The notes beneath the pieces were generated by a model. The model made no database searches. It was not told the origin of the DNA and saw only the letters and a program-made list of their open reading frames with translations. Below are positions 1-64,000 of a stretch of DNA of 64,000 bases, piece after piece (position 1 is the first letter of the stretch; every line of letters begins with the position of its first letter). This DNA is from an uncultured bacterium (lineage in GTDB: Bacteria; Eisenbacteria; RBG-16-71-46), in assembly GCA_964434945.1 (NCBI GenBank), contig CAYSWZ010000073.1:13938-77937 (forward strand), given 5' to 3'. A program made the position numbers and the translations under genes.

Positions 1-918
1 CACGCGTGTGCCGTCGTCCCGCTTCGCAGGGGCGGAGAACAGCGAATCGGGCAGGCCCGAGTTGACGGTGTAGTCGCTGAGCGCCATCGCGAAGTCGAAC
101 GACTGGCCGAACTTCGGGATCGGGATCGTCAGCTCGATGCGAACGAGCATGCGCGACATGACCCAGAAATCGCCCGCCTGCTCGCGCTCGACCACCATGT
201 GCCGGATGCTCTTGAGGAGGAGCGGCACCGGCGACTGCCGGAACTCCAGCTCCTGGCGCAGGATCACGAAGTCCTTGGTGTCCACCCACACGCGGCCCGA
301 GGGTTCGTACACGGCGAGCGCCGAGCGCGGCTCGAAGCGCAGCGTGTAGAGGAGGTGGTCGCCGAGCAGCTTCCGGTCCTCGATGCTGAAGCGGAAATTG
401 CGCCGATTCTCGGGACGGAACGCGAAGTTCACCATCTCCTCGCCCATGCCCGGCGAGAAGTCGGAGTCCACCGAGTCGTCGTCCGGGTGCTTCTTGTCCG
501 GGTACTTCTCGTAGTTCCGGAGGCGGACCGTGCGCACGCCGTCCGGCTTTCGCTTGTAGACCTTGGTCACGCTCTCGGCAAACAACTCCGGCGTGCCCTT
601 CCCCGCGGTGTTGCGCACGACGCGCAACGTGGCGGTGAACGACTGGTCGTGGAGCAGCGAATCCCGCCTCGCCTCACCGCGCGCCACCCGGTCGAGGATC
701 TCGTCGAGCGTCACCCGGGGCGCGCGCACCAGCACCTCGGAGACATCGGTGTGCATGGTGTCCTCCACCGCCACGGTCGGGCCGGGGGGGCGCGTCCCGG
801 GCTGGGGGGGAGCGGCGAACGCGGCCGGACCGGCGGCGAGGACCGCCGGGAGCAGCGCGCCGAAGGCTGCCACGACATGACGGCGGGCGCGTCGGGGATG
901 CCATTGCGTCAGGGTCAC
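1..918 (-). CDS. secreted protein, possibly LolA-like lipoprotein-sorting fold (3' end runs off the window)
   Basis: Minus-strand frame is open from the window edge up to GTG at 916-918; it is absent from the ORF track because no stop lies inside the window. N-terminus RRARRHVVAAFGALLPAVLAAGPAAFA looks like a signal peptide. The body has normal composition (KVYKRKPDGVRTVRLRNYEKYPDKK, GRVWVDTKDFVILRQE), unlike shadow ORF 199..1185. The fold assignment is a guess. Confidence 0.6.
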   Translation of the reverse strand, partial: MTLTQWHPRRARRHVVAAFGALLPAVLAAGPAAFAAPPQPGTRPPGPTVAVEDTMHTDVSEVLVRAPRVTLDEILDRVARGEARRDSLLHDQSFTATLRVVRNTAGKGTPELFAESVTKVYKRKPDGVRTVRLRNYEKYPDKKHPDDDSVDSDFSPGMGEEMVNFAFRPENRRNFRFSIEDRKLLGDHLLYTLRFEPRSALAVYEPSGRVWVDTKDFVILRQELEFRQSPVPLLLKSIRHMVVEREQAGDFWVMSRMLVRIELTIPIPKFGQSFDFAMALSDYTVNSGLPDSLFSAPAKRDDGTRV

Positions 919-1197
919 TTCGGGATCCCCAGGTCCGGGGCGGGAACGAGGCGGGGGACGCTAGCCGGGGTGAGGCGCACCCGCAACAGTAAGCGTCCGA
1001 ACGGCTACGATGGCCGGCCGGACCCGGGCCGCAAGGACGCCCGCGCTGCGTTTACGCACAGCCACTCTCAAGCGTTTCACGCTTTTGTGGCATTCGGCAC
1101 GTTGTGTGCGAATATTCTCCGTGGGGAGTCACCAGGACCACCCTGCCCGTGTGCCGCGCGGCCCCGCACCAGAACGCATGAATGAAGAGAGACAGCC

Positions 1198-2121
1198 ATG
1201 AAGTCTTCCACGATCCGCCTCGCCCTCGCCGCGCTCGCGATCCTCATGCTGGACGCGGCCGTCGCCTCCGCGGCCGTGAACTCGGACCCGTCGTCACCCG
1301 CCCCGACCGCAACGGGGGCGATGCAGTTGCTCACCGCCGGCCTCCCCGACGCGTTCGGGCTTGCAGCGCCGGAGGCGCCGTTGACGCTGGCGCTGGTCGA
1401 AACACCGGGATCCCTGCTTCGGCCGGGCTCCGCCGTCCCGGTCGAGTTCGCGGGCGTGCGCTATGAGAAGCTGCCCGACAGCTGGATCTACAAGAAGCCC
1501 AAGCCGGCGAGCAAGCCGGATACCTCGTCGTCACAGCGCCGGCAGGGACCGGTGGGCATGAGCCAGATCCACGTCGGCTTCTTCGATCCCGACAATCAGC
1601 TCGGTTCGCGCACCCAGGTCGGCATTCGCGGCGGCCCGATGCTCACGCGGAATCTGCAACTCGGCCTGTCCGTGGACTGGATCCACAAGACCACCCACCT
1701 CTCCAACCTTGATTCGACCGCTGCCGGTCCGGGCGGCGTTCCGGTCAAGATCCGGCAGGATGTCGGGAGCACGTCGATGAACATGTTCCCGATCCTCGGG
1801 TTCCTCCAGGTCTCCGCTCCCGACAACCTCGGCATCGTGCCGTACATCGGCGGCGGTGGAGGCTACCAGGTGATGGTTCTGTCGGCGGACGACTTCGTCA
1901 ACATCCAGCATTCGCAGACCACGCTCGCCGGCTGGGGCTGGCAGGCGTGGGCCGGAGTTGGAATCTCCGTCGGCGGCCATGTTCGACTGATCGGCGAGGC
2001 GTACAAGAGCGATTTCGAGCTGAGCCGCGAGGTGACCGACCAGGCGAGCAGCCTGCCGATCCGGGAATCCGTGAACGCGAACGGCGTGGGCGCGCGCTTC
2101 GGCCTGTCGTGGGGGTTCTAG
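1198..2121 (+). CDS. outer-membrane beta-barrel protein
   Basis: 307-aa ORF. Signal peptide MKSSTIRLALAALAILMLDAAVASA, amphipathic beta-strand pattern, C-terminus GARFGLSWGF ending in Phe. Purine-rich stretch GAAGAGAGA lies just upstream of the ATG. Confidence 0.75.
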   Translation: MKSSTIRLALAALAILMLDAAVASAAVNSDPSSPAPTATGAMQLLTAGLPDAFGLAAPEAPLTLALVETPGSLLRPGSAVPVEFAGVRYEKLPDSWIYKKPKPASKPDTSSSQRRQGPVGMSQIHVGFFDPDNQLGSRTQVGIRGGPMLTRNLQLGLSVDWIHKTTHLSNLDSTAAGPGGVPVKIRQDVGSTSMNMFPILGFLQVSAPDNLGIVPYIGGGGGYQVMVLSADDFVNIQHSQTTLAGWGWQAWAGVGISVGGHVRLIGEAYKSDFELSREVTDQASSLPIRESVNANGVGARFGLSWGF

Positions 2122-2193
2122 CCTCCCGCCGCACCCTGTAGCCGGGGACGGCGGCGCTGGCAGGCACCGGGAGCCTCCGCTACGCTCGGCTCC

Positions 2194-3054
2194 ATGCCCC
2201 GCCGCTCCCCTCGATCGCGCCGGAAGAGCAAGCCCGCGAGCAAGCTCCCGCAGACGCCGCGGGTGCGCTCGGCTCCCGGGAAGTCGCGCCCGGCGGGCCA
2301 GCGCGCCAAACACGCCACGCAGGGAGCGCGCGGCACGGCGGTCGGCCGCGGGAAACCCGTGCGACGGAAGAGCGCGCTCGCCCCGCACGCCACGAAGCGC
2401 AAGCGCTTCCTGACGCCCGACCCGGTCCGCGTGAACGCCCTCCTCGAGCAGCTGCGGGAGCTCTACCCGGACGCCCGCTGCGCACTCGACTTCCGCACTC
2501 CGCTCCAGCTCCTCGTAGCCACCATCCTGAGCGCGCAGTGCACCGACGCGCGCGTCAACAAGGTGACGCCGGCGCTGTTCGCGGCCTACCCGGACGCCGC
2601 CGCCTTCGCGGCCGCCCGGTCCGCCGATCTCGAGGAGGCGATCCATTCGACGGGCTTCTTCCGCAGCAAGGCGAAGGCGATTCGCGAAGCCTGCGCCGAC
2701 ATCGTCTCGAAGCATGGCGGGGAGGTGCCGCGCACGCTCGAAGAGCTGACCGCGCTGCGCGGCGTGGGCCGCAAGACCGCGAACGTCGTCCTCGGGAACG
2801 CCTACGGTATCCCGGGCCTCGTCGTGGACACGCACGTCACGCGACTCGCAAGTCGGCTCGGGCTCACGAACGAGGTGGACGCGGTGAAGATCGAGTTCGC
2901 ACTCATGCCGCTCGTGCCCCGCGAATCGTGGACGCTGTTCTCCCACTGGCTGATCCAGCACGGGCGCGCGGTGTGTCACGCGCGCAAGCCCCTGTGCAGC
3001 GCCTGCCCGCTGGCGCCCCACTGCCCCCGCCTGGGCGTGAGCGTCTCGGCGTGA
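2194..3054 (+). CDS. nth: endonuclease III (DNA glycosylase/AP lyase)
   Basis: HhH-GPD core LVATILSAQCTD...LTALRGVGRKTANVVLGNAYG...VVDTHVTRL and a C-terminal 4Fe-4S cluster motif CHARKPLCSACPLAPHC. The first ~70 aa are a basic low-complexity extension, so the true start may be later. Confidence 0.9.
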   Translation: MPRRSPRSRRKSKPASKLPQTPRVRSAPGKSRPAGQRAKHATQGARGTAVGRGKPVRRKSALAPHATKRKRFLTPDPVRVNALLEQLRELYPDARCALDFRTPLQLLVATILSAQCTDARVNKVTPALFAAYPDAAAFAAARSADLEEAIHSTGFFRSKAKAIREACADIVSKHGGEVPRTLEELTALRGVGRKTANVVLGNAYGIPGLVVDTHVTRLASRLGLTNEVDAVKIEFALMPLVPRESWTLFSHWLIQHGRAVCHARKPLCSACPLAPHCPRLGVSVSA

Positions 3055-5477
3055 ACCTGCGGCGCGCCGCCGCGTGCGCGGCGCTGGTCGTGTTCCTGTG
3101 CAACGGCCGGGCGTACGCCTCCGCGCTCACGCCGGCCCAGCCGCTGGTCCTCTACGGCGACGAGAGCGTCGCGAGCACGGACGATGCACGCGCGTACCTG
3201 GTGAATCCCGCGGCCATCGGCCAGCGCTACCCGGGCGAACTGCTCCTGGCGTGGGCGCGGCGCGACGAGAAGCACGAGTGGAACACCGGCGTGGGCACGT
3301 GGCGGCGGCTGGCGTTCGGGTTCACGCGGCAGCGCGACACGTCCCAGACCTACGGCATCGGCTTTTCCGCCGGCAGCCCGCGCGTCCGCTTCGGCTGGTC
3401 CGGCTACCTGCTGGTTGCGGGCCAGCCGCAGCGCGAACGCGACCTCGACGATCGCGTCGGCATGCTCGTCCGGCCGGCGCCGTGGGGCAGCGCCGGATTC
3501 ACCGTCGCGCACCTGTTCGAGCCGGAGTTCCGCGGGCGGCGGTTGTCGCGCGAGTACACGATCGGGGCGGGGCTGCGGCCCCTCGCCTGGTGGCGCGAGC
3601 AGGCGGGCGATGCCGGCACGCGCTTCACGCTGAGCGCCGACGTGACGATGGTGGACGACGGTGACTGGGGGCAGTCGCGCGTGCGCGTCACCGGCACGCT
3701 CGAGGTGCTCCGCGGCCTCGAGTTGCGGGCGACCGCCGGGGACCACCGTTCGCTCGCATTCGGGGTGACGGTGCGCGGCGTGCGTGCCAGCGCCAGCGCC
3801 GCACAGGCACGAGTCGACGGGGACCGTGCCTACGAGAGCTACGCGATTTCGTCGCACGCGGGCGAGGACCGCGCGCTCGTGGTCCCGAGCTCGAGCCGGC
3901 GCGTCGCGCTCGTGCGCATAGGCGGTGCGCTGGCGGACGAGGCGCTGGGGGGCGGGCTCCTGGGCGGAGGAGGCGCGCGGCCGTCCGCCCCGCTCCAGCA
4001 GCAGCTCGAGCGTGCGCTCCGCGACCCGCTCACGCGCGGCGTCTTCCTGGAGCTCGACGGCGTCACCGGCATGGCACAGCTCGAGGAGTTGCGGCCGCGC
4101 CTCGTCCAGTTGAAGAACGCGGGCAAGCCGGTCGTGGCCTGGATGCAGTACGGCGGCGGTCGTGGCGACCTCTACCTGGCGAGCGCCGCGTCGAAGGCGT
4201 ACGTGTCGCCGGCGGCCGAGTTCCGGGGGCTGGGACTGCGCGCCGAGCGCCGCTATTACAAGCACGCGCTCGCGAATCTCGGCATCAAGGTGGACCGCGT
4301 CAGCGTGGGCGATTTCAAGAGCGCGTACCGGAATCTGAGCGTGGATTCCACCCCGCCGGCCGACACCGCGGTCATCCAGCGCCTGCTCACGCAGCGCCAG
4401 GAGCTGTTCGTGCACGCGGTGGCGAGCGGCCGCAGCGTCGCGCCGGAACGGCTGCTGCCGGTGCTCGACGGACGCGACTACGAGGGCCGGGCGCTGGCGC
4501 GAGCCGGGCTCATCGACTCCGTGGGCTGGCGCGAGGACGCGCTCGCGGAGCTGGGACGGCTCACCGCGCTCGGGCGGAAGCCGCGCACGGTGGACCTGCT
4601 CCGCGCGCCGGAGGCGCGCGTGCGCTGGAACGAGCCGGCGCGGATCGCGGTGGTGTACGCGGGCGGCGCGATCGTGGACGGCAAGAGCGGCAACGACCCG
4701 CTGGACGGCGGCGTGATGGGCGACCAGACGATCACCGCCCAGCTCGAGCGCGCGTTCCACACCCGGGGTGTGAAGGCGATCGTGCTGCGCGTGGAGAGCC
4801 CGGGCGGCTCCGCGGGCGCCTCCTACCTCATGGACCACGCGGTCGAACGACTGCGGCGCGAGACGGGCAAGCCGGTGGTGGTGTCGATGGGCTCGGTCGC
4901 CGCGAGTGGCGGCTACTTCATGGCGGTGCACGCGAACAGGATCTACGCCGACCGGAACACGGTGACGGGCTCGATCGGGGTGTTGTTCCTGAAGCCGTCG
5001 TTCGAGGGCATGTACGCCAAGCTGGGTGTGCACGAGGACGACTTCGACCGCGGCGACTACATGCGCGCGCTGTCCCCCGCCCGGGATTGGCGGCCGCGCG
5101 ACCAGGCGGCGGCGGACAGCGCCATCAAGCGCCTCTACCGCACGTTCGTGGACCGCGTGAGCAGCGGGCGCAATCTCGAGCACATCGAGGTCCAGAGCCG
5201 CGCGCAGGGCATTCCCTGGCTCGGCGACGAGGCGGCCGACTACCGGTTGATCGACGGGATCGGTGGGCTCGACGCGGCGATCTCCGAAGCCCGCCGACTG
5301 GGCGGCATCCCGGCAAACGAGAAGATCTCGCTCCTCGAGTTCCATCACCCGCGCGGGTCACTGTTCGAACGCGTGGTGGGCTCGTGGCTCCAGGGCTACG
5401 CGGCGGACCAGCTCCACGTTCACGACGTGACGCTCGCGCAGGCGAGGGCCGAAGACTGGGTCGACGAGCTGGAGTGA
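3051..5477 (+). CDS. sppA: signal peptide peptidase SppA, 67K type, with an extra N-terminal domain
   Basis: GTG at 3051 overlaps the nth stop (GTGA). Signal-like VNLRRAAACAALVVFLCNGRAYA. Two S49 repeats: GKPVVAWMQYGGGRGDLYLASAA, and IVLRVESPGGSAGAS...VVVSMGSVAASGGYFMA with the catalytic Ser context. The upstream part of track ORF 2538..5477 is a shadow of nth. Confidence 0.85.
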   Translation: MNLRRAAACAALVVFLCNGRAYASALTPAQPLVLYGDESVASTDDARAYLVNPAAIGQRYPGELLLAWARRDEKHEWNTGVGTWRRLAFGFTRQRDTSQTYGIGFSAGSPRVRFGWSGYLLVAGQPQRERDLDDRVGMLVRPAPWGSAGFTVAHLFEPEFRGRRLSREYTIGAGLRPLAWWREQAGDAGTRFTLSADVTMVDDGDWGQSRVRVTGTLEVLRGLELRATAGDHRSLAFGVTVRGVRASASAAQARVDGDRAYESYAISSHAGEDRALVVPSSSRRVALVRIGGALADEALGGGLLGGGGARPSAPLQQQLERALRDPLTRGVFLELDGVTGMAQLEELRPRLVQLKNAGKPVVAWMQYGGGRGDLYLASAASKAYVSPAAEFRGLGLRAERRYYKHALANLGIKVDRVSVGDFKSAYRNLSVDSTPPADTAVIQRLLTQRQELFVHAVASGRSVAPERLLPVLDGRDYEGRALARAGLIDSVGWREDALAELGRLTALGRKPRTVDLLRAPEARVRWNEPARIAVVYAGGAIVDGKSGNDPLDGGVMGDQTITAQLERAFHTRGVKAIVLRVESPGGSAGASYLMDHAVERLRRETGKPVVVSMGSVAASGGYFMAVHANRIYADRNTVTGSIGVLFLKPSFEGMYAKLGVHEDDFDRGDYMRALSPARDWRPRDQAAADSAIKRLYRTFVDRVSSGRNLEHIEVQSRAQGIPWLGDEAADYRLIDGIGGLDAAISEARRLGGIPANEKISLLEFHHPRGSLFERVVGSWLQGYAADQLHVHDVTLAQARAEDWVDELE

Positions 5478-5520
5478 CGACTCGCTCGCTCGTTCGCCAA
5501 CGGGTTCGCAACGTCCGGGT

Positions 5521-5680
5521 CGCGCCGGCGGGGTGCGGGGCATGCTGAATACGGGCAACGCTCGGTCCGGCCATCCATGGCCGGCCCTCCCTGACGCGCG
5601 TTTAACGGCCTCCGCCATTCCATAGCTCCGGCCTACGCGCGACTGCCCGCATTCAGCACGCCCCGCACCCCACCGGCGCG
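5521..5680 (+). repeat. composite palindromic intergenic element, copy A (36-nt inverted arms plus 88-nt conserved core)
   Basis: Arms 5521-5556 and 5645-5680 pair at 33/36 positions. Core 5557-5644 (AACGCTCGGTCCGG...ACGCGCGACT) recurs at 37283-37368 and, reverse-complemented, at 48587-48674. Confidence 0.85.
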
Positions 5681-5712
5681 CCGATAGTTGTCACCCTCGC
5701 CGAACGGCTCGC

Positions 5713-6450
5713 TCAGTGCGCGAGTAGCTCGTTGCGGAGGCGGGTGGACCAGGGGCTTGCGGGGTCGATGGCGAGGTAGCGCTGGGCGAGGGCGAGGGCT
5801 TCGGGGCGGCGGGCGACCTCGGCGAGGAGTTGGGCGCGGTTGTAGAGCGCGGGCAGGTATTCGGGGTCCGTGGCGTCCACGGCGGCGAACTGGGCGATGG
5901 CCCGCAGCATGAGCTCGCGACGCTGCCAGGTGTCGGTCGTGCGCTCGGCATCGAGCGCGAGCGCCACGCCCCAGCCGAGGCGGCCCTCCCCGTAGTGCGG
6001 GGCGCGCTCGCAGGCCTCGCGATAGTGGCTCGCGGCGCTGGCGTAATCGTGGCGGACGAGCGCCAGCGCGCCGAGCGCAGCACGCACGCGCGGCTCACGC
6101 GGGTGGCGGCGCGTCCAGTGGCGAAGCGCCAGCTCGGCGGCCTGGGCGCGCGCGAGCTCGGCATGATCGCTGGTGCGCCCCGCGGGCTCGCCCCCCAGCG
6201 CCGCGGCGCGGAATCGGAGGCCGGCGGTGACCACGCCGAGCGAAGCATCGGGGAGCCCGATCGAGGCGAGCAGCGCGGGATCGTCGGGAAGCCCCGCCGG
6301 ATGCGCGGGCCGGAACCACAGCGAGACGCCGGCGAGCGACAGCAGGAGCGCCAGGATCCCGAGGAACACCATGGCCGGGAGCGCGGGCCAGCGCAGGCGT
6401 CGTTCGAACTCGACCACGTGCGGCGACGGGCTGGGGGACACGGGGAGCAT
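5713..6450 (-). CDS. membrane-anchored TPR-like repeat protein
   Basis: 245-aa ORF with one N-terminal TM helix (PAMVFLGILALLLSLAGVSLWF), followed by helical repeats rich in A/L/R/Y (ASHYREACERAPHYGEGRLGWGVALA, YNRAQLLAEVARRPEALALAQRYLAIDP). Confidence 0.6.
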   Translation of the reverse strand: MLPVSPSPSPHVVEFERRLRWPALPAMVFLGILALLLSLAGVSLWFRPAHPAGLPDDPALLASIGLPDASLGVVTAGLRFRAAALGGEPAGRTSDHAELARAQAAELALRHWTRRHPREPRVRAALGALALVRHDYASAASHYREACERAPHYGEGRLGWGVALALDAERTTDTWQRRELMLRAIAQFAAVDATDPEYLPALYNRAQLLAEVARRPEALALAQRYLAIDPASPWSTRLRNELLAH

Positions 6451-6612
6451 GCGGCCAGAGTAGGGGCCGGGGCCGGGCCCGGCAACGGCCGCTTGACGCG
6501 CCTGCTAGGCTCGCGGGTGGCGCGAGGCAATGGTGCCCGTGCCGTGGTGGCGCCGGAAGGCCCACCGGAACCCCGCCGGGAGCGGATCGCCCCAGGCGAG
6601 AGGAGAAGCATC

Positions 6613-7056
6613 ATGTGCCACGGAACCCGTGAGCATGCGGGTTGCGGCTGCGAGCCGCATGCCCGCCACGAAAACACCCCCCATCACCACTATTGGGCCG
6701 GGGACGATTTCGCCGGCGGTTTCGGAATCCGCCGTCCGCTGCGTTTCCTGGCCTGGAAACTGGGGCTTTCCGAGCCGCAACTCGCCCGGTTCGCGGCCGT
6801 CATCAATGAACTCAAGACCGAGCGGGCGCAAGCCGCGGTGGACGACCGCCGCGCACTCACGCTGCTCGCCGACGCGGTGACGGCCGACGAGTTCGACACG
6901 GCCAGGGCGGGCGAGGCGGCGAAGCTGCGCGTCGACGGCGCGCACCGGCTGCAGCAGCGGGTGGCCGATTCCCTGGCGCAGATGCACGCGGTGCTCGATC
7001 CCGAGCAGCGCGCGCGGCTCGCCTACCTGCTCCGGACGGGGACGCTGGTCATGTGA
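6613..7056 (+). CDS. Spy/CpxP/ZraP-like periplasmic stress protein with Cys/His-rich N-terminus
   Basis: AGGAGA at 6601-6606 sits 6 nt before the ATG. N-terminus MCHGTREHAGCGCEPHARHENTPHHHY. LTXXQ-like motif LGLSEPQLARF and an all-helical remainder. The upstream part of track ORF 5830..7056 is rejected. Confidence 0.6.
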   Translation: MCHGTREHAGCGCEPHARHENTPHHHYWAGDDFAGGFGIRRPLRFLAWKLGLSEPQLARFAAVINELKTERAQAAVDDRRALTLLADAVTADEFDTARAGEAAKLRVDGAHRLQQRVADSLAQMHAVLDPEQRARLAYLLRTGTLVM

Positions 7057-7068
7057 GTTCGACACGGG

Positions 7069-7092
7069 GGCCGGGGCCCGCGGGCCCCGGCC
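7069..7092 (+). terminator. GC-rich hairpin downstream of the Spy-like gene
   Basis: GGCCGGGGCCC-GC-GGGCCCCGGCC palindrome 13 nt after the stop at 7056. It is followed only by TTCGG, so there is no clear U-tract and the terminator role is tentative. Confidence 0.4.
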
Positions 7093-7250
7093 TTCGGCCG
7101 GTCGCGACCTCGCCGCTCGAAGCGCGGCGACATTTCTCCCGCCGGGCATTGCCCGTCCCCGTTCAGCGCTGTAGGTTCCAGCGGATTCACGCGTCCGCAG
7201 CAGTCCGGGAGACCCGGTAGCCCACCATTCGCCGATAGGGACATCTTCGC

Positions 7251-8498
7251 ATGGCGCTCGCCCGCTTCCTGCAGATCTCCGACCTGCACCTGGGCCGCCC
7301 GTTCGCATGGCTGCCCCCGGAGCGGCGTGACCTGCGCCGGCGCGACCAGCACTCCGCGCTCGAGCAGATCGTCAAGCATGCGATCGAGCGCGACGTGCAC
7401 GCCATCCTGGTGCCTGGCGACCTGTTCGACGGCGTGCCGGTGGACACCGGTTCGCTCACGTTCGCCGTGCGCGCGTTCTCCGTTCCGGGTTGCCCGCCGG
7501 TGTTCATCGCGCCCGGCAACCACGACCCCGCGTCCACCGACAACGCGGCGTGGAACACGCGGCTGCAGCAGGCGCGCGGCACGCACTGGCCGTCGCACGT
7601 GCACGTGTTCGACTCCCCGCGCTGGAGCGCGGTCCCGCTCGGCACGCTACCGGGCGTGCGCATCTGGGGGCGCGCATTCCTGACCAGTTCCGGCACCATG
7701 GATCGACCGCTCGCGAAGGCTGCGCTCGAAGGGGTCATCGTGAGCGAGCCCGGGACGCTCGACGTGGCGGTGTTCCACGGATCCCGGGAGGGGCGCTGTC
7801 CCCCGGCCCAGAAGATCACCGCGCCGTTCAGCGACGCGGAAGTCACCGCGTCGCCGTTCGTCTATCACGCCGTCGGCCACTACCACCTGCGCTCCGAGAT
7901 CGAGCAGCGACCGGGGGGAGGCACCCCGTCGCACGGGGTTCGGCTGGCCTACGCGGGCTCGCCGGTCGCGCTCGACTACACCGAACCGGGCGACCACGGC
8001 GCACTCGAGGTGCTCGCGCGTTTCGACGACCACGAATGCGTGGTCGGCGTGGAGTCCATCAAGCTCGATCGCCGCCGCGTGATCTCGGCCCAGGCCGATG
8101 TCACCGGCTGCGCGAGCCCCGAGCAGGTCGACCGCCGCATCCTGCACGCCTACGCTGCGGCGGGCGTCTCGGAGCACGATTTCGTCAAGCTCACGGTCAT
8201 CGGCCGGCTCATGCCGGGTGTGCGCTGGCTGTCGCCGGGTCGCGACGTGTTCGCGCGTTCGTTCAACGTCCGCTGGGATCGGAGCGCAGTGCGTCCCGAT
8301 CACGACCTCGACGTCCTGCGGAAGAGCGAGGGACGCACCACGGAGGAGCGTTTCGCGCTCGAGATGCTGCGGCAGATCGACGCCGAGTCGGACTCCGAGC
8401 AGCGGGTCGCGCTGCAGCGCGCGCTCTACTACGGCCTCGACGCCTTCCGCGTGCGCGAGGTGGTGCCGCAGTGGGAAGAGGTGGAGGTCTCGGAATGA
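7251..8498 (+). CDS. SbcD/YhaO-like metallophosphoesterase (DNA repair exonuclease subunit)
   Basis: Calcineurin-like motifs ISDLHLG, VPGDLFD and IAPGNHD at the N-terminus. The stop overlaps the start of the following ATPase (ATGA at 8495-8498). Confidence 0.85.
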   Translation: MALARFLQISDLHLGRPFAWLPPERRDLRRRDQHSALEQIVKHAIERDVHAILVPGDLFDGVPVDTGSLTFAVRAFSVPGCPPVFIAPGNHDPASTDNAAWNTRLQQARGTHWPSHVHVFDSPRWSAVPLGTLPGVRIWGRAFLTSSGTMDRPLAKAALEGVIVSEPGTLDVAVFHGSREGRCPPAQKITAPFSDAEVTASPFVYHAVGHYHLRSEIEQRPGGGTPSHGVRLAYAGSPVALDYTEPGDHGALEVLARFDDHECVVGVESIKLDRRRVISAQADVTGCASPEQVDRRILHAYAAAGVSEHDFVKLTVIGRLMPGVRWLSPGRDVFARSFNVRWDRSAVRPDHDLDVLRKSEGRTTEERFALEMLRQIDAESDSEQRVALQRALYYGLDAFRVREVVPQWEEVEVSE

Positions 8499-11380
8499 AG
8501 CTGCTGCACCTCAGGGTGGACGGCTTCGGGGCGCTGCAGGGCGAGTGGACGTTCGCGCCCGAGCGCGTCAACGTGATCCTCGACGACAACGAGCGCGGCA
8601 AGTCGTCGCTGTTCGCCGCGGTCGCGGCGGCCCTGTACGGGCTGGACGGGGACCGCCGCTCGCACCGCGTCCTCACGCCGCTCGAACGCTGGCGGCCGTG
8701 GAACGGCGGGCCGTTCCGGGTCGCGCTCGATGTGGAGTGCGTGGACGGCGTCTACACGATCTCGCGCGACTTCGACCGCGGCGTGATCGCCGTGTTCGAT
8801 CGCAGCGGCGGCGAGGTGACCGAGCAGTTCCTCGAGGGGCGCGACGAATACCCGGTGGGGAAGAAGCTGCTCGGGCTGGACCGCGAGGAGTTCGAGAAGG
8901 TCGCGCTCCTCATGCAGGGCGAGCTCGACGAGGTGGTGCCGAGCGACGAGAAGGCGCGCCGCGCCTCGACCCTGAAGAGCCGTCTCGAGAACGCCGCCGA
9001 CACGCACATCGGCGATACGAACGCGTCCGAGGCGCTGCGCGTGCTCGAGGAATCGCTGCGCAAGTTCAACGCCCAGGAGCTGGAGTTCACCGGCACCATC
9101 GACAACGCCATCGACCGGCTGGCCGCCAAGCGCGAGCTGATCGAGGTCGACATCCGCGAGCTGGACGCCACGCTGATCATCGCGCAGGCGCCGTTGAACG
9201 ACCTGCACCGGCTGGCGAAGGAGGAGCGCACGCTCCAGGACTCGCTGCTCCAGCTCGAGAACGAGCGCCGGGCGGGGCTGGCGGTGGACGTGCGCCGCCA
9301 GCTCGAGGACCACGAGAAGGCGCTCGCGGAGGTGTCCCGGCTCGAGGCCGAGGCCGGCGGCCTGGCCGCTTCGGCGAACCTGCCGCCGAACGCCGAGGGC
9401 GAGTTGCGCGAAACCATCGCGCGTCACGAGGAGGCGATCCGCGGCATCGAAGGGCTGGAGGCGCGTCGCCGCGACGAGCTGGCGCGCGAGCGCGAATCGA
9501 TCGCGCGTGAACGCGCCGAGCTGGCCGCCTACGATTCGTTCACGCCCGAGGACGCCGACCGCTGCGTTGCGCAGGCCTCGGAGCTGCGCCACCTGCTGAT
9601 GCAGGACGCGCTGCTGCGACACCAGGTCTTCGAGCTGCGCGACGTGCTCGCGGGCAAGGGGCACGAACCGGAGAAGATCCAGTTCCTGCAGCAGCGCTTC
9701 GGCACCCTGCCGCCGGAGAGCGTGCGCCTGCTGCGGCAGCAGGCCGAGTTGAACCTCCAGTTCCAGAACGAATCGGCCGCGCTCGAGCACGGCCGCGCCG
9801 CCGCCACCGAGACGCTGCGCGAAGTCGATGCCTCGCGCGTCGCCCGGCGCACGCCGGGCTGGGTGCTGGTGGGGCTCGGCGCCGCGGCCGTGCTGGCGAG
9901 CGGCGTGGTGGTTCTGCTCGCCGCCTCGCCGACGCTGAGCCTCGGGCTCCTCGCCGCGGGCGTCGTGGTCGCGGGCACGGGCGGGGTGCTGCTGGTGACC
10001 GGCGCACGTTCGCGGCGCGAGGACCGCGAGGAGGCCATGGCGAGGCTCGCGGACTCGCAGACCCGGATCAACGCGCTCCACCGCCGCCGGGCGGAGAACG
10101 AAGCCGGGCTCAGTGACCTGGCGCGCATGATGGGCTACCGGGACAGCGTGGAGCTGCTGCGGCAATTCGGCGAGTACGCGCGATTGCTGGAGGACTCGGG
10201 GCCGCTGTTGCGCGTGCAGGAGCAGCTCGCGGCCGCAGAGGAGCGACGCGTGACGATGGTGAAGATGCTCGAGCCGATGCTCAAGGTCGCGCGCGGCGGC
10301 ACGATCACGCCCGAGCTGCTCGACAAGGTCGCGTACGAGGCGCGGCGGTCGCTGAACGCGCGCCAGCGGCTCGCCGACCTCGAGCGCGGGTTCGGCTGGG
10401 TCGAGGAGGAGAAGCGCGCGCTCGAGGCCGCCGCGAATTCGATGAAGGAGCGCGCGCTCCGCCTGCTGCAGGCCGCCGGCATCGCCTACGAGCCGGAGCG
10501 CGGCTGGGCGTTCCACGTGAGCGAGTTGAAGCGTCGCATGGAGGGCCGGGTGCGCTACGGCATGGTGGTCGAGGAGCTCATTCCCGCGGCGCGGCGCCGG
10601 CTCCACCCCGACCACGAGGTGGCGCAGCGGCGCCGCCAGCTCGAGATGCTCATGGCCGGCGGCGACCTGCCCGCGAACGCGCGCTCGTCGACCGAGATCG
10701 AGATGGAGGTGAAGCAGACGCGCAGCAAGCTGGAGGAGACCCAGCGCCGCCGCGCGGACGTGCGCGTCGAGGTGGAGGAGGTGTGGCGCCGGCACGCGCA
10801 GCGCCGGCCCGAGCTGGGCCAGCAGCAGGAACGCCTCGGACGCGCCATCGAGCGCGCGAGGAAGTTCAAGCAGTCGGTGGAGATCGCCCGCGACACCATC
10901 CAGCGCGTGGCCATGGATACGCATCGCAAGTGGGCGGACTTCCTGAACGACCGCGTGGCCGGGATCCTCGGCTCGTTCGGCTCGTCCGTGGAGGGCCTGC
11001 GCTTCGGTGAGGACCTCGACTTCTCCGTCCAGTTGGACGGCGGCCCGCTCGTCTCCCGCGGCAAGGCGCACGCCCAGCTCTCGGCCGGGGCGCGCGACCA
11101 GCTGTACCTCGCCGTGCGGCTCGCGATCAGCGAGTTCCTCTCGCGCGGGACGGAGCCGTTGCCGCTGCTGCTCGACGACGTGTTCGCCACGAGCGACGAC
11201 CAACGCCTGCGCGCCGGCATGCGGGCACTGATCGAGAGCTTCGGCGCGGGCCACCAGTTGCTGATGACGACCTGCCACCGGAGCCGCATGCTCGAACTGC
11301 AACGACTCGACCCCGAGCTCTACCGGGACCGCGTCCACTGGGTGGACCTGGGCATCGGCATGGGGGTGGACGGGCGGTAG
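8495..11380 (+). CDS. Rad50/SbcC/YhaN-like AAA ATPase with long coiled coils and a central transmembrane hairpin
   Basis: Walker A NERGKSSL, signature LSAGARDQLYLAVRLA, Walker B LPLLLDDVF. About 800 aa of E/R/L/A-rich coiled coil are interrupted by WVLVGLGAAAVLASGVVVLLAASPTLSLGLLAAGVVVAGTGGVLLVTGA (about 9859-10005). Confidence 0.85.
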   Translation: MKLLHLRVDGFGALQGEWTFAPERVNVILDDNERGKSSLFAAVAAALYGLDGDRRSHRVLTPLERWRPWNGGPFRVALDVECVDGVYTISRDFDRGVIAVFDRSGGEVTEQFLEGRDEYPVGKKLLGLDREEFEKVALLMQGELDEVVPSDEKARRASTLKSRLENAADTHIGDTNASEALRVLEESLRKFNAQELEFTGTIDNAIDRLAAKRELIEVDIRELDATLIIAQAPLNDLHRLAKEERTLQDSLLQLENERRAGLAVDVRRQLEDHEKALAEVSRLEAEAGGLAASANLPPNAEGELRETIARHEEAIRGIEGLEARRRDELARERESIARERAELAAYDSFTPEDADRCVAQASELRHLLMQDALLRHQVFELRDVLAGKGHEPEKIQFLQQRFGTLPPESVRLLRQQAELNLQFQNESAALEHGRAAATETLREVDASRVARRTPGWVLVGLGAAAVLASGVVVLLAASPTLSLGLLAAGVVVAGTGGVLLVTGARSRREDREEAMARLADSQTRINALHRRRAENEAGLSDLARMMGYRDSVELLRQFGEYARLLEDSGPLLRVQEQLAAAEERRVTMVKMLEPMLKVARGGTITPELLDKVAYEARRSLNARQRLADLERGFGWVEEEKRALEAAANSMKERALRLLQAAGIAYEPERGWAFHVSELKRRMEGRVRYGMVVEELIPAARRRLHPDHEVAQRRRQLEMLMAGGDLPANARSSTEIEMEVKQTRSKLEETQRRRADVRVEVEEVWRRHAQRRPELGQQQERLGRAIERARKFKQSVEIARDTIQRVAMDTHRKWADFLNDRVAGILGSFGSSVEGLRFGEDLDFSVQLDGGPLVSRGKAHAQLSAGARDQLYLAVRLAISEFLSRGTEPLPLLLDDVFATSDDQRLRAGMRALIESFGAGHQLLMTTCHRSRMLELQRLDPELYRDRVHWVDLGIGMGVDGR

Positions 11381-11614
11381 GACCGCACGCTCCCGGCGGC
11401 GCGGGCGGACGCGGGGAAATTCGTGTCACACCCGGGCGCGGACTGCGACCTTGCATGCGAGTGACGCCAGCTCACCGGTGTTCACTCACGCCACGCGCCG
11501 GTGTCCGATCCGCGTCCGTTCGGGGGATCGGCCGGGGAGGCGCCGGTCGCGCGGCGGCGTCACTCGCAGGCCACTTGCGTGGCGCCGGGCCGGCGGCCAC
11601 CGTTCGCGGCATGA

Positions 11615-12529
11615 GTGGCCGCGAAGGCATGTGACATGTCCCGCTCGTTCCGCGCCGCCGTGAGCTGGCTGCTCGCCGCCGAGGCGTGCTACGCCGTCAT
11701 GCGCGTGTCGACCCGCATGAGCGCCTCGGTGAGCACGCTCCCGTGGGCGGAGATCGCCGCGGTGCGCTTCCTCGGCGGCTCGCTCGTGCCGCTTGCGTCC
11801 GCGGGCCTGCGCCGCGTTCCGCTGCGGGTGGAGGACACGCGCAACGCCTGGCTGCGATCCGCGTTCGGCACCGGCGGCGCCCTCGCGCTCTTCTACACGC
11901 TCGGCACGCATGCCCTGTCCGTGGGTGACGCCACCACGCTCTATTCCACGGCGCCACTGTGGGTGGCGCTACTGTCGGGCCCGATCCTGGGCGAACAGGT
12001 GGGAGCGGTCGTCTGGCTCGCCGTGCTCGCGGGCTTCGCCGGCGTGGTGACGCTGCTCCACGCGGGCGTGGACAGCGTCGGCCCGACCGGCGCGATCATG
12101 CTGGCCGGGGCGCTCAGCTACGCGCTCGCGGTGATCCGGGTGCGGAGACTCTCGACGCGCGAGTCGAGCGAGGCGATCGGCTTTCACATGTCGCTCACCG
12201 CCGGCGGCGTCATGCTCCTGATCGCGCTCCCGAACCTGCAGCGGATCCCCGCGGCGGCCATGCCGCCGCTCGCGGCGAGCGCGCTCGCCGGCGGCCTCGG
12301 CCAGACCATCGTCGCCCGGGCCTACGCGCGCGAGCCGGCATCGCGGCTGGCCGCGTTCAGCTACGCGGGCGTCGTGTTCACCTATCTCCTCGAGGCGGCG
12401 CTCTTCCGTCGCGTACCGGAGCCGCACCAGGTCGCGGGCGCGCTGATCGTGATCGGCGCCGGCGTGGCGGTGTCGTTGCTGGCCGCGGCCCGGGCGGACG
12501 CGCCCGCACCGCGTTCGCACGCGGAGTAG
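11615..12529 (+). CDS. EamA/DMT family transporter
   Basis: About 10 hydrophobic segments in two EamA-like halves (FLGGSLVPL..., LWVALLSGPILGEQV, AGALIVIGAGVAV). Alternative start at 11636. Confidence 0.85.
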   Translation: MAAKACDMSRSFRAAVSWLLAAEACYAVMRVSTRMSASVSTLPWAEIAAVRFLGGSLVPLASAGLRRVPLRVEDTRNAWLRSAFGTGGALALFYTLGTHALSVGDATTLYSTAPLWVALLSGPILGEQVGAVVWLAVLAGFAGVVTLLHAGVDSVGPTGAIMLAGALSYALAVIRVRRLSTRESSEAIGFHMSLTAGGVMLLIALPNLQRIPAAAMPPLAASALAGGLGQTIVARAYAREPASRLAAFSYAGVVFTYLLEAALFRRVPEPHQVAGALIVIGAGVAVSLLAAARADAPAPRSHAE

Positions 12530-12530
12530 C

Positions 12531-13046
12531 TTACGCCGGCCCGGCGAAGCGATCCGCAAGCCAGGTTCGAGCCGCGGCTTCGCTCCGCGGCGACAGCAGG
12601 AACCGCTCCCAGGCTCTCTGCTCGTGCCACACCGGCACCAGCTCCCACACGCACAGCGTGGGCTTGTGCTCGCCCTCGCGTGGGAAGAGCGCGAACTCCG
12701 CCATGGAGGCGTCCTTGTAGAACACCGTCTGCCACACCTCGTTCGAGTTGCGCCACGTGCACACGATCGGGAAGTAGAAGCTGTCGCCGCAGCGGTGGAG
12801 GATGACGAACCCGAGCCCGTTCGCCGCGAGCGGGCCGGAAGTCAGTCTCGTGCGCGCGAGCCGTGTCACCGCGATGGGTACAGGCGCGTCGTCGCGATGC
12901 AGCTCGTACCACTTGAGCAGCGCGCTCCCGGCCTCGAGCGGCTCACCGGGCGTGACGCGCTTGGGCGCATGACGGTAGCCGGCGTCGACGCCGGAGTCGG
13001 TGGCGAGAAGTCGCGCGAGCGTCGTGGTGGTGGTGGGCATCGTCAT
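12531..13046 (-). CDS. hypothetical protein (conserved-looking, unassigned)
   Basis: 171-aa ORF with normal composition (FYFPIVCTWRNSNEVWQTVFYKDASMAEFALFPREGEHKPTLCVWELVPVWHEQRAWERF). Its start overlaps the stop of the upstream DUF2132 gene by 4 nt. Confidence 0.65.
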   Translation of the reverse strand: MTMPTTTTTLARLLATDSGVDAGYRHAPKRVTPGEPLEAGSALLKWYELHRDDAPVPIAVTRLARTRLTSGPLAANGLGFVILHRCGDSFYFPIVCTWRNSNEVWQTVFYKDASMAEFALFPREGEHKPTLCVWELVPVWHEQRAWERFLLSPRSEAAARTWLADRFAGPA

Positions 13047-13270
13047 TCCCCGTCGTTCATGAACCGTACGTACAGGTCTTCGAGCTTTCGCCGGGCGCGG
13101 TCCGCCTTTCGCAGGTACTTCAACGCGGACGACATGCTCGGGTCCACGAGGAAGCAGGCAAGCGGCAGGTCGCGCGCGAGTCCGTCCCAGCCGTAGCGGT
13201 CCACCATCCGGCGAAGGATGTATTCGAGCGTGAGGCCGTGGAGCGGGTTGTTGGGCTGGCCGGCGGACAA
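13043..13270 (-). CDS. VF530/DUF2132-family small DNA-binding-like protein
   Basis: 75 aa. NPLHGLTLEYILRRMVDRYGWDGLA...CFLVDPSMSSALKYLRKADRARRKLEDLY matches my recollection of the DUF2132 pattern. Confidence 0.7.
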   Translation of the reverse strand: MSAGQPNNPLHGLTLEYILRRMVDRYGWDGLARDLPLACFLVDPSMSSALKYLRKADRARRKLEDLYVRFMNDGE

Positions 13271-13390
13271 GCGGGCTCCGTTCTCGATGCCTCAGGGGTG
13301 TTGCGCGAAGCCGCTATCCTACACGCGCGCGCCTGTCCTATGCTCGCCGACGCGCGTCCCTGCGTCCGCCCCTGGCCCCGGAGATCGCTC

Positions 13391-15628
13391 ATGAAGCGCC
13401 CGCTACGCTCGCTGCTCGTGCTCGCAGGCCTCACGCTGCTCGTGGTTCGGTCGGTCGCGCAGCCGCCCACGGGGACGTCCGCCGGCATCGCCACTCCGGG
13501 CCCCGCCGGCACGCAGCCGCCGGTCGGCCTCACCGGCTTCGATGCCCCGGGCGCCGCCGCGGAGCTCGCACGCGAGGCGGGCATGGCCGCGCTCATGCGC
13601 CCGGACTCGCTCCGCCGCCACCTCCGGATCCTGACCGAGGAGCCGCACGTCGCCGGAACGCCGGCCGACCGCGCCACGGCCGACTACGTTCGCCAGCGGC
13701 TCGCGGCGTACGGCTGGGACGCGCAGATCGTGGAGATCCCGGTGTGGATCAACTATCCCAAGCTGTCGCGGCTCACGCTCGTCGAGCCCGTGGAGCAGAA
13801 GCTGGCGGTGCGCGAGACCGGCGTCGCATGGGACAAGGACGCCACCGCGAGCGGAGTGTTCGACGCGTTCCACGGCTACTCCGCGAGCGGCGACGTCACC
13901 GGCGCGGTCGTGTACGCGAACTACGGCGACGTGGACGACTTCGCCAGGCTCACCACCCTCGGCGTGGACGTGCGCCATCGCATCGTGCTCGTCCGCTACG
14001 GCAGGATCTTCCGCGGGCTCAAGGTCCGGAACGCCGAGCGCGCGGGCGCCGCGGGCGTGTTGATCTACAGCGACCCGGCCGACGACGGCTACGCCAAGGG
14101 CGACCCCTATCCGCGCGGCCAGGCCCGCCCGGCGGATGCCATCCAACGCGGGAGCGTGCAGTTCCTGAGCGAGGGTCCCGGCGACCCCGGCACGCCCGGC
14201 TGGCCGTCCACGGCGAAGGGCAGGCGCTTGAAGCACGAGGAGATGACGACGGTGCCACGCATCCCGTCCATGCCCATCGCCTATGCCGAGGCGCAGAAGA
14301 TCTTCGAGTACCTCGAGGGTCCGCGCGTGCCTTCGGACGCGTGGCAGGGGGCACTACCGCTCACCTACCACGTCGGGCCGGGCCCAGCGGTCCTCCATCT
14401 CGAGAGCGAGCAGGACTGGGCGGTGCGCCCGATCTGGGACGTGATCGCCACGCTCAGAGGTCGCGAGCTGCCCGGGCAGGTGGTCCTCGCCGGCAACCAT
14501 CGCGACGCGTGGGCGCACGGCGCCGAGGATCCCAACAGCGGCACGATCACGCTGCTGGAGATGGCGCGCGTGATCGGCGCCGAAGCACGTGCGGGCTGGC
14601 GGCCGCGCCGCACGCTGATGCTGTGCTCGTGGGACGGCGAGGAGTACGGACTGCTGGGCTCCACCGAGTGGGCCGAGGCGAACGACGCCATGCTGACGCG
14701 CGACGCGGTGGCGTACGTGAACGTGGACGCCGCGGTGTCGGGAGACAGCCTGCGCGTGAACGGCAGCGACGCGATGCGGGCGTTGTTCAGCGAGGTGGCC
14801 CGCGACGTGCGCGACCCGCTCCAGAACCGCTCGGAGTGGAACACGGTGATGGACCGGGCGTGGATCGACGGGAAAGCCGCCTGGTCGCAGGCGAACCGCT
14901 TGCGCCGGCTGCGCGGCGCGGCCGCCGAGCCGTTCGGGTATCCGGTCGCGCCGCTCGGGTCGGGCTCGGACTACACCGTGTTCGTGGATCACCTGGGCGT
15001 GCCGAGTGCGGACCTCCGGTTCGAGGGGCTCTCCGGTGTCTATCACTCCATGTACGACGATTTCGAGTTCATGGACCGCGTGGTGGATCCGGGCTACCAC
15101 CGCCACCTGTGCATGACCGAGCTGTGGACCCGCGCCATCCTGCGCCTGGCGGAGGCTCCGGTGCTGCCGCTCCGCTACAGCGCCACCGCGCGGTTCGCGT
15201 ACGACCAATTGGAATCCCTCGCCGATCGCGCCGAGGACGCGAGCGCGGGCAAGCCCGACTCGCTGCGGCTCCGCGCGCCGGTCAAGCCCGCGCTCGATGC
15301 CGCCCGCCGGCTGCTCGAGACCGCGCTCGCGGCCGAGGGCGTGGCCGACGCGGCACTCGCGCACGGGGCGCCGGCCGGCGATCCCGGCGGCTACAACGCT
15401 GCGGTCATGCGCGCCGAGCGTGCGCTCCTCGGACCCGGCCTGCCCGGCCGCACGTGGTTCCGCCACGAGCTCTACGCGCCCGGGCTCAACACGGGCTACG
15501 CGCCCGTGCCACTGCCGCGGCTCGGGCAGGCGGTGCTGGAGGGCGACGCGAAGGGCTGGGAGAGAGGCGTCCAGCCGCTGGCCGATGCGCTCGATCGTGC
15601 GACCGCGGAGCTCGCGAAGGTGAAATAG
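13391..15628 (+). CDS. M28 metallopeptidase, glutamate carboxypeptidase II / PSMA-like (PA, M28 and TfR-dimer domains)
   Basis: Signal peptide MKRPLRSLLVLAGLTLLVVRSVA. PA-domain stretch VVYANYGDVDDFARLTTLGVDVRHRIVLVRYGRIFRGLKVRNAERAGAAGVLIYSDPADDGY. Zinc-site region GNHRDAWAHGAEDPNSG...SWDGEEYGLLGSTEW. Helical C-terminal domain. Confidence 0.9.
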   Translation: MKRPLRSLLVLAGLTLLVVRSVAQPPTGTSAGIATPGPAGTQPPVGLTGFDAPGAAAELAREAGMAALMRPDSLRRHLRILTEEPHVAGTPADRATADYVRQRLAAYGWDAQIVEIPVWINYPKLSRLTLVEPVEQKLAVRETGVAWDKDATASGVFDAFHGYSASGDVTGAVVYANYGDVDDFARLTTLGVDVRHRIVLVRYGRIFRGLKVRNAERAGAAGVLIYSDPADDGYAKGDPYPRGQARPADAIQRGSVQFLSEGPGDPGTPGWPSTAKGRRLKHEEMTTVPRIPSMPIAYAEAQKIFEYLEGPRVPSDAWQGALPLTYHVGPGPAVLHLESEQDWAVRPIWDVIATLRGRELPGQVVLAGNHRDAWAHGAEDPNSGTITLLEMARVIGAEARAGWRPRRTLMLCSWDGEEYGLLGSTEWAEANDAMLTRDAVAYVNVDAAVSGDSLRVNGSDAMRALFSEVARDVRDPLQNRSEWNTVMDRAWIDGKAAWSQANRLRRLRGAAAEPFGYPVAPLGSGSDYTVFVDHLGVPSADLRFEGLSGVYHSMYDDFEFMDRVVDPGYHRHLCMTELWTRAILRLAEAPVLPLRYSATARFAYDQLESLADRAEDASAGKPDSLRLRAPVKPALDAARRLLETALAAEGVADAALAHGAPAGDPGGYNAAVMRAERALLGPGLPGRTWFRHELYAPGLNTGYAPVPLPRLGQAVLEGDAKGWERGVQPLADALDRATAELAKVK

Positions 15629-15678
15629 CGGCGGCTCGCGACGGGGCGCGGGCCGTGCGGCCCGCGCCGGAAATCCCG

Positions 15679-16170
15679 TCAGGGCATGCCGCTCACGTGG
15701 TGCGAGCGCAATTGCTTCGCCTTCTCGGCCGCCGCTGCGATGTTGTCGACGGCGAGCCGGCGCACCTCGGCCGCATCGTCCGGCTTGATCGTCCCGTCCT
15801 TCAGGAGGCCCTGCTCCACCGACGTGAAGGCGAGCAGCTCGACCAGGTCCTCGCCGCGGTCGACGCGCGAGGCCCGGCCCTTGGGATCGAGCGCGATGAA
15901 CGCCGCCGCCGGCATGGTCGACAGCGCGTTGGCGGCGGAGTCGGAGAACACGGTCTGCGAGCGCAGCACCTCGATGTCGGCCACGACGCGCATCGCCTCG
16001 ACGTCGCCCTGGTCGGCGAGCGCGCCGACCGGCTGCTTGAGCGCGAGCTGGTGCACCTTGAGTGCGCGGGCCTCTCGCGATTCGCAACCCGTCACGAGGG
16101 CCAGCAACAGCAGTCCCAGCGCGACGCCCAGCGGGACGGGAGAGATTCGGGTCGGGCGGTGTCCTTCCAT
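15679..16170 (-). CDS. lipoprotein, unknown function
   Basis: Internal Met at 16170 gives MEGHRPTRISPVPLGVALGLLLLALVTGC with lipobox LVTGC. The longer track ORF to 16257 adds an Arg/Ala-rich extension that I reject. Confidence 0.6.
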   Translation of the reverse strand: MEGHRPTRISPVPLGVALGLLLLALVTGCESREARALKVHQLALKQPVGALADQGDVEAMRVVADIEVLRSQTVFSDSAANALSTMPAAAFIALDPKGRASRVDRGEDLVELLAFTSVEQGLLKDGTIKPDDAAEVRRLAVDNIAAAAEKAKQLRSHHVSGMP

Positions 16171-16346
16171 GGGGGCCGTGCTCCTTTCGGGGCGAGAACC
16201 TAGCACACGGCTCCCGCACGCGGAGGCGCGAGGTGCGGCCGGCGCCCGGGCGGGCACGCGAACGGCCCGCTCGACCGTGAGCGGGCCGTCGCATCAGGAG
16301 CGCACGACGCCGGGACGCATGCCGCCCGGCACGCCCGCGACGCGCG

Positions 16347-16817
16347 CTACCGATCCATGGACTGCGGCGGGGAACCCGACCCCCCGCCCACGGGGCGGAT
16401 CAGGAACGAACTCAGGATCAGCGCCACGCCGACCGCGGCGGGGATCAGGCCGACGGTCCAGACCCTGCCGCCGTCGTTCCCGTCCGCGACCTCGTGCAGG
16501 AAGATCGACAGGGCGACTCCCACGAACAGCGTCACGATGCCGCCGATCAGGATGCCCTGGCGGCGGTGCTCCGCGACCACGACCGGATCGCCGAACATGC
16601 GGTTGTCGTCGAAGATGATCGGGCGCTGCAGGCTCGCGATCTTGTCGGGATCGAGCCCGCGCTCGATGGCCGCGATGCGCTCGCGCTGGATCATCTCGAA
16701 CGCGCGCTGGCGCTGCATCGTGCGCACGATCCCGGCGGTGATCCCGCCGACGATGGCGACGATGGGGATGCTGAGCGCCATCAGCGGGATCAGCGAATCG
16801 GTGTCGAAATCGAACAT
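16347..16817 (-). CDS. small integral membrane protein (3 predicted TM helices)
   Basis: 156 aa. Hydrophobic segments LIPLMALSIPIVAIVGGITAGIV, ILIGGIVTLFVGVALSIFL and VGLIPAAVGVALILSSFLI. Divergent from the ECF sigma gene. Confidence 0.65.
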   Translation of the reverse strand: MFDFDTDSLIPLMALSIPIVAIVGGITAGIVRTMQRQRAFEMIQRERIAAIERGLDPDKIASLQRPIIFDDNRMFGDPVVVAEHRRQGILIGGIVTLFVGVALSIFLHEVADGNDGGRVWTVGLIPAAVGVALILSSFLIRPVGGGSGSPPQSMDR

Positions 16818-17033
16818 GGCGGGCCTCCGCGGCGGCTGGGGTGGTGGACGTTGTCTCGAACGCCCATTGTGACCGGGAGAGGCCCGGATCGGGTTTCAGG
16901 GGTCGTGCTCGGAAGATTGCGGATGAGCCCGTTTTCGAGGGGTTGTACGCCAACAGGTCTATGTACCACAATCACTTATGTGGGCAGTCTCCCCCACCAG
17001 CAATCTTCCGCGCACAACCCTTAGGCTGCCGGG

Positions 17034-17657
17034 ATGCAACCCGAGCCGCCCCTGGACCCGTCCAAGCGAGCGATGGCCCCGACGCCCGCGCTCCATCCCG
17101 AGGCCGCGAGGATGGCGGACGAGCGCCGGCTCATCGCAGGGGCGCAGTCGGGCGACACGGCCGCGTTCCGTGTGCTGGTCGAACGGCATCAGGCGCGCGC
17201 GGTCGCGCTCGCGCTGCGCATCGTCCGCTCGGCGCCGGACGCGGAGGAAGTCGCGCAGGATGCGTTCGTGCGGGTTTGGACGGCGCTCCCCGGCTTTCGT
17301 GGAGAGTCGAGTTTCGCGACGTGGCTGTACCGGATCGTGGCGCGGCGCGCGTTCGACCGGGTGGACGTGCTGAAGCACCGGCGTGCGCGCGAGCGGGCGG
17401 AGGAGAAGCTGCCCGAGCCCGTCGCACCCGCGCCGGCGGACGACGACACGTTACGGGCGGCGCTGCTGCAACGGCTGGTGGCGGACCTCTCACCCGCGCA
17501 ACGGTCGGTGGTGACGATGTTCTACTACGAGGGACGGTCGGTGGAGCAGGTCTCGGCGATCCTCAACATGCCGGAGAACACGGTGAAGACGCACCTGCTG
17601 CGCGCGCGTGCCGCGCTGCGCACGGCGTGGACACACGAGCTGGGAGAAGAAGCGTGA
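17034..17657 (+). CDS. ECF-type RNA polymerase sigma-70 family factor
   Basis: Region 2 FRVLVERHQARAVALALRIVRSAPDAEEVAQDAFVRVW...ATWLYRIVARRAFD and region 4 SPAQRSVVTMFYYEGRSVEQVSAILNMPENTVKTHLLRARAAL. Possible later start at 17112. Confidence 0.9.
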   Translation: MQPEPPLDPSKRAMAPTPALHPEAARMADERRLIAGAQSGDTAAFRVLVERHQARAVALALRIVRSAPDAEEVAQDAFVRVWTALPGFRGESSFATWLYRIVARRAFDRVDVLKHRRARERAEEKLPEPVAPAPADDDTLRAALLQRLVADLSPAQRSVVTMFYYEGRSVEQVSAILNMPENTVKTHLLRARAALRTAWTHELGEEA

Positions 17658-18262
17658 ACTGCCTCGAGTTCGAGCGGTTGCTGGACGAGGGCGAGCCGGC
17701 GCGGCTCCCCGCGGCCGCACGGGCCCACGCGCGCGAGTGCGCGCGCTGCGGGCGTGCGCTGGCGCGCGCGCGATCGCTCGAGGCGGCGCTCGCTCGTCAC
17801 TTCGCAAGCACGCTCGAGCTCGACGAGAGCGTTTCAAGCTCGTTCACGGAGCGCGTCATGCTGCGCGTCGAGCGCGTCGAGGCCCGCGGCGTCCGCTGGC
17901 TCGCGCTGCCCGACGCCCTGCCCTGGTGGGTGCGCGTCCCGGCGGAGCCGACGGTCGCACTGGCGGCGACGGCGATGGCCCTGCTCCTCTGGCGTGGGGA
18001 TCGGCTGCTCGCCATGGTCCGCGCGTGGGCGCCGGACCTGGTGGCGGCCTCCGGCCGCGTCGGCGACTTGGCGAACGCAGCCGGCATCGGCTCCGTGCTT
18101 CACGCTCTCGGGAGCGCGTTCGCGCCGGGGCCGGGTGCGCACTGGACGGTCGTTGGCGCGATGGCGATCGGCGTGGCCCCGCTGCTGGCGCTGGCGGGCT
18201 GCGGCATGTGGTGGCTCGGCGAGCGGCTCGTCGGCCGGCCCGGAGTGGCGCTCCAGCACTAG
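17654..18262 (+). CDS. anti-sigma factor (zf-HC2 type, membrane-spanning)
   Basis: GTG start overlaps the sigma stop (GTGA). N-terminal H-x3-C-x2-C motif HARECARCGRAL. Hydrophobic helices later in the protein (PTVALAATAMALLLW, VVGAMAIGVAPLLALAGCGMWWL). Confidence 0.75.
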   Translation: MNCLEFERLLDEGEPARLPAAARAHARECARCGRALARARSLEAALARHFASTLELDESVSSSFTERVMLRVERVEARGVRWLALPDALPWWVRVPAEPTVALAATAMALLLWRGDRLLAMVRAWAPDLVAASGRVGDLANAAGIGSVLHALGSAFAPGPGAHWTVVGAMAIGVAPLLALAGCGMWWLGERLVGRPGVALQH

Positions 18263-18339
18263 GTTCCTGAGCGAACCCGAACACGCGCGGGACACATCGC
18301 TGACGCCCGGCGGCGCGCGAGCTCTTATACTCGCGCGCC

Positions 18340-20394
18340 ATGCACTCCCCGGCCCCGGCACGGACCAACCGCCTCGCGCGCGAGAAGAGCCCGTACCTCC
18401 TCCAGCACGCCACGAACCCGGTGGATTGGTATCCCTGGGGCGACGAGGCGTTCGCCCGGTCGCGCGCCGAGGACAAGCCGATCTTCCTCTCGATCGGCTA
18501 CTCCACCTGCCACTGGTGCCACGTCATGGAGCGCGAGTCGTTCGAGAACGACGGCGTCGCGGCGGCGTTGAACGCCGACTTCGTGCCGGTGAAGGTGGAC
18601 CGCGAGGAGCGCCCGGACGTCGACCGCATGTACATGTCCGCGATGCAGGCGCTGGGACAGGGCGGCGGCTGGCCGCTCAACGTGTTCCTCACCCCCGACC
18701 TCGAGCCGTTCTGGGGCGGCACGTACTTCCCGCCCTCCACCACGCTCGGCCGGCCGGGGCTGCTGCAGATCCTGCCCCAGCTCGCACGGGCGTGGCGCGA
18801 GCAGCGCGACCAGATCCGGGCGACGGGCGGGCAGGTGCTGGCGCTGCTCGGATCGCTCACCGGCGCCGGAGCCGAGCCGCGCCCGACGGCGGAGCTGGCG
18901 GACGCGTGCGCGGCGTTCCTCGAGCGCGAGCACGATGCCGCGCACGGGGGGTTCGGTGGTGCTCCGAAATTCCCGTCGCCCGCCAACCTGACCTTCCTCC
19001 TCGGGCGCTGGGCGCGCGGGGCGCGGGGCGCAGAGACCGCCCGCCGCATGGTGCTCGCGCAGCTCGAGGCGATGCGCGCGAACGGGTTGAACGACCACCT
19101 CGGCGGCGGGTTCCACCGCTACGCGACCGACCGGCAATGGGGCATCCCGCACTTCGAGAAGATGCTCTACGATCAGGCGCTGCTCGCGGACGCGTATCTC
19201 GACGGCTACCGCTCGACCGGCGACTCCCGCTGGGCCGGCACGGCGCGCGACGTGTTCGAGTACGTCGCGCGCGACTTGACCTCGCCCGACGGCGCGTTCT
19301 TCTCCGCCGAGGATGCCGACAGCGAGGGCGAGGAGGGGCGCTTCTACGCGTGGACCCCGGGCCAGCTCGCCTCCGTGCTGGGCGAGGACGCCGCCCGACT
19401 GTTCGCGCACCACTACGGCGTCACCGAGCAGGGGAACTTCGAGCACGGCAGCAGCGTGCTCCACGAGGCGCACCCCGCGGCCGATGCGGACACCGCGAGC
19501 CGGCTCGCCGACGCGCGTCGGCGGCTCCTCGCCGCACGTGCGCTGCGCGTGCGGCCGCACCGCGACGACAAGATCATCACCGCGTGGAACGGGCTCATGA
19601 TCGCGGCGCTGGCCTATGGCGCGCGGACGCTGGGCGAGCCCGCGTACGCCGAGCGCGCGGAGCGCGCCGCCGAGTTCGTGTGGACGCGACTGCGTGCCGC
19701 GGACGGCTCGCTGCTCCGGCGCTGGCGCGACGGCGAGGCCGCGTTCGCGGGCCAGCTCGACGACCATGCGTACTTCGCGCGCGGCTGTCGCGAGCTGTTC
19801 GCCGCGACGCACGAACCGTTCTGGCTCGAGCGCGCGGAGATGGTGACCGAGACGATGCTGGCGCGCTTCTGGGACGAGGAGGACGGCGGGCTGTTCGAGT
19901 CCCCGGAAGACGCGGACGGAGTCCGCGTCCGACTGAAAGACGGCTTCGACGGCGCCGAGCTCGCGGGCAACTCCGTCGCCGCCGACAACCTGTGGCGGCT
20001 CGGCATGCTGTTCGAGCGCGTGGACTGGTGCGAGCGCGCCCAGCGCTCGTTCACGTTCCACGCCGGCCGGCTCGCCTCGGCCCCCTGGGCCATGCCCCGC
20101 ATGATCGCGGCGATGGAACGCGGGGCGGTCGCACCGCGCCACGTGGTGATCGCGGGGGACCTGGAACGCGACGACACACGCGCGCTCGTTGCGGTGTATG
20201 AATCACGGCTCAGGCCGGACGAGGACCTGGTGCTGGTGGAGGAGGCGAGCCGCGGCCGGCTCGCGAAACTGGTGCCGTTTGCCGCGGAGCTGCCCATGCG
20301 GGACGGCCGCGCGACGGCCTACGTCTGCCTGGACTATGCCTGCCGGCAGCCGGTGCACGAGCCGCAGGAGCTCGCCGCGCTGCTGGACGGTTGA
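18340..20394 (+). CDS. thioredoxin-domain protein YyaL/DUF255 with six-hairpin glycosidase-like C-terminal domain
   Basis: [55 protein letters not shown] is the canonical DUF255 N-terminus. 684 aa. Confidence 0.9.
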
Positions 20395-20404
20395 GGAACC
20401 GTCG

Positions 20405-22297
20405 ATGGGAGAGGGCATGGAGCTGGCGGGGAGGGGGGTGCGCGGGATGTCGGGGTGGGTGAAAGCAGCATGGCTCGCCGGGTCGGTGGTGGCGTGCCTC
20501 GCATGCCGCGTGGACGTTGCGCGTGCGCAGGCGGGCGGTGCGCCGCCGCCACCGGAGAAGCTCGTGCAGGTCACCGCCGCACCGGTCGAGGTCGCCGCCG
20601 GCGGCTCGGCGGGCGTGACCGTCCACCTGGTGCTCCTGCCCGGGTGGCACGTCAACGCGAATCCGCCCGCGCTCGAGTACAACATTCCCACCCGGGTGAA
20701 GCTCGAAGCGGCCGCGGGCTTGAGCGCCGGCGCGCCGCGCTACCCCAAGGGCACCTCGCACAAGTTCGAGTTCGACGAGACGCCGCTCCTCGTCTACGAC
20801 AGCGCCGCCGACGTCCAGGTTCCGCTCACGGCCGCCGGCTCCGCCGCAGTGGGTGTGCACTCGCTCGGCGGAACGGTCGAGTTCCAGGCCTGCAACGACC
20901 AGGTCTGCCTGCCTCCTGCGTCGGTGCCGTTCACGGTGCAGGTCACCGTCCGCGCGGGCGGCGGCGCGATCACCGCGCCCGTGGCGCCGGGGCCGGGGGC
21001 GGGTGCTCCCGCGACGGAGGGCAACACCTCGTTCAGCACCGCGGCGCCGGTCGGCAGCAGCGGTGCGGCGGTCGCGAAGAACAGCCTCGAAGCGGCGCTC
21101 GCGCAGGGCGGGCTCGGCTGGCTGCTGGCGCTGTTCGTGGGCGGCCTGCTCCTCAACCTCACTCCGTGCGTTTTTCCCATGCTCGGCATCACGGTCAGCA
21201 TCTTCGGGGCGCGCCGCAAGGAGCCGCTGCCCAAGGTGCTCAGCACCGCGCTCCTCTACGTGCTCGGGATCTGCGTCACCTACACCGCGCTCGGCGTGGT
21301 GGCGGCACTGACCGGAGGATTGTTCGGCTCCGCGCTCCAGAGCATCTGGGTGAACGTGGTGCTGGGCGGGCTCATGCTCGTCCTCTCGCTCAGCATGTTC
21401 GGGCTCTACGAGATGCAGCCGCCGGCGTGGCTCATGGACCGGCTCGGCGGCGCGCAGGCCACGAACTTCGCGGGCGCGTTCCTGTCCGGGCTCGGCGTCG
21501 GGATCATCGCCGCGCCCTGCGTCGGGCCGTTCGTGGTCGCGGTGCTGGCGTTGATCGCGCAGCGGGGCGACGTGGGCTTCGGCGTGCGCACGATGTTCAC
21601 GCTGTCGTTCGGGCTCGGGTTCCCGTACCTCTTCCTCGCCACGTTCTCGAACCTGCTGCAGGCCCTGCCGCGTTCCGGGGACTGGATGGTGTGGGTGAAG
21701 CACGGCTTCGGCACGCTCATGGCGGCGATCGGGCTCTACTACCTGTGCATCGGATTCGCGCCCGACCTGGCGCCGTGGGTGCTGCCGGTCGGGCTCGCGG
21801 TGGGCGGCTTGTGGCTCGGCTTCCTCGACCGGAGCTCGGGCGCGAAGGGGGCGTTCAAGACGTTCACGCAGGTTGCGGGCGGCGCGGCGCTGTTCGCGGG
21901 CGTGATGCTCGGGGTGCAGATGTTCCAGGCCGCGGCGCGCACGCTCACGTTCAAGCCGTTCGACCCGGCGGCGGTGGCCTCGAGCGTCGCCGCCGGCCGG
22001 CCGGTCATGGTGGAGTTCTCCGCCGACTGGTGCCTGCCGTGCCACGAGCTGGAGTTGAACACGTTCGCGAACGAGCGCGTGGTCGCCGCGGCGCACCGCT
22101 TCGACCGTTACCACGTGGATCTCACCAAGTACGACACGCCCGAATCGGAGGCGACGCGCAAGCGCTTCGACATCCACGGCGTGCCGACCGTGGTGTTCCT
22201 CGGGGCCAACGGGAAGGAGATCCCCGGCACGCGCGTCGAGGGCTTCATGGCGCCCGACGCGTTCCTCGGCCAGCTGCGGAAGGGCGGGGGAAGTTAG
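20405..22297 (+). CDS. dsbD: thiol:disulfide interchange protein DsbD-like (N-terminal domain, CcdA-type membrane core, C-terminal thioredoxin)
   Basis: QACNDQVCLPP in the N-domain. Membrane cysteines LNLTPCVFPMLG and IIAAPCVGPF. C-terminal FSADWCLPCHELE. Alternative start at 20447 (MSGWVKAAWLAGSVVACLA, preceded by GAGGGGGG). Confidence 0.85.
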   Translation: MGEGMELAGRGVRGMSGWVKAAWLAGSVVACLACRVDVARAQAGGAPPPPEKLVQVTAAPVEVAAGGSAGVTVHLVLLPGWHVNANPPALEYNIPTRVKLEAAAGLSAGAPRYPKGTSHKFEFDETPLLVYDSAADVQVPLTAAGSAAVGVHSLGGTVEFQACNDQVCLPPASVPFTVQVTVRAGGGAITAPVAPGPGAGAPATEGNTSFSTAAPVGSSGAAVAKNSLEAALAQGGLGWLLALFVGGLLLNLTPCVFPMLGITVSIFGARRKEPLPKVLSTALLYVLGICVTYTALGVVAALTGGLFGSALQSIWVNVVLGGLMLVLSLSMFGLYEMQPPAWLMDRLGGAQATNFAGAFLSGLGVGIIAAPCVGPFVVAVLALIAQRGDVGFGVRTMFTLSFGLGFPYLFLATFSNLLQALPRSGDWMVWVKHGFGTLMAAIGLYYLCIGFAPDLAPWVLPVGLAVGGLWLGFLDRSSGAKGAFKTFTQVAGGAALFAGVMLGVQMFQAAARTLTFKPFDPAAVASSVAAGRPVMVEFSADWCLPCHELELNTFANERVVAAAHRFDRYHVDLTKYDTPESEATRKRFDIHGVPTVVFLGANGKEIPGTRVEGFMAPDAFLGQLRKGGGS

Positions 22298-22445
22298 ACG
22301 GCGCTCGGGGATTCGGCATCAGCGTCGCAAGACTCGTCGGACCAGGCTCCACTGCGACGTTCAGGATCGACTTGCTCGGCGCGCAAGCGTGGCGGAAGGC
22401 GTTGTAACTCACCCTGTCTCGGTCACATCGCCCCGAGGTGGATAA

Positions 22446-25187
22446 TCACTTGACGATCGCGACGCGTTGCCGCAAGTCGGCTCCCGGGCCCTGCAGGCGG
22501 GCGAAGTAAAGCCCGGCTGCGAGCCCCGTGGCGTCCAGCCGGGCCGTGTGACGCCCGGCCTCGCACACGCCTTCGAACACCGTGCTCACCACGCGCCCCT
22601 GCACGTCGAGCAGCGTGAGCCGCATCGGGGAGCGCTTCGGCACCGCATAGGTCAGCGTCGCGCGGCCGTGCACCGGGTTGGGCGCCATCGGCCCCAGACT
22701 GAACGCGGTGCCGGAACCTGGCGGATCCACCGCCAGCGTGCCGTCCCCGATCGTGAACCCGGCGTCGCTGAGGTCGCTGCCGATGCTGCCCGTGTAGTCC
22801 CGGGCGTCCACGCGGAGGTAGCACGTGCCGGATGAAGCAGGAGCGGAGACGGTCCAGTCGTACACGCCCGTGTTGGGTGCTCCGGCGGCGAGCAACTCCC
22901 AAGGTCCCGTGGCGCCGTTGCGCGAGAGGTAGACGTCAACCGACTGTACTCCTGGTACCGGCGCGCTGCTGCTCCACGACAGGTGGCACGTTGTGCCAAT
23001 GACGATTCCCTCGCCGCCGTTGGGTGAGAGCACGTTGACCGCAGGGGGCGATCCGCCAGCCGGCAGGATGCGGGCGACACCTCGTACGGGTTGTCCGCCG
23101 ATGCTGCTGAAGAACCCGCCGGCGTACACCGTGTCTTCCGACGCAACCAGCGCCCAGCTCCCGTGGTTCGCACCGGGGTTCCATGCGGTCGCCAACCCGT
23201 TCGTCGCATCCAGTGCCGCGATGGCGTTCCGCGCCTGCCCGCCAATGCTCACGAACAATCCGCCCGCGTACACCGTGCCTCCGGACGCCGCCAGCGACCA
23301 GACGTCGGAGGCCGCGTTCGGGTCCCATGCCGTCGCCAAGCCGCTCGTCGTATCCAATGCCGCGATGTGGTTCCGCGTCTGCCCACCGATGCTCGTGAAC
23401 CTCCCGCCCGCGTACACCGTGCCCCGCGACACCGCCAGAGCACTGACATAGTTGTCCGCGTGCGGGTCCCAGGCTGTCGCCAGCCCGCTCGTCGTATCCA
23501 ATGCCGCGATGTGGTTCCGCGCTTGCCCACCGATGCTCGCAAACCCCCCGCCCGCGTACACCGTGCCCCCGCACACCGCCAGCGCAGACACGTTACCGTC
23601 CGCTCCAGGGTTCCATGCGGTCGCCAGCCCGCTCGTCACACCCAGCGCCGCGATGCGGAGCCGCGCTTGCCCACCGATGCTCGTGAACCCCCCGCCCGCG
23701 TATACCGTGCCCCCGGACACCGCCAGCGCCGTGACAGTGTTGCTTGCCCCCGGGTTCCAGATCGTCGCCAGCCCACTTGCCGGGTCCAGTGCCGCGATGT
23801 TGTTGCGCGTTTGCCCGCCGATGCTGACGAACAATCCGCCCGCGTACACCGCGCCTCCGGACGCCGCCAGCGCATAGACGCCTCCGCTGACGCCTCCGTC
23901 CGCGCCCGGGTTCCATGCGGTTGGCTGCCCGGTCGTCACATCCAGTGCGGCGAGGTTCCCCCGCTCCCGCGCGCCCAGGATGTTGAAAGACCCGCCCACA
24001 CAGACGACACCTCCCGAGACCGCCAGCGCGGAAACGTTGTCGTTCGCGCCGGGAGGGTCCCAAGCCGTCGCCAGGCCGCTCGCCGAATCGATAGCCGCGA
24101 AATTGTCTCGCGCCTGTCCGCCGATGCTCGTGAACTGTCCGCCCGCGTACACCGTGCCCCCGGATACCGCCACTGCGTAGACGGCTCCAATCGTCGGGAT
24201 CGGAGGGCCCGGGTTCCAATTCGTCGCCAGCCCGGTCGTCGCATCCAGTGCGGCGATGCAGCTCCGCGGCTGCCCGCCGATGCTGGAGAAGTGTCCACCC
24301 GCATACAGCGTGCCTCCCGAGACCGCGAGAGCCATGACCTGTCCGTCCGCGCCCCAGTTCGATGTGCTCCCCAGCGCCAGCCCGCTCGTCGCGTCCACCG
24401 CCGCGATGTAGAGCCGCGGCTGCCCGCCGATGTCATGGAAGCTCCCACCCACGTACACGGTGCTGCCCGAGACCGCCAACGCCTGGACAAAGTTGCCCGC
24501 GGTCGGAGCGGGGTTCCATGCGGTCACCAGCCCTGTCGTCGCATCCACTGCCGCGAGATTGCTGCGCGCCTGCCCGCCGACAGTCTGGAAGGCCCCGCCC
24601 GCGTACACAGTGCCCCCGGAGACGGCCAGCGCCATGACCCAGCCGTTCACGCCCGGGTTCCACGCCGTCGCCAGCCCGCTCGTCGTATCCAGTGCCGCGA
24701 GGTTCTGTCGCGCCTGCCCACCGATGCTCGAGAAGCTCCCCGCTGCGTAAACCGTCGGGCCGCTCACAACGAGGGCGGACACGAGGTTGTTCACCCCCGG
24801 GTTCCAGCCGTCCAGCGTGCCATCCGCGCGAATGTGCGCCAGGTTGTTGCGCGCCACCCCCGCCACGCTCGTGAACCTTCCCGCGACGTACCAGCCGCCC
24901 GAACCATCCGGGGCCACGGCCGTCACGGTACCGTTGACCCGCGGCCATGCCGGGGCCGGGGCGCCGGTCGCAGCATCGAGCGTGGCGAACCCACCCGTGA
25001 TCGCGCCGACATGGGAGAAAGTGCCCCCGATGTACAGCGTGTTGCCTGCAAGGGCCATGGCGTACACGTCCCCATCCGTGACCCACAGGTTTGGGTCCGC
25101 GACCTGCGCGAATCCGCGGCCCGGTGAGAGTGACGTGACGACGAGCAGCGTTGCGATAAGGGCAGGGCGACGAAGCCAGGGCATCAT
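22446..25187 (-). CDS. secreted ~14-blade beta-propeller repeat protein with Ig-like domain and T9SS/FlgD-like C-terminal sorting domain
   Basis: Start MMPWLRRPALIATLLVVTSLSPGRGFA, preceded by GGGAGG. About 14 repeats of ~47 aa (TVYAGGxFxSIGGQxRNxIAALDxxSGLATAWNPxA). C-terminus PNPVHGRATLTYAVPKRSPMRLTLLDVQGRVV...AGLYFARLQ...VAIVK. The 66 extra N-terminal residues of the track ORF are rejected. Confidence 0.85.
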   Translation of the reverse strand: MMPWLRRPALIATLLVVTSLSPGRGFAQVADPNLWVTDGDVYAMALAGNTLYIGGTFSHVGAITGGFATLDAATGAPAPAWPRVNGTVTAVAPDGSGGWYVAGRFTSVAGVARNNLAHIRADGTLDGWNPGVNNLVSALVVSGPTVYAAGSFSSIGGQARQNLAALDTTSGLATAWNPGVNGWVMALAVSGGTVYAGGAFQTVGGQARSNLAAVDATTGLVTAWNPAPTAGNFVQALAVSGSTVYVGGSFHDIGGQPRLYIAAVDATSGLALGSTSNWGADGQVMALAVSGGTLYAGGHFSSIGGQPRSCIAALDATTGLATNWNPGPPIPTIGAVYAVAVSGGTVYAGGQFTSIGGQARDNFAAIDSASGLATAWDPPGANDNVSALAVSGGVVCVGGSFNILGARERGNLAALDVTTGQPTAWNPGADGGVSGGVYALAASGGAVYAGGLFVSIGGQTRNNIAALDPASGLATIWNPGASNTVTALAVSGGTVYAGGGFTSIGGQARLRIAALGVTSGLATAWNPGADGNVSALAVCGGTVYAGGGFASIGGQARNHIAALDTTSGLATAWDPHADNYVSALAVSRGTVYAGGRFTSIGGQTRNHIAALDTTSGLATAWDPNAASDVWSLAASGGTVYAGGLFVSIGGQARNAIAALDATNGLATAWNPGANHGSWALVASEDTVYAGGFFSSIGGQPVRGVARILPAGGSPPAVNVLSPNGGEGIVIGTTCHLSWSSSAPVPGVQSVDVYLSRNGATGPWELLAAGAPNTGVYDWTVSAPASSGTCYLRVDARDYTGSIGSDLSDAGFTIGDGTLAVDPPGSGTAFSLGPMAPNPVHGRATLTYAVPKRSPMRLTLLDVQGRVVSTVFEGVCEAGRHTARLDATGLAAGLYFARLQGPGADLRQRVAIVK
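23043..25100 (-). repeat. tandem 141-bp coding repeats (beta-propeller blades)
   Basis: GTCGTATCCAATGCCGCGATGTGGTTCCGCG recurs at 23347 and 23488 (141-bp period). Similar units run through the whole interval and create open frames in all six phases of the track. Confidence 0.8.
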
Positions 25188-25573
25188 GAGCGACCTCCCA
25201 TGGTCATGGGGCGGGGGTGCAGATGGCCTGGGGGGCGGGGATCTTGAGGCATCCCTTCTGCTCGGCGTGGAGTACGTGCGATGAAGCGGCTGAGCCGTGC
25301 TTTGACGTGGTACCCCTTGCGGGGTCCACCAAGCGCTGCACGCGGTCCATGCCGCACGCAGGTCAGCCATCGAGCATGTTGGCATTGACGTTCAGCGTGC
25401 GGAAGTCAAATCTGCCTGTTCACCGACTTCAAGCACAGATCGCAGGTCGGCCAGCGATGCCCAAGTAGCACTCAGTGGCATTGCACTAGCGGCGCAAGGT
25501 CGGACGCTGCGGGCTTCCACAGGGGACTCTGCGCCGCAGCCCGACGGACCAGGTCCGAACCGCCGAAACCCAT

Positions 25574-26344
25574 CTACTCCTCGTCCTCCACGTTCGCCGC
25601 GGACCGCAGCGTGTCTCGGTCCGGGATCAGGAAGCGTCCGCTCCCGGTCAGGAGCACGCCCTGGCGATTCCAGCGCGACATCACGCGGATCGCCGATTCG
25701 ACCGTGGTCCCCACCAGTTCGGCGATCTCCTGGCGGGAGAGCGCCAGCGGGATCTCGGTGCCCTCCGCGGTCTGCCGGCCGAGCCGGTCGGCGAGCGAGA
25801 GGAAGAGCGTCGCCACGCGCGCGCCGACGCGCTTCCCGTGCATGGCCGCCAGCTTGCGCGTGAGCGCCATGTTGAGCCGCGTCATCTGGAGGATCATGCC
25901 GCGGGCGAAGCCGGGGTCCTTGTCGATCAACTCGAACCAGTCGCGGCGGGGAAGCCGCAGGAGCAGCGTGGGCTCCATCGCGATGGCGGTGGCGGGATAG
26001 GGGATCTGGTTGTACACCGCCACGAGCCCCGCCGTTTCCGTGGGGCCGAACATCTCGAGAATGATGTCGCCGCTGTCGGCGTGTCGCACGATCTTGACGC
26101 GCCCGGTGACCACCACGCAGAGATTCTCCGCGGGGTCGCCGGCGTGCCAGAGCGCATCGCCCTTCTCGAGCTGCTGAAGGGTCGCGAGCGCCGCCACCCG
26201 CGCCCGAAGCGGCGCCGGGAGACCGGCGAACATGGGCAGCGTGGCCAGTGCCTGGCGCAATTGATCGGAGTGCGTGCTCGTCACGGGGCTCCCAAGGTCG
26301 GTCGTGGGCCGCGGAGCATGCCCGAGGGCCCGGGCCGGCGGCAA
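25574..26344 (-). CDS. Crp/Fnr family transcriptional regulator
   Basis: cNMP-binding-like beta-roll ([40 protein letters not shown]) and a C-terminal HTH ([30 protein letters not shown]). No N-terminal Cys cluster. Alternative GTG start at 26284. Confidence 0.85.
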
Positions 26345-26382
26345 TCCCGGCCAATCCGGGCGACGGACGAAATGCGCCCCGG

Positions 26383-26396
26383 ATGACGGCCGTCAT
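26383..26396. promoter_or_regulatory. candidate Crp/Fnr-type box ATGAC-GGCC-GTCAT
   Basis: Perfect 5+5 palindrome with a 4-nt spacer in the divergent crp/hemerythrin intergenic region, centred 41 nt upstream of the hemerythrin ATG. Confidence 0.45.
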
Positions 26397-26430
26397 GTCG
26401 CGCGGCCCCGGCGCGGACGAAGCTCCGGAC

Positions 26431-26949
26431 ATGACGCAACGCCCCATCCTCCGCCCGACCCGGTCGCCCTTCTCGCGATTGCGCGCCGAACACCGGCGCG
26501 CGCTGAATCTGCTTCGGAAGTTCGAGCGTGCGCTGGGCGAGGACTCACCCGACGAGCGCTCTTTCCCCGCCATCGCCAGCTATCTCGCGGGCCCGTTTCG
26601 CACCCACCTCGAGGTCGAGGAGCGCGTCGTCTTCCCGGTCCTCGGCGAGAACCTGCCGGAACTGGCGCTCGCGCTCGAGCCCCTGCGCGAGGATCACGCG
26701 TCGATCCGGGACATGAGCGAGAGCCTGCGGGTGCTGCTGTCCCGGCCAGGCGCCCCGCGCCGTGCCGAGCAGCTGCTCGTCCTCGGCCGCGACCTCACGG
26801 ACCTGATCCGGCTCCACGTCCGGAAGGAAGAGCGTACGGTGCTGGACTGGAGCGAGCGGGTGCTGCCGGCCACCGTCCTCATCGAGCTCGCGCACCGGAT
26901 CGCCCACGCACTGGCCCCGGGCGAAGCTCGCAACCCGGAGCATTCATGA
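26431..26949 (+). CDS. hemerythrin-like domain protein
   Basis: Helical protein with His/Glu spacing typical of the hemerythrin cation-binding domain ([51 protein letters not shown]). Located directly upstream of nirK. Earlier Met codons (26383, 26395) lie inside the palindromic box. Confidence 0.7.
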
Positions 26950-26985
26950 GAGATGCGCGCACGCCCCAGCGCCCACGGCGCGGGC

Positions 26986-26999
26986 ATGACCCACGTCAT
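26986..26999. promoter_or_regulatory. candidate Crp/Fnr-type box ATGAC-CCAC-GTCAT upstream of nirK
   Basis: Same half-sites as 26383-26396, centred 85 nt upstream of the nirK ATG. This is compatible with a -41.5 class II activator site plus a ~45-nt leader. Confidence 0.45.
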
Positions 27000-27077
27000 A
27001 CGGCGGAGATGCGCGGACGACTAGGTTTTCCTCCAACACCGACTCGCGACAGCTCACCTCCAACCTCGGAGATCGCC

Positions 27078-28559
27078 ATGGCCGTGAACCGTTCGGTCAT
27101 CCTCGAACGCCTCCTGCCGCCGTTCCTGCTCGTGTCCTGCCTTGCCGTCGCCGCCGCGACCACCGGGTGTTCCGGCCGAGCCGGCGACGACGGCCCCTCG
27201 TCGCTCGCGGCCCGGCAGGCCGCGGTGAGCGACAGCGAGATCGCCACGCTCACCGATGCGCCCAACGTGCCGCCGCCCATCACGCGCAACCACGCGACCC
27301 GGGTGATCGTGCGGCTCGAGGTGCGCGAGGTGGTCAAGCGCATCGCCGACGGGGTGGACTACACGTTCTGGACGTTCGGGGGCTCGGTGCCCGGCAAGTT
27401 CATCCGCGTGCGCGAGGGCGACGAGGTGGAGTTCCACCTCCGCAATCACCCCGACAACAAGATGCCGCACAACATCGATCTGCACGCCGTCACCGGACCG
27501 GGCGGCGGCGCCGCGTCGTCGTTCACCGCACCCGGGCACGAGTCGGTGTTCTCGTTCAAGGCGCTCAATCGCGGGCTGTTCATGTACCACTGCGCCACGG
27601 CGCCCGTCGGCATGCACATCGCGAACGGCATGTACGGCATGATCCTGGTGGAGCCCAAGGGCGGCCTGCCCAAGGTGGACCGCGAGTACTACGTCTGCCA
27701 GGGCGACTTCTACACCAAGGGCCGGAACGGCGAACCGGGCCTGCAGCCGTTCGACATGGAAAAGGCGATCCGCGAGCAGCCCGAGTACGTGCTGTTCAAC
27801 GGCGCGGTCGGCTCGTTGACCGGTGACAACGCGCTCAAGGCGAAGGTCGGGGAGACCGTGCGCCTGTTCGTCGGCAACGGCGGTCCGAACCTGGTGTCGT
27901 CGTTCCACGTCATCGGCGAGATCTTCGATGCCGTGTACGCGGAGGGCGGCGGAACGAAGAACACGAACGTGCAGACGACGCTCATCCCGGCCGGGGGCTC
28001 GACCATCGTCGAGTTCAAGACCGAGGTGCCGGGCACGTTCATCCTCGTGGACCACTCGATCTTCCGCACGTTCAACAAGGGCTCGCTCGGCATGCTCAAG
28101 GTGGAGGGCGCGGACGACAAGGTGGTGTACTCGGGCAAGCAGTTCGACGAGGTCTACCAGCCCGAAGGCTCCGCGATCCAGTCGATCGGCGAGGCGCCAC
28201 GCGCCCCGGTGGCGGCCACGAAGGCGGAGCGCATGGAACAGGGCAAGCGCGTGTTCAACTCCATCTGCATCGCATGTCACCAGCAGAGCGGCCAGGGCAT
28301 CCCGGGGGCGTTCCCGCCGCTCGCAGGCTCCGACTTCCTGAACGCCGACAAGGGCCGCGCGATCGGCATCGCGGCGGGCGGCCTGTCGGGTCCGGTGCAG
28401 GTGAATGGCAAGCTGTTCAACAGCCAGATGCCGGCGCTGAATCTCTCCGACGAGGACGTGGCGAATGTGCTCACCTACGTGTACAACACGTGGGGGAACG
28501 CGGGCTACGAGATCAAACCCGCCGAGGTCGCCGCGGTGCGCGCAGCGAAGAAGAAGTAA
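27078..28559 (+). CDS. nirK: copper-containing nitrite reductase NirK with fused C-terminal cytochrome c domain
   Basis: Lipoprotein-like signal [15 protein letters not shown]. Cu ligand motifs HNIDLHAV and [25 protein letters not shown], plus VDHSIFR. C-terminal [11 protein letters not shown] heme site with a downstream Met (NSQMPAL). Confidence 0.92.
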
Positions 28560-28578
28560 CCGGGGGGAGGGCGAGAGG

Positions 28579-29427
28579 ATGCGAGCGGTGCGAGGCTTGG
28601 TGGCGGGGGCGCTCGGGATGGCCCTCGCGCTGGGCTTCGCCACGACTGCGTTCGGCGCGATTGCCCCGGACCGCGTCCCGATCAGCGGGGGCAAGTATCA
28701 CCCGCTCTATCGCCAGCCCGTGCGCGGGACCGATCGCGACACGCTGCTGCGCCAGGTCGTGGCCGTGGACGTGCCGCCGTTCCTCCTCGGCCGCACGCCG
28801 GTGACGAACGGCGACTACCTCGAGTTCGTGCGCGCGCATCCGGAGTGGCGGCGCTCGCGCGTGTCCCGCCTGTTCGCGGACGAATCGTACCTGCACCACT
28901 GGCGCGGCGAGCTGGATCCCGGGCCCGGGGCTCCGGCCTCGAGCCCGGTGGTCTACGTGTCGTGGTTCGCCGCGCGCGCGTACGCTGCGGCGCACGGCGG
29001 GCGGCTGCCCAGCGTGGCCGAGTGGGAGCTGGTCGCCGCGGCGGACGAGAAGCGCCGCGACGCCTCGCGCGACCCGCGTTTCCTCGAACGCGTGCGGGAC
29101 TGGTACGCACGCCCGTCGCCCGCGGTCCTGCCCGAGGTTGGGCACGTGTTCCGAAACGTCTGGGGGGTGGACGACATGCACGGCCTCGTGTGGGAGTGGA
29201 CGCTCGACTTCAACTCGGCGCTGGTGTCGGGGGAGTCGCGTGGGGACGCCTCGCTGGAGCGGTCGCTCTTCTGCGGCGCGGGCGCCACCAATGCGGCGGA
29301 CTTTGCGGACTACGCCGCGTTCATGCGCTTCGCCTACCGGGCCAGCCTCCAGGCGCGCTACACCACCGCGCAGCTCGGCTTCCGAGTCGCCTACGACGTC
29401 CCCCCGGCGAAGACGGGGGCACGCTGA
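28579..29427 (+). CDS. nirV: NirV-like formylglycine-generating-enzyme (SUMF1) family protein
   Basis: Signal peptide MRAVRGLVAGALGMALALGFATTAFG. FGE-sulfatase motifs TPVTNGDYLEFV, PVVYVSWFAARAYAAAHGGRLPSVAEWE, GLVWEWTLD and LGFRVAYD. Position immediately after nirK matches known nirK-nirV pairs. Confidence 0.8.
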   Translation: MRAVRGLVAGALGMALALGFATTAFGAIAPDRVPISGGKYHPLYRQPVRGTDRDTLLRQVVAVDVPPFLLGRTPVTNGDYLEFVRAHPEWRRSRVSRLFADESYLHHWRGELDPGPGAPASSPVVYVSWFAARAYAAAHGGRLPSVAEWELVAAADEKRRDASRDPRFLERVRDWYARPSPAVLPEVGHVFRNVWGVDDMHGLVWEWTLDFNSALVSGESRGDASLERSLFCGAGATNAADFADYAAFMRFAYRASLQARYTTAQLGFRVAYDVPPAKTGAR

Positions 29428-30068
29428 TGTCGCCGGCCCGCCTGCGCCCGCGCTGCGTCGCTTCGACACGGGGGGTCGCGCTCGCCCTCGCCGCGTGCGT
29501 GGGGCTGGGTGGTTGTGACGGCCATCGCGGGGCTGCCCCGGGCGCCGGCGCCGCCCGCGAACCCGCGGCGACGCGTGCCGCCGAGCCGTCGCTCCACGAG
29601 CTGACGTTCGCGCTCACCGACGCGAACGGCCACGTGCGGCACATGACGGACTTCCGCGGCCGGCCGTTCGTCGCGAGCATGATCTACACGCACTGCACCT
29701 CCGTGTGCCCGCGCATCACCGCCGACCTCCAGGCGCTCGACCGGGCCTTGCCACCCGACGTGCGCGAGCACACGCGCTTCGTCCTTTTCTCGCTCGACCC
29801 CGCGCGCGACACGCCCGCGGCGCTGACCGGATTCGCGCGCGACCATCACCTCGATCCGGCCCGCTGGACGCTGCTCGCCGCCGGGCCGGACGACATGCGC
29901 ACGCTGGCCGCGGTGCTCGACGTACGGTTCCGGCCCGACGCGGGCGGCGAGATCGCGCACTCGGCGGTGATCGTGGTGGTGGACAGTGCCGGCGTGATCC
30001 GCCATCGCCAGGTCGGGCTCACCGGCGATCCCGCCCCGCTCGTGGCGGCGGTGCGCGCGGTGGAGTGA
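29427..30068 (+). CDS. SCO1/SenC family copper chaperone
   Basis: ATG overlaps the nirV stop (TGATG). Lipoprotein-like LALAACVGLGGC. Thioredoxin-fold motif YTHCTSVCP (CxxxCP) and conserved His in GGEIAHSAVIVVVD. Confidence 0.85.
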   Translation: MSPARLRPRCVASTRGVALALAACVGLGGCDGHRGAAPGAGAAREPAATRAAEPSLHELTFALTDANGHVRHMTDFRGRPFVASMIYTHCTSVCPRITADLQALDRALPPDVREHTRFVLFSLDPARDTPAALTGFARDHHLDPARWTLLAAGPDDMRTLAAVLDVRFRPDAGGEIAHSAVIVVVDSAGVIRHRQVGLTGDPAPLVAAVRAVE

Positions 30069-30111
30069 CCGGCGTGGGAGCGGGCGCGGGCCGCGCGCCC
30101 GCTCCCACCGC

Positions 30112-31128
30112 TCACTTGTAGAGGTAGTAGAGCGTGATCCGCACCGCGACGTCCGCCTTCCGGTCGGCGAGCGCCGAGGACTTGGCCAGGTAATTGCGCA
30201 CCAGCACGTTGGGCATGAGGTGCACGTTCGGGCGGGGGGACGCGTCGAGCGCCGCGATCCAGTACATCTCGCGGTAGCCGGTGCTCGCCTGCCGGGTGTC
30301 GGGGTCGAACCAGTCCACGCGGCCGACCGCGCTCCAATGATCGGTCAGCCGGCCGTGTCCGAACAGGCTCGTGCCCGCGGGGACCATGTCCGCTCCGGCG
30401 GGGCCGGCAGCCGCGTTCACGCGGCGGAACGCCTGCAGGCCGGCCGCGTCGGGACCCTTCTGCCAGCCGAGGAACGCCTGCGTGGTCCACTTGTCGTGCG
30501 GACCCGTCTCGCCCTCGAAGTCGCCCATGCCCTCGAACACGAAGTTCCCGAACTGGATCGGCACCGAGAGCATGAGCTTCTTGGACGCGTTGTTCTCCGG
30601 CTTCTGGCCGCTGCCATTCGCGAACATGAGGTGCCAGCCGAGGGGGCGCCCGGGAGCGGGGGCCCGCTGCAGCGCCACGCCGAGATCGGTCGCGGTGCCG
30701 AAGCCCTCGAAGTCGAGCAGCGTCTTCTCGAGCGAGCGATATCCCCAGTAGCTCTCGACCAGCGCCCACGTAGGCGTGAGGGACATCCCCATGGTGAGGT
30801 TGCCGAGGGGGCCGAACCGGCTCCAGCGCAGCCACACCTGCTTCAGGAACGCCGCGGACTTGCCCTTCGAGGTCAACTCGTTGTCGTCGGCCTCGAACTG
30901 GACCCGCACCGCGAACACCGTGTCGAGGTCCTGGTCGAGCGTGAACTGCACACGGCGGAACCGGAACGACGACGTGTCGGCGGGCACCGAGTAACCATGG
31001 ATCGCATCCTGGAAATCGGCGTACACCATTCCCGAGAGTCTTGCCTGGCCATGCGCGGGCGCGGCGAGTGCTGCCGCGAGCAGCACGGCGCACGCCACCA
31101 CCCGGGACGATCTGGCGCTGCGGAACAT
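30112..31128 (-). CDS. outer-membrane porin (phosphate-selective porin O/P-like)
   Basis: Signal peptide MFRSARSSRVVACAVLLAAALAAPAHG and a beta-strand-rich body ending RITLYYLYK. Family assignment is from overall pattern only. Confidence 0.7.
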   Translation of the reverse strand: MFRSARSSRVVACAVLLAAALAAPAHGQARLSGMVYADFQDAIHGYSVPADTSSFRFRRVQFTLDQDLDTVFAVRVQFEADDNELTSKGKSAAFLKQVWLRWSRFGPLGNLTMGMSLTPTWALVESYWGYRSLEKTLLDFEGFGTATDLGVALQRAPAPGRPLGWHLMFANGSGQKPENNASKKLMLSVPIQFGNFVFEGMGDFEGETGPHDKWTTQAFLGWQKGPDAAGLQAFRRVNAAAGPAGADMVPAGTSLFGHGRLTDHWSAVGRVDWFDPDTRQASTGYREMYWIAALDASPRPNVHLMPNVLVRNYLAKSSALADRKADVAVRITLYYLYK

Positions 31129-31265
31129 CGCGGACCTCCTCCATCAACGAGTCGCGGACGTCCTGCCACGGCGTCGCGCGAGCCGGTTCGCTTCGCGTAC
31201 CTCCGGCACCCGACACCATCGTGTGCCGCTGTCCGCGAGCATCGGCGAGCCGGCGCGCGGTCCCT

Positions 31266-31279
31266 ATGACGGCGGTCAT
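31266..31279. promoter_or_regulatory. candidate Crp/Fnr-type box ATGAC-GGCG-GTCAT
   Basis: Third copy of the same palindrome, in the divergent intergenic region between the porin (start 31128, minus strand) and the small OMP (start 31457, plus strand). Confidence 0.4.
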
Positions 31280-31456
31280 GCCGGGTGTCGAACACGCCTC
31301 GCCCCATCGACCCTCCGATGCGCAGGGGGATTCCGCTGCGCGACGCTCGCGGCGTGGCGGCGCGACGGCTCCCGGGATTGCGTCGTCCCCCGCCGCGTGT
31401 TACTGGTGGCGCAGGCCCCGAAAGGGCTCCCCGCGCAACCAACGAAAGGACTCGCC

Positions 31457-31939
31457 ATGCTGCGTCGCATACTCTTCGCACTCGCGCTGCTCGCGTCGCT
31501 CCCCGCGGCCGCATCCGCAGGGCCGTTCTCGGCGTGGGGCCCGCAGATCGGCTTCAGCTCCGGTCCGGACCAGATCGTGGTCGGCGGACACCTGCTGGTC
31601 CGGGATGTCGCCCCGCAGCTGGATCTCGTGCCGAGCCTCGATCTCGGCTTCGGCGACAGCCAGACGCTGGTGTCGATCAACGGCGATTTCCGCTATCGAA
31701 TCCAGGTCAAGTCCCAGTGGGTGCCCTACGTGGGTGCCGGACTCGCCGTTCACTTCTTCTCGTTCGACAACCCGGGTCCCGGCGTGGACAACAGCGAGAC
31801 GAAGGCGGGCGGGCAGATCATCGCCGGCGCGCAGGTCCCGACGAAGAGCAAGAACCTGTTCTTCGCGGAGTTGAAGCTCGGCCTCGGTGACTCGCCGGAT
31901 TTCAAGGCCATGGCGGGTTGGAGCTTCGGGCTCAAGTAG
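31457..31939 (+). CDS. small outer-membrane beta-barrel protein, paralog 1
   Basis: MLRRILFALALLASLPAAASA signal. 160 aa. ~50% identical by eye to the next gene. Ends FKAMAGWSFGLK. Confidence 0.7.
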   Translation: MLRRILFALALLASLPAAASAGPFSAWGPQIGFSSGPDQIVVGGHLLVRDVAPQLDLVPSLDLGFGDSQTLVSINGDFRYRIQVKSQWVPYVGAGLAVHFFSFDNPGPGVDNSETKAGGQIIAGAQVPTKSKNLFFAELKLGLGDSPDFKAMAGWSFGLK

Positions 31940-32251
31940 GGGCGTCACTCTCCATCTGCACTCGCCCGTGCACGATCGGGTGATGTGCGCGCACACCCGC
32001 GTCAGGCTTCGGCAAAAAGATGCGCGTGGTTGCGCAAGTGTTGTGGTGATGGCACTTCGAAAAGTGCACGCCACTTGCTCCAGAGGCCCGAAAATCTTGA
32101 AGGGGCTCGCGGGGCGCGCCGATACTCGGCCTGACGGCTGGTGTTCCGGGAGAGGCCAGCCGGCGGTGCCGCAGGCGCCGAGGGTCCGGGCCTTGCTCCA
32201 CCGACCCCGTCCCAGATCACTCCCCCGCGCAACACACGAGAGGACTCCGTC

Positions 32252-32734
32252 ATGCTGCGTCGCTCGCTCATCGCACTCGCGATTCTCGTGATGCTGCCCG
32301 CGGCCGCGTCCGCCGGCTCGTTCAGCTACTTCGGCCCCCAGCTGGGATTCAGCCAGGGGCCCGATCAGTTCGTCGTCGGAGGGCATCTGAAGTGGAATAC
32401 CGTCGCCCCGTCGCTGGACTTCGTGCCCGGCGTCGAGGCCGGGTTCGGTAGCAACTTCTCGCTGGTGTCGCTCAACGGCGACTTCCACTACAAGATCTCG
32501 TCCGGCACCCGCTGGCAGCCTTACGTCGGTGCCGGTGTCGGCATGCACTTCTCCTCGACCGACAACAGCTTCGGCAATACCAGCACCGGCGCCACCGCCA
32601 CCGGCGGGCACTTCATCATCGGCGCCGGGGTTCCCACGCGCGGAAGCGCCCGGTTCTTCACCGAGCTGAAGCTGGGCTTCGGCGATTCGCCGGACATGAA
32701 GATCATGGCGGGCTGGAACTACCGGGCCCGCTGA
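32252..32734 (+). CDS. small outer-membrane beta-barrel protein, paralog 2
   Basis: MLRRSLIALAILVMLPAAASA signal. Shares GPQxGFSxGPDQxVVGGHL, SLxSxNGDFxYxI, WxPYVGAGxxxHF and FxELKLGxGDSPDxKxMAGW with paralog 1. The 5' leader is also conserved. Confidence 0.7.
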   Translation: MLRRSLIALAILVMLPAAASAGSFSYFGPQLGFSQGPDQFVVGGHLKWNTVAPSLDFVPGVEAGFGSNFSLVSLNGDFHYKISSGTRWQPYVGAGVGMHFSSTDNSFGNTSTGATATGGHFIIGAGVPTRGSARFFTELKLGFGDSPDMKIMAGWNYRAR

Positions 32735-32922
32735 CGTCCACGTTACTCGTGCCGCGCCGGCCCGGGCCCGTCCCGCGACCGGCGCGGCGTTTCTACGGCA
32801 CCCGCTTCGCCGCGCGGTCCGGCCCGGAGGCCGCCCGCGGGTGCCCGTGCCGCGACTACGCCTCTCCGGCACGCTGACCTATGCTCCCCTGCGTCGTGCC
32901 CGTGCCCTCCGGAGGAACCCCG

Positions 32923-34836
32923 ATGCGCCGCCTGTCCGCATTCGAACTCGCGCTCCCGTGGCTCGCGTCCCTGTCGATGTTCGCGCCCGCACCGGCGCGC
33001 GCCGACATCACGCGCGAGGCGGAAGCCGTCGTGCGCCGCTACCTCGATGCCACGGGCGGCGCGGCGGCGTTCGCGGCCGAGAGCACCGGTTACACGCACG
33101 CGCGCGTCGAGGGGTTCGGGTTCACGGGCTGGTTCGCGGCGTGGAGCGCTCGACCGGCGCGCCGCTATTCACGGACCGAACTCGGCCCGTTCAAGCTGGC
33201 GGAGGGCGTGGACGGCGCCACCGCGTGGCGCACCGATCCCACGACCGGGCTCGTGCGCCCGCTCGCGGACAACGATCTCGACCAGGCGCTCGCCAGCGCG
33301 TGGTTCGAGTTCGAGCGCTGGGCCGAGCCCGACCAGGGCGGCGGCCAGGTGACGTTCGCCGGCCACGACCGCGATTCGCTCGGCACGGTGAGCGTGCTCG
33401 AGGTGACGCCGCCCGACCTGGCGAAGGGCGGGCGCCCGCTCCACCCGCGGCGGCTGTGGTTCAACGACGCGAACGGCCTGCTCGTTCGCGAGGTCTCGCG
33501 CGACGATCAGCGCGAGGTGGTCAGCAGGCTGTTCGACTACCGCCGCGCCGGCGCCCGCCTCCACCCGTATACGAACGAGACCGGGGTGACCAGCATGCCC
33601 GCGAACACGCTGCGCGCGATCTCGGACACGGTGCTCGTGAACGTCAGTGTCGCCGGCCTGCCGTTCTCGCCGCCGAGCCAGGCCGCGAGCACCGTGCACT
33701 GGCTCGTGAAGGACGGCGTCGCCCGCCTGCCGTTCGAGTACCGGGCCCGCCACGTCTGGCTCAAGGCCAGCGTCAACGGCGGTGCGGCCGAGAACTTCCT
33801 GTTCGACACCGGCGCGAGCGTCACGGTGATCGACAGCAGCTGGGCGACCGAGCACGGGATAAAGACCGAGGGGCACATGCAGGCCTCGGGCGCGGGCGCC
33901 TCGGGCGGAGCGTCTTTCGCCAAGCTCGGCTCGCTGCGCGTGGCGTCGGCCGCGGGGGACGGCATCGAGTTGCAGGACGTCCAGGTCGCGGTGCTCGACG
34001 TGAACCCGCAGTTCGAGCCGCTGTTCTGGCGCCGCATGGCCGGCGTGATCGGGTACGACGTCATCAGCCGCTTCGTCGTGACGGTGGACTACGACGACAG
34101 CACGCTGGTGCTGCACGACCCGGCCGACTGGCGGTACACGGGCAGCGAGCGGCCGCTCCCCATGGTCATGAACGGCACGGTGCCCGCGATCCGCGGCACG
34201 TTCGACGGGAGCGACGAGGGCCTGTTCCGACTCGACGTTGGCAGCAGCAGCACCGTGGATGTGCACGCGCCGTTCGCGAACGCGAAGGGATTGAAGGGCC
34301 GCATGGGCCGGACGCAGACGGTGGACGGCGTGGGCTTCGGCGGCGCGTTCTCGTCCGAGATCGGCCGGCTGCGGAGCATGAGCCTCGGCCCCTACGAGTG
34401 GGACGACCCGATCGTGGTGGTCTCGAGCGCGACACAGGGTGCGTTCGCGAGCGAGGAGTTCGCGGGCAACATCGGCAACCGCGTGCTCGAACGCTTCCGG
34501 GTCACGTTCGACTACCAGCGGCGCGAGGTCTTCCTCGAGCCGGGCAAACGCTATTCGGACCGCGACCGGCTGACGCGCTGCGGGATGTTGCTGACCCGGC
34601 GGGACGGCACGGTGACCGTGGCGAGCGTCCTCGCCAACTCGCCCGCGGACCATGCGGGACTGCGAGAGGGGGATCAGTTGCTGGCGCTGGATGGACGCCC
34701 CATCTCGCAGTGGGACCTGCCCGAGGTGAGCGCGCTCCTCGACGACGGAGAGGTCGGCCGCAAGGTGCCGGTGCGCATGCGCCGGCATGATGTCGAGAAG
34801 TCGGTCAAGATCAAGCTCGCGGAAGTCATCCGGTAG
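32923..34836 (+). CDS. secreted tandem retropepsin-like aspartyl protease with C-terminal PDZ domain
   Basis: Signal MRRLSAFELALPWLASLSMFAPAPARA. Two clan-AA-like modules with FLFDTGASVTVID (about 33803) and FRLDVGSSSTVDV (about 34231). C-terminal PDZ (GMLLTRRDGTVTVASVLANSPADHAGLREGDQLLALDG). Confidence 0.75.
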   Translation: MRRLSAFELALPWLASLSMFAPAPARADITREAEAVVRRYLDATGGAAAFAAESTGYTHARVEGFGFTGWFAAWSARPARRYSRTELGPFKLAEGVDGATAWRTDPTTGLVRPLADNDLDQALASAWFEFERWAEPDQGGGQVTFAGHDRDSLGTVSVLEVTPPDLAKGGRPLHPRRLWFNDANGLLVREVSRDDQREVVSRLFDYRRAGARLHPYTNETGVTSMPANTLRAISDTVLVNVSVAGLPFSPPSQAASTVHWLVKDGVARLPFEYRARHVWLKASVNGGAAENFLFDTGASVTVIDSSWATEHGIKTEGHMQASGAGASGGASFAKLGSLRVASAAGDGIELQDVQVAVLDVNPQFEPLFWRRMAGVIGYDVISRFVVTVDYDDSTLVLHDPADWRYTGSERPLPMVMNGTVPAIRGTFDGSDEGLFRLDVGSSSTVDVHAPFANAKGLKGRMGRTQTVDGVGFGGAFSSEIGRLRSMSLGPYEWDDPIVVVSSATQGAFASEEFAGNIGNRVLERFRVTFDYQRREVFLEPGKRYSDRDRLTRCGMLLTRRDGTVTVASVLANSPADHAGLREGDQLLALDGRPISQWDLPEVSALLDDGEVGRKVPVRMRRHDVEKSVKIKLAEVIR

Positions 34837-34947
34837 CGGGCAGGGAATCGCCGCCGGGTCCGGGCCCGCCGCGAATCCCGATTCCCCGGGGGACGGCCGC
34901 TACCGTATCCTTGATGCTCGTCCCTTGATCCGGCCCCCGGAGGCTCC

Positions 34948-37197
34948 ATGTCCCAGTCCGGCGCCCGCCGCGCGGCCCGCGCCGCCGCGGCCCTCGCCCT
35001 GGTGTCCGCTGCGATCTGGCCCGCGGCATGCTCCAAGTCGCCGCCATTCGACCCGGGACCGAATCAGCGCCCGACGATCGAGGTCACGCAGGCGCCGGTG
35101 AACGCGACGCAGCCGTTCTTCTACGCGTACGAGCTGCGCTGGGCCGGCTACGACGTGGACGGCCGGATCGACCACTTCCGCTATGCCATCGATCCGCCGA
35201 CCCAGACGGTCGCCGAGACGGTGTGGGTGAACACGACGGAGAACCGGAAGTCGTTCCTGTTCCATTCCGACAGCCTCTCCACGTCCGCCGACCAGACCGC
35301 GGAAGGCTTCCACACCATCGTGCTCGAGGCGGTCGACGACCGCGGCGCACCCTCGGCGCCGGTCTCGCGCTCGTTCACCTCGTTCACGATCGCCCCCACG
35401 GTGCAGATCGTGCAGCCGGTGCTGAACCACCTGTTCTCGCCGACGTTCGGGCCGTCGTTTCACATGACGTGGAAGGGCAACGATCCCGACGGGCGCACCT
35501 CGAACCAGCCCGTCCAGTACAAGTTCAAGATGTTCAGCGACGCCGGCAGCGACTTCGACTTCCTGCGGGTGCTGACGGACCCGGACTCGGTGCGCCGCCG
35601 GTACGCGCCGCACTTCAGCGAGTGGGACTCGGTCGGCGGCGACACCACCTCCTTTGATTTTCGCGACCTCATCCCCGGGCATCACTACGTGGTGGTGGTC
35701 GTCGCCATCGACGAGGTGGGAGCGTATTCGCCAGTCATGAACTTCGACGTGAACATGCTGTACTTCAACGTCAGCTACGCCGGGCTGCTCGGGCCCAAGC
35801 TGACGATCTACAACGACAGCTTCTACTACACCGCGTCCACCGGGGGCGGCTTCCCGCTCGACCCGGCCGCCTACATCCATGCCGAGGCGCCCGCGGGGTT
35901 CCCGATCCACTTCAATTGGTCGGCGACCACGGAGAACGGCTCGTTCGTGACCGGATTCCGCTGGATGGTCGACGGCAACGTCGGGGACGAGACACCGCGT
36001 ACGGACGAGGCGACCGATCTCGTTCACTGGAGCCAGTATTCGCCCCTGTCCCAGTCCGTGAGCCTGCCCGCGATCACTCCGTCCGGTGCGAGCGAGACGC
36101 ACTTCTTCTACCTCGAGGCCCAGGACAACAACCAGCAGATCAGCATCGTGGTCGTGCAGTACGTCGTGGTCCGGGCGCTGTTCGACCGGGAGCTTCTCAT
36201 CGTCGACGACACCCGCCTGCTCCCGGACCACAAGGTGGGAACCTGCGTCGACCGGCCGCGGGGCGTGTGGCCCACCGCGGCGGAGCTCGACACGTTCTTC
36301 TTCGCCCGCGGTGGCAAACCGTGGAAGTGCTATCCGACCGGCACGCTGTCTCCCGTCGGCATCTTCTCGGGCTACGCCTACGACACGCTCGGCACACGCT
36401 TCCTGCCGCAGGGCACGCTGACCCTGCAGCAGCTGGCGCACTACCGGCACCTGATCTGGTACACGGACAACAAGGCGTCGCTCAACATCAACGAACCGAA
36501 CGTCACGCTCGACCCGATGAGCGAGCTGCGCTGGCTGTCGAGCCCGGGCCGCAGCAACCCGATCGGGACCTGGGTCACGCAGGGGGGCCAGGTGTGGATG
36601 TTCGGCGGCGGCATCGCCAGCTCTCTGCAGCGGAACTGGGAAAAGTCCGGCACCGCGGCCGACGTGTACTCGAACGCGGACGGCGAGCTGGTGCCGGGTC
36701 GCTTCATGTACGACGTCTTCGGCTGGCGCAGCGAGATCACGGCCCGGTCGTTCGCCCAGGCCACGAAGCCGGACCACCCGATCGGCCGCGGCAGCGATTC
36801 CCCCGATTACTCGACGCTGCCCGACTACCTGTTCGAGAAGTCGGTGGACACGGACGACATCAACGTCTACGGCCCGAACCGCATCGGGACGAGCGACTTC
36901 TACCAGTCATCACAGGTGGGCGAGGGCCTCACCAAGCCGAACGATGTGCTCGAGGACCAGGATCCGGACCCTTACGTGGTGCACATGGAAGCGGTGCTCG
37001 ACACGATCTACGAATCGGTCGGGGGCCAACTGGGTTCGACTCGCCCGGTCATGACGCTCATGCACAGCGCGAGCGGGAAGCCGCAGGTCTTCACCGGTTT
37101 CCAGCTCTGGTACTGGCAACGCGGCGAGCAGATCCCGATCGTCGACTGGGTGCTCCAGACCCTGTGGGGCATCCCGCGGAGCAACGTTCCGCGCTAG
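34948..37197 (+). CDS. large lipoprotein of unknown function
   Basis: 749 aa. Signal plus lipobox ALALVSAAIWPAAC. Normal composition throughout with repeated beta-sandwich-like modules (YELRWAGYDVDGRIDHFRYAIDPP, FHMTWKGNDPDGRTSNQPVQYKFKMF, FNWSATTENGSFVTGFRWMVDG). No motif I can assign. Confidence 0.75.
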   Translation: MSQSGARRAARAAAALALVSAAIWPAACSKSPPFDPGPNQRPTIEVTQAPVNATQPFFYAYELRWAGYDVDGRIDHFRYAIDPPTQTVAETVWVNTTENRKSFLFHSDSLSTSADQTAEGFHTIVLEAVDDRGAPSAPVSRSFTSFTIAPTVQIVQPVLNHLFSPTFGPSFHMTWKGNDPDGRTSNQPVQYKFKMFSDAGSDFDFLRVLTDPDSVRRRYAPHFSEWDSVGGDTTSFDFRDLIPGHHYVVVVVAIDEVGAYSPVMNFDVNMLYFNVSYAGLLGPKLTIYNDSFYYTASTGGGFPLDPAAYIHAEAPAGFPIHFNWSATTENGSFVTGFRWMVDGNVGDETPRTDEATDLVHWSQYSPLSQSVSLPAITPSGASETHFFYLEAQDNNQQISIVVVQYVVVRALFDRELLIVDDTRLLPDHKVGTCVDRPRGVWPTAAELDTFFFARGGKPWKCYPTGTLSPVGIFSGYAYDTLGTRFLPQGTLTLQQLAHYRHLIWYTDNKASLNINEPNVTLDPMSELRWLSSPGRSNPIGTWVTQGGQVWMFGGGIASSLQRNWEKSGTAADVYSNADGELVPGRFMYDVFGWRSEITARSFAQATKPDHPIGRGSDSPDYSTLPDYLFEKSVDTDDINVYGPNRIGTSDFYQSSQVGEGLTKPNDVLEDQDPDPYVVHMEAVLDTIYESVGGQLGSTRPVMTLMHSASGKPQVFTGFQLWYWQRGEQIPIVDWVLQTLWGIPRSNVPR

Positions 37198-37251
37198 GTG
37201 ACGCCCGGTTGCCCATTGCGAGTCGTCTTGCGACATCTCGTTGATAGGCGC

Positions 37252-37399
37252 GGCGGGGGTGCGGGGGGTCTCGCTCGAGGCGAACGCTCGGTCCGGACCT
37301 CCTGTCCGGACCTTCGCTGACGCTCGCGACGGCCTCCGCCATTCCATGGCTGCGGCCTGCTCGCGACTCGCCTCGAGCGAGACCCCCCGCACCCCCGCC
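37252..37399 (+). repeat. composite palindromic intergenic element, copy C (31-nt perfect inverted arms plus 86-nt core)
   Basis: Arms 37252-37282 (GGCGGGGGTGCGGGGGGTCTCGCTCGAGGCG) and 37369-37399 are perfect reverse complements. Core 37283-37368 is homologous to 5557-5644. Confidence 0.85.
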
Positions 37400-37476
37400 T
37401 CACACTGTCGAAGCCCGGAGGCCGCAGCACCTGCGAGGCCCGGCCCACCCCCCCGGCGACGACTCACCACGATTGC

Positions 37477-38880
37477 CTACGTCACGGGCGGAGGTTTGCG
37501 GTGGTGGTCGGTTCGGGACTGGTAGAGGTCTCCGAGGTCGAGGAGCGTCGCTTCCTCGAATGGCGAGCCCACGATCTGGAAGCTCGCGGGCATTCCCGCC
37601 TTGCCGAAACCCGCGGGCAGTGCGAGCCCCGGGAGCCCGCAGGCCGCCGCCAGGCCGCCCACCGGGTCGCCGTACGGGAGCGCCACGTTCAGGTCCTGAT
37701 CGACCGGCGGCGCCACGCTCATGAAGTTCGGGGTGACGATGACGTCGTAACGGTCGAGGAAGTCGCGCATCGTGCGCTGCACGGATTCGCGGATGCGCAT
37801 GGCCTTGATCGTGTCCGCGCCCGTGATCGGCTCGGCCAGCTCGCGCTGGCGCGGCGCCATGTCGTCCACCAGCTGCTTCACGCGCCCATCGTTCAGGAAC
37901 GGCTCGAATGCCGCCAGCGCCTCGACGGAGATGAGCAGCCCCGACACCTCGCTCGCCGGCACCTTCGGCAGCTCCGCGGTCTCCATCTGCAGCCCGGCGG
38001 ATCGCAGCTCCGCCACGGCAGCCTCGAACGCGGCACGCACCTCGGGCTCGCCGACCTTGGACCAGTCGAGGGGCACGAGCGCGGCCTTGAGCTTGTGCAC
38101 GGCGCGGCCACGACCCGCGTCGAGCCGAGTGCGTTCGGTGGCGCACGAGGGATCGCGCGGGTCCGCGCCGGCCATGGTGGTGAGCACGATCCGGCAATCG
38201 CCCACCGAGTGCGCGAGCGGGCCGACCTTGTCGAACGTGTACGCTCCCACCATGCCGCCGGCGCGCGACACCAGCCCGTAGGTGGGCCGGATGCCGGTCA
38301 GTCCGCAGAACGCGCTCGGGCACAGGATCGAGCCCCAGGTCTCGGTCCCGATCGCGAACGTCGCGAGGCCGGCGGCCACCGCGGCGCCGGATCCGGACGA
38401 CGAACCCCCGGTCCACCGTGACGGGTCCCACGGGTTGCGGCCGGGCCCGCTCGCGGAAGCGTTCGCGAAGCGGTAGCCGAGGCAGCCCGCGAACTCGACC
38501 ATGGCGGTCTTGCCGAGCAGCACGGCCCCGGCCTGCTCGAGGCGGTCGACGACGGTGGCGTTCTCGGCCGGGATGCGATCGCGCAGGAAGCGCGTGCCCC
38601 ACGCGGTCGGGATGCCCTTCGTGTCGAACAGGTCCTTCGCCGCATAGGGTACGCCGTGCAGCGGGCCGCGATACTTGTTGCCCTTCAGCTCGCTCTCGGC
38701 GCGCTGCGCCTGGTCGAGCGCGAGTTCGGGCGTGGGCTTCTCGAACGCGTTGAAGCGCCCGTTCAGGCGCTCGATGCGGTCGAGAAAGCCGCGCGTGAGT
38801 TCCACCGGCGACAGGCGGCGCGCGCGGATCTCCGGAGCGAGTTCCTCGATGGTCGCGAACCACACATCCTGCTTGAGCAT
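37477..38880 (-). CDS. amidase (amidase-signature family)
   Basis: AS signature GGSSSGSGAAVAAGLATFAIGTETWGSILCPSAFCGLTGIRPTYGLVSRAG. 467 aa. No signal peptide. Confidence 0.9.
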   Translation of the reverse strand: MLKQDVWFATIEELAPEIRARRLSPVELTRGFLDRIERLNGRFNAFEKPTPELALDQAQRAESELKGNKYRGPLHGVPYAAKDLFDTKGIPTAWGTRFLRDRIPAENATVVDRLEQAGAVLLGKTAMVEFAGCLGYRFANASASGPGRNPWDPSRWTGGSSSGSGAAVAAGLATFAIGTETWGSILCPSAFCGLTGIRPTYGLVSRAGGMVGAYTFDKVGPLAHSVGDCRIVLTTMAGADPRDPSCATERTRLDAGRGRAVHKLKAALVPLDWSKVGEPEVRAAFEAAVAELRSAGLQMETAELPKVPASEVSGLLISVEALAAFEPFLNDGRVKQLVDDMAPRQRELAEPITGADTIKAMRIRESVQRTMRDFLDRYDVIVTPNFMSVAPPVDQDLNVALPYGDPVGGLAAACGLPGLALPAGFGKAGMPASFQIVGSPFEEATLLDLGDLYQSRTDHHRKPPPVT

Positions 38881-38881
38881 G

Positions 38882-39232
38882 TCAGTGCCCCCGCTTGCGT
38901 GCGCGCTGCGGATGGAAGACGAGCGGCAGGTCGCCGCCGGGGGGGAGCGGGACCTCGCGCAGCGTCTTCAACGTCGCGAGCGTGCTGGCGCGCTGACGAT
39001 CGAACTCCTTCTGCGAGGCGCTCGGCGGAGGCGCCGGGGGCGGCGCCTTCGCGGCCGGCGCGCTCGCGCCCTTGTGTTTCGCCGGCACGGCCTCGCCGGC
39101 GAGGCCGGGGCGCGCCAGCAGCGCGGCCGAACCCGCCGCCACCATGGTCACGAAGCCGCGGCGCGACAGCGCCCGCGGCGAGTCCCCGTTCGAGGGCGTC
39201 GGGTCCGCACCGGCCTTTCGGCGTGCCGTCAT
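38882..39232 (-). CDS. small twin-arginine (Tat) signal protein
   Basis: Internal Met at 39232 gives MTARRKAG...SRRGFVTMVAAGSAALLARPGLAGEA (SRRxF Tat motif). 116 aa, Ala/Pro-rich linker then a short conserved-looking tail. Ends 1 nt before the amidase start and overlaps the thioesterase stop (ATGA). Confidence 0.55.
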   Translation of the reverse strand: MTARRKAGADPTPSNGDSPRALSRRGFVTMVAAGSAALLARPGLAGEAVPAKHKGASAPAAKAPPPAPPPSASQKEFDRQRASTLATLKTLREVPLPPGGDLPLVFHPQRARKRGH

Positions 39233-39672
39233 GATCGTACCTCCCGGGTGAGCGAACGGCCCTCGAACGACTCGAGACGCTGCCGCATGTCGTCGGGGCA
39301 GGGGATGCTCTGCTTGGTCGCGTAATCGTAGAACACCTGGACGGACTTCGCGGTCACGACCAGCCGCTGGCCGGTGATCTCGCGGATGACGTATTCGAAT
39401 CCGAACGACTTCAGGCCCACGTACGCGCAGCGGATGCACAACTCCAGCGTTTCGTGCATGAGCGCCTCGGAGCGGAAGTCGACCTCGACGCGCGCGAGAA
39501 TGAACGGCACCACCCGGTAGTTGTCGTCCTGCTTGAACGCCCGCCAGTACTCCTGCCGCGCGACCTCGAGGTAGGTGACGTAGACGGCATTGTTGATGTG
39601 CCCCATCGCGTCGGTGTCGCGAAAGCGCGGCTTGAGCGGTGCGACGATGGTCCAGCGTTCGGGGATCGGCAA
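39229..39672 (-). CDS. acyl-CoA thioesterase, YbgC/4HBT hotdog family
   Basis: PRFRDTDAMGHINNAVYVTYLEVARQEYW is the typical 4HBT N-terminal catalytic region. 147 aa. Confidence 0.85.
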   Translation of the reverse strand: MPIPERWTIVAPLKPRFRDTDAMGHINNAVYVTYLEVARQEYWRAFKQDDNYRVVPFILARVEVDFRSEALMHETLELCIRCAYVGLKSFGFEYVIREITGQRLVVTAKSVQVFYDYATKQSIPCPDDMRQRLESFEGRSLTREVRS

Positions 39673-39727
39673 GCGAAATCCCTCCCGGGTGACGCGTTCG
39701 CGGCCGCGCGTCCGCGCGGCCCGTGGG

Positions 39728-41008
39728 TCAGAAGGCGTTCATGGGCATGAGGAACACGGGCCGGGCGCGGAACCAGGGATCCACGAGCGCGGCCGCGCCG
39801 CGCAGGTCCTCGATCATCCCGCGCTCGGCCGCCACCACGGGCCGGACCGCTCCCGCCGCCAGGATCGCGAGCGCCTCGGCGCTCGCGGCGAGCCGCGGCA
39901 ACTTGTCGCGGCTCGCCGCCTCCCGCGCCGTCTCCGCGCGCACGCTCAACCGGCCGTCGCGCGCGTGCACGCGCCAGGCGCGTTCGTTCGAGGGGATCAC
40001 CTCGTCGCGGACGTCGAGGATCAGCTCGCCGCGCGCGTGCGGATCCACCGGCAGCGATTCGAGCGCGCCCTTCACGTCCACGAGCCGGAGCATCGCACCG
40101 TAGCCGGCGTGACCGCTGCTGCGGATGACCCCCATCTTCATCTCGCCCCGCAGGTTCGCCGCGTCACCGAACTCCGCGGCCCAGGGCGCGTCGGGCGGCG
40201 TGGACATGACCAGCTCCACCGCCTGGTCGCGCAGCCCGTGCAGGTAGCCGGTGAGCCCGCGGTGCGCGTCGGGCGTGATCGCGACGAACTCGTTCACGGT
40301 CAGCACCAGCTTCCACGGCCCGTCTCCCGCATCCACCTGCACGTGGAGGTAGCCCTCGATCTGGCCGCGCCGGCGCTCGTACACGATCCACTCGCCTTCG
40401 TAGCCCCACAGCCGGCGCTCCCACCACTCGGGACGCCGTGCCAGCGCGAAGTGCCCGCGCTCGCGCGCGTGGCGGTCGTAGAGCTGCTGCACCAGCGGCC
40501 GGTCCGGCAGGCGGAGCCGGTGGACGCGACGCGATTCCTCCGATGAGGGCAGCAGCGCCGGCGGCACCGACAGCAGGATCGGGGTCTCGACGAGGCCCCA
40601 ACCGAAGCGCCGGTAGAAGTCCCCGCGAAATGCGTACAACATGCTGAGCGCGTCACCGCGCTGCCGCATCTCGCGCAGGGACGCCCGCACGAGCGCCTCA
40701 CCCACGCCCCGGCGGCGGTGCTCGGGGGACACGGCCACCGAGCCGATGCCGGTGACCGGCAGCTTCCCGCCGCGCACGTAGGCGTGCAGCGGGTAGAGCA
40801 CCAGTGCGGCTGCGATCTCCCCGTCGAGCTCGCCCACGCGCACGTCCCGGAGGCCGAAGCGCGGATGGTCGCCGAAGAAGTCGCGGCGCGCCTCGGCGCT
40901 CGACACGCGATAGGCGCGCAACGACAGGTCCACGAGCGTCTCGATGTCGGTGCGGCGCGCCGGGCGGTAGCGGAGTGCCGGCGGGCGCTGCGTCCGGGCG
41001 CCGCTCAC
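39728..41008 (-). CDS. Eis-like GNAT N-acetyltransferase (GNAT, central and SCP2-like domains)
   Basis: GTG start overlaps the upstream lipoprotein stop (GTGA). Acetyl-CoA motif VAVSPEHRRRGVGEALV...MLYAFRGDFYRRFGWG. 426-aa length and architecture typical of Eis. Confidence 0.8.
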   Translation of the reverse strand: MSGARTQRPPALRYRPARRTDIETLVDLSLRAYRVSSAEARRDFFGDHPRFGLRDVRVGELDGEIAAALVLYPLHAYVRGGKLPVTGIGSVAVSPEHRRRGVGEALVRASLREMRQRGDALSMLYAFRGDFYRRFGWGLVETPILLSVPPALLPSSEESRRVHRLRLPDRPLVQQLYDRHARERGHFALARRPEWWERRLWGYEGEWIVYERRRGQIEGYLHVQVDAGDGPWKLVLTVNEFVAITPDAHRGLTGYLHGLRDQAVELVMSTPPDAPWAAEFGDAANLRGEMKMGVIRSSGHAGYGAMLRLVDVKGALESLPVDPHARGELILDVRDEVIPSNERAWRVHARDGRLSVRAETAREAASRDKLPRLAASAEALAILAAGAVRPVVAAERGMIEDLRGAAALVDPWFRARPVFLMPMNAF

Positions 41009-41523
41009 AGCCGTGCCTCCCGGGTGAGGAAGAGCGCCGCGTCACCGTTGCGAGCGCGCGTGATGCCTGGTCCGCGCAGGCCGCCACCGCCGCCGATCTC
41101 GCGCAGGACGCGCGCCGGTTGCCAGTCGGCGTTGAAGTGCGCCAGCACCTCGAATCGGTAGTCGCCGGCCGGCAGGGGGCCGACGTCGCCGAGCAGCGGG
41201 GGCGATTCGAACCGTCCCCCGAGAACGACCACCTGCGCCATCGCCAGCGACACCGAACCGCCCGGGGCGCGGATCGCGATCTGCAGCTTCGTGCTGTCGG
41301 GGAGCCGGGCTTCGCCGCTCACGCGCACCGCGCCGTTCGACATGCGATACGGCGCGAAACGCTCGAGGATCGCAGCGCCCTGCGACAGGCCGGTGGTGTC
41401 CGGCAGGCGCTCGAGCGTCACCGGCTGCTGCGCCTTCTCCCGGCTGCAGCCGGCGAGCGGGAGCACGCAGATCGCGAGGAGCGGCAGCAACGATCGGACC
41501 GCAGTGGCGTTGGCACGTCGCAT
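41005..41523 (-). CDS. lipoprotein, unknown function
   Basis: MRRANATAVRSLLPLLAICVLPLAGC lipobox. 172 aa. The rest of track ORF 41005..42222 is Arg/Pro-rich and is rejected. Confidence 0.65.
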   Translation of the reverse strand: MRRANATAVRSLLPLLAICVLPLAGCSREKAQQPVTLERLPDTTGLSQGAAILERFAPYRMSNGAVRVSGEARLPDSTKLQIAIRAPGGSVSLAMAQVVVLGGRFESPPLLGDVGPLPAGDYRFEVLAHFNADWQPARVLREIGGGGGLRGPGITRARNGDAALFLTREARL

Positions 41524-41585
41524 GACGCCACGGTAACAACACGCGCCGCCGAGGGAAACCCGGGGTCGGCGGGCGGTGCGGCGGG

Positions 41586-42152
41586 CTACATCCCGACCGC
41601 GCGACGCGTGCGCTCGGCCTGCGCGAGGTGGCGGTGGCTGTGCACGACGAGGATCCGGAACGCGTCGCCGAGGTTCATCCGGAAGAGCGGCGAGAGCGGC
41701 GAGGTGAGGCCGACACGAAGATCGTGGCCATCCACCTCGCGCATCAGCGCGCGGAGCCGGCCGATGCCGGCGAGGAACGAGTCCACGACCTGGTCGCGGG
41801 GCTTCGAACCGACGCGCCAGCGTTTCGGCGACGGCTGGGGCTTGCCGCCCTCCACGAGCACCCCCGTGAGCCAGCGGCCGACGAAGCTCGGGCGCCACGG
41901 CCGATCGGACGGGCCCAGCGCCCGCGCCTTCGCGACCGCCGGCCCGAGCGGGCCGTCGAGGTACGATTCGTTCGCCACGCACAGGTGCTCGAACACCTGC
42001 GCGACGCTCCAGCCACCGTCGGGCGGCACTTCGAGGAACTTCGCCTCGGGCAGGCCCGTCACCGCCACGCGGGTGCGCGGCTCGATGCGATCGAGCTCGC
42101 CGAGCAACTGCGCCAGCATGGGCGTGCGCAGCGGGGTTGCGGCCGTGGTCAT
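41586..42152 (-). CDS. DinB-family protein
   Basis: CAGGAGA lies 5 nt upstream of the ATG. GGWSVAQVFEHLCVANESYL and LVVHSHRHLAQAE provide the His triad pattern of the DinB/YfiT fold. Confidence 0.8.
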   Translation of the reverse strand: MTTAATPLRTPMLAQLLGELDRIEPRTRVAVTGLPEAKFLEVPPDGGWSVAQVFEHLCVANESYLDGPLGPAVAKARALGPSDRPWRPSFVGRWLTGVLVEGGKPQPSPKRWRVGSKPRDQVVDSFLAGIGRLRALMREVDGHDLRVGLTSPLSPLFRMNLGDAFRILVVHSHRHLAQAERTRRAVGM

Positions 42153-42430
42153 CGCGGTCTCCTGAAGGGGATGGTGCGGCACAGGACTCGCCACCGGTCC
42201 GACGGCCGCCAGCATACGCCAACTCGCGCGCTGCGATGGGGTTTGGGTGATGGGCCGAGGCCCGCCGTTCTCCCGCGGCAGCGTTGCGGCCCGGCGCGCC
42301 GCTCTGTTAGGTTGCCCTGCCTGTCTGCCGGATCCGGGCCAGGCGGCGGCCCTCGAGCCGCGAATCGCGATCGATCCCGGGGCCACCGGGCGCCCCGACC
42401 GGGCGTACGTCGAGTCGAAAGGAGTCTCGG

Positions 42431-43186
42431 GTGAACGAGTTCGTCGCGATTCAGCGGCGTGTCTCCGCGGCCAGGGCGATCGTGGCGACCGTGGCGACGG
42501 TCGCGTTGCTGTCCGGCCTGACGCCGGCGCCCGCGCGCGCCCAGGCGGACGCCAAGCCGGCCGCGCCTGCGCCCGCCACGACCGCCAAGCCCGCCGAAGC
42601 GGCCAAGGCGGCGGAACCGGCCGCCAGGCCCGCCCCGCCCAAGTCACCCGAGCCGTCTCCGGCGGCGCAGCAGAAGGTCGACGGCGTCTACACGAAGCAC
42701 TCGAACTGGCTGTCGTTCCGGTTCGGCTACGCCAAGCGCACCGGGGACCTCAACGGCGACGGGTACGTGGGCTACGGCATCGGTTACACGCGCATGATCA
42801 GTTCGAAGTACGCATTCGCCGCCGGCGTCGGCCACGATATCGTGGGCCACTTCGGCCCACAGATCGATATCGCGGTGCCGTTCGTGGCGGAGTTCCAGCG
42901 TCACTACAAGTGGAACTCGTCCGTCCGGCCGTTCGTCGGCCTCGGCGGTGGCTATTACTTTCGCAAGTACTACCGCACCGGCACGGAGTACAACACCACC
43001 ACGACGGGCGGCCCGCACCTTTCGTTCGGGTTCACCTCGGCGCTGGACGCCAAGCACGTGATCGGCCTCGAGACGCGCGTCGCCCGCATCGGAGGCCGGC
43101 CCGGGATCACGAACCCGACGTTCGGCCCCGAGAAGGACCACGAGACGATCTGGACGATCAAGGTGAGCTGGGCGCTGGTGTACTGA
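42431..43186 (+). CDS. outer-membrane beta-barrel protein with Ala/Pro-rich linker
   Basis: GTG start. Signal AIVATVATVALLSGLTPAPARA, a PAAPAPATTAKPAEAAKAAEPAARPAPPKSPEP linker, then a beta-barrel-like domain ending TIKVSWALVY. Confidence 0.7.
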   Translation: MNEFVAIQRRVSAARAIVATVATVALLSGLTPAPARAQADAKPAAPAPATTAKPAEAAKAAEPAARPAPPKSPEPSPAAQQKVDGVYTKHSNWLSFRFGYAKRTGDLNGDGYVGYGIGYTRMISSKYAFAAGVGHDIVGHFGPQIDIAVPFVAEFQRHYKWNSSVRPFVGLGGGYYFRKYYRTGTEYNTTTTGGPHLSFGFTSALDAKHVIGLETRVARIGGRPGITNPTFGPEKDHETIWTIKVSWALVY

Positions 43187-43368
43187 TCCGCGCGCGGAGC
43201 ACTCCCGCGCGGACGTGAACGGCGTTGACGGAGCGGCACCCGGGTTCCCGGGCACGCGCGCGCGAACTGCCGTGAGACATGCCCCCGGCTGCGGGCATGG
43301 TTTCTGCAGTCCACCGGCGGTCGTTCCGTGCGATGCGCTCCCGGTGCGACCCAGCCCGGCCTGAACCG

Positions 43369-43470
43369 CCCCCGTCGTGATTCGCCCCCGCGCGATATGC
43401 CCCCGTGCGATGCGCCCCCCACCATTCCCACCCCCCAGCATTTCCACGCCCCCCACCATCCCCGCCCCCC
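43369..43470 (+). repeat. cluster of eight C4-C6 tracts (G-tracts on the minus strand) in a 5' leader
   Basis: C runs at 43369-73, 43385-89, 43400-04, 43415-20, 43431-36, 43449-54, 43460-63 and 43465-70. They end immediately before the AGGAGCAGG Shine-Dalgarno of the 43483 gene. Confidence 0.7.
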
Positions 43471-43482
43471 AGGAGCAGGACC

Positions 43483-44205
43483 ATGCGTGTGTCGAAGGCG
43501 ATGCGGGACCTGCCGGCGTGGACGCTCGTGTTCACGCTGGCCGCGGCGGGCAGCGCGTCCGCCCAATGCCAGAGCTGTGATCCGTTCCTCCACTGCGCCG
43601 TCTCGTCCCTGGGAGGGGCGATGGTGTGCGTCGAGGGCCCGGGCAGTTGCGCGCTGGTCCTTCCCTGCCCGCACGGCCGCGGTCGCATGCCGGACCTCAT
43701 GGGCGATGCGGACCTGACCACGTGGACGTTGTTCGACGCCGGGGCGGTCCCCCGCACCGGCCGCACCTCACTGCGGACCACCGCCGGGAGCCTCGCGCTC
43801 GGCGACGGCGCGCGCGTGAGCCTGTCCGCGCCGTTCATGGGCGGTGCGATCGCCGATGCGGCGCTGGTGCACGGGCGCGAATACGCGATCGTGCTGGCGG
43901 ACGCCGCCGGTGACGGCTTCGCGCTCAAGCGCGCGGTGGAGGGCTCGCGGGTGCGGATCGAGGTGCGTGAGGTGCGCGGGGATGTCCCGGGGGCGTTGCT
44001 CGCGAGCGAGGCGCTCGGCGAACACGACCAACTGCGTGTCCCGGTGCGCGTCGACGGACGCGAGCGGGTGATGGTGTTGCAGGCTGCGGGCGTGAATGGC
44101 GGGAGCGCAGCGATGGAGCTGGCGCGACTCCGCCAGGCGCTGCAGGCCGCCGGCCTTCGCCTGCCGCGGCGGCAGGAGCCGCTCCTGCGCCTCCGCGCGC
44201 TGTGA
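43483..44205 (+). CDS. secreted hypothetical protein with Cys-rich N-terminal segment
   Basis: AGGAGCAGG RBS. Signal MRVSKAMRDLPAWTLVFTLAAAGSASA. Mature N-terminus QCQSCDPFLHCAVSSLGGAMVCVEGPGSCALVLPCPHG has 7 Cys. The remainder is Ala/Arg/Gly-rich, so confidence is moderate. Confidence 0.55.
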   Translation: MRVSKAMRDLPAWTLVFTLAAAGSASAQCQSCDPFLHCAVSSLGGAMVCVEGPGSCALVLPCPHGRGRMPDLMGDADLTTWTLFDAGAVPRTGRTSLRTTAGSLALGDGARVSLSAPFMGGAIADAALVHGREYAIVLADAAGDGFALKRAVEGSRVRIEVREVRGDVPGALLASEALGEHDQLRVPVRVDGRERVMVLQAAGVNGGSAAMELARLRQALQAAGLRLPRRQEPLLRLRAL

Positions 44206-44235
44206 CCGGGCGCCGGCGGGACCGGGGCGCGCGCC

Positions 44236-45279
44236 TCAGTCCCGCCGGCGACGGGCTCCGACGCGCGCGGCGAACACGACCGCGAACAACACCAGCGCGA
44301 GGATCCCGACCACCACCGGCGTCCAGCGGTGCGGCAGGCGCTCGAGCAGGATGGCCGCGCCGCCGAACAAGGCCGAGAGCGTCCACAGCACGGCGAGGAC
44401 GGCGCGCGGCGACAGCCCCGTGTCGAGCAGGCGATGGTGGATGTGCCCGGCGTCCCCCTGGAACACGTGCCGGCCGCGCGCGAGCCGGCGCACGAACGCC
44501 AGCACGCCATCCGCGATCGGCAGTCCGAGCGCCACCAGCGGCAGCAGCAGCGTGAGTGCCGCGGTGCCCTTGCGGTTCTCGAGCAGCGACAGCGCGGACA
44601 ACGTGAGGCCGAGGAACTGGCTGCCGGTGTCGCCCATGAACACGCGGGCGGGCGGGCGGTTCCACCACAGGAACCCGCCGCACGCGCCGAGGAGCAGCGC
44701 GGCCACGAACATGACGTAGAAGTCGCCGTGTCCGCGCGCGGTCACCCACAGTGCGCCGCACGCGATCGCCACCAGGCCCGCGGCCAGTCCGTCCAGGCCA
44801 TCGATCAGGTTGATGGCGTTGGTGAGCATGATCACCCACAGCACAGTGAGCGGCACGCTCCACGCGCCGGTCACGATCGCCTGGCCGAACGGGTTCGTGA
44901 GCAGCGGTACGCCGTAACCGAACATCACGAGCACGAGCGCGGCACACGCCTGCACGGCGAGCTTGCCCCACGGTCCCGCACCGCGCACGTCGTCGAACAC
45001 CCCCAGCGCGAGGATCGGCAGCGCGGCGAACGTGAGACCGAGGAGCGGGCGCGCCTCCAGCTCGCGCGCCGGTCCGGGCAGCAGGCGTGCGACCCATGCC
45101 ACCGACAGCACCGCGGCGGCGATCGCGAGCCCGCCGAAGCGGGGCGTGGGATCACGGTGGATGCGCCGCGGTCCGGGGTGGTCCACCGCCCCCACCCGCA
45201 CCGCCAGCGACCGGGCGACCGGCGTCAGCGCCAGGGCCACCGCGCCGGAGGTGAGTGCGAGCGTCAGCGAATAGGGCAT
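44236..45279 (-). CDS. polyprenyl-phosphate N-acetylhexosamine-1-phosphate transferase (GT4 / WecA-MraY family)
   Basis: About 10-11 TM segments. Motifs GVFDDVRG, NAINLIDGLDGLAAG and VFMGDTGSQFLG. Start ATG overlaps the GT2 stop. Confidence 0.9.
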   Translation of the reverse strand: MPYSLTLALTSGAVALALTPVARSLAVRVGAVDHPGPRRIHRDPTPRFGGLAIAAAVLSVAWVARLLPGPARELEARPLLGLTFAALPILALGVFDDVRGAGPWGKLAVQACAALVLVMFGYGVPLLTNPFGQAIVTGAWSVPLTVLWVIMLTNAINLIDGLDGLAAGLVAIACGALWVTARGHGDFYVMFVAALLLGACGGFLWWNRPPARVFMGDTGSQFLGLTLSALSLLENRKGTAALTLLLPLVALGLPIADGVLAFVRRLARGRHVFQGDAGHIHHRLLDTGLSPRAVLAVLWTLSALFGGAAILLERLPHRWTPVVVGILALVLFAVVFAARVGARRRRD

Positions 45280-46154
45280 CAGCGCCCGCGTCCGTTCCGC
45301 AGCATCAGCAGCCGGGCGCGGGTCATGACCACGAACGCGGCCATGGCGTCGAACGGCTGCGGCACCGGGTGGTGCTTCCGGTAGTAGTGAATCATCCCGC
45401 GGTGGCGCTCGAGGATGACGCGATTCGAGACCGCGCCATGGCTCGCGCCGATGTGATGCACGACCTCGGCGCCCGGCACGTAGTCCACGCTCCAGCCGGA
45501 GAGATTCATCCGGCGGCACCAGTCGACGTCCTCGTTGAACATGAAGTAGGCCTCGTCCATGCCGCCGACCGCGGCCACCGCCGCGCGCCGCACGAGCAAC
45601 GCGGCGCCGGAAGCCCAGTCCACGCTCCGCGGGGTGCGGTGATCCCAGTCGGACAGCAGGTAGCGCCGTGTCCACGGATTGCCGGGCCACAACCGCGTGA
45701 GCAGCGAGTAACGGTTGAACAGGAATGCCGCGGGGCTCGGATACGCGCGCACGCTGTACTCGAGCGACCCGTCCGGATTCACGATGCGCGGCGCGGCGAT
45801 GCCGCAGCGCGGGTGCTCGCGGAGCCACGAGACCAGCTCGAGGATGCCGCCTTCGCGCCAGACGCAGTCGGGGTTGAGGACCAGCACGAGCGCGCCGCTC
45901 GTCTCGGCGAACCCGCGGTTGACGGCCTTTGCGTAACCGAGATTCGCTCCCGTCCGCACGAGACGCGCCCACGGCGCCCCGCGCTCGATCAACTCCGGGG
46001 TGCCGTCGTGCGAATCATTATCCAGCACCACGCACTCCCAATCGAGTGCGACCGCATCGCGCGAACGTGGACGCACGCCGGCCGCGAGTGAATCCAGGCA
46101 GGCGAGGACGTGATCCTTCGAGCGGTAGGTGACGACGACGACGCTCAGGTCCAT
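45279..46154 (-). CDS. family 2 glycosyltransferase
   Basis: LSVVVVTYRSKDHVLACLDSL, VVLDNDSHDGT, NLGYAKAVNRG and FMFNEDVDWCRR are classic GT2 (rhamnosyltransferase-like) motifs. Confidence 0.9.
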   Translation of the reverse strand: MDLSVVVVTYRSKDHVLACLDSLAAGVRPRSRDAVALDWECVVLDNDSHDGTPELIERGAPWARLVRTGANLGYAKAVNRGFAETSGALVLVLNPDCVWREGGILELVSWLREHPRCGIAAPRIVNPDGSLEYSVRAYPSPAAFLFNRYSLLTRLWPGNPWTRRYLLSDWDHRTPRSVDWASGAALLVRRAAVAAVGGMDEAYFMFNEDVDWCRRMNLSGWSVDYVPGAEVVHHIGASHGAVSNRVILERHRGMIHYYRKHHPVPQPFDAMAAFVVMTRARLLMLRNGRGR

Positions 46155-46667
46155 GCGAGGGTGCGGATGGGAGGGATCAGGCGGGAGGGCGATCCACGGC
46201 GACTCTACCCGACACGAAGACGCCGGGCGGAGCGGACAGCGAGTCCACTCACACCCGGCGTGTCAGCAAAAAAATGACGAACGGCGCGACTTTGATCGAG
46301 CCTCTCCCCACGTCTCTCTCCGGGCCCGACTTCGAGTCTGCACTCGTTCGTCCCGACGATTGTCGATGAAGGCTACGGTTTGTGCAACCGCAGATTGCGA
46401 GTTTGAACGGTTTTTCGCGGGCGTGGTTGCTGATTCCAAACGCGCTCACCGATGGGGGTTACGCCATCGCCGGCAGCTCCCGGCAGTATGCTGATGACAA
46501 ACTGACCGGCCAAAACATTGCCATTTCATCACTTCGGAATTCTCCGGCGACGCAAGGTGTCGTCCGGTCCGACACCCTGCCGTTTCCCGTCCCGCCCGGG
46601 CGGGAGACCCGCGAGGCCTCGCCCTCCTGTGCCGCGTCGATCCCGCCCGGGAGGGGGAGCACCGGGC

Positions 46668-47168
46668 TCACTTGTCCACATCGCCCCCCGGCTCCGGCCC
46701 CGCGAGCGGGCGCCCGAGCGCCGCTTCGAGCCACGCGGTCATCCGCGCGACGTGACTGCCGGGCCAGTACCAGCGCGCGCACGACGGACACCACTTGAAC
46801 GGCACTCCGAGGCGCGTGACGCGTCCCGGCACCTGTCCGCGCGCCTCGAACGCCGAGCGCGAGTGGAGCGCCACGTTGCACTCGGGGCAGCGGCTCCACG
46901 GCTCTCCCGCGGGGGTGTGCGCGTCCGCGACCGCGCGGATCGCGGCCGCAACGTCGTTCCTCGGCACGCGCACCACCGGCACGCCCGCGTGCCGGCGCGG
47001 GATTCGCGTGGACAGCGTCAACACGGTGCGCTCCTCGGCGGCGGCGGCGGCGAACAGCTCCTCGAGTCGCGCGCCGCGGTGCGTGACCACGTCGTAGCCC
47101 AGGAAACGCAGCCTCCGGGCGAGCAGTTCGAGCGAGGAATCCGTGGCGAATCGCGTGCGGGCCCGCAT
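46668..47168 (-). CDS. Mut7-C RNase-domain (PIN-like plus zinc-ribbon) protein
   Basis: FATDSSLELLARRLRFLGYDV at the N-terminus and zinc-ribbon cysteines RCPECN...KWCPSCARWYWPGSH. 166 aa from the internal Met at 47168. Confidence 0.7.
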   Translation of the reverse strand: MRARTRFATDSSLELLARRLRFLGYDVVTHRGARLEELFAAAAAEERTVLTLSTRIPRRHAGVPVVRVPRNDVAAAIRAVADAHTPAGEPWSRCPECNVALHSRSAFEARGQVPGRVTRLGVPFKWCPSCARWYWPGSHVARMTAWLEAALGRPLAGPEPGGDVDK

Positions 47169-47298
47169 GGCGCGGCACGCTAATGGCCGCTTCCGGCTCC
47201 GGCAAGCACCCTCGACGACGGCTGCAACCGCCTCGCCCGCACCGTGTTCCAAGCCCGACGTTGACGCGCCCTGTGCGCACGCGCACGCTCCGGCCCCT

Positions 47299-48513
47299 AT
47301 GGGAAGCCCCTCCGGGCGACCCGGGCCCGCCGACCTCGGGCCCGAGTTCGCCTCCGTCACGCTCGATCGGAGGCGGTTCCTGGTCGTGCTCGGTGGCGCC
47401 GCCGCCCTCCACGCCCTGGCGCCGTCGCTGGCCTGGGCACGCCATGCCAGCGGCACGTTGCCCTCGCTCCAGCCCTGGACGCTGCCCGCGGCGCTTCCCA
47501 CGAACCCGATCGAGGCCGGCCGCGCACTCGTCGGGGCCGCGGTGCTCGCGCCGAGTCACTGGAACGCGCAACCGTGGCGGTTCGAGGTGGACGCGGACGA
47601 ATTGCGCGTGCTCCTCGACCCGCAGCGCGTGCTGCCCCTGGACGATCCGGACCAGCGCTTCGCCCAGATGTCACTCGGTGCCGCGCTCGAGAACCTGCTC
47701 GTCGCCGCGCGCGCCTGGGGGCAGCAGCCGAGCGTCCGCTACCTGCCGTGGGGCACGGCGCCGCGCCCGGGAACGTCGCTCGTCGCCGCCGCGGTGTCGT
47801 GGACGCCCGCCGACCGCGCGCACGATCGGCTGCTGTTCTCGGCCCTCACCGAGCGACGCACGAATTCCCACCCCTACGACGGCCGTGCGATCACCATCCC
47901 GAGCCGTGGCCAGCTGCTGGCGCAGGTGGGCGAGGAGGTCCGCGTGCACTGGCTCGAGGACCGCGGCGACATCCGGGCGATCGGCGACCTGGCGCACGAT
48001 GCCGTGGAGCAGGTGATGTCCGACCGCCAGGCGCAGGCGGAGCGCGTGCTGTGGCTCCGCGATTCCGAAGGCGACGCGCGCTCGCACGGCGACGGCCTCA
48101 CCGCGGAACGGCTCGGGCTGGGCGGTCCGGCGCGCTGGTTCGCGGGACACTCGCTGAATCCCGAGAGTCACTTCTACGGCTGGGGCACTGGCAGCATGGC
48201 CAAGGACACGCGCGACCTGGTGCACAACTCGGGCGCGCTGGCGCTGCTCACGCTGCCGGCGCGCAGCGACGCGGGCTGGATCCTGGGCGGCCAGGCTTAC
48301 GAGCGCTTCGCGCTCCGCGCCTCGGCGCTGGGCATCGCCCAGCAACCGCTCGCGGCCCCGGTCGGCTCCGAACGTCACCGCCCGCTCCTCGCGCGGCGAT
48401 TCCACGCCGAGGGCGAGGAGCCGCTGCTGCTCGTCCGTCTCGGACACGCCAGGCAGCCGTCCCCCACCCCCCGCCGCGGCGTCGCCCTGGTGAGCACCTA
48501 CCGCACGTCGTAG
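47299..48513 (+). CDS. Acg-family FMN-binding nitroreductase-like protein with Tat signal
   Basis: DRRRFLVVLGGAAALHALAPSLAWA twin-arginine signal. LAPSHWNAQPWRF motif typical of tandem-nitroreductase Acg proteins. Start chosen at Met 47299. Confidence 0.75.
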   Translation: MGSPSGRPGPADLGPEFASVTLDRRRFLVVLGGAAALHALAPSLAWARHASGTLPSLQPWTLPAALPTNPIEAGRALVGAAVLAPSHWNAQPWRFEVDADELRVLLDPQRVLPLDDPDQRFAQMSLGAALENLLVAARAWGQQPSVRYLPWGTAPRPGTSLVAAAVSWTPADRAHDRLLFSALTERRTNSHPYDGRAITIPSRGQLLAQVGEEVRVHWLEDRGDIRAIGDLAHDAVEQVMSDRQAQAERVLWLRDSEGDARSHGDGLTAERLGLGGPARWFAGHSLNPESHFYGWGTGSMAKDTRDLVHNSGALALLTLPARSDAGWILGGQAYERFALRASALGIAQQPLAAPVGSERHRPLLARRFHAEGEEPLLLVRLGHARQPSPTPRRGVALVSTYRTS

Positions 48514-48555
48514 GGGGCGGCGGTGCGGACGTTGATCTCGCCACGTACTCCCCCA

Positions 48556-48705
48556 GGGTGGTCGCCGAGGGGTTCAAATCCTGGCGAGTCGCGCGCAGGC
48601 CGGAGGCAGGGACTGCCGGAGGCCGTCAAGCGCGCGTCAGGGAGGTCCGGGCAGGGATGCCCGGACCGAGCGTTCGCCATGATTTGAACCCCTCGGCGAC
48701 CACCC
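48556..48705 (-). repeat. composite palindromic intergenic element, copy B (31-nt inverted arms plus 88-nt core, inverted orientation)
   Basis: Perfect 25-bp inverted repeat 48556-48580 / 48681-48705, extending to 31 nt with one mismatch. Core 48587-48674, read on the minus strand, is 76/88 identical to 5557-5644. Confidence 0.85.
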
Positions 48706-48726
48706 GGCCTGGAATGCACGACGTGG

Positions 48727-50100
48727 TTACGACCCGCTCACCGTCATCTCTGCGATCAGCAGCGTCGGACATGCCACCGAGGAGCGCCATTCGAGATCGC
48801 TGCCGACAGCGGTGATGGAGTTCAGCATCTCGAGCGAGTTTCCCGCCACGGTCACGCCTTCGACCGGGAACGCCTTCTCGCCGTGCTCGATCCAGTAGCC
48901 CTGCGCCTGGAACGAGTAATCGCCGGTCACGCCGTTGAAGCCGTACGAGCCCTGGTCGTCGAAGTAGAAGCCGTTGTCCACCCGTTTCAGGATCGCCTCG
49001 GGCGAGTCCGCCCCCGGCTCCACGTACAGGTTGTGGAAGCCGATCCCGGGCGTGTTCGACCAGCCGCGCAGCCCGTTCGCCGTGGTCGCGCGCTGCGCGC
49101 GCCGGGCGTGGTAGCGGTCGTAGATGAACATCGCCAGCCGGCCGCGATCGAGCAGCACGTTGCGGCGCGTGCGCGCGCCCTCGCCGTCGTACGGCGAGCT
49201 GCCGATGCGCCGCGCGAGCGTGCCGTCGTCGACCAGCGTCACGAGCGGCGAGGCGATCGCCTCGCCCAGCTTGCCGGTGAGCCAGCTCGATTGCTTGAGC
49301 AGCGACTCGCCACTCCAGGCGTCCGCCATCTCCGACACCCAGCCGGCCGCGATGTCCGGGTGCATCACCACCGGCACGCGCGCGCTCGGCACGGTGCGCG
49401 CGCCGATCCTGTTCACCGCACGCTGCGCGGCGCGGCGCGCCATGGTCTCCGGCGACATGAGATCCGCCAGGTGACGCACGCTCATCCCTTCGGCGCCGGT
49501 CTGCTGGCGCCCGTCGCGGTCGTCGGCCAGCACCACCACCCACGCCGAAACACTGGTGCCCTCCCACGCGCGCGAAACGCCGAGCGTGTTCGCGACCGCG
49601 TAGGCGCCGCCCGCACTCGACACGCTGGCGCCGTCGCTGCGGGTCACGCGCGGGTCCGCCGCGAGCGCGAGGCGCTCGAGCTCGAGCGCCATCTCGATCT
49701 TCCGCTCCACCGGAAGCTCGAGCGCCGCGGGGTCGAAGAGCTGCTGGTCGCCGGCGAAGTCGCCGCCGGTCTCCTCCGGCCGCAGCGCACCGTTCGCCTC
49801 GTCGGGGGTGGCGAAGCGCGCCAGGGCCACGGCGCGGCGCGCGAGGTCGTCGAGCCCGGCGGGGGTGAGATCGGTGCCGGAGGCGAACCCGACCGCGCCT
49901 CCCACGATCGCGCGCACGCCCACGCCCATCGTGCCGCTCTGCTTGAGCGTTTCCACCGCGCCGCCGTGCACGCGGACGGTGAACGAGCGCGAGCTCTCCG
50001 CGCACGCATCGGCCACCTGTGCGCCGTGCGCGCGCGCGCGTTCCAGCACCTGCGCGCACAGCATTTCCACCTCCCCGGGGGGCGCGTGGCGTGCGTTCAT
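48727..50100 (-). CDS. pmbA: metalloprotease PmbA/TldE
   Basis: 457 aa from Met 50100, overlapping the tldD stop (ATGA). Typical PmbA_TldD stretches SGTMGVGVRAIVGGAVGFASG and FYFDDQGSYGFNGVTGDYSFQAQGYWIEHGE. The long track ORF 48727..51882 is a read-through artefact. Confidence 0.9.
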   Translation of the reverse strand: MNARHAPPGEVEMLCAQVLERARAHGAQVADACAESSRSFTVRVHGGAVETLKQSGTMGVGVRAIVGGAVGFASGTDLTPAGLDDLARRAVALARFATPDEANGALRPEETGGDFAGDQQLFDPAALELPVERKIEMALELERLALAADPRVTRSDGASVSSAGGAYAVANTLGVSRAWEGTSVSAWVVVLADDRDGRQQTGAEGMSVRHLADLMSPETMARRAAQRAVNRIGARTVPSARVPVVMHPDIAAGWVSEMADAWSGESLLKQSSWLTGKLGEAIASPLVTLVDDGTLARRIGSSPYDGEGARTRRNVLLDRGRLAMFIYDRYHARRAQRATTANGLRGWSNTPGIGFHNLYVEPGADSPEAILKRVDNGFYFDDQGSYGFNGVTGDYSFQAQGYWIEHGEKAFPVEGVTVAGNSLEMLNSITAVGSDLEWRSSVACPTLLIAEMTVSGS

Positions 50101-51548
50101 ACCGCGGTGCCTCCCACGGTGATGCCGCTGAAGCGCACGGTCGGCTGGCCGACGCCGACCGGCTTCCACTGCCCGTCCTTGCCGCACGAGCCGGTGGTCC
50201 CGTCGATGGCCAGGTCCGTCGCCACCCCATCGATCTTGAGCATCGCGTCGTTGCCGTTGCCGGCGAGCGTCGCGTTGCGCACCGGGTGCGTGAGGCTGCC
50301 GTTCTCGATCTGCCAGCCTTCGGTGACCTGGAACGAGAAGTTGCCGTCCGCCGGGTTGACCGAGCCGCCGCCCAGCTTCTTGCAGTAGAGCCCGCGCTTC
50401 ACGTCGGCGACGAGCGCGTCGGGTGCGTGCGGCCCGGGCTCGATGTAGGTGTTGGTCATGCGGCACAGCGGGTAGTCGCGATACGAGGTGCGGCGGCCGT
50501 TGCCGGTCGGGCGATTTCCGGTGAGCGTCGCGTTCAGCCGGTCCCACAGGTAGCCCACGAGCACGCCGTCCTGCACCAGCAGCGTGCGCTGCGCGGGGGT
50601 GCCCTCGTCGTCGACGCGGAACGAACCGCGGCTGTAGGGAATGAGCCCCGAGTCGACGATCGTCACGCCGGGCGCCGCCACCTTCTGGCCCATCTGCGTG
50701 GCGCGGATCGAGGTCTTCCGGCGGATGGTGTCGCCTTCCATGCTGTGCCCGAAGCACTCGTGCACCATGACGCCGCCCCAGCCGTTGCACACGACGACCG
50801 GGTAGGTGCCGCCCTCGGGCTCGCGCGCGCCCAGCAGCAGCACGGCGCCCGATGCGGCTTCGAGCGCGACCGCCTCGGGAGTGCGCTCGCCGGCGTAGTA
50901 GCCGGCCTCGACGCAGCCACCCGCCGCGGCGAATCCCTCCTGGCGTTGCGTGCCCTCGAGGGCCAGTGCCGAGACCACGAGCCGGGACAGGTGGGTGCGG
51001 TCCTCGGCCCATACGCCGTCGCTGTTCGCCACCAGGAACGACTTGGCCGAGCTCGCGAACGACGCGGACACCTCGCGTACGCGTGCGTCGTGTCCGCGCG
51101 CGGCGGCGTTCGCGCGGCGGAGCAACTCCACCTTGCCGGCCTCGTCGAGCGCGAGCGTGGCGGGGTCGCGCAGCGTGAACGGCTCCGCCGCGTCCACGAC
51201 GCGGAACGCCAGCGGCGCGCCGCCGGCTCCGGTGGCCGCGGGCGGCGCCTCGCGCGCGATGCGGCCGGCGTCGCGCGCGGCCTCGCGCAGCGCGTCGGGG
51301 GAGAAGCCGTCGGCGTACGCGTATCCGGTCTGCTCGCCACGGATCGCGCGCACGCCGACACCCTGGAGCACAGAATAGGAGGCGCTCTTCAGCCGGTCCT
51401 CGTCGAGCGAGAACCCGGTCACGATGGCGTGCTCGGCATAGAGGTCGGCGAATGCCGCGCCCGAGGCACGGGCGAGCCCGAGCAGCTCCGCCGCGAGCTC
51501 GCGCGGCAGGAGCGTGGACAGGGCGGGCAGTGAGGGATCGGAAGTCAT
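50097..51548 (-). CDS. tldD: metalloprotease TldD
   Basis: HECFGHSMEGD (HExxxH) zinc motif, GVGVRAIRGEQTGYAY, and GGSVNPADGNFSFQVTEGWQIENG near the C-terminus. Confidence 0.92.
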   Translation of the reverse strand: MTSDPSLPALSTLLPRELAAELLGLARASGAAFADLYAEHAIVTGFSLDEDRLKSASYSVLQGVGVRAIRGEQTGYAYADGFSPDALREAARDAGRIAREAPPAATGAGGAPLAFRVVDAAEPFTLRDPATLALDEAGKVELLRRANAAARGHDARVREVSASFASSAKSFLVANSDGVWAEDRTHLSRLVVSALALEGTQRQEGFAAAGGCVEAGYYAGERTPEAVALEAASGAVLLLGAREPEGGTYPVVVCNGWGGVMVHECFGHSMEGDTIRRKTSIRATQMGQKVAAPGVTIVDSGLIPYSRGSFRVDDEGTPAQRTLLVQDGVLVGYLWDRLNATLTGNRPTGNGRRTSYRDYPLCRMTNTYIEPGPHAPDALVADVKRGLYCKKLGGGSVNPADGNFSFQVTEGWQIENGSLTHPVRNATLAGNGNDAMLKIDGVATDLAIDGTTGSCGKDGQWKPVGVGQPTVRFSGITVGGTAV

Positions 51549-51618
51549 GGGCCGGCGGGGACTGTAGCAGGGGGGCCGCGCCGCATGGGCCCGGGCGGAT
51601 TGTGCTAGGACTCACGCC

Positions 51619-51783
51619 GTGGACACGAAGAAGCTCATCTGGTTCGGGGCGATCGCGGGTTCTGTCCTGGGCGGCTGCGTGCCGGGCCTCTGGCACGCGT
51701 CGGCGTTGTCGCTGTCCGGTCTCCTGTTCTCCACGATCGGCGGGCTGGCGGGCATCTGGCTCGCGTGGCGGTATACGCGCTGA
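51619..51783 (+). CDS. possible 54-aa two-TM membrane peptide
   Basis: GTG start 9 nt after AGGACTC. VDTKKLIWFGAIAGSVLGGCVPGLWHASALSLSGLLFSTIGGLAGIWLAWRYTR. Below the track length cutoff. GC3-rich codons are consistent with coding. Confidence 0.4.
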   Translation: MDTKKLIWFGAIAGSVLGGCVPGLWHASALSLSGLLFSTIGGLAGIWLAWRYTR

Positions 51784-51946
51784 CCGACTCCCAGACGCGA
51801 CGTCCCCAAGTCTCGCGGCCCGGATCCGCTTCCGGTGCCCCGGCCGGCTCGATCCCGGAGCGGCTCGGAGGCCGGACCGCATGGATAAAGCGCTTTCCTG
51901 TAGTGTCTTACGAAATACTGCGAATCCCGGGCGCGCCGGCGCGCTC

Positions 51947-51979
51947 TAACTTCAGGTAAGTTAACTGACTCTCGGTCAG
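51947..51979. promoter_or_regulatory. candidate TetR operator: two adjacent AT-rich palindromes
   Basis: TAACTT-caggt-AAGTTA (51947-51963) followed by CTGAC-tctcg-GTCAG (51965-51979), 45-75 nt upstream of the TetR ATG at 52023, in a locally low-GC patch. Confidence 0.4.
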
Positions 51980-52022
51980 GTGGCCCGCGCGCCGGAGGTG
52001 ACACATCCATTCTGGAGGGCTG

Positions 52023-52691
52023 ATGGAAAAAGGAGCCAGCGACCCCCGCACTGCTCCCCGTTGGCGTCGGCGAAAGGAATCACGGCCCGGAGAGATCCTG
52101 GCCGCGGCGCTCGACACGTTCGTCGAGCGAGGCTACGAATCGGCGCGTCTCGAGGACATCGCCCGGCGGGCCGGCTGTACGAAGGGCACCATCTTCCTCT
52201 ATTACGAGAGCAAAGCGGAGCTGTTCAAGGCCGTCATCCGCAATGTCATGGTGCCGTTGATCCAGGATACCGAGCAGACCATCGAAACGCACCAAGGCAC
52301 GTGCCGGGAACTGCTCGAGAAATTGTTGCGGATCCGCTGGGAACGCGCGACCGCGTCGCGGTTGTCGGGCCTCGCCAAGCTGCTGTTCGCCGAGACCGAG
52401 CGCTACCCGGATCTCGCAAAGTTCTACTACGAGGAGATTCATTCCCAGAGTCAGGCCTTGATCCAGCGCGCGTTCGACATGGGTGTCGCGCGCGGCGAGT
52501 TCCGGCCCCTCGATGGCGCGAACTTCGCGCGCGTCGCCATCGCCCCCATCGTATTCGCCAGCATCTGGAGACATTCCTTTGGCCCCGTCGTGGATCGAGC
52601 GCTCGATTCGGATGCGTATTTCAAGACCACTCTCGACATCCTGTTCAGTGGCATCGCGGCCACTTCGGTCCCCGAAGTCGCCGGAGGCTGA
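52023..52691 (+). CDS. TetR/AcrR family transcriptional regulator
   Basis: N-terminal HTH ILAAALDTFVERGYESARLEDIARRAGCTKGTIFLYYESKAELF. 222 aa. Confidence 0.9.
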   Translation: MEKGASDPRTAPRWRRRKESRPGEILAAALDTFVERGYESARLEDIARRAGCTKGTIFLYYESKAELFKAVIRNVMVPLIQDTEQTIETHQGTCRELLEKLLRIRWERATASRLSGLAKLLFAETERYPDLAKFYYEEIHSQSQALIQRAFDMGVARGEFRPLDGANFARVAIAPIVFASIWRHSFGPVVDRALDSDAYFKTTLDILFSGIAATSVPEVAGG

Positions 52692-54117
52692 TCGCCGCGC
52701 GCCGCGAAACGGTGCCGTCCTCGCGCTGGTCGCGGTCCTCGCCCTGACCGGGGCGGCGCGGGCGGACCGGGCATCGTCGCGGGATTCGGCGGCCCCGAAG
52801 GCCGGCGCGCCGCGTGCGACGGCGGCTCCCGCGACCCCCGCCCCGTCTCCGTCCGCGCTGCGGCTCACGCTCGCGGACGCGGTGCGGATCGCCGCCGCGG
52901 AATCGCCCTCGGCGCGCGAGGCCGCGCTGCGTGCCGTCCAGGCGGAGCGGAAGGTGGGCGAGTCGTTCGGCGCGCTGCTGCCTTCGCTCACCGGCGTGAC
53001 CACGTTCTCGAACCACACCTTCAACCTGACGGCGCAGGGCATCCCCTTCCCGGCGATTCCCGGGCTTCCGCCGGTCCCCGAGATCATCGGTCCCATCGAC
53101 AACGCGGACGCGCGCGTGTACGTGAAGCAGACGCTGCTGAGCATGACCGACATGAAGAAGGTGCAGGCCTCCCAGTTCGGGGCGCACGCGGGACGCGCGG
53201 ACCAGCAGGCCGCCGCCGAGGCCGCGGCGCAGGCGGGGGCGCTGGCATGGTTGCGCGCGGCGCGGACCGAGGCGCTGGTGAGCGCGCGAACGCAGGAGCT
53301 GGCACTCGCCGTCGAGCTGCTGCGGCTGGCGCGGGAGCAGCAGGCCGCGGGCGTTTCGCCCGCCATCGACACGACGCGCGCGAGCACGCAGGTGGCCGCC
53401 TCCCAGGGCGCCCTGCTCGTGGCCGAGAACCAGCGCGATCGGGCGCGGCTCGACCTCGGGAGGTCGCTCGGGCTGCAGCCGTCCGCCGATCCGGTGCCGG
53501 CCGATTCGCTCGGCGACGCGTCTGCCGCCACCGACGTACCCACCGATCCCGGGGACGCGCTGGCGCTCGCGCTCACGCAGCGCCCGGACCTTGCGGGCGA
53601 GCACGCGCGCGTCGAGAAGGCCCAGGCGGAGAAGCGCGCCACGTCGCTCGAACGCGTGCCGCGGCTGGAGGCCACCGCCGACTGGGGCATGTCGGGACTG
53701 CACACGAGCGACTGGCAGGGCACGCGGGCGTATGCGGTCGGCCTCACGCTGCCGCTGCTCGACGGCGGCTATCGCGAGGCGCGCATCGGCGAGCAGGAGG
53801 CGCTGATCGGCGAGGCCGCGGTGCACGAGCGCGACCTGCGCGACCAGGTCGCCGTGGACGTGCAGGGGGCTCTGCTCGACCTGTCGTCCGGGGTCGATCA
53901 GCTCCGGGTGGCCAGCGAGCAGCTGCGGCTCGCGGAAGAAGAGGTGGCGCAGGCGAGCGAGCGCTTCACGAACGGAGTGGCCGGCAACATCGAAGTGATC
54001 AACGCGCAGTCCTCACTGCTGCGCGCGCACGATACCGAGATCGACGCGCGCTACGCGCTCGCCGCGGCCCGTGTGGCGCTGGCACGCGCCGCGGGTGTCG
54101 CGCGCCAACTGCACTGA
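52612..54117 (+). CDS. TolC-like outer-membrane efflux protein
   Basis: Signal-like AVLALVAVLALTGAARA. Two OEP repeats (LTLADAVRIAAAESP..., LDLGRSLGL..., YALAAARVALARAAG). The start is uncertain: the first in-frame ATG (52612) overlaps the TetR 3' end by 80 nt, and no ATG/GTG/TTG lies nearer the signal peptide. Confidence 0.75.
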   Translation: MRISRPLSTSCSVASRPLRSPKSPEADRRAPRNGAVLALVAVLALTGAARADRASSRDSAAPKAGAPRATAAPATPAPSPSALRLTLADAVRIAAAESPSAREAALRAVQAERKVGESFGALLPSLTGVTTFSNHTFNLTAQGIPFPAIPGLPPVPEIIGPIDNADARVYVKQTLLSMTDMKKVQASQFGAHAGRADQQAAAEAAAQAGALAWLRAARTEALVSARTQELALAVELLRLAREQQAAGVSPAIDTTRASTQVAASQGALLVAENQRDRARLDLGRSLGLQPSADPVPADSLGDASAATDVPTDPGDALALALTQRPDLAGEHARVEKAQAEKRATSLERVPRLEATADWGMSGLHTSDWQGTRAYAVGLTLPLLDGGYREARIGEQEALIGEAAVHERDLRDQVAVDVQGALLDLSSGVDQLRVASEQLRLAEEEVAQASERFTNGVAGNIEVINAQSSLLRAHDTEIDARYALAAARVALARAAGVARQLH

Positions 54118-54129
54118 ACGAGGAGACCC

Positions 54130-55242
54130 ATGAGCGCCACTGTCGAACGTCCGTCCGAAGTCGCCCGCCCGCGGCCGACCGCACCCCCCGAACCGGTTCC
54201 GGCGGCCGCCGCGCCGCCGGGCCCGGAGCGTCCTCAGCCCGCCACGCGGCCGAACCGCATCCCCGTGATCGTGCTCGGAACGCTGGCGCTGATCGCGCTG
54301 GCATTCGGGTTCAACCGCTGGCGCTGGGGACTCACGCACGTGAGCACCGATGACGCGCAGGTCGAAGGGCACATCGTGCCGACGCTGGCACGCGTGAACG
54401 GTTTCGTCGCGGAAGTGGCGGTGCGCGAGAACGACAACGTCAGCCTGGGACAGCTGCTGGTCCGGCTCGACGACCGCGAATTCGCCGCGCGTCTCGCGCA
54501 GGCGGAGGCCGACGTGCAGTCGGCGCTCTCGGCGCAAGGCGTGCGCGGGCACGTCGGCCAGGCCGAGGCGCAGCTCGCGGCGGCGCGCGCCGCCGTGGTG
54601 CAGGCCGAGGCCAACGCGACGCAAGCACACCAGGACCTCGAACGCGCGCAGCGGCTCGCCGCGCGGGGGATCGTGAGCAGCGCCCAGCTCGATGCCGAAG
54701 TCACCGGCTCGGCGGGGGCGGACGCCGCGCTCGATGCCGCCCGCAAGCAGGTGCAGGCCGCAGAAGCCGGGCTGAGCGGCGCCTCGGCGCGGGTCAACTC
54801 GGTGCAGGCCGCGCGCGATCGCGCCGCGCTCGACCTGTCGTACACGCGCATCGTCGCCCCGTGCAGCGGCGTCGTGAGCCGCAAGACGGTCGAGGTCGGG
54901 CAGTACGTACAGGCCGGGCAGCCGCTCATGAGCGTCGTGCCGCTCGACGACATCTGGGTGGTGGCGAACCTCAAGGAGACCGAGATCCGCGACGTGACCC
55001 CGGGCGACAAGGCCGAGATCGAGGTGGATGCCTACCCGGGCCGTAAGTTCACCGGTCACGTCGAGAGCCTGAGCCCCGCGACCGGCGCGCGCTTCTCCCT
55101 GCTCCCGCCCGACAACGCGACCGGGAACTTCACCAAGGTCGTGCAGCGCATCCCGGTGCGCATCCGGGTGGACGGCCCGGTGGACCCGGTGCATCCGCTG
55201 CGGCCGGGGATGAGCGTCAACGCCACGGTCGTGACGAAGTAG
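54130..55242 (+). CDS. HlyD/EmrA-type membrane fusion protein
   Basis: N-terminal TM (IPVIVLGTLALIALAFGF), TDDAQVEGHIVPTLARVNGFV, a coiled-coil segment, YTRIVAPCSGVVSRKTVEVGQYVQAGQPLMSVVP and FTKVVQRIPVRI. Confidence 0.9.
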   Translation: MSATVERPSEVARPRPTAPPEPVPAAAAPPGPERPQPATRPNRIPVIVLGTLALIALAFGFNRWRWGLTHVSTDDAQVEGHIVPTLARVNGFVAEVAVRENDNVSLGQLLVRLDDREFAARLAQAEADVQSALSAQGVRGHVGQAEAQLAAARAAVVQAEANATQAHQDLERAQRLAARGIVSSAQLDAEVTGSAGADAALDAARKQVQAAEAGLSGASARVNSVQAARDRAALDLSYTRIVAPCSGVVSRKTVEVGQYVQAGQPLMSVVPLDDIWVVANLKETEIRDVTPGDKAEIEVDAYPGRKFTGHVESLSPATGARFSLLPPDNATGNFTKVVQRIPVRIRVDGPVDPVHPLRPGMSVNATVVTK

Positions 55243-55245
55243 CGC

Positions 55246-56832
55246 ATGTCGTCCGCGACCGCCGTGATGGATCCCGCCCGCGCGCTGGATCCCTCCTATC
55301 CGTTTCGCTGGATCATCGCCGTCACCGTCACGCTGGCGTCGATCCTCGAGATCCTCGACACCAGCATCGTGAACGTGGCCATCCCGCACATGATGGGATC
55401 GCTCGGCGCGACGCTCGACCAGATCACGTGGGTCTCCACGGGCTACATCGTCGCCAACGTCATCGTGCTGCCGGTCACGGGCTGGATGTCGGCCTATTTC
55501 GGACGGCGCCGGTATTTCGCCGGTTCGATCGCTCTGTTCACGATCTCCAGCATCCTGTGCGGCAACTCCCACACGCTGGTCGAGCTGGTGGTGTTCCGCA
55601 TCATCCAGGGCCTGGGCGGCGGCGCGCTGTTGTCGACCGCGCAGGCCACGCTGTACGAGGTGTTCCCGCCCGAGGAGTACGGCGGCGCCATGGCGATCTT
55701 CGGACTCGGCGTCATGGTCGGGCCCACGCTCGGGCCGACGCTCGGCGGCTGGATCACCGACACCTGGTCGTGGCCGTGGATCTTCTACATCAACGTGCCG
55801 TTTGGAGCGTTGGCGTTCGTGCTGTCGCTGGCGTACGTGCGCAATTCGCAGTTCGCGCGCCGTGTCGCGTCCGTGGACTGGACCGGGCTGGCGCTGCTCG
55901 CGATCGGCATCGGTTCCCTGCAGACGCTGCTCGAGCGCGGCGAGCGGCTGGACTGGTTCGGATCGGGCGAGATCGTCACCTATGCGGTGGTGAGCACGGT
56001 CTCGCTGGCGGCATTCGTATGGCACGAGCTGCGCACGGCGCACCCGGTCATCGACCTCCGCATCCTCACGAACCGGCAATTCGGCACCGGCTGCATCGTG
56101 GGCGGGATTCTCGGGCTGTGCCTGTACGCCACCGTGTTCGTGCTGCCGGTCTACCTGCAGCGCTCGCTCGGATTCACCGCGAATCAGACCGGCATGGTGA
56201 TCCTGCCCGGCGCGCTCGCCAGCGCGTTCACCATGGCGATCATGGCGCGCACGCTCGGCCGCGTGGACGGCCGGCGCATCGCGGCGGTCGGAGCGGTGAT
56301 GTTCTCGTTCGCGATGTGGCAGTGGTCGCAGTTCACGCTGCTGAGCGGCATCGGCGACTTCTTCTGGCCGCTCATCGTGCGGGGCGTGTCGCTGGGCCTG
56401 GTGTTCATCCCCCTCAACAATCTCGCGGTGTCCGAGCTGCCCATGACCCAGATCGGCGCGGCGACCGGGCTCTACAACCTGATGCGCCAGCTCGGGGGGA
56501 GCATCGGCATCGCGCTGTCCGCGAATGCCATCGCGCGCTTCACCGCCGAGAGCCGCGCGGCGCTGGCGGCGCACCTGTCCATGAACGACCCGAACGTCCA
56601 GATGCGGCTCGACGGCATCGCCCGCAGCCTCGTGGCCCGCGGCGCTCCCGCAGCGGTGGCGCGTACCGACGCGCTCGCCGCGCTGTCGGGCGAGGTCCTG
56701 CGCCAGGCGTCGATGCTGGCGTTCGAGAAGGTGTTCCTGCTGTTCGGACTGTCGTTCCTGCTCGCCGTCCCGCTCATCCTGTCGCTGCGCTGGCAGCGCG
56801 GCGGGCGCGGCGGCGCCGTGGAGGCGCATTGA
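55246..56832 (+). CDS. MFS transporter, DHA2 (EmrB/QacA) 14-TM drug-efflux family
   Basis: LEILDTSIVNVAIPHM, GWMSAYFGRRRYF and WPWIFYINVPFG are hallmark DHA2 motifs. 528 aa. Confidence 0.9.
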   Translation: MSSATAVMDPARALDPSYPFRWIIAVTVTLASILEILDTSIVNVAIPHMMGSLGATLDQITWVSTGYIVANVIVLPVTGWMSAYFGRRRYFAGSIALFTISSILCGNSHTLVELVVFRIIQGLGGGALLSTAQATLYEVFPPEEYGGAMAIFGLGVMVGPTLGPTLGGWITDTWSWPWIFYINVPFGALAFVLSLAYVRNSQFARRVASVDWTGLALLAIGIGSLQTLLERGERLDWFGSGEIVTYAVVSTVSLAAFVWHELRTAHPVIDLRILTNRQFGTGCIVGGILGLCLYATVFVLPVYLQRSLGFTANQTGMVILPGALASAFTMAIMARTLGRVDGRRIAAVGAVMFSFAMWQWSQFTLLSGIGDFFWPLIVRGVSLGLVFIPLNNLAVSELPMTQIGAATGLYNLMRQLGGSIGIALSANAIARFTAESRAALAAHLSMNDPNVQMRLDGIARSLVARGAPAAVARTDALAALSGEVLRQASMLAFEKVFLLFGLSFLLAVPLILSLRWQRGGRGGAVEAH

Positions 56833-56917
56833 TCCTGCGCCCGGCACCCGGGCGTCACGGGCGCGGTCGTCCGCCGCGCGCGGGCATCGGCATCGCGTCC
56901 GGCGCTCCGAGACGCGC

Positions 56918-57280
56918 GTGAGCCGCGATGCCACGAACATCGCGCTCGCGGTCCTCACCGTGCTGCTGCTCGCGGTCGGCGGCCCCTATCTCGCGGACCA
57001 CCTGCGCCGGCCCGCCGGGTTGCCGGTGACCCGCGCCCTGCCCGCGGTCCAGGCAGGGCAGAGGCGGGTCACGCTCGACGTGTCGGGGATGTATTGTGCG
57101 AATTGCGCCTCGCGTGTCACCCGAGAACTCGAGTCGATCCCGGGGGTCGTGGCGTGTGACGTGGACGTGCGTGCCCACCGGGCCACGGTCGTGTGCGAGC
57201 ACCAGTTGGCCGATACCGCACTGGTGGCGGCGGTGGCCCGTGCCGGCAGCGTGTACCGGGCGCAGGTGTCGGGTCACTAG
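56918..57280 (+). CDS. membrane-anchored heavy-metal-associated (HMA) domain protein
   Basis: GTG start. One TM helix (IALAVLTVLLLAVGGPYL), then HMA fold with VTLDVSGMYCANCASRVTRELESIPGVVACDVD (CxxC metal site). Confidence 0.75.
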   Translation: MSRDATNIALAVLTVLLLAVGGPYLADHLRRPAGLPVTRALPAVQAGQRRVTLDVSGMYCANCASRVTRELESIPGVVACDVDVRAHRATVVCEHQLADTALVAAVARAGSVYRAQVSGH

Positions 57281-57384
57281 ACGTCACCGATCGGGCCGAC
57301 TCACGTTCGCCGCCTGCCCGGAGCTCCGGCCCGGAATCAGCCGGGACTGCGGTCCGCCCGCGTCCGCGTAGTATCCTGTGCAGG

Positions 57385-59769
57385 ATGACCATGACGCGTG
57401 CGTTCCATCATCACGGCTCGGGCGGCGGCGCTCCCATGCGCGCCGAGCCCGCGGGCCCCGATCACCTGCCGGTGGTCGGGGATGATCCCGGTTGCCTCGA
57501 AATCCTCGCCGACCGGCTGCGCGAGCGCCCGGGCATCGTCGCAATCGAGGCGGACTTCAAGGACAACACGCTCACGGTCCGCTACCTGCCGGCGCTCGTC
57601 ACACCCGACGAGCTGAATGCGCTCGCGGACGACGTGGGCGCGATGTTCTCGCAGCGGGTGACCGCGTGCGAGCGTCGCGAGACGCTCGACGCGTGCGAAG
57701 CCTGCGCGCTGCGGCTCGGACACCTGGATTCGGGGGCCGCCGCCGAGTTCCATGCCGCCGCGACGCGCGGTCGCGTCTCGTTCTCGCGCCTGCTGCAGCC
57801 GGATGAGAGCGTCGAGGTGGTGCGCCCGCTCACGAACAAGCCGTGGGGCGCGCGCCTCACGCACAGCGAGCAGGAGGAGCGCTCCGAGGGTCGCGCCATG
57901 GCCGTGCTCACCGGCATGTGCCTCGTGCTGCTCGTGGCCGGCAGCATCTGCGATCGGCTGCACACCCCCCCGCCGCTCGCGACCGGGCTGCTGCTGGCGT
58001 CCGCGCTCACGGGGGGCTGGTTCACCGCGCGCAGCACGTTCGCCGCGCTCCGGAGGTTCGAGTTCGACGTCAACCTGCTCATGCTGCTCGCCGCAGCGGG
58101 CGCCGCTTCGATCGGCTACGTGGCCGAGGCCGCGGTGCTGATGTTCCTGTTCTCGCTCAGCAACACGCTCGAGGTGTACACCATGGGCCGCACCCGGCAC
58201 GCGCTGCGCGCGCTGCTCGAGTTGCGGCCGGCGCGCGCGCTGGTGCGGCGCGACGGGCGCGAGATCGAGGTCGAGGCCGACGCGGTGCGGGTGGGGGAGA
58301 CGGTCATCGTCAAGCCGGGCGAGGCGATCGCCGTGGATGGAACGGTCACGTCCGGGGAGTCGCTCGTGGATCAGTCGAGCCTCACCGGGGAGTCGGTTCC
58401 GGTCACGAAGCAGGCGGGTGACAAGCTGTTCGCGGGCACGCTGAACCAGCAGGGCGCGCTCGAACTCATCGCGACGCGGGTCGCCGCGAACAGCGCACTC
58501 GCGCGCATCGTCGCGCTGGTGCAGGAGGCACAGGAGAAGAAGTCGCGCGCCGAGGAGCTGGCCGAGGTGGCCGGCCGCAGCTACACGGTCGTGGTCATGG
58601 TCGCGGCCGGCCTCATGCTCGTGCTGCCGCCGCTCGTGTTCGGGCACGACTGGAAGACGTCGCTGTACCGCGCCATGACGCTGCTCGTGGTCGCCTCGCC
58701 GTGCGCGCTGGTGATCGCCACCCCCGCCACGGTGCTGTCGGCGATCGCGAACGCCGCGCGCAACGGCATCCTGTTCAAGGGCGGCGCGTTCATCGAGGCG
58801 CTCGGCCGCGTGCGCATCGTGGCGTTCGACAAGACCGGGACGCTCACGCACGGCCGCTTCGAGGTGACCAACGTGATCGCCGTGACCGGCGCCGGATCGG
58901 ACGACCTGCTGGGCTGGGCCGCGACCGCGGAGAAGCGCTCGCCGCATCCGCTGGCGCAGGCCGTGGTGCGGGCGGCCGAGGGGCGCGGCCTCACGGTGAA
59001 CGCCGCGGAGTCGCTCACCAATCACCTCGGCAAGGGCCTGGTCGCGATGTCCTGCGGCACGAGCATCGAGGTGGGCACGCCGGGCTTGTTCGCGGCGCTG
59101 GGCGTGCGGCCGCCGGAGGCCGTTCAGGAGCGGGTGCGGCAGCTCGCCGGCGAGGGCAAGACCGCCATGATCGTGCACCGCGGCGCCGCGTGGGGAGTCA
59201 TCGCCGCGGCCGACCGCGTACGGCCCGCCGCGGCCGCCACGGTGCGCGCGCTGCGAGCCGCCGGCATCCAGCGGATGGCGCTGCTGTCCGGCGACAGCGA
59301 GGCGACGGTGCGCGCGATCGGCGGACAGACCGGGGTCGAGGAACTGCACGGCAAGCTGCTGCCCGAGGACAAGGTGCGGGTCATCGGCGAACTCGAGCAG
59401 CGGTTCGGGCCGTCCGCGATGATCGGCGATGGCGTCAACGATGCGCCGGCCCTGGCGCGCGCGTCGGTCGGGATCGCGATGGGCGGCATCGGCAGCGACG
59501 CGGCCATGGAGAGCGCCGACGTCGTGCTCATGGGCGACGACCTCGCGGCGCTGCCGTACGCCATCGATCTCGCCCAGCGCGCGCGCCGCGTGGTGGTGCA
59601 GAACCTGTTGATCGCCACCGGGGTGATGGCGGTGCTGGTGAGCTGGGTGTTCGCGGGCCAGTTCACGCCGCTCGGGGCGCTGAAGCTTCCGGTGGCGGTG
59701 TCCGGACACGAAGGCAGCACCGTCGTGGTCATCCTGAACGGCCTGCGCCTGCTGCGTGGCCGGCGCTGA
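57385..59769 (+). CDS. heavy-metal P1B-type ATPase with SPC membrane motif (P1B-4-like)
   Basis: TGES (SLTGESVPV), VVASPCALVIATP (SPC rather than CPC), DKTGTLT, MIGDGVNDAPAL. The N-terminal ~150 aa has a ferredoxin-like region without CxxC (IVAIEADFKDNTLTVRYLP) and a CExxxxxxCExC stretch. Confidence 0.9.
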   Translation: MTMTRAFHHHGSGGGAPMRAEPAGPDHLPVVGDDPGCLEILADRLRERPGIVAIEADFKDNTLTVRYLPALVTPDELNALADDVGAMFSQRVTACERRETLDACEACALRLGHLDSGAAAEFHAAATRGRVSFSRLLQPDESVEVVRPLTNKPWGARLTHSEQEERSEGRAMAVLTGMCLVLLVAGSICDRLHTPPPLATGLLLASALTGGWFTARSTFAALRRFEFDVNLLMLLAAAGAASIGYVAEAAVLMFLFSLSNTLEVYTMGRTRHALRALLELRPARALVRRDGREIEVEADAVRVGETVIVKPGEAIAVDGTVTSGESLVDQSSLTGESVPVTKQAGDKLFAGTLNQQGALELIATRVAANSALARIVALVQEAQEKKSRAEELAEVAGRSYTVVVMVAAGLMLVLPPLVFGHDWKTSLYRAMTLLVVASPCALVIATPATVLSAIANAARNGILFKGGAFIEALGRVRIVAFDKTGTLTHGRFEVTNVIAVTGAGSDDLLGWAATAEKRSPHPLAQAVVRAAEGRGLTVNAAESLTNHLGKGLVAMSCGTSIEVGTPGLFAALGVRPPEAVQERVRQLAGEGKTAMIVHRGAAWGVIAAADRVRPAAAATVRALRAAGIQRMALLSGDSEATVRAIGGQTGVEELHGKLLPEDKVRVIGELEQRFGPSAMIGDGVNDAPALARASVGIAMGGIGSDAAMESADVVLMGDDLAALPYAIDLAQRARRVVVQNLLIATGVMAVLVSWVFAGQFTPLGALKLPVAVSGHEGSTVVVILNGLRLLRGRR

Positions 59770-59788
59770 CGCGCGCGCCGGCAACCGC

Positions 59789-60457
59789 TCAGTCGAGCTT
59801 CGTCACCACGACGTTGTCGTAGTACACGGTGCACTGCCCGACGCCACCGGTGTACGCGGGCAGCGCGATGCGCCCCGACCGCCGCGCGTTGCGCGCGTCC
59901 GGCCGGTCGAGCTTGAGCTCGCCGTTCACGAACACGCGGAAGCGGTTCCCGCTCGCGACGACGCGCAGGTGGTTCCACGCCCCGTTCGCGTTCGTCGCGC
60001 TCGCCCGTCCCATCGGCCAGTCGCGAAGGTACATGAGCACGTCCTGGTAGCTGCCGCCGCGCAGGTCCACGCCGATGCCCGATGCGCCCGCCACGCGCAC
60101 GATCACGCCCTTGTCCACGCCGCGCATCATGCACATGTCGAGATCCACGGCGATGTTGGTCCACGACGTGTCGCCGGCATAGAGCAGCGAGCGCAACTGC
60201 TTCTGGTCGGGCAGGTCGGCGCGCAGCATGCCGTGCGACACCGACCACACGTCGAGCCGGTCCGGTGTCCAGCCCTTGAGCGTGCCGGAGGAGAAATCAT
60301 CGGCGAACAGCACCCCGTGCCCCGGCGTCTTCAAGGGTGGGGCGGGAGACGGCCTCGCGAAACGCGTCCCGTCGGTCGCGGTGCCCACGACCAGCAGCGT
60401 CGCGCCGGTGAGCAACGTAGAGCGAAACAGGTTCGCAATCATTCCGACCGAAAACAT
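59789..60457 (-). CDS. DUF1080 / 3-keto-disaccharide hydrolase-like (concanavalin-type) domain protein
   Basis: N-terminal hydrophobic anchor MFSVGMIANLFRSTLLTGATLLVVG. LFADDFSSGTLKGWTP...WSVSHGMLRAD...WNHLRVVASGNRFRVFVNGELK...GRIALPAYTGGVGQCTVYYDNVVV fits the DUF1080 pattern. Confidence 0.7.
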   Translation of the reverse strand: MFSVGMIANLFRSTLLTGATLLVVGTATDGTRFARPSPAPPLKTPGHGVLFADDFSSGTLKGWTPDRLDVWSVSHGMLRADLPDQKQLRSLLYAGDTSWTNIAVDLDMCMMRGVDKGVIVRVAGASGIGVDLRGGSYQDVLMYLRDWPMGRASATNANGAWNHLRVVASGNRFRVFVNGELKLDRPDARNARRSGRIALPAYTGGVGQCTVYYDNVVVTKLD

Positions 60458-60623
60458 GGCACTCCGCGGTTCCGGCGTCCAACCCGGCGCCGGTCCCCCG
60501 CGGTATCGGCGGCCGTCCGGGGGAGCCTGAGGTCGTGCCCCCGGCGGGCCGGGCTTGCGGGGCCGCAAGTGCGGCCGTGACTTGCCGGGCTCGCGCGGCG
60601 GGTGGATCGCCGGCCAGGCCCCG

Positions 60624-62288
60624 CTACAGTCGGACGCTGATGCCGGCCTGCACCTGCCGGGTGGTCGCGGCGAGGCCGCGATCGAGCTCGTAGCCGCCGT
60701 TCACGTACCAGCGACCGCCGAGCGACAGGTCCAGGTCCACTTCCTGCCAGCGTTCGCTGTCGTCGATGCCGGACAGCACATCGCGGGTGCCTCGCGTACC
60801 GAAGTTGAACTCGAAGTGTGACAGGGGCCATGGATCGAATCCCGCCCCCAGCGACAGCAGGTGGCTGTCCACGCCGGGGCTCGTGAATGCCGAATACCGC
60901 GCGTGGGTCGAGGTCTGCCAGCGCGTGATCCGGTAGAACTCGCCACTCACGGTCCACGTGTCGGAGAGATCGCCGCCGGAGCCGCTGCGATATTCACCGC
61001 TGCCGCGGACGTGCTGCGCCAGCTCGAGCACGCCGCCAAGCCACGCGCCCTGGCGGTAGCGGTCGTCGAACTGCGTCTCCGGCGTCTCGCGATCGAGCCA
61101 CAGGCGCACGTTTCGCCGATTGTCGTAGCCGGACTGGAGCGCGAACTGCTGCGTGACCGGCACGCGCACGGTGGCGAACGTGCTGGTCCACGATAGCGGG
61201 GGCTCGCCCATGGCGCGCTTCCACCCGCTGTTCACGTCCACTTCCTGCGCGAGCGAGGCGCTGCCGCCCCGCGAGAACCACCAGCCCTGCGCGAACAGGA
61301 AGTCCCGATTCAGCTCGTGGCCGGCCCGCGAGGTGACGCCGCCGGTGGACAGCGACCAGCGCCGCGCCGAGAGCGGCGCCTGGTGCCATTCCGCGAACAC
61401 GCCGCCCTCGACCAGGTCCCCCGACAGGCGCATCCGCACCGGATCCGGCTGGGTGCCGGTGAACGCGCCGAGCGTGCGATGATCGTTCCCCCATTCGAGC
61501 AGCGCGCCGTCGAACAGGCTGATCGAGGCGAGCGTCGGCGAAGTCTGGCGCCCGAGCGTGAGGCGGCGATGGTCGTCGCGGTCGCGGAACGTGGTCGTTG
61601 CCCGGTAGACGCGGGAGAACTGGTCCGTCTCCGTGCCGCTCGAGCTGGTGCTGACCGTGCGCCGGCCGCGGATGTCGAGCGCCACGTCGGCGTGGCCGTC
61701 CAGCGCGTCCCGGCCATCCATCCGCAGCTCGAGCCCGGGCTGCTGGTACGCGTTGCTGCCCTCGGTCCGGACGCCGAGCCAGCTGCCTCCGACGCGGCCG
61801 CGCCAGCGGGGGCTCCGGATCGCGGCCCGGGACCGCGGCGGGGGCAGCACGGCCGACGTGCGGATGGAGTCACCGTTCACGGTCGCGGCTCGCAGGCTGT
61901 CCTGCGCGGCGGCTCCTCGTGCGGGATTGCTGCGAAACGACACGGGATCGCCGAGCGCGAGCGGCTGGCGGGTCCACAGCGTGTCGCACGAGGCGCGGCG
62001 CGAGGACACGAACGTGACGCGCAGCCGCGCGATGGTGGCGTCGCCACGGGTCACGTCCAGGCTGTCGCCCACGCCGAGCCCGTCGGCCTGCCCCGCATCC
62101 ACGTAGACGCTCCCGCCCGCCAGGTAGCTGATGCGGGTGCTGTGGAGGGCCCCCGCGGGCGCCGGGGCGTCGGCGGGGACGAGCCGTGCGGGCGCGTTCG
62201 TCGACGCGCCGGCCGGACCCGCGCCGGCGGCCACCACGAACGCGATCAATGCGAATCGAGCGGCGAGCGTGCGCAGGTCGGGCCTCAT
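60624..62288 (-). CDS. putative large outer-membrane beta-barrel protein coupled to multiheme cytochromes
   Basis: ATG at 62288 overlaps the cytochrome stop (ATGA). Signal MRPDLRTLAARFALIAFVVAAGAGPAGA. 554 aa with a long run of alternating-polarity strands rich in G/S/T/R/W/Y and no Cys-rich or enzymatic motif. The track fuses it to an out-of-frame shadow (60624..63431). Confidence 0.65.
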   Translation of the reverse strand: MRPDLRTLAARFALIAFVVAAGAGPAGASTNAPARLVPADAPAPAGALHSTRISYLAGGSVYVDAGQADGLGVGDSLDVTRGDATIARLRVTFVSSRRASCDTLWTRQPLALGDPVSFRSNPARGAAAQDSLRAATVNGDSIRTSAVLPPPRSRAAIRSPRWRGRVGGSWLGVRTEGSNAYQQPGLELRMDGRDALDGHADVALDIRGRRTVSTSSSGTETDQFSRVYRATTTFRDRDDHRRLTLGRQTSPTLASISLFDGALLEWGNDHRTLGAFTGTQPDPVRMRLSGDLVEGGVFAEWHQAPLSARRWSLSTGGVTSRAGHELNRDFLFAQGWWFSRGGSASLAQEVDVNSGWKRAMGEPPLSWTSTFATVRVPVTQQFALQSGYDNRRNVRLWLDRETPETQFDDRYRQGAWLGGVLELAQHVRGSGEYRSGSGGDLSDTWTVSGEFYRITRWQTSTHARYSAFTSPGVDSHLLSLGAGFDPWPLSHFEFNFGTRGTRDVLSGIDDSERWQEVDLDLSLGGRWYVNGGYELDRGLAATTRQVQAGISVRL

Positions 62289-63571
62289 CGCGTGTGGCAC
62301 GAGTAGCAGGCGGCGCTGTCGTACCGGTAGCCACTCCTGCCGGAGTGTTCCGAGTCTGTGGAAGCCTGGTTGTCGTGAGGGTGGCAGCCGAGGCAGTTGA
62401 ACGCCGCGAAGTTCGTGGGCGAGTTGTGACAATCGCTGCACGCGTTCCAGCGCCCGGCATGACCCCCCGAGTAGATGCGGAAGTACTGCTGGTCGTGATT
62501 GAACGTGGCGCCGGTCCATGCGGTCGTGGTGTGGCAGCTGGCGCACGCCGACGCGGCAAACCCGGCGGCGGGGTGATTCGGGACCGCCGCGTTGTAGTCG
62601 GCGATGTGGCACGACTGGCACGCGGTGGGCTTCCCCTGGTAGACGCCGTCCGAGTGACAGCTCTGGCAGGTGGCGGTGACGTGCGCGCCGGTGAGCGGGA
62701 ACGCCGTCGCGTTGTGGTCGAAAGCCGCGCCGGTCCACGCGGTGGTGTTGTGGCAGCTGGCGCAGGCACTCGCGGCGAACCCGGACGAGGCGTGCGGCGG
62801 CTGGGCGGAGTTGTATTCGTTCATGTGGCACGACGCGCAGTCCGAGGGCGTGCCCTGGAAGCGACCACCCGGGTGGCAGCTCTCGCAGGTCGCCGTGCGG
62901 TGCGCGCCGGTCAGCGGGAACCCGGTCCGGGAGTGGTCGAAGCGGGCGGAGTTCCACGTGTTGGGGTTGTGGCAGGACTGGCACTCGGTGGGGAACCCGC
63001 CCGCGAGGTGGTCGGGCGCCTTCGCCGAGCGGTAGGCGTCCATGTGGCACGCGCTGCATTCCGCCTGCGTGCTCACGAACTGCAACTGGCCCTGCGCCGC
63101 GGGCGGGTGACAGCTCTCGCAGTCGAGCGCCGCGTGGCCCCCGGTGAGTGGGAACCGGGTGAGCTGGTGGGCGCGGAACATGGGCCCGCGGTCGACGAAG
63201 CTGCGCGCGGAGTGACAGCGTGAGCAGTCCGTTCCCATCTCGCCGCGGTGCGGATCCTGGTGGCACGATGCGCACAGCGTCTGCGATGCGGAGAAGTCGA
63301 GCGACTGGTGACAGCCGAGGCACGCCGCCGCGGCGTGCGCGCCGTCGAGCTTGAAGCCGTACTTCGCGTGATCGAACTTTCGGCTCACCTGGGCGGGCTT
63401 CCAGCCGGCCGCCCCGTGGCACAGGCTGCATTCCTCATGGAACCGGCCGTGCGGGTTCTCCACGCGCGGACGCGTCGCGGCCCGGGCGGCCCCGAGCACC
63501 AGCAGCGGCAGCACCACCAGCGCCGCGACGACGAGCCGCCGAAATCGATGGAGAGGGGTCGCGTGGGTCAC
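62285..63571 (-). CDS. multiheme c-type cytochrome (16 CXXCH motifs)
   Basis: 16 CXXCH sites counted (CSLCH, CLGCH, CASCH, CSRCH, CESCH, CSACH, CQSCH, CESCH, CASCH, CASCH, CQSCH, CQSCH, CASCH, CSDCH, CLGCH, CYSCH). Repeated ~73-aa three-heme modules (FDHxxTxFPLTGAHxTATCxSCH). Signal LVVAALVVLPLLVLGAARA. GTG 63571 is preceded by GAGGTGA; alternative ATG at 63613. Confidence 0.85.
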   Translation of the reverse strand: MTHATPLHRFRRLVVAALVVLPLLVLGAARAATRPRVENPHGRFHEECSLCHGAAGWKPAQVSRKFDHAKYGFKLDGAHAAAACLGCHQSLDFSASQTLCASCHQDPHRGEMGTDCSRCHSARSFVDRGPMFRAHQLTRFPLTGGHAALDCESCHPPAAQGQLQFVSTQAECSACHMDAYRSAKAPDHLAGGFPTECQSCHNPNTWNSARFDHSRTGFPLTGAHRTATCESCHPGGRFQGTPSDCASCHMNEYNSAQPPHASSGFAASACASCHNTTAWTGAAFDHNATAFPLTGAHVTATCQSCHSDGVYQGKPTACQSCHIADYNAAVPNHPAAGFAASACASCHTTTAWTGATFNHDQQYFRIYSGGHAGRWNACSDCHNSPTNFAAFNCLGCHPHDNQASTDSEHSGRSGYRYDSAACYSCHTR

Positions 63572-63575
63572 GGGA

Positions 63576-64000
63576 TCACCTCGGGGTTGGGATTTGCGCG
63601 CGGGAACGCCCATGGCGCTCCCGCTCGGGCGCGGGCGCGCCGGACGAATCCGGCGAGGCGGGCGCGTGACAGCTCTCGCACCGGCTGGGGGTCGGCCGGT
63701 AGGTCACCAGCGTCGCTCCGCCCGCGGAGCGCGTCTCTCGGTGGCAGCCGGCGCACGGCGTGTGCACGTGCGCGCCCTGGAGCCGGAACGCCGAGTCGCG
63801 ATCGTGATCGAACCTGCTCGCGGGCACGAACGAGCGGAAGTCGTGGCAGCTCTCGCACGCGCCCTTGTCCTTCCGCACCGCGAACTGGCCGCGGTGGACG
63901 TCCTCGTGGCAGTCCCTGCACGCGCGCGACTTGCTGTCGAAGCGGAGCGATCGGAGGTCCGTCGCGCCCTTGAGCGTGGACCCGCCCGGGGGCTTCTCCA
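63576..64000 (-). CDS. multiheme c-type cytochrome (5' end outside window)
   Basis: Frame is open to the window edge. Visible part has 4 CXXCH (CRDCH, CESCH, CAGCH, CESCH), including the paired pattern CRDCHEDVHRGQF. The stop lies 4 nt before the next cytochrome gene. Confidence 0.7.
   Translation of the reverse strand, partial: EKPPGGSTLKGATDLRSLRFDSKSRACRDCHEDVHRGQFAVRKDKGACESCHDFRSFVPASRFDHDRDSAFRLQGAHVHTPCAGCHRETRSAGGATLVTYRPTPSRCESCHAPASPDSSGAPAPERERHGRSRAQIPTPR

What the first reader, a model, noticed from the sequence alone, without database searches (positions are those of the whole stretch)
60624..64000. Porin-cytochrome-like trio: two multiheme cytochromes translationally coupled to a 554-aa outer-membrane barrel
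On the minus strand, three genes are tightly linked:
- A partial multiheme cytochrome (at least 4 CXXCH visible) stops 4 nt before the next gene.
- A 16-heme secreted cytochrome follows. Its stop overlaps (ATGA) the start of the third gene.
- The third gene encodes a signal-peptide protein with barrel-like strand periodicity and no cofactor motifs.

The gene order (cytochrome, then barrel) and the tight coupling mirror MtrA-MtrB, PioA-PioB/MtoA-MtoB and Geobacter Pcc conduits for trans-outer-membrane electron transfer. Differences from those systems are a 16-heme protein built from repeated three-heme modules (FDHxxTxFPLTGAHxTATCxSCH) and a barrel that does not obviously resemble MtrB at sequence level.

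Neighbours include a DUF1080 lectin-fold protein, a metal-exporting ATPase and, 30 kb away, a NirK island. An extracellular or metal redox role is therefore plausible but unproven.
Basis: partly seen in the sequence, partly recalled or inferred. Interest (0 to 1): 0.65.

Follow-up and report, generated by a model that had tools for sequence, protein, structure and literature searches.

The report
PCC3-like porin–cytochrome electron conduit
These three genes are the outer end of a conserved, experimentally untested five-gene wire of heme proteins that probably carries electrons from inside the cell, across both membranes, to the outside; it is widespread in common soil bacteria.

Summary
On the minus strand lie the last 140 aa of a multiheme cytochrome (4 CXXCH), a 428-aa secreted cytochrome with 16 CXXCH, and a 554-aa protein whose start overlaps the cytochrome's stop (ATGA).

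The 554-aa protein models as a 22-strand outer-membrane barrel with a small N-terminal beta domain. It has no Pfam, NCBIfam or PDB sequence relative. Its family occurs in Eisenbacteria, Gemmatimonadota, Acidobacteriota, Krumholzibacteriia and Bacteroidota. In all 72 loci with enough upstream DNA it follows a multiheme cytochrome gene.

Syntenic relatives show what lies beyond the window end:
- a 5-helix inner-membrane protein with two WX3HX13H motifs and SGXXG;
- a membrane-anchored Fe-S/FAD/NAD(P) protein;
- a 20- or 23-heme cytochrome;
- a cytochrome that varies in steps of three hemes (8 to 61 or more);
- the barrel.

This matches the published definition of the uncharacterised 'PCC3' porin-cytochrome cluster of Proteobacteria, plus a conserved NAD(P)-linked flavoprotein. 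The flavoprotein suggests outward, NAD(P)H-fed electron export; that direction is inferred, not shown. It is not an MtrAB member.

A cultured host (Emticicia oligotrophica, plasmid pEMTOL02) makes it testable.

The parts
63576..63998 (-). C-terminal 140 aa (4 CXXCH) of the 20-heme periplasmic multiheme cytochrome. The gene runs off the window end.
   Evidence: Translation. It matches the 20-heme cytochrome profile at 148 bits. It is 81% identical (114/140) to residues 467-609 of the 609-aa, 20-CXXCH protein of the syntenic locus L091. Pfam Cytochrome_C7 scores just below cutoff on this fragment.
62285..63571 (-). 16-heme secreted cytochrome of 428 aa, 26.8 aa per heme, with no lipobox. This is the variable-length cytochrome of the system.
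   Evidence: 16 CXXCH. Pfam Cytochrome_C7 9e-19, Cytochrom_c3_2 1e-12, MtrC/MtrF domain II/IV 1e-9. It is 89% identical to a 19-heme orthologue in L091 that has one more repeat. No PDB sequence relative.
62504..62941 (-). Two tandem 73-aa three-heme (c7-like) modules, residues 211-356 of the 16-heme protein. This is the unit whose copy number varies between relatives.
   Evidence: Heme spacing 32-16-25 is repeated. In relatives, 52 of 67 complete orthologues have 3n+1 hemes, the common counts being 13, 16, 19, 22, 25 and 28.
60624..62288 (-). 554-aa outer-membrane protein: signal peptide, N-terminal beta domain, disordered linker, 22-strand barrel. Its ATG overlaps the cytochrome's stop (ATGA).
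   Evidence: No Pfam, NCBIfam or PDB sequence hit. More than 170 homologs, all named 'hypothetical'.
61932..62147 (-). N-terminal small beta domain of the barrel protein (residues 48-119), conserved across phyla. Its location is not determined; it could be periplasmic or a plug.
   Evidence: Strands E48-119 in the model. Invariant Y55, Y62, G66, G74, D75 and a nearly invariant C101. It aligns to the Emticicia and Terriglobia homologs.
60630..61808 (-). 22 beta strands of the barrel (residues 161-553).
   Evidence: DSSP on the model, with block pLDDT mostly 85-94. Ideal-barrel geometry for n=22 gives a C-alpha diameter of about 39-40 Å.
61041..61130 (-). Most conserved stretch of the family (GYDNRRNVRL...TPETQFDDRYRQGAW, residues 387-416). 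It lies in a loop and short helix between strands, not in a membrane-facing strand.
   Evidence: Invariant G387, D389, R391, V394, L396, D399, D409 and G414. The model places a low-confidence loop at 393-398 and a helix at 403-410. The search for related loci chose these motifs as the family patterns.
59792..60436 (-). DUF1080 / 3-keto-disaccharide-hydrolase-like secreted protein. It is a lineage-specific downstream neighbour and not part of the conserved core.
   Evidence: Pfam PF06439 at 7.6e-12. It lies downstream of the barrel in 21 of 30 Eisenbacteria loci, in 0 of 23 Gemmatimonadota loci and in 1 of 13 Acidobacteriota loci.

Best explanation
The three genes are the distal end of a five-component electron conduit that spans the cell envelope. 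It is of the kind published as 'PCC3'.

**Composition, shown from syntenic relatives**
1. A roughly 330-aa inner-membrane protein (IMP) with five helices. Four invariant histidines form two WX3HX13H motifs, and there is an SGXXG motif.
2. A protein with an N-terminal membrane anchor, a ferredoxin-like Fe-S domain and a thioredoxin-reductase-like FAD/NAD(P)-binding domain.
3. A 20- or 23-heme cytochrome of constant size.
4. A cytochrome of c7-like three-heme modules whose number varies. It has 16 hemes here, 19 in an 89%-identical orthologue, and up to 61-64 elsewhere.
5. A 22-strand outer-membrane barrel, translationally coupled to cytochrome 4.

**Proposed mechanism, inferred**
- NAD(P)H is oxidised on the cytoplasmic face by the flavoprotein.
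- Electrons pass through its Fe-S clusters to two b hemes held by the IMP's four histidines, and so cross the inner membrane.
- The 20-heme cytochrome spans the periplasm.
- The variable cytochrome is held in, or threaded through, the barrel and extends outward to a poorly soluble acceptor such as Fe(III)/Mn(IV) minerals, humic material or possibly O2.

This route bypasses the quinone pool. Exporting electrons from the cytoplasm is favoured by the membrane potential and dissipates it. The system would therefore act as an electron sink or extracellular reductase, like the eukaryotic NOX/FRE enzymes, rather than as a proton-pumping respiratory chain.
For: **Anatomy**
- Gene anatomy and translational coupling.
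- Barrel model with 22 strands; only outer-membrane barrels as fold matches.

**Conservation of the barrel-cytochrome pair**
- 68 of 72 barrels have a cytochrome gene ending at the barrel start; the other four have cytochrome sequence slightly further upstream.
- The loci come from Eisenbacteria, Gemmatimonadota, Acidobacteriota and Krumholzibacteriia.
- Emticicia oligotrophica (Bacteroidota) plasmid pEMTOL02 carries IMP, NAD(P)-binding protein, a 23-heme and a 40-heme cytochrome, and a 538-aa homolog of the barrel (hhalign probability 97.9%, E 3.8e-13).
- A Terriglobia variant carries the same parts in another gene order (hhalign probability 99.45%, E 4.5e-22).

**What lies beyond the window end**
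- L091 (barrel 80% identical) is syntenic with the window on the downstream side. Upstream it shows IMP, flavoprotein and a 20-heme cytochrome.

**Inner-membrane protein and flavoprotein**
- IMP motifs are invariant in 15 sequences from several phyla. They equal the published PCC3/PCC4 IMP signature (PMC5566968).
- The flavoprotein accompanies the IMP in 47 of 50 loci, in four different gene arrangements. Linkage that survives rearrangement argues for a functional tie.
- Its flavin domain is closest to the NADPH-dependent YpdA/Bdr enzymes, thioredoxin reductases and thioredoxin-reductase-like ferredoxin-NADP reductases.
- It has GxGxxG and GGGDSA nucleotide-binding motifs, and positive residues follow its single N-terminal helix, which predicts a cytoplasmic bulk.

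**Cytochromes**
- Heme numbers step by three: 52 of 67 complete orthologues have 3n+1 hemes. The inner cytochrome is fixed at 20 or 23 hemes. This fits one partner of fixed span and one of free length.

**Related module and literature**
- Trios without a porin (Fe-S protein, IMP-like 'iron reductase', cytochrome c3) sit on Variovorax and Bradyrhizobium plasmids. They show the same cytoplasm-to-periplasm logic.
- A 2026 survey independently noted ferredoxin-NADP reductase genes next to 7 of 11 porin-cytochrome clusters with porins of about 20 strands (PMC13264449).
Against: - No experiment exists for this system or for PCC3.
- The IMP model has no significant fold match in the PDB (best E 1.4). 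Pfam Ferric_reduct scores only E 0.17-0.44. Heme b binding therefore rests on the histidine motifs alone.
- Neither cytochrome has a lipobox, and nothing shows that either one reaches the cell surface.
- I could not inspect the model's coordinates. Whether the N-terminal domain plugs the barrel, and how wide the lumen is, remain unknown.
- The direction of electron flow is inferred from the partner protein and from thermodynamics only.
- The IMP, the flavoprotein and most of the 20-heme cytochrome are not in the window itself. Their presence in this organism is inferred from synteny with an 80%-identical relative.
- Homology to the reference proteobacterial PCC3 proteins could not be tested.
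Confidence: 0.55

Rival explanations
1. The architecture is the same but the flow is inward. The conduit takes electrons from extracellular Fe(II), Mn(II) or a mineral and passes them through the IMP to the quinone pool, or on to NAD(P)+. This is what was originally hypothesised for PCC3 in iron oxidisers.
For: PCC3 was discovered in neutrophilic Fe(II) oxidisers and was modelled as an uptake route to the quinone pool. Multiheme conduits such as Mtr/Mto can run in either direction (established knowledge of MtrCAB/MtoAB).
Against: - Both PCC3 clusters of Sideroxydans ES-1 were down-regulated on Fe(II).
- The conserved partner here is an NAD(P)-type flavoprotein, not a quinone-site protein.
- Reducing NAD(P)+ (about -320 mV) with Fe(II) by moving electrons inward against an inside-negative membrane potential is strongly uphill (inference from standard potentials).
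- In the karst survey, most genomes that carry a porin-cytochrome cluster lack a carbon-fixation pathway.
Confidence: 0.15
2. The cytochromes stay in the periplasm as an electron store or relay. The barrel is an ordinary porin or substrate channel that is merely co-transcribed with them.
For: Both cytochromes have plain Sec signal peptides and no lipobox. Foldseek matches include substrate channels of the OprD/Occ and AlgE type.
Against: - The barrel-cytochrome pair is kept together in all 72 informative loci, through changes of gene order and across five phyla.
- The start-stop overlap is conserved.
- The barrel family's most conserved residues lie in an inter-strand loop and helix, which is not the pattern expected of a diffusion pore.
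- A cytochrome that varies from 8 to more than 60 hemes is hard to fit into a periplasm of fixed width.
Confidence: 0.12
3. The barrel is an usher-like export or assembly pore. It secretes the variable cytochrome, which may polymerise into an extracellular filament, rather than acting as a static insulating sheath around it.
For: The best Foldseek matches are the PapC and FimD usher pores (E 4e-9 to 1e-7). The protein has an extra N-terminal beta domain, as ushers have accessory domains. The cytochrome is not a lipoprotein and so needs some route out.
Against: TM-scores are low (0.3-0.4) and similar to those for unrelated 18-strand channels, so the match is generic. The model has 22 strands, not the 24 of ushers. 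No chaperone-like gene is conserved in the cluster.
Confidence: 0.08

Closest known systems
PCC3 porin-cytochrome c cluster (He et al. 2017, PMC5566968; Slit_0867-0870 and Slit_1446-1449 of Sideroxydans lithotrophicus ES-1; Leptothrix cholodnii SP-6). Defined by bioinformatics only; function untested.
   Same: - A porin gene lies next to two very heme-rich cytochromes.
- One cytochrome is of nearly fixed size: 21/24/27 hemes in PCC3, 20/23 here.
- The other is variable and repeat-built: 10-35 or more hemes in PCC3, 8-61 or more here. It has 26-30 aa per heme and is rich in A/S/T/G.
- There is a roughly 300-aa inner-membrane protein with 5 helices, SGXXG, and two WX3HX13H motifs.
- The L. cholodnii PCC3 porin was predicted to have 22 transmembrane strands, the same number as in the model here.
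   Different: - PCC3 was reported only in Alpha-, Beta- and Gammaproteobacteria, as a four-gene cluster.
- Here the hosts are Eisenbacteria, Gemmatimonadota, Acidobacteriota, Krumholzibacteriia and Bacteroidota.
- A fifth gene, the Fe-S/FAD/NAD(P) protein, is conserved in 47 of 50 loci.
- The published model has inward flow to quinone; the flavoprotein here suggests outward flow from NAD(P)H.
- Sequence homology to the reference PCC3 proteins could not be tested.
MtrCAB / MtoAB / PioAB
   Same: The logic is the same: a periplasmic multiheme cytochrome is encoded directly upstream of an outer-membrane barrel, which lets electrons cross the outer membrane.
   Different: - The barrel has no hit to any Pfam family, including MtrB/PioB, and no similarity to any PDB chain at E<=10.
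- It has 22 strands against the 26 of MtrB.
- The cytochromes score 24 bits against a cutoff of 192 for the DmsE/MtrA decaheme family.
- They carry 16 and 20 hemes, not 10.
- There is no lipoprotein cytochrome.
Geobacter porin-cytochrome complexes (OmaB-OmbB-OmcB; ExtABCD and related) and c7-polymer cytochromes such as GSU1996
   Same: A barrel of about 20 strands is paired with periplasmic and outer cytochromes. The cytochromes are built from c7-type three-heme domains (Pfam Cytochrome_C7). The 12-heme GSU1996 is a chain of c7-like domains (from my own knowledge).
   Different: - The outer cytochrome here is not a lipoprotein.
- Heme counts are much higher and vary.
- The inner-membrane entry point is not a quinol oxidase of the ImcH/CbcL type. 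It is a four-histidine 5-helix protein with an NAD(P) flavoprotein.
- Only weak NCBIfam hits to Ext proteins (E>0.1).
Ferric-reductase-domain enzymes (eukaryotic NOX/FRE; bacterial MsrQ/YedZ)
   Same: The proposed working principle is the same. A cytoplasmic NAD(P)H/flavin module feeds two stacked b hemes, bound by histidine pairs on two helices, which move electrons outward across the membrane.
   Different: - The dehydrogenase is a separate, thioredoxin-reductase-like protein with Fe-S clusters. It is not a fused FNR-like domain.
- The IMP has 5 helices rather than 6.
- It fails the Pfam Ferric_reduct threshold (E 0.17-0.44).
- It has no fold match in the PDB.

Membership tests
PCC3 (He et al. 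2017) | Predicted outer-membrane beta-barrel (porin) gene adjacent to multiheme cytochrome genes | tested here: met
   22-strand model. ATGA overlap with the 16-heme gene. Adjacency holds in 68 of 72 loci strictly, and in all 72 with a slightly wider margin.
PCC3 (He et al. 2017) | 'Periplasmic' cytochrome of about 21 (21/24/27) hemes, built of repeats, with about 26-30 aa per heme | tested here: met
   Relatives have 20 hemes (27 loci) or 23 hemes (21 loci); L005 has 592 aa for 20 hemes. The window holds only the last 140 aa, 81% identical to the L091 20-heme protein.
PCC3 (He et al. 2017) | Second cytochrome with a large, variable number of hemes, low-complexity A/S/T/G-rich repeats, each repeat carrying heme sites | tested here: met
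   16 hemes, 26.8 aa per heme, 40% A+S+T+G, and 73-aa three-heme repeats. The range in the family is 8 to 61-64 hemes.
PCC3 (He et al. 2017) | Inner-membrane protein of about 300 aa with five helices, SGXXG on helix 4 and WX3HX13H on helices 3 and 5 | tested here: met
   W124/H128/H142, S164/G165/G168 and W297/H301/H315 are invariant in 15 sequences. Five hydrophobic helices. The gene lies beyond the window end; its presence is shown in the syntenic locus L091.
PCC3 (He et al. 2017) | Sequence homology to the reference PCC3 proteins (Slit_0867-0870; L. cholodnii) | not testable with these tools
   No reference sequence could be fetched. The paper's supplements carry no sequences. tblastn of the plasmid collection found no proteobacterial PCC3. 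Cluster look-ups returned almost no organism names.
PCC3 (He et al. 2017) | Four-gene composition; hosts are Proteobacteria | tested here: not met
   A fifth conserved gene, the Fe-S/FAD/NAD(P) protein, is present in 47 of 50 loci. The hosts are Eisenbacteria, Gemmatimonadota, Acidobacteriota, Krumholzibacteriia and Bacteroidota.
MtrAB / MtoAB / PioAB | Barrel of the MtrB/PioB family | tested here: not met
   No Pfam family at E<=1. The family profile finds no PDB chain at E<=10. The model has 22 strands.
MtrAB / MtoAB / PioAB | Decaheme cytochrome of the DmsE/MtrA family (TIGR03508) | tested here: not met
   24.1 bits against a cutoff of 192.2. The protein has 16 hemes, not 10.
Geobacter Pcc (OmaB/OmbB/OmcB, Ext) | Outer cytochrome is a lipoprotein (lipobox cysteine) | tested here: not met
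   The N-terminus ...LVLGAARAATRP has no cysteine.
Geobacter Pcc (OmaB/OmbB/OmcB, Ext) | Sequence homology of the porin and cytochromes to OmbB/OmaB/OmcB | not tested
   No reference sequences or profiles were on hand. Only weak NCBIfam ExtN/ExtO hits on the partial cytochrome (E 0.15-0.17).
Ferric reductase domain superfamily (PF01794) | Significant match to the FRD profile or fold | tested here: not met
   Pfam E 0.17-0.44, at 11-12 bits against a cutoff of 28. Foldseek of the IMP model against the PDB gives a best E of 1.4.
Ferric reductase domain superfamily (PF01794) | Two pairs of histidines spaced 13 apart on two transmembrane helices (bis-heme b site) | tested here: met
   H128/H142 and H301/H315 are invariant. 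Heme binding itself was not tested.

The most novel reading that the evidence does not exclude
This is a two-membrane bacterial counterpart of NADPH oxidase or ferric reductase. A dedicated NAD(P)H : extracellular-acceptor oxidoreductase sends cytoplasmic reducing equivalents straight out of the cell, through Fe-S clusters, two b hemes and 36 or more c hemes, without using the quinone pool. The length of its outer heme wire is tuned by gain and loss of three-heme modules. It would be common in abundant, mostly aerobic soil phyla (Gemmatimonadota, Acidobacteriota, Eisenbacteria, some Bacteroidota) that are not regarded as electroactive.
Probability: 0.35. Interest if true: 0.8.

Novelty: new variant of a known kind. 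Interest (0 to 1): 0.6.

Why it matters
Extracellular electron transfer is understood mechanistically in only a few Proteobacteria and Desulfobacterota. Here the same general design appears as a distinct, conserved five-gene system.

- **Distribution.** It occurs in phyla that dominate soils and aquifers. The inner-membrane component alone has 287 clusters at 50% identity with E<=1e-30, and 2,735 with E<=1e-3.
- **Entry point.** Electrons appear to enter from NAD(P)H rather than from quinol. If that is right, it changes how redox balancing, mineral and humic reduction, and possibly extracellular superoxide or iron acquisition should be budgeted for these organisms.
- **PCC3.** It gives the long-unassigned PCC3 family a testable direction and donor.
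- **Testability.** The cluster sits on a 100-kb plasmid of a cultured isolate, Emticicia oligotrophica DSM 17448, so the question can be addressed by genetics and biochemistry.

Tried and rejected
**The source contig**
1. An exact look-up of the window's barrel protein, to extend the contig, found nothing on record. The 80%-identical L091 was used instead.

**Attempts to fetch a genuine proteobacterial PCC3 locus for a direct profile comparison**
2. A homolog search with the IMP profile listed only close relatives.
3. The exhaustive representative search gave 150 unnamed proteins.
4. Three cluster look-ups gave almost no organism names.
5. The last homolog search, with P0391, landed in Terriglobia. 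It was useful but not proteobacterial.
6. tblastn of plasmids found only Emticicia and porin-less trios.
7. The paper's supplements hold no sequences.

**Fold and sequence searches that gave nothing specific**
8. Fold search of the IMP model to confirm a NOX/FRD fold gave no significant match. The FRD membership claim was dropped; only the histidine motif remains.
9. PDB sequence searches with the barrel profile, the IMP profile and both cytochromes found nothing.

**Context searches**
10. Promoter and terminator scan of 59500-64000 found nothing, which is uninformative at 72% GC.
11. Rfam and tRNA scans of the window found nothing.
12. One literature search with phylum names was too broad to be useful.

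**Rejected readings**
- MtrAB/PioAB membership.
- Nitrite- or hydroxylamine-reductase-type cytochromes.
- A functional link to the P-type ATPase or NirK. The ATPase is convergent and syntenic only within Eisenbacteria.
- The EET1-4 clusters of the 2026 peat preprint appear to be different systems, with 8-13-heme cytochromes.

Full report
**1. Observation**

The window has 68-74% G+C throughout, so long spurious ORFs occur in all frames.

- The minus-strand frame from 63998 to 63576 is open to the window end. It carries CRDCH, CESCH, CAGCH and CESCH.
- Four nucleotides after its stop, a GTG at 63571 (preceded by GAGG) opens a 428-aa protein. This protein has a Sec signal peptide and exactly 16 CXXCH motifs.
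- Its TGA overlaps the ATG of a 554-aa protein (62288..60624), which has a signal peptide and no heme motif.

**2. The 554-aa protein**

- It matches no Pfam or NCBIfam family at E<=1.
- A profile of 55 family members finds no PDB chain at E<=10.
- AlphaFold2 on that alignment gives mean pLDDT 80.6. The model has a signal helix, a small beta domain (residues 48-119), a disordered Ala/Pro/Ser linker (120-160) and 22 beta strands (161-553). Block pLDDT in the barrel part is mostly 85-94.
- Foldseek against the PDB returns only outer-membrane barrels: the PapC/FimD ushers, OprD/Occ channels and AlgE. TM-scores are 0.3-0.4, so the fold class is clear but there is no specific relative.
- The family consensus ends ...AGLSxRF, like the C-terminal signal of outer-membrane proteins.
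- Ideal-barrel geometry for 22 strands gives a C-alpha diameter of about 39-40 Å. That lies between an 18-strand channel (33 Å) and a 26-strand barrel such as MtrB (47 Å). I could not read coordinates, so the real lumen and the position of the N-terminal domain are unknown.
- The most conserved residues (GYDNRRNVRL...TPETQFDDRYRQGAW, 387-416) lie in a loop and short helix between strands. I read this as a sign of a specific partner rather than a diffusion pore. This is inference.

**3. Family and context**

The barrel has more than 170 homologs, all named 'hypothetical'. A scan of one genome per species found 178 relatives. Those fetched come from Candidatus Eisenbacteria (34-68% identity), Gemmatimonadota, Acidobacteriota, Krumholzibacteriia and Polarisedimenticolia.

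- **Barrel and cytochromes.** Of 72 barrel genes with at least 1.5 kb upstream, 68 have a multiheme cytochrome gene ending at the barrel start. The remaining four have cytochrome sequence ending slightly further upstream. That cytochrome is in turn preceded by a cytochrome with 20 (27 loci) or 23 (21 loci) CXXCH.
- **Variable cytochrome.** The barrel-proximal cytochrome ranges from 8 to 61 hemes by the strict count, and reaches 64 in L070. 52 of 67 complete genes have 3n+1 hemes. The window's 16-heme protein is 89% identical to a 19-heme orthologue in L091, so the repeat number changes between close relatives.
- **Two more conserved genes.** Profile searches of the fetched loci show a roughly 330-aa membrane protein (IMP) and a roughly 480-aa protein with an N-terminal helix, a ferredoxin-like Fe-S domain and a Pyr_redox_3/Pyr_redox_2 flavin domain. 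The flavoprotein accompanies the IMP in 47 of 50 loci. In two of the three exceptions the IMP lies about 1 kb from the locus edge. The flavoprotein occurs in four arrangements: between IMP and cytochrome, divergent upstream, upstream on the same strand, or after the barrel.
- **DUF1080.** The gene follows the barrel only in Eisenbacteria (21 of 30 loci, against 0 of 23 in Gemmatimonadota).
- **What the window cuts off.** L091, whose barrel is 80% identical, shares the window's downstream genes: DUF1080, P-type ATPase, HMA protein, MFS, membrane-fusion protein and outer-membrane efflux protein. Upstream it reads arginase | IMP 332 aa, flavoprotein 480 aa, 20-heme cytochrome 609 aa, 19-heme cytochrome 501 aa. 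The window's partial cytochrome is 81% identical to residues 467-609 of that 20-heme protein.

**4. Reach beyond these phyla**

- tblastn of the plasmid collection with the IMP hit pEMTOL02 of the cultured Bacteroidota isolate Emticicia oligotrophica DSM 17448. That plasmid carries ccsA, IMP (281 aa), an NAD(P)-binding protein (440 aa), a 23-heme cytochrome, a 40-heme cytochrome and a 538-aa hypothetical protein. The last is homologous to the barrel family (hhalign probability 97.9%, E 3.8e-13).
- A very large Terriglobia clade has the same parts in another order. There the barrel (hhalign probability 99.45%, E 4.5e-22) is fused to an N-terminal AMIN domain through a long Pro/Ala/Thr-rich linker.
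- Variovorax and Bradyrhizobium plasmids carry a smaller trio without a porin: a 2Fe-2S protein, an IMP-like 'iron reductase' and a cytochrome c3.
- The IMP profile finds 2,735 representatives at 50% identity with E<=1e-3, and 287 with E<=1e-30.

**5. Mechanism**

*Shown*
- The composition, coupling and conservation described above.
- The IMP has five hydrophobic helices and a helical domain between helices 4 and 5. By the positive-inside rule this domain should be cytoplasmic.
- W124/H128/H142, S164/G165/G168 and W297/H301/H315 are invariant in the IMP.
- The flavin domain is closest to the NADPH-dependent YpdA/Bdr enzymes, thioredoxin reductases and thioredoxin-reductase-like ferredoxin-NADP reductases. 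It has GxGxxG and GGGDSA motifs, and basic residues follow its single helix.

*Inferred*
- The four histidines bind two b hemes stacked across the membrane.
- The flavoprotein docks on the cytoplasmic face and feeds them from NAD(P)H.
- The constant 20/23-heme cytochrome spans the periplasm.
- The variable cytochrome sits in, or passes through, the barrel and extends outward.

*Direction of flow.* Moving electrons outward from NAD(P)H to Fe(III), Mn(IV), humics or O2 is downhill and is assisted by an inside-negative membrane potential. Moving them inward to NAD(P)+ from Fe(II) is strongly uphill. I therefore favour an outward, quinone-independent electron sink or extracellular reductase, working like NOX/FRE.

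*Caveats.* The IMP fails the Pfam Ferric_reduct threshold (E 0.17-0.44). Its model has no significant PDB fold match. So 'works like' is all I claim.

**6. Comparison with known systems**

- **PCC3.** He et al. 2017 (PMC5566968) defined PCC3 in Proteobacteria as four parts:
  - a porin;
  - an 'extracellular' cytochrome (median 34 hemes, A/S/T/G-rich repeats);
  - a 'periplasmic' cytochrome (median 21 hemes);
  - a roughly 300-aa IMP with five helices, SGXXG and two WX3HX13H motifs.

  Later work gives 21/24/27 and 10-35 hemes. The L. cholodnii porin was predicted to have 22 strands. Every published defining feature I could test is met. PCC3 is functionally unverified, and it was down-regulated on Fe(II) in ES-1.
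- **Differences from PCC3.** The host phyla differ, and a fifth gene, the flavoprotein, is conserved. Direct homology to reference PCC3 proteins could not be tested.
- **Recent literature.** A 2026 karst metagenome paper noted ferredoxin-NADP reductase genes next to 7 of 11 porin-cytochrome clusters with porins of about 20 strands. It suggested coupling but did not analyse it (PMC13264449); these may be the same system. The EET1-4 clusters of a 2026 peat preprint have 8-13-heme cytochromes and appear to be different.
- **Mtr/Mto/Pio and Geobacter Pcc.** MtrAB/MtoAB/PioAB membership fails on both the barrel and the cytochrome. Geobacter Pcc membership fails on the lipoprotein feature and was otherwise not tested.

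**7. Verdict**

It is best filed as a new variant of the PCC3 kind, in new phyla, with a conserved NAD(P)-linked entry module. Confidence that it is a trans-envelope porin-cytochrome conduit is about 0.7. Confidence in the full mechanism, including outward NAD(P)H-fed flow, is about 0.55 or lower. Interest is 0.6: the system is widespread and uncharacterised, carries a mechanistically distinctive component, and has a cultured host for testing.

Noticed in passing
L086 (NC_018749.1, Emticicia oligotrophica DSM 17448 plasmid pEMTOL02) 8842-21426: A cultured Bacteroidota isolate carries the whole system on a 100-kb plasmid. It is preceded by the cytochrome c biogenesis gene ccsA and followed by a GW-domain lipoprotein. 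Nearby on the other strand lie a sigma-70-family sigma factor, another outer-membrane barrel, a Rieske protein, DUF5777, YceI and a c-type cytochrome.
   Followed up: partly
L089 5342-9165 and L090 5269-9165 (Terriglobia): In this clade the barrel protein is about 1,298 aa. An N-terminal AMIN domain and a very long Pro/Ala/Thr-rich linker are fused ahead of the conserved beta domain and barrel. AMIN domains bind peptidoglycan in other proteins (my own knowledge). A conserved 279-aa hypothetical protein sits between the barrel and the IMP.
   Followed up: partly
L087 (Bradyrhizobium sp. BTAi1 pBBta01) 11270-13424 and 20363-23635; L088 (Variovorax sp. WDL1 plasmid 3) 9824-13510: These are trios without a porin: a 2Fe-2S protein, an IMP-like protein (annotated once as 'iron reductase') and a cytochrome c3 family protein. 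There are two copies on the Bradyrhizobium plasmid. In Variovorax the trio lies among copper-resistance genes. It looks like a minimal cytoplasm-to-periplasm version of the same idea.
   Followed up: no
L070 4167-9125, L079 5127-9914, L073 4908-9320: The barrel-proximal cytochromes here have 64, 61 and 58 CXXCH motifs, counted on stop-to-stop ORFs. They are among the most heme-rich proteins I have seen reported.
   Followed up: no
L035, L042 (second loci in the same Eisenbacteria MAGs as L025 and L029); L051, L061 (Gemmatimonadota): Some genomes carry an extra 12-heme cytochrome plus barrel pair with no IMP or 20-heme gene nearby. Others carry two cytochrome-barrel units in tandem behind one IMP. 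This suggests interchangeable outer modules on one inner module.
   Followed up: no
window 52483-59769: This block holds an outer-membrane efflux protein, a membrane-fusion protein, an MFS transporter, a small HMA (heavy-metal-associated) protein and a P-type ATPase. The ATPase is convergent with the DUF1080 gene. The block is syntenic in Eisenbacteria relatives (L004, L005, L091), but its linkage to the conduit does not extend to other phyla.
   Followed up: partly
window 62288..62147 region and alignment A1 (residue C101 of the barrel protein): The barrel protein's only cysteine lies in the N-terminal beta domain, in the motif SSRRASCDTL. It is conserved in at least 90% of the family. I have no explanation for it; it could be a metal, heme-thioether or disulfide partner.
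   Followed up: no
window 48727-51882 (-) and 22446-25385 (-): The first is a long ORF whose C-terminal part matches TldD/PmbA metallopeptidase. It is probably two adjacent genes, as in L001. The second is a 979-aa protein with DUF5122 beta-propeller repeats. No tRNA or Rfam family was found anywhere in the 64 kb.
   Followed up: no
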